From positions 1-32,927 of the forward strand of contig JAZUBE010000110.1 in assembly GCA_045638325.1 (NCBI GenBank): a stretch of 32,927 nt of DNA, given 5' to 3'. Origin of the DNA: Eubacteriales bacterium. Its GTDB lineage: Bacteria > Bacillota > Clostridia > Oscillospirales > CAG-272. Made by a program: the position numbers and the translations under genes. Of the stretch, positions 1-32,927 are shown piece after piece; within the stretch, counting starts at the first letter, position 1, and every line of letters starts with the position of its first letter. The notes under the pieces are model-generated. The model had not been told where the DNA came from, searched no databases, and saw only the letters and a program-made list of their open reading frames with translations.

Positions 1-73
1 TTTCGGATAAAAAGTGCAATTCATCCTCGGAAAAGTGTCGTTTGTCAGTTTTTGAGCGAGAAAAGAAAAAGAG

Positions 74-82
74 TGGTATAAT
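74..82 (+). promoter_or_regulatory. candidate extended -10 promoter upstream of the WXG100 pair
   Basis: TGgTATAAT at 74-82, about 65 nt upstream of the ATG at 149. No convincing -35 hexamer at 17-nt spacing. Confidence 0.35.
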
Positions 83-148
83 GATAACGTCGAAAGAACA
101 AAAGGCAAAAACGAAACAAAAACACAATAAGAAAAGAGGAAAATTACT

Positions 149-445
149 ATGATCAGAGTATCGGCAAACGAGCTTATCGCAAAGGCGAATGAGCTTAAGA
201 ATCTTAACGCACAGCTGAGAGCCTCCATCGGAGAGCTTGAATCAACGGAGGAGACACTGAGAACAATGTGGGAGGGCGAGGCAAACAACGCATTCCACAC
301 CGCATTCACAAATGACAAGATCCAGATGACAAACTTCTACAATGCGATCGAAGTATACATCTACCGCCTCCTTGAGATTGCATCAAAGTATCAGCAGGCA
401 GAGGCAACAAGCGCAGAGATCGCAGCAACAAGAACATACCACTGA
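149..445 (+). CDS. WXG100 family (EsxA-like) small secreted protein, type VII secretion substrate
   Basis: 98 aa, predicted helical hairpin with a central W-x-G motif (TMWEGEANNAF). RBS AAGAGGA lies upstream of the ATG. Confidence 0.85.
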   Translation: MIRVSANELIAKANELKNLNAQLRASIGELESTEETLRTMWEGEANNAFHTAFTNDKIQMTNFYNAIEVYIYRLLEIASKYQQAEATSAEIAATRTYH

Positions 446-478
446 TAATACGAGAGAAGAGAAAAGGAGAGATATACA

Positions 479-793
479 ATGGAAGGTATTCTTAGAGTAA
501 CACCCGCTGAGCTTATCAGCGTATCAAATGAATTCAGCGGAAGAGGAAGCGTGATCAGCTCCCTTACAACCGAGATGACAAATCAGGTGACCGGACTTTC
601 ATCAGTCTGGGAAGGCGATGCGGCAACCGCATTCGTAACCAAGTTCAGAGGGCTGGACGATGATATCCAGCTGATCAACAGAATGATCCAGGAGCACGTA
701 CAGGATCTCCAGGATATGGCTAATGCATACAGCCAGGCAGAAAGTGCAAATCTCAGCGATATCGAAGGACTTACCTCCGACGTTATCGTGTGA
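479..793 (+). CDS. WXG100 family (EsxB-like) small secreted protein
   Basis: 104 aa with a central W-x-G motif (SVWEGDAATAF). RBS AAAGGAGAG. Tandem with the first WXG100 gene, as in Esx pairs. Confidence 0.85.
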   Translation: MEGILRVTPAELISVSNEFSGRGSVISSLTTEMTNQVTGLSSVWEGDAATAFVTKFRGLDDDIQLINRMIQEHVQDLQDMANAYSQAESANLSDIEGLTSDVIV

Positions 794-808
794 TTTGAAT
801 AGATTATA

Positions 809-2578
809 TTATTTCGGAAGACAGAGAATAGTACAGAGAAGACGCAAAACTGTAAGATGTGGAAAAACATAAAACAAAAAGGTCGGTGGTACTCCACCGA
901 CCTTTTGTGTGTTATTTAAGAAGGATGCACGTCGAACCTTGGTTTGCGGGATAGTGTCTCTTTGGATATAGTTATTCCCGTTCGCAAACCCAGGTATATC
1001 TGCTTCGCAGATCTGCGAGGCTCGGCCCGATACGTCGGCAAAAAAAGAACAGGATGCACTTTGTGCATCCTGTTCTTTTTGGTGGACCACATTGGATGAT
1101 AAACAAAGTTTTTCTCCCGAAAGGCCATTTTCTATTTCATCAAAGAGTTTATCAGAGATCTCCACTTCCTCATCACCTGTATTGAAGGTGATAGTAAACT
1201 TATCATCATAAAGGAAGATCTTATTCACAAACATTTTTATAAGTGCTCTGCGGTATGTAATATCGTTAACATCACCTTTGGCAAGACTTTCAAGAAATTC
1301 TATCACCTGTTCCTCGGTAACCACAAAATGTCTTGCCTTCTCGATCTCAAGCTGTCTTTCAAGCTCAGCTATCTCTGCACCGATCTTCGCCAAATCCTCA
1401 AAAATCATATTCCGAATGGTATCATCCGAACACATACGGAGTGACTTCATCTGATTGTCCTTTTCTCTGTTTGCGTTCGCAATCAACCCTTCAAGTCTCT
1501 GAAGCTCTGCTTTGCTCTCCATGTTTGAGATCACCCACATCATCTCTTTGGCAATTCTCTTGATGTTCTTCGGAGTAAGCAGATTTCGGCACTCATTTAC
1601 AACAACATCTTCTATGTAATCTTTCTTTGCAAGCTTCTTTTTGCAGGGCTTACCTCCACCCGAATTCTTACATTTGTAGTAGTTGAAAATAACGCCTTTC
1701 TTGCTGATCTGATTTGAGCTGTGTCCTATCATTTTCTCCTTGCAGTAACCGCAGTAGAGCTTGCCCGACAAAAGATATTCTGCTTTCGCTCTTGACCTTG
1801 CGGGAGCTGCCTTGTTCCCCTCCATAATGGCGGCCACACGTGCAAACAATTCATCGTCGATTATCTGTGGCATACCGCCGGGATGCTCTATCCCTTTGTA
1901 TATGTAGATGCCGAGGTATTTGCGGTTTTTCAGCATCACATGAAGGGATGACCTGTTAAAACTTGCCCCGGAGGAAGTTTTGATACCTCTTTCGTTCAGA
2001 TTTTCGCAGATTTGTCTGACAGTCCATCCGTCAGCATATTTCTCGTAAACTTCTCGTACAATCGGCGCCGTCTTCTCGTCGATAACATATCTGTGATCTT
2101 CTATCTTATATCCAAGGGGAGTTGCACCACCGTTTGACAGACACTTCTCGGCATTGATAGCCATTCCTCTGTTAACTTTACGTGAAAGCTCTTTGGAATA
2201 GTATTCTGCCATGCCTACTAATACTGATTCAAGCACGATGCCCTCGGGTTCATCGGAAATGGCTTCTTTTGCACTTATGAGTTTTACATCATTCTTTTTC
2301 AAGGCATACGTGTATTTCGCACTGTCATACCTGTCTCGTGAGAATCTGTCTAACTGATAAACAATTACAGCTTGAAATACTTTCTTCTTACTATCGTTAA
2401 TCATACGCAGGAAGTTAGGTCTATCGTCTGTTCTTGCGCTGAATGCTTCGTCTACGTATTCTCCGACAATGGTATAACCATGCTGTTCCGCATATTCAGT
2501 ACAGACGGCACGCTGTCCCTCTATTGATTCTCTCCGCTGTTTGCTGTCAGAATACCTCAAATAAAGAACTACGTTCAT
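809..2578 (-). CDS. large serine recombinase (3' end uncertain)
   Basis: N-terminal resolvase catalytic domain (MNVVLYLRYSDSKQ..., Ser at position 10). This is followed by a recombinase domain, a Cys-rich zinc-ribbon segment (CGYCKEKM...YYKCKNSGGGKPC) and a coiled coil. RBS AAGGAGG. The last roughly 100 codons (809 to about 1130) run through two terminator hairpins and do not look protein-like. Confidence 0.85.
   Translation of the reverse strand: MNVVLYLRYSDSKQRRESIEGQRAVCTEYAEQHGYTIVGEYVDEAFSARTDDRPNFLRMINDSKKKVFQAVIVYQLDRFSRDRYDSAKYTYALKKNDVKLISAKEAISDEPEGIVLESVLVGMAEYYSKELSRKVNRGMAINAEKCLSNGGATPLGYKIEDHRYVIDEKTAPIVREVYEKYADGWTVRQICENLNERGIKTSSGASFNRSSLHVMLKNRKYLGIYIYKGIEHPGGMPQIIDDELFARVAAIMEGNKAAPARSRAKAEYLLSGKLYCGYCKEKMIGHSSNQISKKGVIFNYYKCKNSGGGKPCKKKLAKKDYIEDVVVNECRNLLTPKNIKRIAKEMMWVISNMESKAELQRLEGLIANANREKDNQMKSLRMCSDDTIRNMIFEDLAKIGAEIAELERQLEIEKARHFVVTEEQVIEFLESLAKGDVNDITYRRALIKMFVNKIFLYDDKFTITFNTGDEEVEISDKLFDEIENGLSGEKLCLSSNVVHQKEQDAQSASCSFFADVSGRASQICEADIPGFANGNNYIQRDTIPQTKVRRASFLNNTQKVGGVPPTFLFYVFPHLTVLRLLCTILCLPK
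876..907. terminator. bidirectional rho-independent terminator hairpin
   Basis: Perfect 9-bp stem ggtcggtgg (881-889) / ccaccgacc (894-902) with loop tact. An A5 run lies 5' and a T4 run 3'. Sits about 85 nt after the second WXG100 stop. Confidence 0.7.
1040..1080. terminator. bidirectional rho-independent terminator hairpin lying inside the annotated recombinase ORF tail
   Basis: 13-bp perfect stem gaacaggatgcac (1047-1059) / gtgcatcctgttc (1063-1075). Flanked by an A7 run (1040-1046) and a T5 run (1076-1080). Confidence 0.7.
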
Positions 2579-3195
2579 TGTTTAGCCTCCTTTTCCCTCT
2601 CCTCATTCACAAACTTGTAGAAAGTATTAGTCTTAAGTCCCAACACCTTCATAGCCGAGACTGCTGTGATCTCTTTGTTGCACCACTTCTGATATATCTC
2701 GTCCCATCCCTCGGGACGCTGTGCTCTCGGTCTGCCGATCTTCACGCCTTGTGCTTTTGCATTTGCAATGCCCTGTGCCTGTCTCGCCTTGATATTCTCC
2801 CTTTCCTTCGCAGCAACGTATGAGAGAATCTGTAATACAAGGTCAGAAACAAATCTGCTGTCTATGCTTTCACCGCTTGTTCTTGTATCAAGCAGTGGCA
2901 TATCGAGAACCTTTATATCTGCGCCAAGCTCACGGGTGATATACCGCCATTGTTCCTGTATCTCCGTATAATTACGCCCGAGCCTGTCAATGGCTGAAAC
3001 AACCAGCAAATCGCCCTTACGAATAGAGTTAAGAAGTCTTTGGTATTCGGGTCTGTCAAATGATTTTCCGCTGACCTTGTCAACGTATATATCCCTCTCC
3101 GAAATCCCAAACTCTCGCAAGGCATTCAGCTGTCTTGCTTCATTCTGTTCTTTGGTTGATACTCTTGCGTACCCGTGTGTTCTTGTATCTGTCAT
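2575..3195 (-). CDS. small serine recombinase (resolvase/invertase type with C-terminal HTH)
   Basis: MTDTRTHGYARVSTKEQN... is the canonical resolvase N-terminus with Ser at about position 12. The C-terminal part is HTH-like. I prefer the ATG at 3195 over the ORF-track start at 3246. The stop overlaps the downstream recombinase start (ATGA at 2575-2578). Confidence 0.88.
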   Translation of the reverse strand: MTDTRTHGYARVSTKEQNEARQLNALREFGISERDIYVDKVSGKSFDRPEYQRLLNSIRKGDLLVVSAIDRLGRNYTEIQEQWRYITRELGADIKVLDMPLLDTRTSGESIDSRFVSDLVLQILSYVAAKERENIKARQAQGIANAKAQGVKIGRPRAQRPEGWDEIYQKWCNKEITAVSAMKVLGLKTNTFYKFVNEEREKEAKQ

Positions 3196-3289
3196 ACTTT
3201 GCACCGCCTTTTTATTTATTATAAGATAGCTCTTTACAAAAGTCAACCCGATTTATAAATATATTTGTTATCGTCAACAAGCTTTTATA

Positions 3290-3322
3290 AACACGAAAAC
3301 CACAGGAATTACCCTGTGGTTT
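3290..3322 (-). terminator. rho-independent terminator downstream of the sigma-fusion gene
   Basis: 10-bp stem aaaccacagg (3297-3306) / cctgtggttt (3313-3322). On the minus strand it is followed by a T-rich tail (ttcgtgttt). Confidence 0.6.
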
Positions 3323-3476
3323 CGGTGTTTGTAAAGGTACACTTTTATAAAAGATGTGTGTTACTCATGTCCTGTAATAATGAACATGGCATTGCTTATA
3401 TATGCTTTCAGTATTAATGACATAAGTACACCGTCAAGAGCAACAAAAAAGGCTCCTCGCGACTGTATTATTGTTA

Positions 3477-6400
3477 TTACTTATCGCACAGTTTTCTGGC
3501 TCGTTCAATATACTCCTTGAAACGTTCCTCACCGCGAACGGAATTAAACCATTCCCATCCGGAACTTTGGTTAAGAACTTCATATGGGAGAGCAGGCGAA
3601 TTTGACATACGCCAGCCGTATTCAATAGGCTCAAAGCGTCCGTTTGGAAGCTGTATCTTTTCCGAATTGAACTGATATTTCACACCGCCAAAGACCTCGG
3701 CATTTCCCACATCAAGAAGTTCACCCTCCTTGAAAGAATTCGCCATTTCATAATATTCGATCATGATCTCAAGGTGGTTGTAACCATTCTCAGGCTCACC
3801 ATTGCCGAAATATGCTGCAGCTCTTATAAGAGCACACCAGGCATAAGCAGAATACCATGCAGGAGGCACATTACCGTCATCACCGAAAAGTTCCATAAGT
3901 CTCATGTTGAATCCCTGGACTTCTATCGATCTTTTGGCAGTCCAGATATTATGACTAGGCCTTGCAACAGCATGAAGCAACAAATGAAAATTGTTGACAC
4001 CATACATCATTTGTCCCTCTTGCCAATTTCCTTCTGAGCAGAGCTTGTCTTCAATCATCTCGCTCTGAACGGCACTATACCGGGTTATAGGAGGCGGTAA
4101 TCTGCGGATACCTGTGGCATCCTTGAAAATTACGATTTCTCCGTTACTGTCTTGCACATAAGTATACTCTGTACCACCTATAAAACCATCCGTAAGATCA
4201 AGAGCATCATATCGACGCACAAGACCGTCAGCCATAGGCATATAGCCATTACCTGTTCCTTCATAGGACGAAAGCTCGTATACTGCTGTTCTTGCACCGT
4301 CACAGTATTCATTTTCTGTTCTTATGATACCAATACCATCTGCGAAATAATAGACTTTTTTACCACCGCGATATGAAAGACCGTCTTCCATTCCATAAAT
4401 GTCCATTGATAATTTCAGACAGTTCTCAAAGGTTCCCGCCTTAGTAGTAATGCATCCGCCGTCTTCACAGGATATATTTGTTCTGATTGAACTGTCAAAA
4501 CGATGGTATTCAACGGTAGGTGTCATTCCGATTTGCCATTCATCCGACCAGATACAGTTTGTGGCATCGCTGAGAATACCGTAGATATCATTATAAAGTA
4601 ACGGGGTATCTGCGACTCCCATGATCATTTTAAGTTCAAACGACCATCTGGGGCCATGAGTGATTCTCAGGGTTCCGTCTTTTAAGTATACATTATTTCT
4701 ATCAAAGAAATTCCAATGTCCCGTATAATCGTTTCCGGGAGTTTCACAGGCTATAATTCGGCGTGCAACCGACACAGCAGCTTTGGAATGTGCCTTTTCC
4801 ATGGGTGTGACTGCCAGTGCCTCGGCCCTTTCAAGCGGCAGTGAAACATCACCTATTTTTCCTTCATCATTTTCGTAGATCCAATATTCATTACGGATCT
4901 GCTGGATCATATCAAGCCAACTGTTTTCATCATAGCGGAATCGTTCAGCAAATCCCCGTGTCGCAAGCATTACAGATTCACTGTCAGAGTGAGTAACCGT
5001 GACCTTAAACTCAGAGATCATAACGTCGTGATCGTATGTATCTGCATACTCCCACGTATTGCCGACAGCCAGGGGAAGGAGTCCTTTACCACCTGAAATA
5101 TTGTATTTTGCAAGCAGACGTACATCAGTAAGATCATCTATGGTATGCTCATACTTTACTATGCCGACACCGGATTTATACCATGCTTTATTGATACAGT
5201 ATCCGCTGTATTCCCCATACTGCTCGGTAACCCAAAGCTGACAATCTTCAAAAACTCCGCACGGTGTCTCTACGGTTTCTTCGCCAGAAACAAAAGTCAA
5301 TTTTGTACCGTCTGTCCCCGTACGTGATTCACCCACAGCCATTTTCTCATCGAAAAACCAACCGTCACAACGGGATATATTATGGAACATACTCAGAATA
5401 TTACGATCAAAGGAATACATATAACCTTCCCCGTATTCTTCCTGTTTCCAATGTCGTAAACTGCCGTCAATCAGGCGCAATTCCTCGGCTGTGGCATTGT
5501 TCACAAACCGATTTTTATATTTATCTCGGTAACCTGCTTCCATTTTGTTTTCCACTTCTCTCGCATATACCGTAAGCGCATAATACCTGTCCGCAGGAGT
5601 CAAGAGAGACTGCACCTTGTCGAATGCTGCGTATCCGTTCTCGGTCTGACCGTTTCTGAAGTATTCATACCCTAACCAAAACCACTCTCTCGCAAGTGTA
5701 TGTACAAGTCCTGCTTTTTCAAGAATGGGGATCTGCTTCTCCCGAATAAAATCGAGCTTGGCACCGCCGTATACCTGACTGTCTTCACGGGTGACGATAA
5801 ACTCCATTACTTCATCGTTCTTCCCCTGCAAAGCCGCTTCCCTGATTCTGGCAAACAAAGCATCGTTCTTATCACCGGGGAGCCACCACCAACCTCGCAT
5901 CAGCACGTCAGCGAGTGCGTGTTGTTTTTCAGTGCATTCGGGAAGCTCTTCCACCTCGCGAAGCACCTGTGCATATACTTTTTCAAATCCACTCTTGTCA
6001 TTTTTCACCTGCCACAGTTTAAGTTCTTCAACCTTTTTCATGACACGCTGTACAAGAGTATCACTATACTTTTCATCCATAGCGCAAAGTTCCTTTCTGA
6101 TTCGTTTTCTGCCATCGTGAAGCTGCCTTTTGACCGTTCCTTCGGAAATACGCATACGATCTGCGATCTCTGCAATGGAAAGATTTTCAAAATAGTGCAG
6201 ATGAATGATCTGTCGCACTTTCTCAGGCAACCTCTCAATGCCTTTGTTTACTTCGTCTCTTTCCTCGGACAGTGCATAAAGCTCTGCCGGATTCTCTGCC
6301 CCTTCATCAGTAATATTCAGATTATCCACTACGTCAAGGGGAAGAAAGCTTCGGTATCTGCTTATCATATTCAGAGCACAGTTTTTGGCAATACGGCACA

Positions 6401-6626
6401 CCCAGGAACCATACTTTTTAGGGTCTTGCAAAGTATTAAGTTTCATCCAAGCCGTAACAAAAGCATCCTGTGCAGCATCTTCAGCCATAAAATGATTCTT
6501 AGTAATCATAACAGCTGACGATACTACCGCTTTTTGATATCGTGTCACCAAAACTTCATAAGCCGTTTGTTCACCGGCAAGTGTGAGCATTACCAGTGTT
6601 TCGTCCTGCTCATGCTTGTAGTACAT
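3477..6626 (-). CDS. ECF-type sigma-70 family factor fused to a roughly 865-aa soluble C-terminal region
   Basis: The N-terminal ~185 aa carry a region 2 motif (DAAQDAFVTAWMKL...WVCRIAKNCALNMISR). They also carry a region 4 motif (LPEKVRQIIHLHYFENLSIAEIADRMRISEGTVKRQLHDGRKRIRKEL). No hydrophobic TM segment is seen afterwards. The likely start is the ATG at 6626 (RBS AAAGGAG); the track start at 6632 is a GTG. Confidence 0.85.
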   Translation of the reverse strand: MYYKHEQDETLVMLTLAGEQTAYEVLVTRYQKAVVSSAVMITKNHFMAEDAAQDAFVTAWMKLNTLQDPKKYGSWVCRIAKNCALNMISRYRSFLPLDVVDNLNITDEGAENPAELYALSEERDEVNKGIERLPEKVRQIIHLHYFENLSIAEIADRMRISEGTVKRQLHDGRKRIRKELCAMDEKYSDTLVQRVMKKVEELKLWQVKNDKSGFEKVYAQVLREVEELPECTEKQHALADVLMRGWWWLPGDKNDALFARIREAALQGKNDEVMEFIVTREDSQVYGGAKLDFIREKQIPILEKAGLVHTLAREWFWLGYEYFRNGQTENGYAAFDKVQSLLTPADRYYALTVYAREVENKMEAGYRDKYKNRFVNNATAEELRLIDGSLRHWKQEEYGEGYMYSFDRNILSMFHNISRCDGWFFDEKMAVGESRTGTDGTKLTFVSGEETVETPCGVFEDCQLWVTEQYGEYSGYCINKAWYKSGVGIVKYEHTIDDLTDVRLLAKYNISGGKGLLPLAVGNTWEYADTYDHDVMISEFKVTVTHSDSESVMLATRGFAERFRYDENSWLDMIQQIRNEYWIYENDEGKIGDVSLPLERAEALAVTPMEKAHSKAAVSVARRIIACETPGNDYTGHWNFFDRNNVYLKDGTLRITHGPRWSFELKMIMGVADTPLLYNDIYGILSDATNCIWSDEWQIGMTPTVEYHRFDSSIRTNISCEDGGCITTKAGTFENCLKLSMDIYGMEDGLSYRGGKKVYYFADGIGIIRTENEYCDGARTAVYELSSYEGTGNGYMPMADGLVRRYDALDLTDGFIGGTEYTYVQDSNGEIVIFKDATGIRRLPPPITRYSAVQSEMIEDKLCSEGNWQEGQMMYGVNNFHLLLHAVARPSHNIWTAKRSIEVQGFNMRLMELFGDDGNVPPAWYSAYAWCALIRAAAYFGNGEPENGYNHLEIMIEYYEMANSFKEGELLDVGNAEVFGGVKYQFNSEKIQLPNGRFEPIEYGWRMSNSPALPYEVLNQSSGWEWFNSVRGEERFKEYIERARKLCDK

Positions 6627-6721
6627 ATGCACTCTCCTTTCTTGTGATTTAGGAATTCCTTTTTTGAGCGCTTGTCTTTAAGACACAAATCAGAATGAAA
6701 AGGTTGTGTGATTTGAAATAA

Positions 6722-6750
6722 ATTATATCATAAATATGTGGATTAGTCTA
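6722..6750 (-). promoter_or_regulatory. candidate sigma-A promoter for the sigma-fusion gene
   Basis: Minus strand reads TAGACT - 17 nt - TATAAT with a TGn extension. The leader to the start codon would be about 90 nt. Confidence 0.4.
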
Positions 6751-6938
6751 TAAAATCACCGCTAGGATTAATTGTGTAATCATTCCCAGCGAAGATACCA
6801 TCTTTATGTGCCTTTAAGAAATTAAAATATGATATATCCATTCATACAGTTAAGTGAATGTATATACTATGTAAGTAAAAAATGGCTTTTCGCTTGGGTT
6901 AAATTGAAAAAATATATTTGACTATTAGAATATAAATC

Positions 6939-6975
6939 AAAAATCTCTCCTGTAATTTATACAAGAGAGATTTTT
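6939..6975 (-). terminator. terminator after the AT-rich cassette
   Basis: 11-bp arms aaaaatctctc (6939-6949) / gagagattttt (6965-6975), 35 nt downstream of the stop of the 214-aa gene. Confidence 0.55.
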
Positions 6976-7009
6976 CAATTAAAGGTAGTAGATTTATAAG
7001 ACGATTGAA

Positions 7010-7654
7010 TTACTTTTCGTCAGATTCGTCGTTATCAAAAATATTGTTGAATATATCAAGTATCTTATCCATATCATTTTTTAGATCTTTACACAAATCT
7101 ATATTAGCAAATAACGCAATGTTGGTTAAGCTTTGAGCATTGTTGGAATATAAATTAAAAAGATATTCAGCTTTTAGATTATCAAATCTAAACAGTTCAT
7201 AAACTTCATAACAGAAACGCTTAACTGTGAATCTTTTAATGATTACCCAGTCTGTAACTGTATTCAACAACTTCATCGAGCGATCAACTTCTTCGTCACT
7301 CAAAGCGGTTTCTGCTTTTACAACCTCATCTAATTCAGACTGTAATATTGTATTCTTGAACAAGTATTCTATCTTTTCTTTAAAAGTTTCGTAATCAAGG
7401 CTTCTGAAATATTCCATATCTTCATATGGTATTATTTGCTTAGTAATAATATTGATTACTATACTGCAGAATCTTTCATTTTTACATTGCTGACGTATAG
7501 TGTCAAATAATGCTTCTTTGTCCAGTCCATCTTTTACAGAATCTATCGTCTTATCAATTTCTTCGAAAAAAATCTTATCATTTGCAGAAATAAATTCATG
7601 TACGGCTTCATCCGTCATTTCTGATGCAAGGTTATTGCAAAATAAATCAAACAT
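7010..7654 (-). CDS. hypothetical acidic, predicted all-helical protein (214 aa), third gene of the AT-rich cassette
   Basis: Long ORF in very AT-rich DNA with RBS GGAGG 6 nt upstream of the ATG. Acidic C-terminal tail (DNDESDEK). I recognise no family motif. Confidence 0.7.
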   Translation of the reverse strand: MFDLFCNNLASEMTDEAVHEFISANDKIFFEEIDKTIDSVKDGLDKEALFDTIRQQCKNERFCSIVINIITKQIIPYEDMEYFRSLDYETFKEKIEYLFKNTILQSELDEVVKAETALSDEEVDRSMKLLNTVTDWVIIKRFTVKRFCYEVYELFRFDNLKAEYLFNLYSNNAQSLTNIALFANIDLCKDLKNDMDKILDIFNNIFDNDESDEK

Positions 7655-7671
7655 AATTTTCCTCCAATATG

Positions 7672-7697
7672 TTTACATGTATACTAGTACATGTAAA
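7672..7697. promoter_or_regulatory. perfect inverted repeat (candidate operator) just upstream of the 214-aa gene
   Basis: tttacatgta (7672-7681) / tacatgtaaa (7688-7697), perfect 10-bp arms with a 6-nt spacer. It begins 18 nt upstream of the ATG at 7654. Confidence 0.4.
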
Positions 7698-7777
7698 AAA
7701 GATTGTTATCTAAATCAATTTTATGTTTATAGTGTTTTTAATATAAAGTACATTATAAACATTGATTATAATACCAA

Positions 7778-8656
7778 TTAACTATGATAAATATAGCCGG
7801 TTAGTTCTTTACTGTTTTTTTCTGCATTTAATTTATAAGTATGCAGTATAAAAATATTATTTTCTTGCTCTAACCTATTTTCATAAGATTTTGCAGGATC
7901 AGGCATACTTCTAATCTTTGATATTTTTAATTTTTCACTGGATTTAAAAACCATATCAATTTTATGTCTTAATAATCCCTTTTCTTTTATATCTATTTGT
8001 GAAGACAACGCATGTAATACTTTTAATTTATTAGGTTTAACTTTACCAATTTCTTCAGACATCTCATCCAACAAAACATATACTTGTTTTACCGGTATTT
8101 GATGCTCAACCTTATTTGCTGTTGAGCGTTTGCTCTGTGAAAGCAGTTGCTGACCTTTCCGCGTTAAAGATAAATAACTTGTAGTACCAATTTTCTTCAC
8201 ATGAATCAATTCATATTTGTCAATTCTTCTTACAAAATTTGACAGATTACTACTTGATTTAAATTTTAATTCTTTTTTTAATTGAACGCCAGAAATAGTA
8301 TTGTGTCGCTGAATAGTTTCTAATACCGGCAACAATAGTGCATAATTCTTTGAAATTTGTTCTAATGTACATGATATATTATTAGCATCAATCAAATCAA
8401 GTACCAATTCTGTCATTGCTGCGATTCTGCCATAATTGAAACATATGTTATTGTTATCATTCTCTATATTAAGAGCATTGCTAATAGTTTCAAAATTGTC
8501 AGATAAAGCCTTAAAACTTTTCTCTAACGAGTCTATTCTTTCGTGTGTCAAAGATTCAAAAACCAATTTGTATATTGAATCACTTACCGCTTCTATATTA
8601 TCACTATTTTTGTTTTGAAAATCCTTAACATCAATAAGAGTGGTTTCCGTAGCCAT
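7778..8656 (-). CDS. hypothetical protein with a central winged-helix (MarR/wHTH-like) segment (292 aa), second gene of the cassette
   Basis: RBS AAGGAGG. The segment LLPVLETIQRHNTISGVQLKKELKFKSSSNLSNFVRRIDKYELIHVKKIGTTSYLSLTRKGQQLL has the helix-turn-helix plus wing pattern. Confidence 0.7.
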   Translation of the reverse strand: MATETTLIDVKDFQNKNSDNIEAVSDSIYKLVFESLTHERIDSLEKSFKALSDNFETISNALNIENDNNNICFNYGRIAAMTELVLDLIDANNISCTLEQISKNYALLLPVLETIQRHNTISGVQLKKELKFKSSSNLSNFVRRIDKYELIHVKKIGTTSYLSLTRKGQQLLSQSKRSTANKVEHQIPVKQVYVLLDEMSEEIGKVKPNKLKVLHALSSQIDIKEKGLLRHKIDMVFKSSEKLKISKIRSMPDPAKSYENRLEQENNIFILHTYKLNAEKNSKELTGYIYHS

Positions 8657-8703
8657 GTAAAAGCCTCCTTTGAAGTGAACTATGCGTATACTTCACCTAT
8701 ATT

Positions 8704-8732
8704 ATAATAACATAAAAATATTACTAATTCAA
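8704..8732 (-). promoter_or_regulatory. candidate sigma-A promoter for the wHTH gene
   Basis: Minus strand reads TTGAAT - 17 nt - TATTAT with a TGn extension. The -35 hexamer overlaps the stop codon of the upstream 454-aa gene. Confidence 0.45.
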
Positions 8733-10093
8733 GTATATGTTTTACTTAGGACAAAAGTTTTTATACACATATTGCAATTTTTATCTCCTGTGCAACCAGA
8801 AAATCTAAAAACTTCCTCCGCAAGTAACTGGTGGTCTTTAACTTTTGGCGCTAAACAATAGACGATGTGTTGATCCACATCTTGTAAAGGTGCACACGAA
8901 TTACATATTATTGTTGAAACTCCTTTGCGTGTTGCGAGAGAGCGAGCTGTTTCTGACATTAGATATGAGCTGTTAGTATACGCGGAGACAAACACAAAAT
9001 TTGCATGCATAACAGAGCATACCGTATTAATACTTTCGTTGTTAAAATCAGCACAAATTAAATATACGATTCTTCCGATTTTGGGTATATCTATAAATTT
9101 GATCTGATGATCTCCTTCTATAGCTTCTCTATAATTACAATGTTCATCTTTATCATATGGTTCATATGGAATTTGCTTCTTTTCGAGAATTAAAACAGTT
9201 CCCTTTCCAGTTAACAAACAAGCTACATTACTATTATTTTCCCAAACACTGCCTAAAAATATTAGCTTTAGGTGTTTAAAATTAGCTGATATTAAAAATT
9301 CTCTTATATATTTTTGTGTAGTTGGTGTCATTGCTAATTCTGGAAACAAGGCAATGTCCACTTTCTGATTTTCACATTCTATTAAAAGTTTTTTGATGGT
9401 TTCATTATGTGGAGAAGTAAGTGCTGAATCATATTCAATTGAAAACTCCTTGGTTTCATGGTTTTTGTATACAACGAACCATTCTTTGTCTAACATAGGC
9501 ATACAAGCAATTTTCAACTCATTAAGATCATTAAAGCAATGACTGTATTCTGTTATTTGTGGATTATAATCATGCAATTGAGTTTCTTTTATAACCTCAA
9601 AATTATAAAAATTCGCATTCAAAGTATCTGTGTCGTATTCTACCGTTTGTCTCCCTCGTATAATTCTCCCTTTTTTTAAAGTTTTTTGAAAATATGATTC
9701 TGATGGTTTTAAATACAGACGATATCTATCATCAGTGTTAAGAGGCCCTTTATTAAGAATAAGTTTTCTGCTTGTTGACTGTTCGCCAATAACATCATCG
9801 AGCTTTTGCAAGGTGACATAACAAAAAACTTCAGGTGGTAACGCTGTTTTATTAAAATCTAATATCCACAAATCAATCCAATCTTTAAAATCGTTTAATG
9901 AAACAAGACTAAATTCCTCTGCCCATTTTTGTATATTATCAAATTCTTCAGATAAAGCACTATTTGTAGCTTTCTTAAAATTATTACGTATTTCTCTTAT
10001 ACTTTTAGTGTCAAGAAAAATATAAACATTGACAATAAATGAAAAAATGTCTTCGACTTTCATTATTTTTTCAACAACATCGGTTTTTGTCAT
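8729..10093 (-). CDS. fusion protein: unknown ~200-aa N-terminal domain plus a nitrilase-superfamily (carbon-nitrogen hydrolase-like) domain plus a C-terminal Cys cluster
   Basis: Glu-Lys-Cys triad pattern in the canonical order and context: DIALFPELAM (E252), LILEKKQIPY (K305/K306), RIVYLICADFN (C347). A beta-strand-like KIACMPM opens the domain. C-terminal cysteines are C397/C400 and C434/C440/C443. RBS GAGGTG. Confidence 0.75.
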   Translation of the reverse strand: MTKTDVVEKIMKVEDIFSFIVNVYIFLDTKSIREIRNNFKKATNSALSEEFDNIQKWAEEFSLVSLNDFKDWIDLWILDFNKTALPPEVFCYVTLQKLDDVIGEQSTSRKLILNKGPLNTDDRYRLYLKPSESYFQKTLKKGRIIRGRQTVEYDTDTLNANFYNFEVIKETQLHDYNPQITEYSHCFNDLNELKIACMPMLDKEWFVVYKNHETKEFSIEYDSALTSPHNETIKKLLIECENQKVDIALFPELAMTPTTQKYIREFLISANFKHLKLIFLGSVWENNSNVACLLTGKGTVLILEKKQIPYEPYDKDEHCNYREAIEGDHQIKFIDIPKIGRIVYLICADFNNESINTVCSVMHANFVFVSAYTNSSYLMSETARSLATRKGVSTIICNSCAPLQDVDQHIVYCLAPKVKDHQLLAEEVFRFSGCTGDKNCNMCIKTFVLSKTYT

Positions 10094-10113
10094 AATATCA
10101 CCTCTTTTGTAAT

Positions 10114-10142
10114 ATTATAGCACACATATATAAGAATTGCAA
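10114..10142 (-). promoter_or_regulatory. strong candidate sigma-A promoter for the CN-hydrolase-like gene
   Basis: Minus strand reads TTGCAA - 17 nt - TATAAT, preceded by TGc (extended -10). Lies about 20 nt upstream of the RBS. Confidence 0.55.
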
Positions 10143-10311
10143 TTAATCATAAAACAAAAGTCCTTTATCCCTCACCCCCAAAAAACCTTATATATAATCA
10201 AAGCCAAAAGCAAGGTCACACGGCACAAGACAGCAGGCAAAAACCGTATGCTCACTGTCGTTATACATCTAACCGAGATGTGTGTCAGATTATAAGAACT
10301 GAGGTGTTTCT

Positions 10312-10530
10312 ATGTTTAATATTCTTGATATGGATGAGGTTGACAACAGAGCCATAATAAAGAATAGTTTTAGTGCTATTGATATTCTCAATTTGCTTCT
10401 GTCTATCATAGAACTGAACGAATACAGAATTACTCTGAATGTTACTGCTGACGGCACATACGAATTCTATATTAACGGTCAGATGTATGCCATTTTGCCT
10501 GCAGATTCACTTGTTATGAAATCGGAATGA
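10312..10530 (+). CDS. small hypothetical protein (72 aa)
   Basis: RBS GAGGTG 7 nt upstream of the ATG. Followed by a clean terminator at 10546-10581. No recognisable motif. Confidence 0.55.
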   Translation: MFNILDMDEVDNRAIIKNSFSAIDILNLLLSIIELNEYRITLNVTADGTYEFYINGQMYAILPADSLVMKSE

Positions 10531-10545
10531 CTGTCATATAAATAG

Positions 10546-10581
10546 CAAAAAGCCATTGAACTTTTGTCCAATGGCTTTTTG
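10546..10581. terminator. bidirectional terminator shared by the 72-aa gene and the convergent primase gene
   Basis: 8-bp stem agccattg (10551-10558) / caatggct (10569-10576), flanked by an A-run and a T-run. Confidence 0.7.
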
Positions 10582-10626
10582 TTTATTTGGTTGTGACAGC
10601 AGTGACGGCAAAATCGCAAAACTTTT

Positions 10627-12990
10627 TCAAAATTCCACATTTTCATCTTCATAGGAATTTGTGTCTGAGCCGTCACTTGCCGTCACGGGAGGACTTGGCA
10701 GAACATAGTCGGGGAGCATATCAGCAGTATTTACATAGGGCATATCAAATGTATCGGTATGTGAAGCAATTTTAAGTCCTGTCCAATATCTGATTTTGCC
10801 GTTTCTTCCATGAACAAAGCCTGCTTTTTCAAGGGCGGCCTTAAAAATATCAGATTTTCGGGTGAACTCTCCGTTGCGTTTACAGTAATCACGATAATTT
10901 TCGTATAGCCGTCCTGCTCTCTCTGTGAAGCCTTTGCCTGTCTCACAGCACTCTGTAAGATAATTGTTCACCCAATCATTGGCTTCTCTGTAATCTTTAA
11001 TTGCCTGTCTTACGATCTCGGGAGCTTCGATTTCATATCCTGCTTTTATAAATTTATATGCACCTTCGATTATCCATGACAGGACTGCTCCTCCGGCTTC
11101 ATTGAAAAGATATTCAGCATAATTCTTGATGTCGTTATTCTTTTCAATCACTGCGTTAAAGGGGATTACTACAAGTCTGCGCCATGTGCCGTCGTCTGAT
11201 GATCCTACATCGGGTAAATGATTTGTATAGAGCACTACTGTGTGAGAAGGGATGAAGCTGAACGGATCCCTGTATTTCTTTTCTGCGTATATAGGGTCTG
11301 TTGAACAGAGCTTCTTTACAACGGCGGTATCAAGTCTCATACCCTCTTGAAGTTCGGCAGCAATAGCAAGCCTTTTTCCTCGGAGTTCGGCGTATTCCGG
11401 ACTTTTATTCTTTCGGGAGTTTACTGTAAGAGTTTCGGCAGACAGATTCCCCGAGTAATCGCCAAGCACCCTTGCAAGGAGATTGAAGAACGTACTCTTT
11501 CCGTTCCGTCCACTGCCGTATGCTATCACGAGATTCTCTCTGTAAACAGCACCTACTGCAAACATACCTGCCACAAGCTGTAAGTAGTTTTCAAGCTCTT
11601 TATTGTCGCAAGTAATGGTTTTGAGGAAGTTTGCAAACAGCTCTGCTCCCTCAGCCGATACACCTACATTCGTAATCTTTGTACAGTAATCAAGAGACGT
11701 GTGAGGGTGTATTTCCTTTGTGCGCAGATCAACTGTGCCATCGAGAGTATTAAGCATAAACGGGTCTGCATCGAGCATTGAGCTGTCGATCTCGGCCATA
11801 GGTTTGGCTTCGGTGAGAACGGCTCTGATCTTCATTGTATCTCTCTTACCAAGTGCAAATTTCATATATTTCATTGCACGGTTAGCTTCTTGTTTATTTT
11901 TCTTGGCCTCCATGTCATCCATGTTCAACACTGAATCCATCTCTGCCTTTTGAGCCCTTTGCAGTTTCACTGAAGCTTCTTTTATCTGTGAATCGGTGAA
12001 CTGCTGTACCAATCTGTGAACCTTCAATTCGCTTTCAGTCCACACCTTGCCTGTATAATACAGATAGTTTGTGGCAGGCGAGTATTTGACAACATCACCG
12101 TACTCACGCACAAACACATAGGCCTGTCCTACATCGGAATAATCGGAAGGCTCTAAGTCTTCGGTGGAATTGTACTGGTCGGGAGAGGTATAGTTTGCTG
12201 AGGTCTTTATGACTTTACGATAGTATGACAGTGCTCCGTCCCAAATTGTAGATACTTCATTATCGGGTAAAGGCTCTTCACATCTGTAGACGTTCTGCTT
12301 GAACAACTCATACGCCGTGTCTGATGTGTCTCCAAATCGGGTGAGAAGCTTCAGCGCAATTTGATGAAGTGTGTTATTCCGTTCTCCCACAGGAATTCTG
12401 TCATATTCCGTTGCTTTTGTGAAAGGGGATGGCTTATCATCGGTTGTGCTTATATCTACGGTTCCCATGAATTCCGACAGTAATGTTTCGCCGTCATAGT
12501 ATTCAACACGTGGAATCTCAACGCCATAGAAGAAGTGTGCTATATCCTTTGCCTTAGCATCAAAATAAGGGAAATAGGCACATACCCTCTCCTTTAACTT
12601 TGCATATTCTTCCCCGTCGGTGAATTCTTTGTCGGGGAAATACAGATGAAATTTCGGACGGGGTGCCTTGCCGTCTTTTTCCCTCATATGATTTCGGGAA
12701 TATGACACATAAAACGGCACATCGGGGAAGGCTTCACGGATATTTTTGGGCGTTATCCATTCATTCTCACTGTCGCTATGGCTATTATCAACATCAAGCA
12801 TGATGCAGTTTGCCTTGATGAAGTTGTCGTTCTTGCGATGGTATTCTGCATACTCAGCGCTGACATGGTCAAAGACTACGAGGCTTGCAAGATCTTCTGC
12901 AGTATGTATTTCTGCTTCATAGGGATACCTTGTGTTGTTTGATTTCTCTCGGCAGTTGTTGTAGTAAAGTGTAATTTTGTAATCAGTCAT
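10627..12990 (-). CDS. bifunctional primase-polymerase (AEP) / P4-D5 family primase-helicase
   Basis: The N-terminal AEP motifs are CIMLDVDNSHSD and PKFHLYFP. A PriCT-like segment follows (GERNNTLHQIALKLL). The C-terminal part is SF3/D5-type NTPase with Walker A (YGSGRNGKSTFFNLL). I prefer the ATG at 12990 with RBS GGAGGTG; the track start at 12999 is a GTG. Confidence 0.9.
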   Translation of the reverse strand: MTDYKITLYYNNCREKSNNTRYPYEAEIHTAEDLASLVVFDHVSAEYAEYHRKNDNFIKANCIMLDVDNSHSDSENEWITPKNIREAFPDVPFYVSYSRNHMREKDGKAPRPKFHLYFPDKEFTDGEEYAKLKERVCAYFPYFDAKAKDIAHFFYGVEIPRVEYYDGETLLSEFMGTVDISTTDDKPSPFTKATEYDRIPVGERNNTLHQIALKLLTRFGDTSDTAYELFKQNVYRCEEPLPDNEVSTIWDGALSYYRKVIKTSANYTSPDQYNSTEDLEPSDYSDVGQAYVFVREYGDVVKYSPATNYLYYTGKVWTESELKVHRLVQQFTDSQIKEASVKLQRAQKAEMDSVLNMDDMEAKKNKQEANRAMKYMKFALGKRDTMKIRAVLTEAKPMAEIDSSMLDADPFMLNTLDGTVDLRTKEIHPHTSLDYCTKITNVGVSAEGAELFANFLKTITCDNKELENYLQLVAGMFAVGAVYRENLVIAYGSGRNGKSTFFNLLARVLGDYSGNLSAETLTVNSRKNKSPEYAELRGKRLAIAAELQEGMRLDTAVVKKLCSTDPIYAEKKYRDPFSFIPSHTVVLYTNHLPDVGSSDDGTWRRLVVIPFNAVIEKNNDIKNYAEYLFNEAGGAVLSWIIEGAYKFIKAGYEIEAPEIVRQAIKDYREANDWVNNYLTECCETGKGFTERAGRLYENYRDYCKRNGEFTRKSDIFKAALEKAGFVHGRNGKIRYWTGLKIASHTDTFDMPYVNTADMLPDYVLPSPPVTASDGSDTNSYEDENVEF

Positions 12991-13005
12991 TTTACGCACC
13001 TCCGC

Positions 13006-13137
13006 TTACGCAATCTCAGCAGAATCATTGATCTCGTTTGCCTGTTCTTCTTTTGCCTTGATATCACGTATCATTGCATCCAAACATTCAAACACGAAGT
13101 CTCTTGCCTGTTTCTTGCTAATTGTGATTTCTTTCAT
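13006..13137 (-). CDS. small ORF (43 aa) immediately upstream of the primase gene, below the ORF-track cutoff
   Basis: Translated by hand as MKEITISKKQARDFVFECLDAMIRDIKAKEEQANEINDSAEIA. RBS AAGAGG about 10 nt upstream. Its stop lies 13 nt before the primase ATG. Confidence 0.4.
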   Translation of the reverse strand: MKEITISKKQARDFVFECLDAMIRDIKAKEEQANEINDSAEIA

Positions 13138-13216
13138 TTTTCAGTACCTCTTTAACAAAATTTACTCGGTTTTTGTCCCGGTACTGCTGATAACTACCGC
13201 CTAATAAAAGATGCAC

Positions 13217-13245
13217 TTGACGGAACCAAAGAGGTATGATACAAT
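13217..13245 (+). promoter_or_regulatory. candidate sigma-A promoter for the IS1595-like gene
   Basis: TTGACG - 17 nt - TACAAT. It lies inside the ORF-track N-terminal extension, which supports the downstream ATG at 13268. Confidence 0.55.
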
Positions 13246-13267
13246 TAAGAAAAAGAGGTGTACAAAT

Positions 13268-14107
13268 ATGGACTTGCAAGAGATAATAAAAAAATTCGGC
13301 ACTGAAGAACAATGCCGAGAGTATATATACAGTGTCAGATGGAAAGACAGATATCGCTGTCCCCGATGTGGTAGTACAGAAGCATGGAAGACAGGTGAGA
13401 TAAAATACAAATGTCAGAAATGCGGACACAAGGCATCTGTAACCGCAGGGACTGTATTCGGTGATTCGCATATTCCTTTGCCGATTTGGTTTAAGGCTAT
13501 ATGGTATGTGTCAGCCGATCCCACAGGCATTACTGCGGATAAACTGCAAAAGGAACTCGGTCTCGGCAGTAACCGCACCGCCTTATCAATACTTCATAAA
13601 ATCAAAAGAGCTATGATACGCACTACCCTTGATAAGCTCAGCGGTACTGTTGAAATCGTCACCACCGATCTCAGACTTATTGACAAAAAGGTGTTTGTAG
13701 CCTTTGCCGTTGAAGTGAGAGGTAGACGGATAGGCAAAATCAGAGTAAAGAGAATTCACCGTGATTCTCCGTTAGAGCTTGTGGAGTTTATAGATAGATG
13801 TGTAGAGCCTAACAGCACTATCATACATAAGGAACTGATGCTTCGGGATGTTATGTTATATGAAGATTACACCGAGGCACATAAGCCATACGCATACAGC
13901 TTCTCCTGCACACGTAAAGTAAAAACCAAATTGGAGAACTGGCTGTTTGACAATTATACAGAGGGTAAGCTCAGCCGCTGTCTCAATGAATTCTGTGCTC
14001 GTGTAAACAGTATGAAATGCGAGTATGATTTTTATGATCTGCTGAACAATGCTATACGGTTGAAACCGAGTACAGATAAGACGAGGAAGTTTGGAATTGA
14101 TGTGTAG
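13268..14107 (+). CDS. IS1595-family transposase-like protein with apparently degenerate catalytic residues
   Basis: The N-terminal IS1595 zinc-ribbon/HTH pattern is YRCPRCGSTEAWKTGEIKYKCQKCGHKASVTAGTVFGDSHIPLPIWFKAIWYV. The position of the vEvDEt motif reads VEIVTT, and the TDxxxxY position reads IHKELML. RBS AAGAGGTG before the ATG at 13268. Confidence 0.7.
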   Translation: MDLQEIIKKFGTEEQCREYIYSVRWKDRYRCPRCGSTEAWKTGEIKYKCQKCGHKASVTAGTVFGDSHIPLPIWFKAIWYVSADPTGITADKLQKELGLGSNRTALSILHKIKRAMIRTTLDKLSGTVEIVTTDLRLIDKKVFVAFAVEVRGRRIGKIRVKRIHRDSPLELVEFIDRCVEPNSTIIHKELMLRDVMLYEDYTEAHKPYAYSFSCTRKVKTKLENWLFDNYTEGKLSRCLNEFCARVNSMKCEYDFYDLLNNAIRLKPSTDKTRKFGIDV

Positions 14108-14160
14108 ATACAGCTGTAAATATCAGATACCTTAACAAAGAAAAACAAACAATATACAAA

Positions 14161-14198
14161 AGCCATCACAGATTTGAAAAATCTATGATGGCTTTTTG
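14161..14198 (+). terminator. rho-independent terminator after the IS1595-like gene
   Basis: 13-bp stem with one mismatch: agccatcacagat (14161-14173) / atctatgatggct (14181-14193). Followed by a T5 run. Confidence 0.65.
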
Positions 14199-14252
14199 TA
14201 TATGATAAATCTATAAAGCTCGTCTCATTATTACAATATCCGACAAAATCCA

Positions 14253-14281
14253 TTGAAAAGAGTTATGATAAATGCTATAAT
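14253..14281 (+). promoter_or_regulatory. strong candidate sigma-A promoter for the membrane-protein gene
   Basis: TTGAAA - 17 nt - TATAAT, preceded by TGc (extended -10). Confidence 0.55.
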
Positions 14282-14333
14282 GTAAGTATATAAAAAATAT
14301 TTAAGCGAAATCAATTAGAAAGGACAGTTTTAT

Positions 14334-15191
14334 ATGCTAGCAAAATTAATGGATAGTCCTATTGCATGGACTGCTTTGGCAATAATTACTGTTGCGAGCT
14401 TGGTGTATGCAATAATATGTCAACAAATAAACAAAGAGAAAAAAGAATTTACATATTGTCGAAAAACAACTTCACTGCTTCACAAGAAAAAAAGAAAATT
14501 CGAAAAGTTGTTGGTTTCATATGATGGGCAAGAAATCGAAAATTTGTGCGTAAGTAGATTTACAATATGGAATAGCGGAAATAAAACTTTATATAGCAAT
14601 GATATGGTAACTTCAAAAGAGTTAATTGTAACAACCGTAGAAGAAGATAGGATTTTAGACGTTGAACTTATAGTATGTTCTGAAGAAACAAATAAATTCA
14701 TTACTCAAGTTATTAATGAGCATACAGTAAAAATACTCTTTGAATATGCTGATAAAAAAGATGGGGTTGTAATACAAATCATACACACTGGAACAGCTGA
14801 ATCATTGAAAATTGACTGTAAAATCAAAGGTGGTAAACCAATTAAGAATTTTATTAATGAAGCTGCACCAAGGTTAATTAGAAAAACAATTAAACCAGAA
14901 ACATTTGAAAAAATCATGGTAGTACCGATTATCATATCAATTATTCTTTTATTCGGAATTGCTATTGCAAGCACGATAGCGATTTTTAATACAGACTTAC
15001 AAAATATATTATTCAATCCGGTAGCAAATGAAAAGCAACCTTTAGATCCTCAAAATGAAGCAATAATAATGTCTATTATTTTTTGGGTATGTATTATACT
15101 GATTTGTGTTTCGTATAAGCCTATTGTAAAACTAAAATTTGGTATAGGTATACCAAAATCATTGAAAAAGCATTCTGATTTTACCGATTGA
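14334..15191 (+). CDS. hypothetical three-TM membrane protein with a central beta-rich soluble domain (285 aa)
   Basis: Very AT-rich ORF with RBS AAAGGA. Hydrophobic segments at about residues 9-29, 195-217 and 243-262. No recognisable family motif. Confidence 0.7.
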   Translation: MLAKLMDSPIAWTALAIITVASLVYAIICQQINKEKKEFTYCRKTTSLLHKKKRKFEKLLVSYDGQEIENLCVSRFTIWNSGNKTLYSNDMVTSKELIVTTVEEDRILDVELIVCSEETNKFITQVINEHTVKILFEYADKKDGVVIQIIHTGTAESLKIDCKIKGGKPIKNFINEAAPRLIRKTIKPETFEKIMVVPIIISIILLFGIAIASTIAIFNTDLQNILFNPVANEKQPLDPQNEAIIMSIIFWVCIILICVSYKPIVKLKFGIGIPKSLKKHSDFTD

Positions 15192-15280
15192 TATGAAGAT
15201 ATAATAGTCTGTTTGTAAAATTGTCTGTTATAACTATAACATCCTCCCCTCGCCCATCGTCAAAAAATCCACAAATAACA

Positions 15281-15316
15281 ATAACCGGAAGGCAGCACAA
15301 CTTCCGGTTATTATTT
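15281..15316. terminator. terminator-like hairpin between the membrane-protein gene and the tRNA
   Basis: 11-bp perfect stem ataaccggaag (15281-15291) / cttccggttat (15301-15311). It could serve either convergent transcript. Confidence 0.5.
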
Positions 15317-15410
15317 AAGTATTCGCCGTTTCAATTATTTTGCAAGAAATCTCTGAATGGCAAAGCCCCCAAGAAAGAAGATTTCTCGGGGACTTTGTTT
15401 AAGATTTGTG

Positions 15411-15487
15411 TGGTGGGCCATCAAGGACTCGAACCTTGGACCGACCGGTTATGAGCCGGTAGCTCTAACCAACTGAGCTAATGGCCC
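15411..15487 (-). tRNA. tRNA with CAT anticodon (elongator Met or lysidine-modified Ile2), CCA encoded
   Basis: The reverse complement folds as a cloverleaf. Acceptor GGGCCAT/ATGGCCC, D arm GCTC-AGTTGGTTA-GAGC, anticodon stem ACCGG/CCGGT with loop CTCATAA, T arm CAAGG-TTCGAGT-CCTTG, then ACCA. G1:C72 rules out an initiator. Confidence 0.95.
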
Positions 15488-15508
15488 GACTTTTATTCGG
15501 CTCTGTTA

Positions 15509-15537
15509 ATTTTATCACAAACAGAGACGAATGTCAA
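15509..15537 (-). promoter_or_regulatory. sigma-A promoter for the tRNA
   Basis: Minus strand reads TTGACA - 17 nt - TAAAAT. It ends about 21 nt upstream of the mature tRNA 5' end. Confidence 0.6.
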
Positions 15538-15605
15538 CACTTTTTCGCTTGTGTTTTGGGAAAATTTATCGCAAAATTCCGCAATGTTCGTCAGACAACG
15601 TAGTA

Positions 15606-16211
15606 TTATCCCCGATTTTTTATGATCTTCATTCGTGAGAACTCCTCACGCTCCTTTTCCTCAAGGACTGCTGTGATCTCTCGGATAGTCTTTTCCGCTT
15701 CGGGGATTATAATATTTTTCAGCGCTTTTGCACGCTTTTGAGTCTTTTTGATCGCATCTGCCAGGCGATACACACTGTTTTCCACCTCAGCCATGACTGC
15801 CGTAAGTTTTTTTACCTCGGCAAATCTCATGTATGCCTCGTCAAGTACGGAATTTGACTCCGCAAGTCCGTAAGGGGGTATTGTTGCCATAGATTTGTCA
15901 CATTCCACCATGGGTATTTCAACGCCCATGACACTGCGGTATCTTATGGAAAGACTGTCGTCAAAGGGAACATCCTCTGCAAGATCTCTGCGGATGCCCC
16001 CGGTGATATTTGCACGCTGAAGGGCGGCGTATGCTGCACCGAAGGTGGAATCTATACGTCCGTGGAGATCCGTTGCGGTATCGATGAGCTGCATCATCTC
16101 ACGGATGAGGATATTCCGTTTTTTATCCAGCAGTTCATATCCCGTACGGGCAAGCTCCAGCCGCTTTTTCTCGGCCAGGAGATTTCCTTTTGTCGGTGCG
16201 ATCTTTGCCAT
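15606..16211 (-). CDS. ntpD: V-type ATP synthase subunit D
   Basis: The N-terminus MAKIAPTKGNLLAEKKRLELARTGYELLDKKRNILIREM is typical of V/A-type subunit D. Last gene of the operon. Confidence 0.9.
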   Translation of the reverse strand: MAKIAPTKGNLLAEKKRLELARTGYELLDKKRNILIREMMQLIDTATDLHGRIDSTFGAAYAALQRANITGGIRRDLAEDVPFDDSLSIRYRSVMGVEIPMVECDKSMATIPPYGLAESNSVLDEAYMRFAEVKKLTAVMAEVENSVYRLADAIKKTQKRAKALKNIIIPEAEKTIREITAVLEEKEREEFSRMKIIKNRG

Positions 16212-16216
16212 AAACC

Positions 16217-17590
16217 TTACCCCTTGTAATATTTATCAAGTATTTCGTCTTCGATCCTTGCAAGTTCACTGCGAGGCAGAGCTGACAGCACATCCCAGCA
16301 CAAATCGAGAGATTTTTCCATTGATCTGTATTCATCGGGACGCTGAGCAAGGATACGTGTCTCAAAGAGTCTGCCGAATTCAAGGTATTTCTTGTCCTCG
16401 TCGGAAAGCTCCTCTTCTCCGATAACGGAGGCGAGAGAACGGGCATCCATTACCTTTGCATAGCAGGCAAAGAGCTGTCCTGACAGAGCTGAATGGTCTT
16501 CTCTTGTGAAACCCTGACCTATTCCGTCCTTCATAAGACGTGAAAGCGAAGGAAGCACAGATACGGGAGGATATATTCCGCTCATTCCGAGAGCACGGTC
16601 AAGTACTATCTGTCCCTCGGTGATGTATCCCGTAAGATCGGGTACGGGGTGAGTGATGTCATCTCCGGGCATGGTGAGAATCGGGAGCTGTGTTACTGAG
16701 CCGTTTCGGCCTTTCACGATTCCCGCACGCTCGAAAAGAGACGCAAGATCGGAGTAAAGGTAACCGGGGAAACCTTTTCTTCCGGGAATCTCACCTTTGG
16801 AGGAGGAGAACTCACGAAGAGCCTCTGCATATGAGGTCATATCAGTCATTATAACGAGGACGTGCATGTTTTCCTCGTAAGCGAGGTATTCCGCAGCAGT
16901 GAGTGCACATCTCGGTGTGAGGATTCTTTCAACGATAGGATCGCTTGCGAGATTGCGGAACATTACAACTCTGCCCGATGCGCCTGATTCAATGAAGCTG
17001 CGGCGGAAATATTCTGCAACGTCGTTCTTGATTCCCATAGCCGCAAAGACGATACAGAAATTTGCATCATCCTCACCTGCAAGGCGTGCCTGACGGGCGA
17101 TCTGGGCGGCGAGCTCGTTGTGACTCATACCGGAGCCTGAGAATATGGGGAGCTTCTGACCTCTGATGAGTGTTATCATCACGTCAATGGAGGATATACC
17201 CGTACAGATGTAGTTCTGAGGGTATGTTCTTGATACGGGATTTATGGGGAGACCGTTTATGCTGCGACGCACACCTGAGTACACAGTACCCTTTCCATCT
17301 GCGGGTCTGCCTGCGCCGTCGAATACACGGCCCAGCATCTCACGGGACAGGGGAAGCTCAATGGGATGACCGAGGAATCTTGTCTTTGTATTGTCAAGTG
17401 AGATTCCCGCAGTGCCTTCAAACACCTGTATTACGGTGCGTTCTTCATCTATCTGAACAACTCGTCCCTGACGGACGGCACCCGAGCTTGTGCGGATCTC
17501 TGCCATTTCTTCGTTTTTTATGCCCGGGATCCTTTTCAGCACCAGAAGCGGTCCCGAAATTTCCGTGGCACCCTTGTAATCTATTATCAT
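16217..17590 (-). CDS. ntpB: V-type ATP synthase subunit B
   Basis: 457 aa of the non-catalytic A/B family, with conserved blocks such as [18 protein letters not shown] and [22 protein letters not shown]. Confidence 0.93.
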
Positions 17591-17625
17591 AACTAAATCC
17601 TTTTTGCGTATGATCGCAGATCTGT

Positions 17626-19374
17626 TTATCTTACTTTTTCAAGAGCATCGTCGATCTCACGGATATATTCGTCGAATTTTGAGAGATCGTCATTGGGGAT
17701 ATCGTATTTCATGCGGTTCAGCTTTTCAAAGAGGCCGAGTCGGCGTATCTGTGAGATCGGAACTGCAGAGGATATGAGCTTTGATGCTCCGTCGTGAAGA
17801 TGAAGGATGACCTCCATCATGCGACGCTGCTTTTCCAGGGGAACGTAGGTGTCGTCCTTGTGGAAAGCATTCTGCTGCAAAAATCCCTGGCGGATAACGG
17901 CAGCCGTTTCGAGAATAAGCTTCTGATCGTCGGGGAGAACATCTGCGCCTATGAGCTTTACGATTTCCATAAGACGGTCTTCCTCACCGAGGAGGTGTGA
18001 TACTCTCTGTTTGTATTCACGGAAATTATCTCCGCCGTTTTCATCAAACCAATCCTCAAGATCCACACCGTATTCACTGTAGCTGAGGATCCAGTTTATC
18101 GCAGGGTAATGTCTTGCGTATGCAAGGGACTTGTCCAGAGCCCAGAAGGTTCTGACAAATCTTTTGGTATTCTGGGTTACGGGTTCTGAGAAGTCGGATC
18201 CCTGAGGAGATACCGCACCGATAATGGTGACGGAGCCTTCCTTGCCGCCGAATGAAAGTGTACGTCCCGCGCGTTCGTAAAATTCCGAAAGGCGTGAGGG
18301 AAGATATGCGGGGAAGCCTTCCTCTGCAGGCATTTCTTCGAGTCTGCCTGATATCTCACGGAGAGCCTCTGCCCAGCGTGAAGTGGAATCTGCCATTATT
18401 GCCACGTGATATCCCATGTCACGGTAATACTCCGCAAGAGTAATTCCGGTGTAGATAGATGCCTCTCGTGCCGCAACGGGCATATTTGAGGTGTTTGCGA
18501 TGAGGCAGGTGCGCTCGGTCATGGGTCTGTTCGTTCTCGGATCGATAAGAGACGAGAATTCGTCAAGAACCTGTGACATTTCGTTTCCTCTCTCACCGCA
18601 TCCCACGTAGATTATCATATCTGCATCACACCATTTTGCAAGCTGGTGCTGAGTCATGGTCTTTCCCGTGCCGAATCCGCCCGGCACTGCGGCAGTACCA
18701 CCTTTTGCTACGGGGAAAAGGGTATCTATGATTCTCTGTCCCGTGATCAGGGGAACTGTCATGGGGAGACGTTCCTTTACAGGGCGTGGAGTACGTATAG
18801 GCCAGCGGTGAGCGAGGAAAAGCTCTTTTTCCTCACCCGAAGGGGTACGGAGCTTTACAACAGGCTCGGTGATGGTATAATCTCCGTCGGGGGCAACCCA
18901 TATTACCTCTCCCGAAATATCCGGCGGTACAAGGGAGCGATGAGTCACAGACTCTGTCTCGCGGACCTCAGCGATGATATCACCGCCACGGAGAGCATCT
19001 CCTATCTTTGCGATAACTCTGGTCTTCCACTTTGTTTCTTCAGAGAGAAGCGATACCTTTGAGCCTCTTGTGATGAAGGCGCCGTCTATCTTTTCCAGCT
19101 CCTTAAGAGGACGCTCTATACCGTCAAATATGTTATTCATGATACCGGGGCCGAGCATGATGCTCATGGGAGCACCTGTACCCTCAACCGGCTCACCGAG
19201 GGCGAGTCCCTCAGTTTCCTCGTATACCTGAATGGTGGAGACACCGCCGGACAGTCCGATCACCTCTCCGATGAGGCGTGAATGTCCCACATAGACCATC
19301 TCCATCATGAAAAATCCCGAGCTGCCTGCGGTTACTACGGGACCGCTTATTCCTTTTATAACAGAACTTGCCAT
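17626..19374 (-). CDS. ntpA: V-type ATP synthase catalytic subunit A
   Basis: 582 aa with Walker A ([10 protein letters not shown]) and the V/A-type A-subunit blocks [10 protein letters not shown] and [19 protein letters not shown]. Confidence 0.95.
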
Positions 19375-19387
19375 AATAAAACCATCC

Positions 19388-19969
19388 TTAAACTACTGAC
19401 AGACCCGATTCTTTTGTGAATTCCTCTCGTGCAAGGAGCAGACGTGTGTCAAGTGTACAGTCCAGCTCCATCTCATCACATATACCGCGGATACCACCCA
19501 GCTTTATGGTGGGATCGACGATTACGGTGATACCTGTGACAGATTCAAGAGACTGCGCCATGTCCATATCAGATTCTCCTACACGAAGGGTACAAGAGTT
19601 ACATCCTTCCATATGTTCCGATATCTTAACGGCATCACGGGCAAGAGAATTTCTGTAATCTGCAGTATCGCGATACTTTTCGAGCCGTTTTTTTATCTCC
19701 GAGAATACCTCATTGGTTATTGATTCACGGCGGTCAATGATGACCTGTCGTATCTCCGATTCTCCGTGAGCCACATTTTCCGCACCGATGCGCTCTGCCT
19801 TGGCATATTCGCGGCGACGGTGAGAATCGGCGTACCGCTGAAGCTCGGCCTTGTATTCTCTGAGTGCCGCATCACCTGCACGGTCGATCTCCTGTATCAT
19901 TTTCTGTGATCTTTCCGCAGCGGCGCTGTACACCGTATCAAGGAAAGTCTCAATCTTTTTATCAGCCAT
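19388..19969 (-). CDS. ntpE: V-type ATP synthase subunit E
   Basis: Coiled-coil N-terminal half and globular C-terminal half (VDPTIKLGGIRGICDEMELDCTLDTRL). The ATG at 19969 (MADKK) has RBS AGGAG 12 nt upstream and is preferred over the track start at 20014. Confidence 0.8.
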   Translation of the reverse strand: MADKKIETFLDTVYSAAAERSQKMIQEIDRAGDAALREYKAELQRYADSHRRREYAKAERIGAENVAHGESEIRQVIIDRRESITNEVFSEIKKRLEKYRDTADYRNSLARDAVKISEHMEGCNSCTLRVGESDMDMAQSLESVTGITVIVDPTIKLGGIRGICDEMELDCTLDTRLLLAREEFTKESGLSVV

Positions 19970-20054
19970 TGTAATGTTATCTCCTGAATTTTGTTGGAGG
20001 AGGGATAATATCATATCCCGAAACTCACTTCGTCAGGCTTGTGCCTGTCGGGTG

Positions 20055-20363
20055 TCAGACATTTATACCCACAGCCTCGCGTACATATCTGAGCATTGCA
20101 TCGCTTACACCCGAGCCACCGTGACGGTCCGGGATCTCAACGATAAGAGGTCTGGGACATGTCAGCTTGAGATGATAGATGTCATCGCGGCAAAGTGATA
20201 CCAGCTTTTGAGTGATGAGGATAACACCTGTATCCTCCATATCCATTGCCCTGAGGAGAGACTGTCGTACCTCTTCCTCCTCATGGATTACCTCACCGGG
20301 AATACCTGCGAGGCGCATTCCCACAACGGTGTCAATATTGTCGCTGAGAAGATAGAATTTCAC
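20055..20363 (-). CDS. V-type ATP synthase subunit F
   Basis: 102 aa. MKFYLLSDNIDTVVGMRLAGI... is typical of subunit F. GTG start, immediately after the K-subunit stop. Confidence 0.8.
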   Translation of the reverse strand: MKFYLLSDNIDTVVGMRLAGIPGEVIHEEEEVRQSLLRAMDMEDTGVILITQKLVSLCRDDIYHLKLTCPRPLIVEIPDRHGGSGVSDAMLRYVREAVGINV

Positions 20364-20366
20364 GGC

Positions 20367-20870
20367 TCAGACCTTCGCAAGAATCAGGATGGATACAAGA
20401 AGTCCGTAAAGAGCAATACCCTCACCAAGAGCAACGAAGATAAGTGCTTTACCGAACGCCTTGGGGTCCTCTGAGGTCGCACCGATTGCAGCGGGGGCAC
20501 CTGCTGCAACTGCAATACCGCCACCGATACCGGAAAGTCCGGTAACCACCGCTGCGGCGATGTACGCCATGCCTGCGGCAAATCCACCGTCGCCTGTAAT
20601 CTCAGTTTTTTCTTCGGTCTTTTCTTCGTTTTCAGCCTCGGTGGCACCGATGGTAACAGTACTGTCTGCAGAAGGTTCAGCGGCAGCGGAAGGAAGCGCG
20701 GAAGCTCCTATGCAGAGAATTGCTGCTGCAGCAACGAACATGCACATCTGACGAACTACTGCGCTCTTTGCGGATGTGCCGTTTCTGTGAGTGCGGATTG
20801 CGTAGGTAACTGTTGCGATAAGCACCGCAAAAGGTGCAAGCATAAGAAGTGTTGTGAAAAATGTTGTCAT
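20367..20870 (-). CDS. ntpK: V-type ATP synthase proteolipid subunit K (c) with an unusual ~95-aa N-terminal extension
   Basis: The C-terminal ~70 aa form a single c-subunit hairpin carrying the ion-binding Glu (GLSGIGGGIAVAAGAPAAIG...IFVALGEGIALYGLLVSILI). The strong RBS GGAGGA before the ATG at 20870 supports the long form. Confidence 0.85.
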   Translation of the reverse strand: MTTFFTTLLMLAPFAVLIATVTYAIRTHRNGTSAKSAVVRQMCMFVAAAAILCIGASALPSAAAEPSADSTVTIGATEAENEEKTEEKTEITGDGGFAAGMAYIAAAVVTGLSGIGGGIAVAAGAPAAIGATSEDPKAFGKALIFVALGEGIALYGLLVSILILAKV

Positions 20871-20983
20871 GATGATATCCTCCGGTTTTGTTTTTGCGAT
20901 AACCCCATGAAAATGGGGGCAAATTTTGTTTCCTGTATATCCCTATTTCTGTATTTCAGGGGAGATACGTGTGTTTTACGGTA

Positions 20984-22912
20984 TTACTTTTTACCCACAG
21001 GAGTAAAAGCTCTGCCGCCACCCTCAAAGAAGCGGCTGAACATTTCGTAGAATTCAAGTCTCAGTACCTGAATGGCAACGAGGAGTCCCTCAAGAGCACT
21101 GACGATAACATTACCGATAATAACTATGGCAATGTATCCCACTCCCGAGGTCATTTCAGCCAGTGTGAATACTACCATCATCATACCTGCGTGAACAAGC
21201 ACGAATGCACCTACACGAAGGAATGACATAGTGTTTGTAACATAAGAGAGGCAGGTCTCAAAAAGCTCAAAGAAGCTCTGTGCAACGTAATTTCCCCATT
21301 CAAAGCCGTGAAGATGCTCACGCTCACCGTTTACGAGCATACCGAGAGGCTCCTTCAGGAATATGAGCACAAGGGGAAGTACGATCAGCAGAAGAATGTA
21401 TACCGTGCTCATAACGCTCATTCCGAGGAACAGATCACATACAAGTCCTGCGGCAAGAGATACGTAAAATACAAGTCCCGGAATACCGTTTGCCCCGAAA
21501 AGCAGATTTTCGAGATCGCGCCGTTTTATACACACAAAAATATTTATAAGCATAGCCGTGGCGACAAGCACAAGTCCTATTCCCACAGCGGCATAAATGA
21601 TCATGTTTGTGGTGGCAGGTTCCATTACCTCAATTGGCTTTTCCTCCCAGCCGAACAGCTTCTCGTACAAGGGATCGAGCACGTGTTCAAATCCGAATAC
21701 CGAGCCGAACACACATCCGAATATTGCCGAGGAAATACCGCATCTCATGAGTATCGGGCCGATCGCCATTCCCATGAATTTCCACATTACAAATCCTGCG
21801 GCAGATACGAGAAGTCCCTGACCGAGATCTCCGAACATTATTCCGAACAGGATAATGTAGGTGAACGCTACAAACGGTGTAGGATCCACATCCTTATAGG
21901 AGGGCATGCCATACATATCCACAAACATCTCAAAGGGACGTGTGAGCCATGAGTTCTTCAGTTTGACGGGAGGATTGGCATCCTCGGCAGAGTCAGGACC
22001 GTCAACGGAAACGTCAACACCCTCAAGAGAGGACAATTCCCGGATGAGCTTCTTTCCCTCATGCGAGGGAACCCATCCTGCGAGAACAAATTTGTCATCA
22101 TAAGTCGCAGCGAATCTCTGCATATCGGCAATATCGCTTTCATCTGCCATTGCGGCGGCGATAGCTGATATTCTGCCCGATTTTTCTGTCCAGAGTCGGT
22201 TTGCCTCATTTTCTGCATCGGAGATAGCCTTCTCTGTATTTTTGATATCACTTTTCAGCATTTCGTACCGTGTCTCAACGGTCATGTCGGACTCGGGAAC
22301 GAATATCCTTTCAAAGTGAAGTACAGACAGGATTCTGTCCATCTCCTTTGAATATGACTTCGGTGAGAAGATAACGCAATACGTAAATCCCTCAGCCTCG
22401 GTGCATTTGAAAGCGAACATCTTGCCCTCGCGGTCTCTTTCCCCGAACATTGCAAAGCAGGTTTTCGGCATTCTTCCGAATCTTATGGAAGTGTATTCCA
22501 GCGAAAGAAGTTCTTTCATGTTAAGGGACAGTCCCACGAAGTGAGACAGCTTTTCTTCCTTTACCGTGATTTCCGAAAGACTTTTCTTGTGTGTTTCGAT
22601 CATGCCTGACAGTTCACCCATTGCTATAGCAAACTCATCCGCTTCACGGATAAGTGAGGCCTTGTCGTCGGTAATTGCAGGCTCTGCTGTCTCATTAAGC
22701 TCAGCACCCGCCGGGAGTGCTGTTATCAGCCTTTCTCTTGCCGCAGCCCAGGGGTTGTCACGGCGCATCGGAGAAATATTTTCATTTGCCTTGTACAAAG
22801 ACAGGGCGTCCTCCGGCTGGAAAAGACCGGAGCTGCCGGTAAGTCTCGCCACAGTGGCGAACATGGACATGGGACCGGCGATATTAAGAAGTTTCATTGA
22901 AGCAACTGCCAT
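20984..22912 (-). CDS. ntpI: V-type ATP synthase subunit I (a)
   Basis: 642 aa. Soluble N-terminal half and polytopic C-terminal half containing the conserved block LSYVTNTMSFLRVGAFVLVHAGM (essential Arg context). Confidence 0.9.
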   Translation of the reverse strand: MAVASMKLLNIAGPMSMFATVARLTGSSGLFQPEDALSLYKANENISPMRRDNPWAAARERLITALPAGAELNETAEPAITDDKASLIREADEFAIAMGELSGMIETHKKSLSEITVKEEKLSHFVGLSLNMKELLSLEYTSIRFGRMPKTCFAMFGERDREGKMFAFKCTEAEGFTYCVIFSPKSYSKEMDRILSVLHFERIFVPESDMTVETRYEMLKSDIKNTEKAISDAENEANRLWTEKSGRISAIAAAMADESDIADMQRFAATYDDKFVLAGWVPSHEGKKLIRELSSLEGVDVSVDGPDSAEDANPPVKLKNSWLTRPFEMFVDMYGMPSYKDVDPTPFVAFTYIILFGIMFGDLGQGLLVSAAGFVMWKFMGMAIGPILMRCGISSAIFGCVFGSVFGFEHVLDPLYEKLFGWEEKPIEVMEPATTNMIIYAAVGIGLVLVATAMLINIFVCIKRRDLENLLFGANGIPGLVFYVSLAAGLVCDLFLGMSVMSTVYILLLIVLPLVLIFLKEPLGMLVNGEREHLHGFEWGNYVAQSFFELFETCLSYVTNTMSFLRVGAFVLVHAGMMMVVFTLAEMTSGVGYIAIVIIGNVIVSALEGLLVAIQVLRLEFYEMFSRFFEGGGRAFTPVGKK

Positions 22913-22952
22913 AATGCTCCTTTCTCATGAGGACTGTGTCCCATGAAACGTG

Positions 22953-24014
22953 TTATGCTTTTTTGCCCTCAGGCAGAATGAGAAGCCCCATTATCTCAGA
23001 GGGGGCAAGACCGTATCGTATTCCTTCGACGATCTTTATTATATTTGATACTTCTGTTTCCGACAGATGGAGATAGGAGATCATAACTACTGTGGGATGA
23101 GGAGAGAAGTATATCTCATGCCAGCATCTTTTCAGAAGATATCTGTCCGTCAGCTCATCGATATGCCGGCATCTGTCAAGCTCGCCGAGCTTTTTTCTGA
23201 ACGCCTTCATCTTCGATGCCTCAGCAAGTACCGCACCTGAATTGCTGCACTGTGCAAGACGGACTGCGTTTTCTTTCATCACATTTCCGTGAGGAATGAG
23301 AGATGTTCTTATATACTCGGGTGAAGCTGAGCTGAAATAATCCTTCAGCCGTATTACACGGATTAGGTTCTCAAGATCGATCTTTGAGATGAAGATATCC
23401 CTGAGAGTGTCCCGTTCTTCTCCCGAAAGTCCATTGTCAATAAGCTCGAAAAGAAGCCTGTAAAATTCCGAGAGAAGCGCATTTTCATATGTGACGAGCT
23501 CTCCTGTAGGATGCCATCCAAGTCTTTTCAGAACGGGATGAAACACGGAATTCTTAGTGGCTTCAAGAAGCTTGTCATATGTCTGAGCCTGTCCCAGGAG
23601 AGACAGATCAAGGTGAAGTCTGCGGTCAAGAAAGGGGGATGCGGAAAAAACAACTGCTTTTTCTACAGCGGGGGACAACACACGGGACAGGGTCTCGGAA
23701 ATAAGCTCGATCTCCGTAGTGAGAAGGATGTATTCCGCCATCTTTTCGCCTACCGACAGCTCATACCGGCAGAGAGAACTGAATTTCTCGAAATGTCGGT
23801 GGCGGAGAAGATCCTCCAGTTCTTCACGATGGATCGATGCAGGATCTCTTCCTCCGAGAAGATCTCTGTAAGCAGGAAGATTCCCGAGATATGCCGCCGC
23901 TTCCGACACGGACCCTTTCTGTGTCAGAGCTGTATAATCTTCTGTGGTGAGCCGCCTGCCGAACATGGCCCTTGTTTTTGAGAGGATCGCTCCCGATGAC
24001 ATTGATGTGAGCAT
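22953..24014 (-). CDS. ntpC: V-type ATP synthase subunit C (eukaryotic d / AC39 type)
   Basis: 353 aa, all-helical. The N-terminus (ILSKTRAMFGRRLTTEDYTALTQKGSVSEAAAYL) is typical of prokaryotic V-type subunit C. Its position in the operon also fits. Confidence 0.8.
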   Translation of the reverse strand: MLTSMSSGAILSKTRAMFGRRLTTEDYTALTQKGSVSEAAAYLGNLPAYRDLLGGRDPASIHREELEDLLRHRHFEKFSSLCRYELSVGEKMAEYILLTTEIELISETLSRVLSPAVEKAVVFSASPFLDRRLHLDLSLLGQAQTYDKLLEATKNSVFHPVLKRLGWHPTGELVTYENALLSEFYRLLFELIDNGLSGEERDTLRDIFISKIDLENLIRVIRLKDYFSSASPEYIRTSLIPHGNVMKENAVRLAQCSNSGAVLAEASKMKAFRKKLGELDRCRHIDELTDRYLLKRCWHEIYFSPHPTVVMISYLHLSETEVSNIIKIVEGIRYGLAPSEIMGLLILPEGKKA

Positions 24015-24049
24015 GGGCTCACCCCCTTTCGCAGATGAGTTATACGGAT

Positions 24050-24370
24050 TTAAAATTCACCGCCGATTATGCGATCGGTATAGTTTTTTATCCACTCATC
24101 CTTTTTGTTTTTATAAAGCGCCTCCATTGCAGTACAGATCATACCTGCATTTCTGCGGTATTCTTCGGTCTGCAGACTGCCTCTCTTTTCGGATTGCTCC
24201 ATTGCCTGTTTTGATGCGTCGGACAGCTCTTTTTTCAGAGCCTCTTCCATCTCAGCTTTTTTCTGTGCGACCATTGTCGCAGTATCACGGCGATGCTTTT
24301 CAGCTGCCGCAACAGATTCGCGTGCCTTGCGGTCATTTTCGATTATTCGTTCTATTGCCGATGACTGCAT
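24050..24370 (-). CDS. small coiled-coil protein at the head of the V-ATPase operon (possible peripheral-stalk G/H-like subunit)
   Basis: 106 aa from the ATG at 24370, with RBS GGAGGTG. Charged helical sequence (MQSSAIERIIENDRKARESVAAAEKHRR...). The track start at 24583 would overlap the predicted operon promoter. Confidence 0.55.
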   Translation of the reverse strand: MQSSAIERIIENDRKARESVAAAEKHRRDTATMVAQKKAEMEEALKKELSDASKQAMEQSEKRGSLQTEEYRRNAGMICTAMEALYKNKKDEWIKNYTDRIIGGEF

Positions 24371-24416
24371 GATACACCTCCCCGATCGTAATGAACATAC
24401 ATTATTATCTATGGTT

Positions 24417-24445
24417 ATTTTACGCCTGAAAAATACATTAGTCAA
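24417..24445 (-). promoter_or_regulatory. candidate sigma-A promoter of the V-ATPase operon
   Basis: Minus strand reads TTGACT - 17 nt - TAAAAT, about 45 nt upstream of the ATG at 24370. Confidence 0.5.
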
Positions 24446-24646
24446 TAGCAAAAACTGCAGAAAATAATCATGTGGCAAACATTTTATATTGCACTTTGTC
24501 GGACATCGGTACAGTTCCTGTTGAAAACACCTGATTGTGTTATATGCATTAATTGCAAACTGATAATTTTTATCAAAGAGCAATATTATACGGTGCGTAG
24601 TCAGAATATGGGTTTTATTCCTGAGGCGCAGTAGTGAAATAAGCCT

Positions 24647-24675
24647 TGAGGAGGTACGATATACCTCCTCATTTT
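24647..24675 (+). terminator. orphan terminator-like hairpin in the divergent intergenic region
   Basis: 10-bp perfect stem tgaggaggta (24647-24656) / tacctcctca (24662-24671) followed by TTTT. No annotated plus-strand gene lies upstream. Confidence 0.4.
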
Positions 24676-24696
24676 CATAAAAATATTGCGAAAGCC

Positions 24697-24725
24697 TTGT
24701 ACTTCACTGTGGTATTTGGTATAAT
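24697..24725 (+). promoter_or_regulatory. candidate sigma-A promoter for galK
   Basis: TTGTAC - 17 nt - TATAAT, preceded by TGg (extended -10). Lies about 65 nt upstream of the ATG. Confidence 0.5.
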
Positions 24726-24790
24726 AAGATGATACCGCTTTGCGGCTCTTATGAAATAAAAATTTTTACATAAACGGAAGGATTTCTGAA

Positions 24791-26086
24791 ATGAAACTTT
24801 GCGAGCTTAAAAAAATCGTAGCAGACGGCGGACTTGACGCCAAGTTTTCTGCTGAGTGCGGAATTTCCGCAGAAATGATGGAGAATCACCGTGCACGTGT
24901 ACTTGCGGCTGCTGACGAGTTTGGTAAGATGTACGATCCTGCAGGAGAGAGAGACGTATTCCTCTACTCTGTAGGCGGACGCAGTGAGATCTCCGGTAAC
25001 CATACCGATCACAACTACGGCCGTGTTATTGCTGCATCCATCAACCTTGATATTATTGCTATCGCGGCAGCACGTGAGGACGGTGTTGTTAAGGTGAAGT
25101 CCGAGGGATTCCCCGAGGATGTTGTTGAGGCATCTGCGGCTGACGCTCCCGATGAGTCAAAGTTCTTCACCTCTGCTTCTATTATTGCGGGAATGGAGAG
25201 AGCTATGCTTGATGCAGGCTGGAAGGTTGGCGGTTTTGATGCATACACCACTTCAAACGTGCTGAAGGGCTCAGGACTTTCTTCTTCTGCGGCATTTGAG
25301 GTAATGATCGGTAACATCATCTCCCATATGTACAACGACGGTAAGGTCGACAATGTTGACATTGCAAAGATGGCTCAGTTTGCTGAGAACAAGTATTTCG
25401 GTAAGCCTTGCGGACTTATGGATCAGACTGCTTGTGCTGTAGGTGGATTTATCACTATTGATTTCGCTGATCCTACCGCACCCGTTATCAATAAAATGGA
25501 CTTCGATCTCACCGCAAAGGGATATTCTCTCTGCATCGTGAACACCGGAGGAAACCATGCTGACCTCAATGCTGACTACGCATCTGTTCCTGCTGAGATG
25601 AAGGCTGTTGCGGCTGCATTTGGTAAGCCTGTTCTCCGTGGACTTACTGCTTGTGATATTATCTCAAAGATTCCCGAGCTTCGTGAGAAGGTGGGCGACA
25701 GAGCTATTATGCGTGCTATGCACTTTATTGCTGAGAATGACCGTGTTGCGGCTCAGGTAGCAGCTCTTGAGGCTGATGATACAAAGGCGTTCCTTGACGG
25801 CGTTATCGCATCCGGTAACTCCAGCTATAAGTATCTTCAGAACGTATATACTACCAAGAATGTTGAGGAGCAGGGACTGTCTCTCGCTCTTTGCCTGACC
25901 GAGAACAAGCTTGCCGGCACAGGCGCAGCATGGAGAGTACACGGCGGCGGATTCGCAGGTACCATTCAGGCATTCGTTCCTTCCGAGCTTGCTGAGGATT
26001 ACCGCGCGTACATTGACGGCGTATTCGGCGAAGGCTCCTGCTACATCCTTTCTGTAAGACTCGCAGGTGCTACCAGACTCGCCTGA
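24791..26086 (+). CDS. galK: galactokinase family GHMP kinase
   Basis: GHMP motif II (GSGLSSSAAFEV) and motif III (HGGGFAGT). A galactokinase-like N-terminal signature variant (GGRSEISGNHTDHNYGRV) and the block PCGLMDQ are also present. Confidence 0.82.
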   Translation: MKLCELKKIVADGGLDAKFSAECGISAEMMENHRARVLAAADEFGKMYDPAGERDVFLYSVGGRSEISGNHTDHNYGRVIAASINLDIIAIAAAREDGVVKVKSEGFPEDVVEASAADAPDESKFFTSASIIAGMERAMLDAGWKVGGFDAYTTSNVLKGSGLSSSAAFEVMIGNIISHMYNDGKVDNVDIAKMAQFAENKYFGKPCGLMDQTACAVGGFITIDFADPTAPVINKMDFDLTAKGYSLCIVNTGGNHADLNADYASVPAEMKAVAAAFGKPVLRGLTACDIISKIPELREKVGDRAIMRAMHFIAENDRVAAQVAALEADDTKAFLDGVIASGNSSYKYLQNVYTTKNVEEQGLSLALCLTENKLAGTGAAWRVHGGGFAGTIQAFVPSELAEDYRAYIDGVFGEGSCYILSVRLAGATRLA

Positions 26087-26283
26087 CCGGGCTGAGCCCG
26101 GGCGGGCATATATCGGCTAAGATTGGTTTAAGAATAAAGTGCGTCACACGACCATGACGGCTGTTGCGGTGTGGCGCAACAACCTGAATACCATATTTGG
26201 TATAGTAGGGGAGGACGACCACAAACGAAGCGAGTGTGTCGGAAGTGAAGCGGTGGCTTGTCTCCTCCCGAAACGTAAAATCT

Positions 26284-26327
26284 GCACCACACAAACGGGC
26301 GACCGATGATCGTCCCTGCAACGTGAT
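26284..26327. repeat. 44-nt direct repeat, copy 1
   Basis: gcaccacacaaacgggcgaccgatgatcgtccctgcaacgtgat. Matches copy 2 at 41 of 44 positions in the same orientation. Contains an internal hairpin (ggcga...tcg(t)cc). Confidence 0.85.
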
Positions 26328-26460
26328 CGTACGTATTACCATACCCCTATAAGCCTCTTCACCGTCGGACGTACTCAGAATGCGACCACCGTGTCGCAAG
26401 GGAAAACAATCCCACTGCATTCGCAAACAATGCGCAATGGGTTCCTCCACCACACAGAAA

Positions 26461-26579
26461 ATCTCCCCTGCGAACAGGGGGATTTTCAAGGGGGATGGAG
26501 CTTGCGACTCCCCCTTGAATGCCCTTCTTGGGGAGTCCAAGAGGGGAGGTTCTGGGGCAGTTCCAAGAACCTCCCCTTT
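26461..26579 (+). other. cluster of three to four consecutive G/C-rich hairpins in non-coding DNA
   Basis: H1: cccctg-cgaa-cagggg (26464-26479), then ATTTT. H2: caaggggga (26486-26494) / tcccccttg (26508-26516). H3: ggggaggttct (26542-26552) / agaacctcccc (26565-26575), then TTTT. An alternative stem, cccttcttgg (26521-26530) / ccaagagggg (26536-26545), overlaps the H3 left arm. Confidence 0.7.
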
Positions 26580-26631
26580 TGAAAAAGAATTATACAAATG
26601 GTTTGGTGTTCTTTACCGCCACATACACTCC

Positions 26632-26675
26632 GCACCATACAAACGGGCGACCGATGATCGCCACTGCAACGTGAT
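26632..26675. repeat. 44-nt direct repeat, copy 2
   Basis: gcaccatacaaacgggcgaccgatgatcgccactgcaacgtgat. Starts 348 nt downstream of copy 1, with 3 mismatches. Confidence 0.85.
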
Positions 26676-26689
26676 TCCTCACTTTGCTC

Positions 26690-26732
26690 AAAATCACAAA
26701 AATACATAGGGTGACAAAATCTGTCACCCTAT
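26690..26732 (-). terminator. rho-independent terminator of the Cys-rich protein gene
   Basis: 12-bp perfect stem catagggtgaca (26704-26715) / tgtcaccctatg (26721-26732). On the minus strand it is followed by a T-rich tail. Confidence 0.7.
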
Positions 26733-26745
26733 GTTATAAATCATC

Positions 26746-27450
26746 TTATTTTGATTTCGCCTTATCGCCGCAGAAGAGCTTTGCCGCTCTCTCGGGAGCA
26801 TCCTTGGCATTGCCCCAGGGCTCATCCGCATAACGGTAGTCGAATTTTTTGCAGAAGAAGCTCACATCCTCGGAAAGGCTTTCGGTATAGCTGTCGAGGA
26901 TGCCGTATATCACCTTGTAGAATGCGGAGAAATCCTTTCCTTTCATTCTCACCTTTGCTGCAGCGGCAAATTTTGCAAAATGGCTGTAGCAGAATCGCTC
27001 GGTGTTTCCTACTTTCTCACGGAATTTGTGATCGTTCTCCCACAGATGAACTGCTGTGTCGATCATTCTTGTGAAATGGTAGTCGATGCGTGAGCATACG
27101 TAGCATGATTTTTCAAGCTCTTCAAGGAGCTTTATGTCGGATGCGGCATTTGAGCCTGTCATGAGTCCGGGGCCCTTCAGCTTTTCTCGGATGTGGTCAA
27201 CGTGGCTCTCCATCATCAGTGCAAAAGGAAGTGCTTTTCCGCCGTTGAGAAGAGTATCAAAATGCTCATTACAAAAGCCCATCTCGTTTGTTTTGATGCG
27301 TGTGTCCGGCTCCATCATTGATGCACCGAGAATCAGATCGATCTCATTTGCCTCAAGACGTTCTCTCATGAGACAGAATGGACAACGGGGGCTCTCGCCT
27401 ACACTGTCCTCAAAGGCTTCGTTTACAGGTATAGTATATATGTTCTCCAT
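26746..27450 (-). CDS. conserved-looking Cys-rich protein of unknown function (234 aa)
   Basis: Two copies of a CxxC ... FCxxHF arrangement: CPFC ... FCNEHF, then CYVC ... FCYSHF. Clean ATG start and a terminator downstream. Confidence 0.75.
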   Translation of the reverse strand: MENIYTIPVNEAFEDSVGESPRCPFCLMRERLEANEIDLILGASMMEPDTRIKTNEMGFCNEHFDTLLNGGKALPFALMMESHVDHIREKLKGPGLMTGSNAASDIKLLEELEKSCYVCSRIDYHFTRMIDTAVHLWENDHKFREKVGNTERFCYSHFAKFAAAAKVRMKGKDFSAFYKVIYGILDSYTESLSEDVSFFCKKFDYRYADEPWGNAKDAPERAAKLFCGDKAKSK

Positions 27451-27490
27451 ATTACATCCTTTCTTCTGCAGGGCTATGCCCTGAACCCGA

Positions 27491-27517
27491 TTAAAACCTT
27501 TTTCAAAAAGGTTTTAA
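27491..27517. promoter_or_regulatory. perfect 13-bp inverted repeat in a divergent promoter region (candidate operator)
   Basis: ttaaaaccttttt (27491-27503) - c - aaaaaggttttaa (27505-27517). Lies between divergent gene starts at 27450 and 27594. Confidence 0.4.
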
Positions 27518-27593
27518 GGATTCCAAAAACTTTTATACTTAGATTATATATCAAAACAGACTTTAAATCAAGTGTTTTTCGCAGGAGGTGGCC

Positions 27594-28448
27594 ATGTCTT
27601 TTATAATTGATTCCGATGCCCTCGGCATTACCGTGGGCGGTATCGGCAATTTTTCTCCCGAAAAAACCTTTGACTGCGGACAGTGTTTCCGCTTTGAACC
27701 GACTGATAGCGGTGTTACGGGAATTGCGCACGGCAGACGTGTGAATATTTCCCGTGTGGGGGAGTGCCTCAGAATAGACGGTATCTTTGCCGATGATTTT
27801 GAAAACAAATGGGAGCATTATCTCGCACTTGACGAGGATTACGATTCTATCGATCGCATGATCGCAGAGGCGGTGCCTGCCGATAAGGGCGGAAAAACTC
27901 TTGCCGATGCGGCTGCTGTCTCTGCAGGGATACGTATACTCCGTCAGGAGAAGTGGGAGACTCTTTGCTCATTTATTATATCGCAGAATAACAATATCCC
28001 GAGAATAAAAAAGATCATCTCCGCCATGAGCGAGAAATGGGGGGAGAAGATCGGTGACGGGGATTTTGCATTTCCCACGGCAAAAGCGCTTGCCGATGCA
28101 GGGGAGGATGCTATATTTTCTCTTCGCACGGGATTCCGTGCAAAATACATAACCGATGCGGCAAGAAGAGTCGCAGAGGATCCGGGATTTCTTGACTCGG
28201 TTGCAGGATGCACCGATTACACGGAGGCGGATACCCTCCTCCGTACGATAAAGGGAGTGGGGCCGAAGGTCTCCGCCTGCACGCTTCTTTTCGGATTCGG
28301 AAGAACGGATGCGTTTCCGATTGATGTGTGGATAAAGCGTGTCCTTGAAAAATATTTTCCCGAAGGATTCGATCCTGCGGTCTTCGGAAAAGCGGCAGGA
28401 ATCGCCCAGCAGTACCTGTTCTTTTATGAGAGGTATAATCAGAATTAA
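27594..28448 (+). CDS. ogg: 8-oxoguanine DNA glycosylase / AP lyase (OGG, HhH-GPD superfamily)
   Basis: HhH-GPD motif with catalytic Lys and Asp context (IKGVGPKVSACTLLFGFGRTDAFPIDVWIKRVL). OGG-like N-terminal block FSPEKTFDCGQCFRF. I prefer the ATG at 27594 with RBS AGGAGG; the track start at 27588 is a GTG. Confidence 0.82.
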   Translation: MSFIIDSDALGITVGGIGNFSPEKTFDCGQCFRFEPTDSGVTGIAHGRRVNISRVGECLRIDGIFADDFENKWEHYLALDEDYDSIDRMIAEAVPADKGGKTLADAAAVSAGIRILRQEKWETLCSFIISQNNNIPRIKKIISAMSEKWGEKIGDGDFAFPTAKALADAGEDAIFSLRTGFRAKYITDAARRVAEDPGFLDSVAGCTDYTEADTLLRTIKGVGPKVSACTLLFGFGRTDAFPIDVWIKRVLEKYFPEGFDPAVFGKAAGIAQQYLFFYERYNQN

Positions 28449-28462
28449 AGGAGATCTGCATT

Positions 28463-29791
28463 ATGCGAAATATACTAAAGCGCACTGTATCCGCAATTTT
28501 TGCGGTGATTCTTGTGCTTCTTTCTGCGGTGGCTGCACTTGCGGACGAGGATAAGCACGATGCATCAAAGCCTCCCGTTATCGAGAATGCCGCTGCATAT
28601 TATCTGTACAATTTTGAAAACGACCGTGTTTTGTGCGAAGGCGGTACCGATACAGCGCTCTATCCCGCATCAACGGTAAAGCTCATGACGGGTATCCTTG
28701 CCGTGGAGAAATTCGGGAACGATCTTGAAAAGCGTATTACTATTACTTCCGAGATGCTTGAAAGAGCTGCAGGAAACAAGCTCGGTCTTGTGGCAGGCGA
28801 GGAAGTATCTGTTAAAGATATGCTTTATGCTACTCTTGAGGGCGGATATAACGATGCTGCTCTCGTTCTTGCCTGTGCCGTTGCGGGAAGCGTTGACGAA
28901 TTTGTGTCAATGATGAATACAAAGGCGTCTCTTCTGGGAGCTTTTGATACTCACTACACAAATCCTACGGGGCTTCATGACGATGCCATGATAACAACGG
29001 CGGCGGATACTGCGAAAATCGCAAAGTGTGCCGCGGGAATGCCTCTTATCGTTGAGATAACATCATCTCCGAAGTATGTTATGGATAAAACGAATCTGAA
29101 GGATTTTCGTAATATCTATAACAGAAACTGCCTTATATCAAAATTTTATGATACCTATGATATCCCTTACAGATACGAACGTGCTACGGGAATGAATGCG
29201 GGAAGCACGGGTAAGGCGGGAAGCGTTGTTGTTGCTACGGCGAAGAATGATGACGGTGATCTCACCTATCTTGCCATCGTAATGGGTGCGCACTCGGATG
29301 AAGATGTGAACTATGCATATGCAGGGGCAGTGACGCTTTTTGACTGGGCTTTCTCCGCCTGGGGATATGTGGATGTGCTTGCCGAGGAGAACGTCATCTG
29401 TGAGGTGCCCGTATCTCTTTCATCTGCTGTGGATTATGTGACACTTTCACCGAAGAAATCTCTGAGGGTATATCTGCCTGCCTCCGTTGATCCGGAGAAG
29501 GATATAGAATACAGCTATACAACACTGCATGAAGAGATCGCCGCTCCTATCAAAAAAGGCGATGTTGCAGGAACGGTAACGGCTATCTATAAAGGCGAGA
29601 TAATGGGTTCTTCGGACCTTATTACAAACATTGATGTGGAAAGAAGTGAGCTTCTCTACACTCTTTCCCAGATTGAAGAATTTACAAAGAGCAGATTTTT
29701 CATAGGCGCTCTCGTTTCGGCGATAATTCTATCTGCTGTATACATCTTCGTGAATGCACGGATAAAGACGAAACCGAGAGGATTCCAGTGA
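28463..29791 (+). CDS. PBP5/DacB-like D-alanyl-D-alanine carboxypeptidase family protein (peptidase S11-like)
   Basis: N-terminal signal/anchor sequence and SxxK motif (PASTVKLMTG). A C-terminal TM anchor is present (FFIGALVSAIILSAVYIFV). The overall layout matches sporulation-type DD-carboxypeptidases. Confidence 0.8.
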   Translation: MRNILKRTVSAIFAVILVLLSAVAALADEDKHDASKPPVIENAAAYYLYNFENDRVLCEGGTDTALYPASTVKLMTGILAVEKFGNDLEKRITITSEMLERAAGNKLGLVAGEEVSVKDMLYATLEGGYNDAALVLACAVAGSVDEFVSMMNTKASLLGAFDTHYTNPTGLHDDAMITTAADTAKIAKCAAGMPLIVEITSSPKYVMDKTNLKDFRNIYNRNCLISKFYDTYDIPYRYERATGMNAGSTGKAGSVVVATAKNDDGDLTYLAIVMGAHSDEDVNYAYAGAVTLFDWAFSAWGYVDVLAEENVICEVPVSLSSAVDYVTLSPKKSLRVYLPASVDPEKDIEYSYTTLHEEIAAPIKKGDVAGTVTAIYKGEIMGSSDLITNIDVERSELLYTLSQIEEFTKSRFFIGALVSAIILSAVYIFVNARIKTKPRGFQ

Positions 29792-29815
29792 TTCCCAAAA
29801 GTATATGAGGTACAA

Positions 29816-30622
29816 ATGATCGAAGCATATTCACTGTATTCCGGTTCATCCGGGAATGCGTATATCGTAAAGCACGGTGACACCGTGATCCTTGTGGATG
29901 CAGGAAGAAGCTGTGCCGCCCTTTGTAAGGGAATCCGATTGACGGGAATATCTCCCGAGGATATTTCGGCAATACTTATAACCCATGAACATACAGATCA
30001 CACATCTGCTCTCAGGGTATTCAACAAAAAATATCATACCACATTTATCGGGGCTGCTCCCGTTCTGGCGGCAGTATGCGAGAATGAGGATATGTGCGAT
30101 TGTGCGAGAGCACTTTCTCCCGGACGAGGTTTTACTATCGGCACTATAAGCGTGTGTGCCTGCGTTACGCCTCACGACAGTTCTGCAAATATGTGCTACA
30201 GATTTTCCGATGCGGAAGGTGACAGCCTTGTTATTGCAACGGATATGGGCGAGGTGACTCCCGAGTGTGAGGAATTTCTGTCGGGTGCGAGATGTGCGGT
30301 GATCGAAGCGAATCACGATCCCGACATGCTGAAATTCGGACCCTATCCGGCGAGTCTTAAATCCCGTATTGCCTCAAGGAGAGGGCATCTTTCAAACGGT
30401 CAGTGCGCTACTCTTGCGGCAGGACTTGCAAAATCGGGCACATCAGGCTTTGTTCTTGCTCACCTGAGCCGCGAGAATAATACACCGTCTCTTGCTCTGT
30501 CTGCGGTGACAACCATGCTTTGTGAGTCCGGTTTTGGAAATCTCCCTGTTACCTGTGCGGGAGAGGACCATATGGTGAAGATCACAGTAGATGGCGGTAG
30601 TTGTGATATCTGTACTATATAG
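29816..30622 (+). CDS. MBL-fold metallo-hydrolase (YycJ/WalJ-like)
   Basis: HxHxDH motif (ITHEHTDH). Positioned directly upstream of rlmH, as yycJ is in Bacillus-type gene order. Confidence 0.82.
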   Translation: MIEAYSLYSGSSGNAYIVKHGDTVILVDAGRSCAALCKGIRLTGISPEDISAILITHEHTDHTSALRVFNKKYHTTFIGAAPVLAAVCENEDMCDCARALSPGRGFTIGTISVCACVTPHDSSANMCYRFSDAEGDSLVIATDMGEVTPECEEFLSGARCAVIEANHDPDMLKFGPYPASLKSRIASRRGHLSNGQCATLAAGLAKSGTSGFVLAHLSRENNTPSLALSAVTTMLCESGFGNLPVTCAGEDHMVKITVDGGSCDICTI

Positions 30623-30631
30623 GATAGGATT

Positions 30632-31129
30632 ATGATTAAAATAAAAATGATATGTATGGGTGCTCTGTCAGAGCCTTATTTCAGAGATGCGGCGGCAGAG
30701 TATAAAAAGAGACTTGGCGGGTACTGCGATTTTGAGGAGATACGCCTGAAGGATGCACATATGGGCAGAGCCGCAAGCGGCGGTACCCCTACTGCAGGTG
30801 ATATTGCGGCGGCTCTTGACAAAGAGGCGGATGATATCCTTTCAAAGATCCCCAAGCGTGCGGTAGTGGTTGCTCTCTGTATTGAAGGCAAGATGCTCTC
30901 CTCAGAGGCTCTTGCGGAGTGGATCGATAAGCGTACTGCATCGGGCGCATCGGAATTTTGTTTTATAATCGGATCGTCTCACGGACTTTCCGACAGAGTG
31001 AAGGCGGCGGCTGATCTTAAATTCTCCATGTCGCCCCTGACATTTCCCCATCAGCTTGCATCTGTAATGCTGACGGAGGCGCTTTACCGTGCAATGGATA
31101 TAATCCGTGGCGGAAAGTATCACAAATAA
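30632..31129 (+). CDS. rlmH: 23S rRNA (pseudouridine1915-N3)-methyltransferase RlmH (SPOUT)
   Basis: The C-terminal SPOUT knot blocks are FIIGSSHGLS and SMSPLTFPHQLASVMLTEALYRA. Size is about 165 aa. Confidence 0.9.
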   Translation: MIKIKMICMGALSEPYFRDAAAEYKKRLGGYCDFEEIRLKDAHMGRAASGGTPTAGDIAAALDKEADDILSKIPKRAVVVALCIEGKMLSSEALAEWIDKRTASGASEFCFIIGSSHGLSDRVKAAADLKFSMSPLTFPHQLASVMLTEALYRAMDIIRGGKYHK

Positions 31130-31158
31130 TATTTGATGAAAAAGCAGAGGAAACTATC

Positions 31159-31581
31159 ATGGATATAATTATGGCTGTAGATTTCGGCGATGCTCGTACA
31201 GGACTTGCAGTTTCCGACAGTGCGGGAATGATGGCTCACGGTGCAGGCTGTATCGAAGGACTTGGATTCAAGAAAATGGCGGCGGCAGTTGCCGAGGCTG
31301 CTAAATCTCGTGAGGTTTCTCTTATTGTGGTGGGAAATCCCATAAATATGAATGGTACCGAAGGCCCCAGAAGCCAGAAATGCCGTGATTTTGCGGCGAT
31401 GGTGGGGGAAATTTCCGGGATACCCGTTGAAATGCAGGATGAAAGACTTACTACGGTAAGCGCTCACCGATTCCTCTCCGATTCGGGAGTTTCGGGAAAA
31501 GAGCATAAAAAGCACGTGGATGAGCTTTCCGCAACCCTCATTCTTGAGGCGTACATGGAAAAGAAGAAAAGACAGGGCTGA
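31159..31581 (+). CDS. ruvX: Holliday junction resolvase-like / pre-16S rRNA nuclease RuvX (YqgF)
   Basis: N-terminus AVDFGDARTGLAVSD and C-terminal block DERLTTVSA...DELSATLILEAYM are typical of YqgF. Confidence 0.85.
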   Translation: MDIIMAVDFGDARTGLAVSDSAGMMAHGAGCIEGLGFKKMAAAVAEAAKSREVSLIVVGNPINMNGTEGPRSQKCRDFAAMVGEISGIPVEMQDERLTTVSAHRFLSDSGVSGKEHKKHVDELSATLILEAYMEKKKRQG

Positions 31582-31584
31582 GCG

Positions 31585-32301
31585 ATGAGACGTGTTATAA
31601 TAACAGGCGGCTCACGGGGTATCGGCAGGGCGGCTGTGGAATTGTTTTCACGGGAAGGCGACAAGGTCGCGTTTCTGTATAATGCCTCAGATGATGCCGC
31701 CGCAGAGGTGGCGAATCTCACCGGTGCATATTCCGTGAAGGCGGATGTGGCTGATGACAAGTCATGTACCGAAGGGATGAAGAAGGCAATTGAGCACCTC
31801 GGCGGTGTTGATGTGCTTGTCTGTGCCGCAGGTGTGGCATATAAGAATTTCTTTGATGCAACGGCTCAGGAGGATTGGCGTCGCATTATGGAAATAAACG
31901 CAGGAGGCACATATCGCTGTATCCGTGAAGTGATACCCTTTATGGTGCGTCAGAAGTGGGGCAGGATAATCACCACTTCATCTGTGTGGGGTACAAACGG
32001 CGCATCCATGGAGGGTGTGTATTCCGCATCAAAGGCGGCGATCATCGGTATGACAAAGGCAGTGGCAAAGGAGCTTGCTCCTTCAGGAATAACCGTAAAC
32101 TGTATTGCTCCCGGCGTGATCGACACGGATATGAACCGTGATCTTTCAGATTCTGACAGAGACGAACTTGCAGGGGAGATACCTCTCGGCAGATTCGGCA
32201 CAGCAGCAGAAACGGCGGCACCGATGATGTTCCTTGCATCGGATGCGGCATCATACATCACTGCTCAGGTGATCGGTGTTAACGGAGGCTTTGGCGAGTA
32301 A
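31585..32301 (+). CDS. SDR family oxidoreductase (FabG-like 3-oxoacyl-ACP reductase type)
   Basis: Cofactor motif ITGGSRGIGRA, catalytic YSASKAA, and the blocks NCIAPGVIDTDM and GQVIGVNGG. Confidence 0.85.
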   Translation: MRRVIITGGSRGIGRAAVELFSREGDKVAFLYNASDDAAAEVANLTGAYSVKADVADDKSCTEGMKKAIEHLGGVDVLVCAAGVAYKNFFDATAQEDWRRIMEINAGGTYRCIREVIPFMVRQKWGRIITTSSVWGTNGASMEGVYSASKAAIIGMTKAVAKELAPSGITVNCIAPGVIDTDMNRDLSDSDRDELAGEIPLGRFGTAAETAAPMMFLASDAASYITAQVIGVNGGFGE

Positions 32302-32801
32302 TGGTCTTTACGAGAGATGAGTATTTCATGCATCTGGCGATGGAAGAGGCTCGTGCGGCTGCGGCAAGAGGTGAGATCCCCGTTGGTGCTGTAATTGTGC
32401 GGGACGGCCGTGTTATCGCATCTGCGGGAAACGGACGGGAAAGGGACAAATCTGCAGTTTCTCATGCGGAGCTGACAGCGATCGGTCGTGCTTGTGAGGT
32501 GCTTGGTGGATGGCGGCTTGTGGGGTGTGAGCTTTTCGTTACGCTTGAGCCGTGTCCTATGTGCATGGGTGCGATCATAAATGCCCGTGTGCCGAGGCTC
32601 GTATTCGGAGCGAGCGATCCCAAAGGGGGAGCTGTGGGTGGCCTTTTTGATATGAATAAGTATCCGCTGAATCATCATCCCGAGGTGAGATCCGGAGTGC
32701 TCGGAGATGAATGCGCTGAAATGCTCAGGAGTTTTTTCAGAGAGAGACGTGCCGGGGGCGGATTTGATGCTTCGAAAAAATGGCGTGAACGGCAAAAGTG
32801 A
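32301..32801 (+). CDS. tadA: tRNA adenosine(34) deaminase TadA
   Basis: CDA zinc motifs HAELTAI and TLEPCPMCMGA. About 166 aa. Its start overlaps the SDR stop (TAATG). Confidence 0.9.
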   Translation: MVFTRDEYFMHLAMEEARAAAARGEIPVGAVIVRDGRVIASAGNGRERDKSAVSHAELTAIGRACEVLGGWRLVGCELFVTLEPCPMCMGAIINARVPRLVFGASDPKGGAVGGLFDMNKYPLNHHPEVRSGVLGDECAEMLRSFFRERRAGGGFDASKKWRERQK

Positions 32802-32842
32802 GAGTTTTTTCTAAAACGGCGGAACTTTTTTCACATTTGCGC

Positions 32843-32871
32843 TTGACAAATCATGATTGTTGTGCTATTAT
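32843..32871 (+). promoter_or_regulatory. sigma-A promoter for the downstream tRNA gene
   Basis: TTGACA - 17 nt - TATTAT, preceded by TGc (extended -10). Ends about 30 nt upstream of the tRNA 5' end. Confidence 0.6.
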
Positions 32872-32900
32872 ATATAGGCTGTACAGAAAGCTGTACGGAT

Positions 32901-32927
32901 GCGCCCTTAGCTCAGCGGATAGAGTGC
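32901..32927 (+). tRNA. 5' portion of a tRNA gene, truncated by the window end (identity undetermined, possibly Arg)
   Basis: GCGCCCTTAGCTCAGCGGATAGAGTGC gives an acceptor 5' strand plus a canonical D arm (GCTC-AGCGGATA-GAGT). The anticodon lies outside the window. Confidence 0.7.

Follow-up and report, generated by a model that had tools for sequence, protein, structure and literature searches.

The window, by which we mean the whole 32,927-nt stretch of DNA analysed here, contains three co-oriented minus-strand open reading frames encoding proteins of 454, 292 and 214 aa (A, B and C) that form a single promoter-to-terminator unit of ~29% GC on a mobile island of 42-50% GC. The features of this cassette and its two flanking genes are as follows.

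3477-6632: sigma-70 r2/r4 fusion, 1051 aa, flanking the cassette
6939..6975, minus strand: intrinsic terminator closing the cassette; 16-pair stem, 5-nt loop, T-rich tail
7010..7654, minus strand: gene C, 214 aa, acidic protein of pI 4.4 with an acidic C-terminal tail, DNDESDEK
7655..7777, minus strand: B-C spacer, 123 nt, unusually long, with inverted repeats inside
7778..8656, minus strand: gene B, 292 aa, MarR/ArsR-like winged-helix protein, by profile match to MgrA
8132..8344, minus strand: B residues 105-175, winged helix-turn-helix, from the alignment of homologues and the MgrA profile alignment
8729..10093, minus strand: gene A, 454 aa; family-specific N-terminal region, nitrilase-superfamily (CN-hydrolase) domain and C-terminal Cys cluster
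8732..9523, minus strand: A residues 191-454, nitrilase-superfamily alpha-beta-beta-alpha domain, from structure and motifs
8894-8896, 8792-8794, 8774-8776 and 8765-8767, minus strand: Cys cluster codons of A (C400, C434, C440 and C443)
9338-9340, 9176-9178, 9125-9127 and 9053-9055, minus strand: catalytic codons of A (E252, K306, E323 and C347)
9524..9784, minus strand: A residues 104-190, small mixed alpha/beta linker subdomain, from the alignment and conservation in 163 representatives
9785..10093, minus strand: A residues 1-103, six-helix bundle, from DSSP of both models (pLDDT about 90)
10092..10118, no strand: imperfect palindrome ATAATATTAC-N7-GTGATATTAT, overlapping the -10 box, RBS and start codon of gene A
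10114..10142, minus strand: putative sigma-70-type promoter of the cassette (TTGCAA, 17 nt, TATAAT, extended -10 TG)
10627-12999: D5_N/PriCT primase-helicase, flanking the cassette

The island carries two serine recombinases, a D5-type primase-helicase and an IS1595 transposase, with a tRNA-Met at its edge, which bears out the mobile island proposed in an earlier sequence-only reading; the fused sigma factor gene and the primase-helicase flank the cassette as stated there. GC content is 0.25-0.33 over positions 6501-10500 vs 0.40-0.48 in the remaining island and 0.45-0.54 in the chromosome, and the earlier description of an AT-rich block of compositionally foreign cargo therefore holds against both backgrounds. 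The open reading frames lie exactly where that reading had placed them, and each is preceded by a strong Shine-Dalgarno sequence (GAGGTG, GGAGG and GGAGG), also as described. Homologues of A, B and C are found elsewhere in the same order as in the window; all three are real genes.

The promoter that had been read as TTGCAA-17-TATAAT is retained as a putative one at 10142-10114, where it matches the consensus at 10 of 12 positions, has the TG of an extended -10 element and precedes the gene A start codon by 20 nt. Promoter-like sites in this AT-rich DNA are weakly enriched (33 found vs 23.1 +/- 4.9 expected), so the call rests on position and quality rather than on statistics. The terminator at 6975-6939, likewise anticipated, begins 35 nt beyond the gene C stop codon, and the primase gene upstream ends in a second terminator, at 10581-10546; together with the promoter, the two terminators delimit the cassette as its own transcription unit.

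The imperfect palindrome at the promoter is a candidate operator, tentatively assigned by position, for protein B acting as a dimeric MarR-like protein. In L009, the closest relative, an equivalent palindrome with 18-nt arms occupies the corresponding position, a match for which shared ancestry may account. Palindromes of this kind are common in AT-rich DNA. Within the B-C spacer, positions 7672-7697 form a perfect inverted repeat of 10 nt and positions 7723-7762 a palindrome of 20 nt; the corresponding gap in 16 other loci is -74 to +33 nt, mostly -8 to +19, a spacing that suggests that B and C are usually coupled translationally.

An AF2 model of protein A (pLDDT 88.3, pTM 0.89) reveals a four-layer alpha-beta-beta-alpha sandwich, and in a Foldseek search of the PDB the top 50 matches are all CN-hydrolases (E 5e-10 to 3e-8, probability 1.00, TM normalised to target up to 0.66), with beta-ureidopropionase, the formamidase AmiF, Nit2 and aliphatic amidases as the nearest structural neighbours. 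This agrees with the earlier placement of a nitrilase-superfamily domain in the C-terminal part of A, and the Glu-Lys-Cys signature recognised there extends to a full tetrad, E252-K306-E323-C347, with E252 in an FPE motif and C347 in an ICxD motif. Among 163 representatives spanning E-values of 1e-173 to 1e-31, the tetrad is nearly invariant at non-gap positions (E 159/159, K 159/160, E 149/151, C 158/158), and it is invariant in a second alignment as well; weak profile matches to D-carbamoylase align on the same FPE, K, E and C motifs. The PF00795 match that had been expected does not appear even at E <= 1, and a distant family member scores 17.7 bits vs a cutoff of 23.2, so that membership is assigned at the superfamily level, from structure and motifs. 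Judged by model and motifs, protein A is a nitrilase-superfamily amidohydrolase, enzymatically intact as read from its tetrad, and the predicted catalytic effector of the cassette. Protein A has 18 close homologues, and an exhaustive profile search finds 1403 representative clusters; JGI annotates one family member as a 'predicted amidohydrolase'.

The regions surrounding this core are family-specific. Residues 1-192 find no relative in the PDB or BFVD by Foldseek (best E 3.7 and 1.2, respectively, TM < 0.3), and D99 is near-invariant in the 163 representatives. The linker subdomain harbours the conserved motifs GPLN and RGRQT(V)EYD (R148) and is modelled confidently in the full-length protein only, not in isolation, and thus probably packs against the nitrilase domain. 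The C-terminal Cys cluster may bind zinc. Compared with the nitrilase-superfamily amidases beta-ureidopropionase, AmiF formamidase, Nit2 omega-amidase, D-carbamoylase and the NAD synthetase glutaminase domain, A has the same fold, an identically ordered Glu-Lys-Glu-Cys tetrad and comparable K-E and E-C distances, but identity is 10-16%, the ~190-residue N-terminal region and Cys-rich C-terminus are extra, and A sits in a mobile three-gene cassette rather than a metabolic pathway.

Protein B fits the MarR/ArsR family in a profile search against the PDB, with a winged helix and flanking dimerisation helices. The best match is MgrA (2bv6, E 1.8e-4), followed by other MarR proteins (E 2e-4 to 5e-4) and ArsR/SmtB entries (E 0.03-0.05), which confirms the winged helix previously noted in the 292-aa protein. 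The alignment spans B residues 91-196 and MgrA residues 18-133, from helix 1/2 via the wing to helix 5, i.e., the MarR core. The recognition helix carries the motif SSSNLSNFxxR with N140 and R144 invariant, and G168 is the wing glycine. Unlike the MarR/ArsR regulators MgrA, OhrR and SmtB, B is about twice as long, with extensions of about 90 aa N-terminal and about 100 aa C-terminal to the winged helix, and scores below threshold in Pfam: homologue P0024 reaches 24.6 vs 27.6 bits for WH_Rok and 18.2 vs 24.6 for MarR, and B of the window has no Pfam match below E 0.06. B also differs in being the second gene of an operon, strictly co-inherited with A and apparently coupled translationally to C. 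Protein C appears helical from its composition and, as the sequence-only reading had it, matches nothing: searches of Pfam, NCBIfam, PADLOC, PHROGs and the PDB are all empty.

The trio recurs unchanged in gut Clostridia. The order A-B-C is found in 20/20 loci of the window's clade in which the contig reaches downstream (the window, L001-L003, L006, L009, L011-L023 and L024), a homologous C following B in each, so that the two smaller genes accompany A in every readable locus of the clade. Gene B adjoins and follows gene A in all loci, distant clades included; the A-B core is present in three distant branches, where the third gene is replaced. Pairwise identity matrices of A, B and C are correlated (r = 0.88-0.92, Mantel p <= 5e-4), with co-variation down to about 21-28% identity, and in 16/16 loci the flanking DNA is less AT-rich than the trio. 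None of the window's neighbouring genes recurs beside the trio elsewhere, the neighbours vary by locus, and across the readable loci the trio lies in no metabolic operon, with no transporter or second pathway enzyme conserved beside it. The trio is co-inherited as a unit that moves between unrelated genomic contexts.

These contexts range from mobile elements and defence genes to ordinary chromosomal surroundings. One locus lies on a conjugative element with a T4SS (L001), and two others have serine recombinases and transposases (L002 and L006). Wadjet JetA/JetC lie directly downstream of the trio in L011 and Lamassu LmuB (E 1e-99) 2 kb downstream in L016; an MkoC-like (Mokosh-like) helicase (L003, E 5e-55), an AbiLi-like (AbiL-like) ATPase (L009, E 1e-23) and a DinG-type helicase with a 1949-aa NTPase (L002) are found at other loci, for a raw count of about 5-6 of about 16 loci associated with defence genes. 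Parts of toxin-antitoxin systems adjoin the cassette in two cases (ParE in L006, SocA_Panacea in L029). At many loci no recognisable mobile element surrounds the trio, and no homologue is found in 50,697 phage genomes, 72,556 plasmids and IMG/VR viral contigs.

Comparison with PADLOC-DB v2.0.0 gives no significant system match for A, B or C, the best hits of A being HTH_IX (E 5.6e-4) and RTasNitrilase (E 6.8e-3) and that of B CARF3 (E 0.012), with C having no hit at all, and Pfam, NCBIfam and PHROGs models likewise give no significant match, so that nothing ties the trio to a validated system. The ABC-3C three-component conflict system was considered and rejected, there being no ATPase in the trio; the sole link is a weak CTD5 match (E 0.016) in one B homologue.

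The sequence-only reading knew of no anti-phage system built around a nitrilase-superfamily enzyme. This is incorrect, since DRT1/UG1, DRT11/UG5, UG6 and UG29 all use nitrilase effectors (PMC13275509, PMC13436386, PMC9122126). DRT1 and DRT11 act by abortive infection, with their nitrilase domains as required effectors (PMC13275509, PMC13436386), and mutation of the nitrilase catalytic Cys abolishes DRT11 defence (PMC13275509, PMC13436386, PMC9122126); the substrate of these effectors is openly stated to be unknown (PMC13275509). The nitrilase is encoded as a separate gene in UG5-small and UG6, and the characterised cases of nitrilase defence are all coupled to a reverse transcriptase. CN-hydrolase is also among the domains listed as fused to bacterial NACHT proteins (bioRxiv 10.1101/2022.07.19.500537). 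Protein A shares with the class 3 UG/Abi reverse transcriptase (RT) systems a nitrilase-superfamily domain with an intact catalytic centre, but its partners are a MarR-like winged-helix protein and an acidic protein rather than an RT, and it has its own N-terminal region of no known fold and a C-terminal Cys cluster. An RT domain is absent from A and from the island genes of the window, scanned one by one, and no RT is found among the 25 commonest of 153 Pfam families matched in 118 neighbouring proteins. The PADLOC RTasNitrilase hit to A is weak (13.5 bits) and covers 31 residues (241-271) around the FPE motif. The earlier interpretation of the cassette as a conflict or defence system is thus supported in part: the mobile island, nitrilase domain, winged helix and synteny stand, and the PF00795 assignment and the supposed absence of nitrilase-based defence do not.

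We give about even credence to the view that the cassette is a self-contained, horizontally mobile conflict module, most likely an abortive-infection-type defence against phages or mobile elements; the label 'defence system' is one that we infer from genomic context. By analogy with the nitrilase domains of DRT1 and DRT11, A would be the effector and, once released, would hydrolyse the C-N bond of an essential amide-bearing molecule, e.g., NAD+, a nucleotide or a Gln/Asn residue of a protein, leading to growth arrest. The family-specific N-terminal region of A and the B-C pair would hold A silent and sense a trigger, with B acting either by repressing the operon at the -10 box palindrome or by binding foreign DNA. 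C would be a modulator or specificity subunit, a role that fits the finding that distant clades have a different third gene. A tentative form of this proposal, held at somewhat less than even confidence, is that the trio is an undescribed RT-independent anti-phage immune system, widespread among Clostridia of the gut and rumen. Its stand-alone nitrilase effector, licensed by a MarR-like partner that senses DNA and by a third subunit open to exchange, would hydrolyse an essential molecule bearing an amide or nitrile and so kill the infected cell or halt its growth. On a speculative note, the nitrilase might target modified bases in phage DNA that bear a nitrile or amide group, e.g., 7-cyano- or 7-amido-7-deazaguanine, which would explain the pairing of a nitrilase with a DNA-binding protein.

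Several observations can be accommodated in other ways. The toxin gene comes first in higBA, mqsRA and hicAB, in the reverse-order type II modules (higBA, mqsRA) and in toxin-antitoxin-chaperone (TAC) systems it is followed by a helix-turn-helix (HTH) DNA-binding partner, and the TAC systems include a SecB-like chaperone. The cassette resembles these by description in its order of enzyme, HTH protein and small acidic protein, in the tight coupling of B and C, in the candidate autoregulatory palindrome over the promoter, in the strict co-inheritance of A, B and C and in its frequent carriage on integrative or conjugative elements, beside ParE and SocA_Panacea at the two loci named above. A tripartite toxin-antitoxin or addiction module that stabilises its carrier elements without a dedicated anti-phage role, with A as toxin, B as DNA-binding antitoxin and autorepressor and C as an acidic helper controlling B, is nonetheless unlikely: the proteins are several-fold larger than typical type II components, no sequence or fold relationship to toxin-antitoxin families is found in Pfam, NCBIfam or PADLOC, the ~190-aa extra region of A suggests regulated sensing, and several loci lie on no recognisable mobile element. 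This explanation overlaps the defence reading, since the boundary between toxin-antitoxin and abortive-infection systems is blurred.

Small catabolic or detoxification operons also pair a MarR-type regulator with an amidase, and seven loci (L012-L015, L018, L027 and L030) lie among ordinary genes such as those for polysaccharide synthesis, two-component systems and transporters, both of which speak against defence. MarR regulators classically control small-molecule amidase-type enzymes, the closest structural neighbours of A are small-molecule amidases, and the JGI name points the same way. A could then serve as the amidase or carbamoylase for some small-molecule amide or nitrile of the gut or rumen, B as a ligand-responsive repressor and C as an accessory protein. 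We consider such an accessory operon quite improbable, given the lack of any conserved transporter or second pathway enzyme, the size of B, the large non-catalytic N-terminal region of A and a composition that is foreign in 16/16 loci, repeatedly on mobile elements or near defence systems. Regulators of catabolic enzymes are usually swapped freely, whereas the co-evolution of A, B and C is as tight as that seen among subunits of one complex. Carriage as cargo by integrative and conjugative elements, foreign composition everywhere and a third gene that varies among clades, as expected in an arms race, would also suit a weapon or counter-defence serving the mobile element rather than the host, with the nitrilase degrading an amide-bearing host or competitor molecule so as to exclude competitors or neutralise a host immune signal. 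We regard this as very improbable, as the absence of homologues from the phage, plasmid and viral collections would be unusual for an anti-defence gene and many loci have no recognisable element around the trio. On balance, our best reading of the trio is a new RT-free nitrilase-effector conflict module, either defensive or toxin-antitoxin-like, and we put it forward as a candidate new immune or toxin module.

Nitrilase immune effectors have so far been known from reverse transcriptase systems only (DRT1 and DRT11), and the protein A family comprises about 1400 sequence clusters that combine an intact nitrilase with two small partners and no reverse transcriptase. Three protein families now annotated merely as 'hypothetical protein' are thereby defined. 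If the proposed function is correct, the nitrilase would be a portable immune effector, the cassette would offer a simpler system for finding what nitrilase effectors destroy, and a defence or toxin module specific to gut and rumen Firmicutes, in which few systems have been validated, would be added to those known.

Three minus-strand genes make up the cassette, A, B and C, exactly where and as large as the sequence-only reading had placed them, each preceded by a strong ribosome-binding site. GC content is 0.25-0.33 over 6501-10500, against 0.40-0.48 in the remaining island and 0.45-0.54 in the flanking chromosome. The features that define the cassette are:

8729-10093, minus strand: A, 454 aa
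7778-8656, minus strand: B, 292 aa
7010-7654, minus strand: C, 214 aa
10142-10114, minus strand: putative promoter, consensus match (TTGCAA-17-TATAAT, extended -10 TG)
6975-6939, minus strand: strong terminator at the cassette end
10581-10546: terminator closing the upstream primase gene

The promoter and the two terminators together mark the cassette as its own transcription unit, and since promoter-like matches are barely above expectation in the AT-rich stretch that holds it, the promoter call is based on position and quality. A palindrome (10092-10118) covers the -10 box and the A start codon, and one is also found at L009, another locus with an A homologue.

A has no significant sequence match in Pfam, NCBIfam, PHROGs or the PDB. 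An AlphaFold2 model built on an alignment with 18 close homologues, in which E252, K306, E323 and C347 are invariant, reaches a pLDDT of 88.3 and a pTM of 0.89, and we find that its best 50 PDB fold matches are all nitrilase-superfamily enzymes (E 5e-10 to 3e-8), among them beta-ureidopropionase, a Staphylococcus CN-hydrolase, AmiF, Nit2, aliphatic amidases and the glutaminase domain of NAD synthetase. The A profile gives weak matches to PDB sequences, all of them D-carbamoylases, with the FPE, K, E and C motifs aligned. An exhaustive profile search with a family cut-off of E <= 1e-3 recovers 1403 representative clusters (152 at E <= 1e-30), most of them full-length at 450-550 aa. The catalytic tetrad is essentially invariant across 163 representatives (E252 in 159/159, K306 in 159/160, E323 in 149/151 and C347 in 158/158), from which A is an intact nitrilase-type enzyme under selection to remain active. 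A largely conserved cysteine cluster (C400, C434, C440 and C443) may bind zinc.

The nitrilase domain begins near residue 190 and follows a six-helix bundle (residues 1-103), still confident when modelled in isolation, and a small alpha/beta subdomain (104-190) in which an RGRQT motif is conserved; Foldseek returns no fold match for residues 1-192 in the PDB or in BFVD (viral proteins). B matches MarR- and ArsR-family structures by profile across residues ~91-196 (MgrA, E 1.8e-4) and its homologues give sub-threshold WH_Rok/MarR Pfam matches, on which grounds we call it a predicted DNA-binding, MarR-like winged-helix protein that carries long extensions at both termini. C is acidic in all orthologues (pI 4.4-5.0), carries an acidic tail, is predicted from composition only to be helical, and has no match in Pfam, NCBIfam, PADLOC, PHROGs or the PDB. 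A weak EAD9 match in B and the six-helix N-terminus of A raised the idea that an adaptor domain (EAD or Death-like) is shared between A and either B or C. Comparing all sub-domains of the A N-terminus, B and C profile against profile reveals no common domain, at probabilities <= 11%, and we dropped the idea. Membership of ABC-3C was likewise rejected, as a weak CTD5 match is all that points to it and the ATPase is absent.

Neighbourhoods in three collections were inspected with HMMs of B and C. B and then C directly follow A at 20/20 non-redundant loci of the clade that shares the trio, the window counted, among loci whose contig runs far enough downstream. Pairwise identity matrices of the three proteins are strongly correlated (r = 0.88-0.92, Mantel p <= 5e-4), showing strict co-inheritance, and the named host genomes belong to Clostridia of the gut and rumen (Acutalibacteraceae, Ruminococcus, Lachnospiraceae). 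As a rule the B and C genes overlap or are no more than about 30 nt apart, a spacing suggestive of translational coupling; the spacer measures -74 to +33 nt at 16 other loci, mostly -8 to +19, and the 123 nt of the window (7655-7777) is exceptional. Two repeat elements lie in this long spacer, one a perfect inverted repeat of 10 nt (7672-7697), the other a 20-nt palindrome (7723-7762), and a 36-nt stretch of the spacer (7736-7771) recurs at 78% identity within the start of A (10003-10038).

A B-like winged-helix protein still follows A in three distant branches (E 1e-9 to 6e-20; L027 10310-12228, L029 9742-11891, L030 3887-6176), one of them represented by Fusibacter paucivorans WP_213237624.1, annotated 'hypothetical protein'. 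The third gene there codes for an unrelated protein, 367-405 aa long, and this retention of A and B with replacement of their partner argues for a core of A and B with an exchangeable third gene. The third-gene product of L030 matches DUF1828 (E 2e-5), and at L027 an additional 86-aa gene separates A from B.

At 16/16 loci the trio has a higher AT content than its flanks, the neighbourhood differs at each locus, and none of the window's neighbour genes recurs at any other, evidence of horizontal mobility. Candidates for a fourth conserved gene (a 72-aa ORF, the sigma fusion, the primase and a 285-aa ORF) all lack counterparts at other loci, and a non-coding RNA partner of the kind that some DRTs have was rejected on an Rfam scan that yields the tRNA alone.

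Mobile-element genes and nearby known defence genes at the window and at other loci with A homologues

Window: serine recombinases, primase-helicase, IS1595; defence, none identified
L001: conjugative element, T4SS coupling protein; defence, none identified
L002: serine recombinases, transposases; defence, DinG-type helicase and 1949-aa STAND-like NTPase
L003: mobile, none identified; defence, MkoC-like helicase (E 5e-55)
L006: serine recombinase, transposase, ParE toxin; defence, none identified
L009: mobile, none identified; defence, AbiLi-like ATPase (E 1e-23)
L011: mobile, none identified; defence, Wadjet JetA/JetC immediately downstream
L016: mobile, none identified; defence, Lamassu LmuB (E 1e-99) 2 kb downstream

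Other loci have ordinary genes as neighbours. This pattern, a raw tally over few loci, is as expected for cargo of defence islands or mobile elements. A DpdF match beside L011 was left out of the tally, as this 606-aa RecQ-like helicase may be housekeeping. The 1949-aa protein of L002 (14541-20390), with AAA_22/NPHP3_N NTPase signatures, is encoded 1.6 kb downstream of the trio, with transposase genes on either side, and is probably a separate defence gene. At L003 the A homologue begins 39 nt after the end of a radical SAM/SPASM gene (4644-5768), and the trio is followed by an agr-like quorum-sensing set (AgrB, a LytTR regulator and a histidine kinase), an arrangement observed in the L003-L005 lineage only. 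Homologues are absent from phage genomes and plasmids by tblastn and from scanned IMG/VR contigs, and blastn of the cassette against plasmids is empty; a phage- or plasmid-borne origin was rejected on these searches.

The island around the cassette, with its flanks, contains:

149-793, plus strand: tandem WXG100 gene pair (ESX/type VII secretion substrate), left flank
809-2578 and 2575-3246: serine recombinases
3477-6632, minus strand: sigma-70 fusion protein, 1051 aa
10312-10530, plus strand: 72-aa ORF with a good GAGGTG ribosome-binding site, divergent from A, inside the AT-rich block
10627-12999: D5_N/PriCT primase-helicase
13211-14107, plus strand: IS1595-type transposase
14334-15191, plus strand: AT-rich orphan ORF, 285 aa, GC about 0.30, tRNA-proximal island end
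15411-15487: tRNA-Met
from 15606: V-type ATPase operon, right flank

No convincing direct repeats that could serve as att sites surround the island, so its ends are not exactly defined; the WXG100 pair lies at the left window edge, just beyond the recombinase end. The sigma-70 fusion, with ECF-like regions 2 and 4 and then a ~850-aa C-terminal region holding a DUF3108-like segment, adjoins the cassette but is not conserved alongside it. The 72-aa ORF has no PHROGs match, and an antisense 117-aa ORF (13118-13471, minus strand) without a family match overlaps the transposase gene. Because the 285-aa orphan matches nothing in Pfam or PHROGs and has no counterpart at related loci, it may be a further cargo gene. 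The island abuts a V-type ATPase subunit D gene and tRNA-Met (15411-16211), and at L030 the A-like gene starts ~350 nt downstream of the same subunit D gene (1049-3716), there without a tRNA; this site may be a recurrent insertion site.

The earlier premise, that nitrilase-superfamily enzymes are not used by any defence system, is incorrect. The class 3 UG/Abi reverse-transcriptase (RT) systems DRT1/UG1, DRT11/UG5, UG6 and UG29 carry a fused or neighbouring nitrilase domain, DRT11 defence requires its catalytic Cys, and the DRT1 nitrilase is described as an effector whose substrate is stated as not known (PMC13275509, PMC13436386, PMC9122126); CN-hydrolase is also among the domains listed for bacterial NACHT proteins (bioRxiv 10.1101/2022.07.19.500537). 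An RT is required in all characterised nitrilase defence cases and is absent from this cassette, and the PADLOC RT-nitrilase model covers just 31 residues of A. No RT-free system of a nitrilase, a MarR-like and an acidic protein is described in PADLOC-DB v2 or the literature searched. The cassette is new in partners and architecture, while the nitrilase-effector idea is already known.

That the cassette is a defence or abortive-infection system is in our judgement evenly balanced. A would then act as an effector that arrests growth and hydrolyses an essential amide-bearing molecule, and its restraint and the sensing of the trigger would fall to the N-terminal region of A together with B and C; B may act at the palindrome over the A start as repressor of the operon, or else bind foreign DNA, and the exchangeable third gene may determine specificity. 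A toxin-antitoxin or addiction module, which overlaps with defence, is unlikely. We consider a plain catabolic amidase operon under MarR control improbable, and a weapon or counter-defence function of the mobile element very improbable.

The observation behind the sequence-only reading therefore holds, and its interpretation as a candidate undescribed conflict or defence system is borne out in part only, the function being predicted. Taken together, the trio is a coherent, conserved and mobile three-gene module built around a predicted nitrilase effector.
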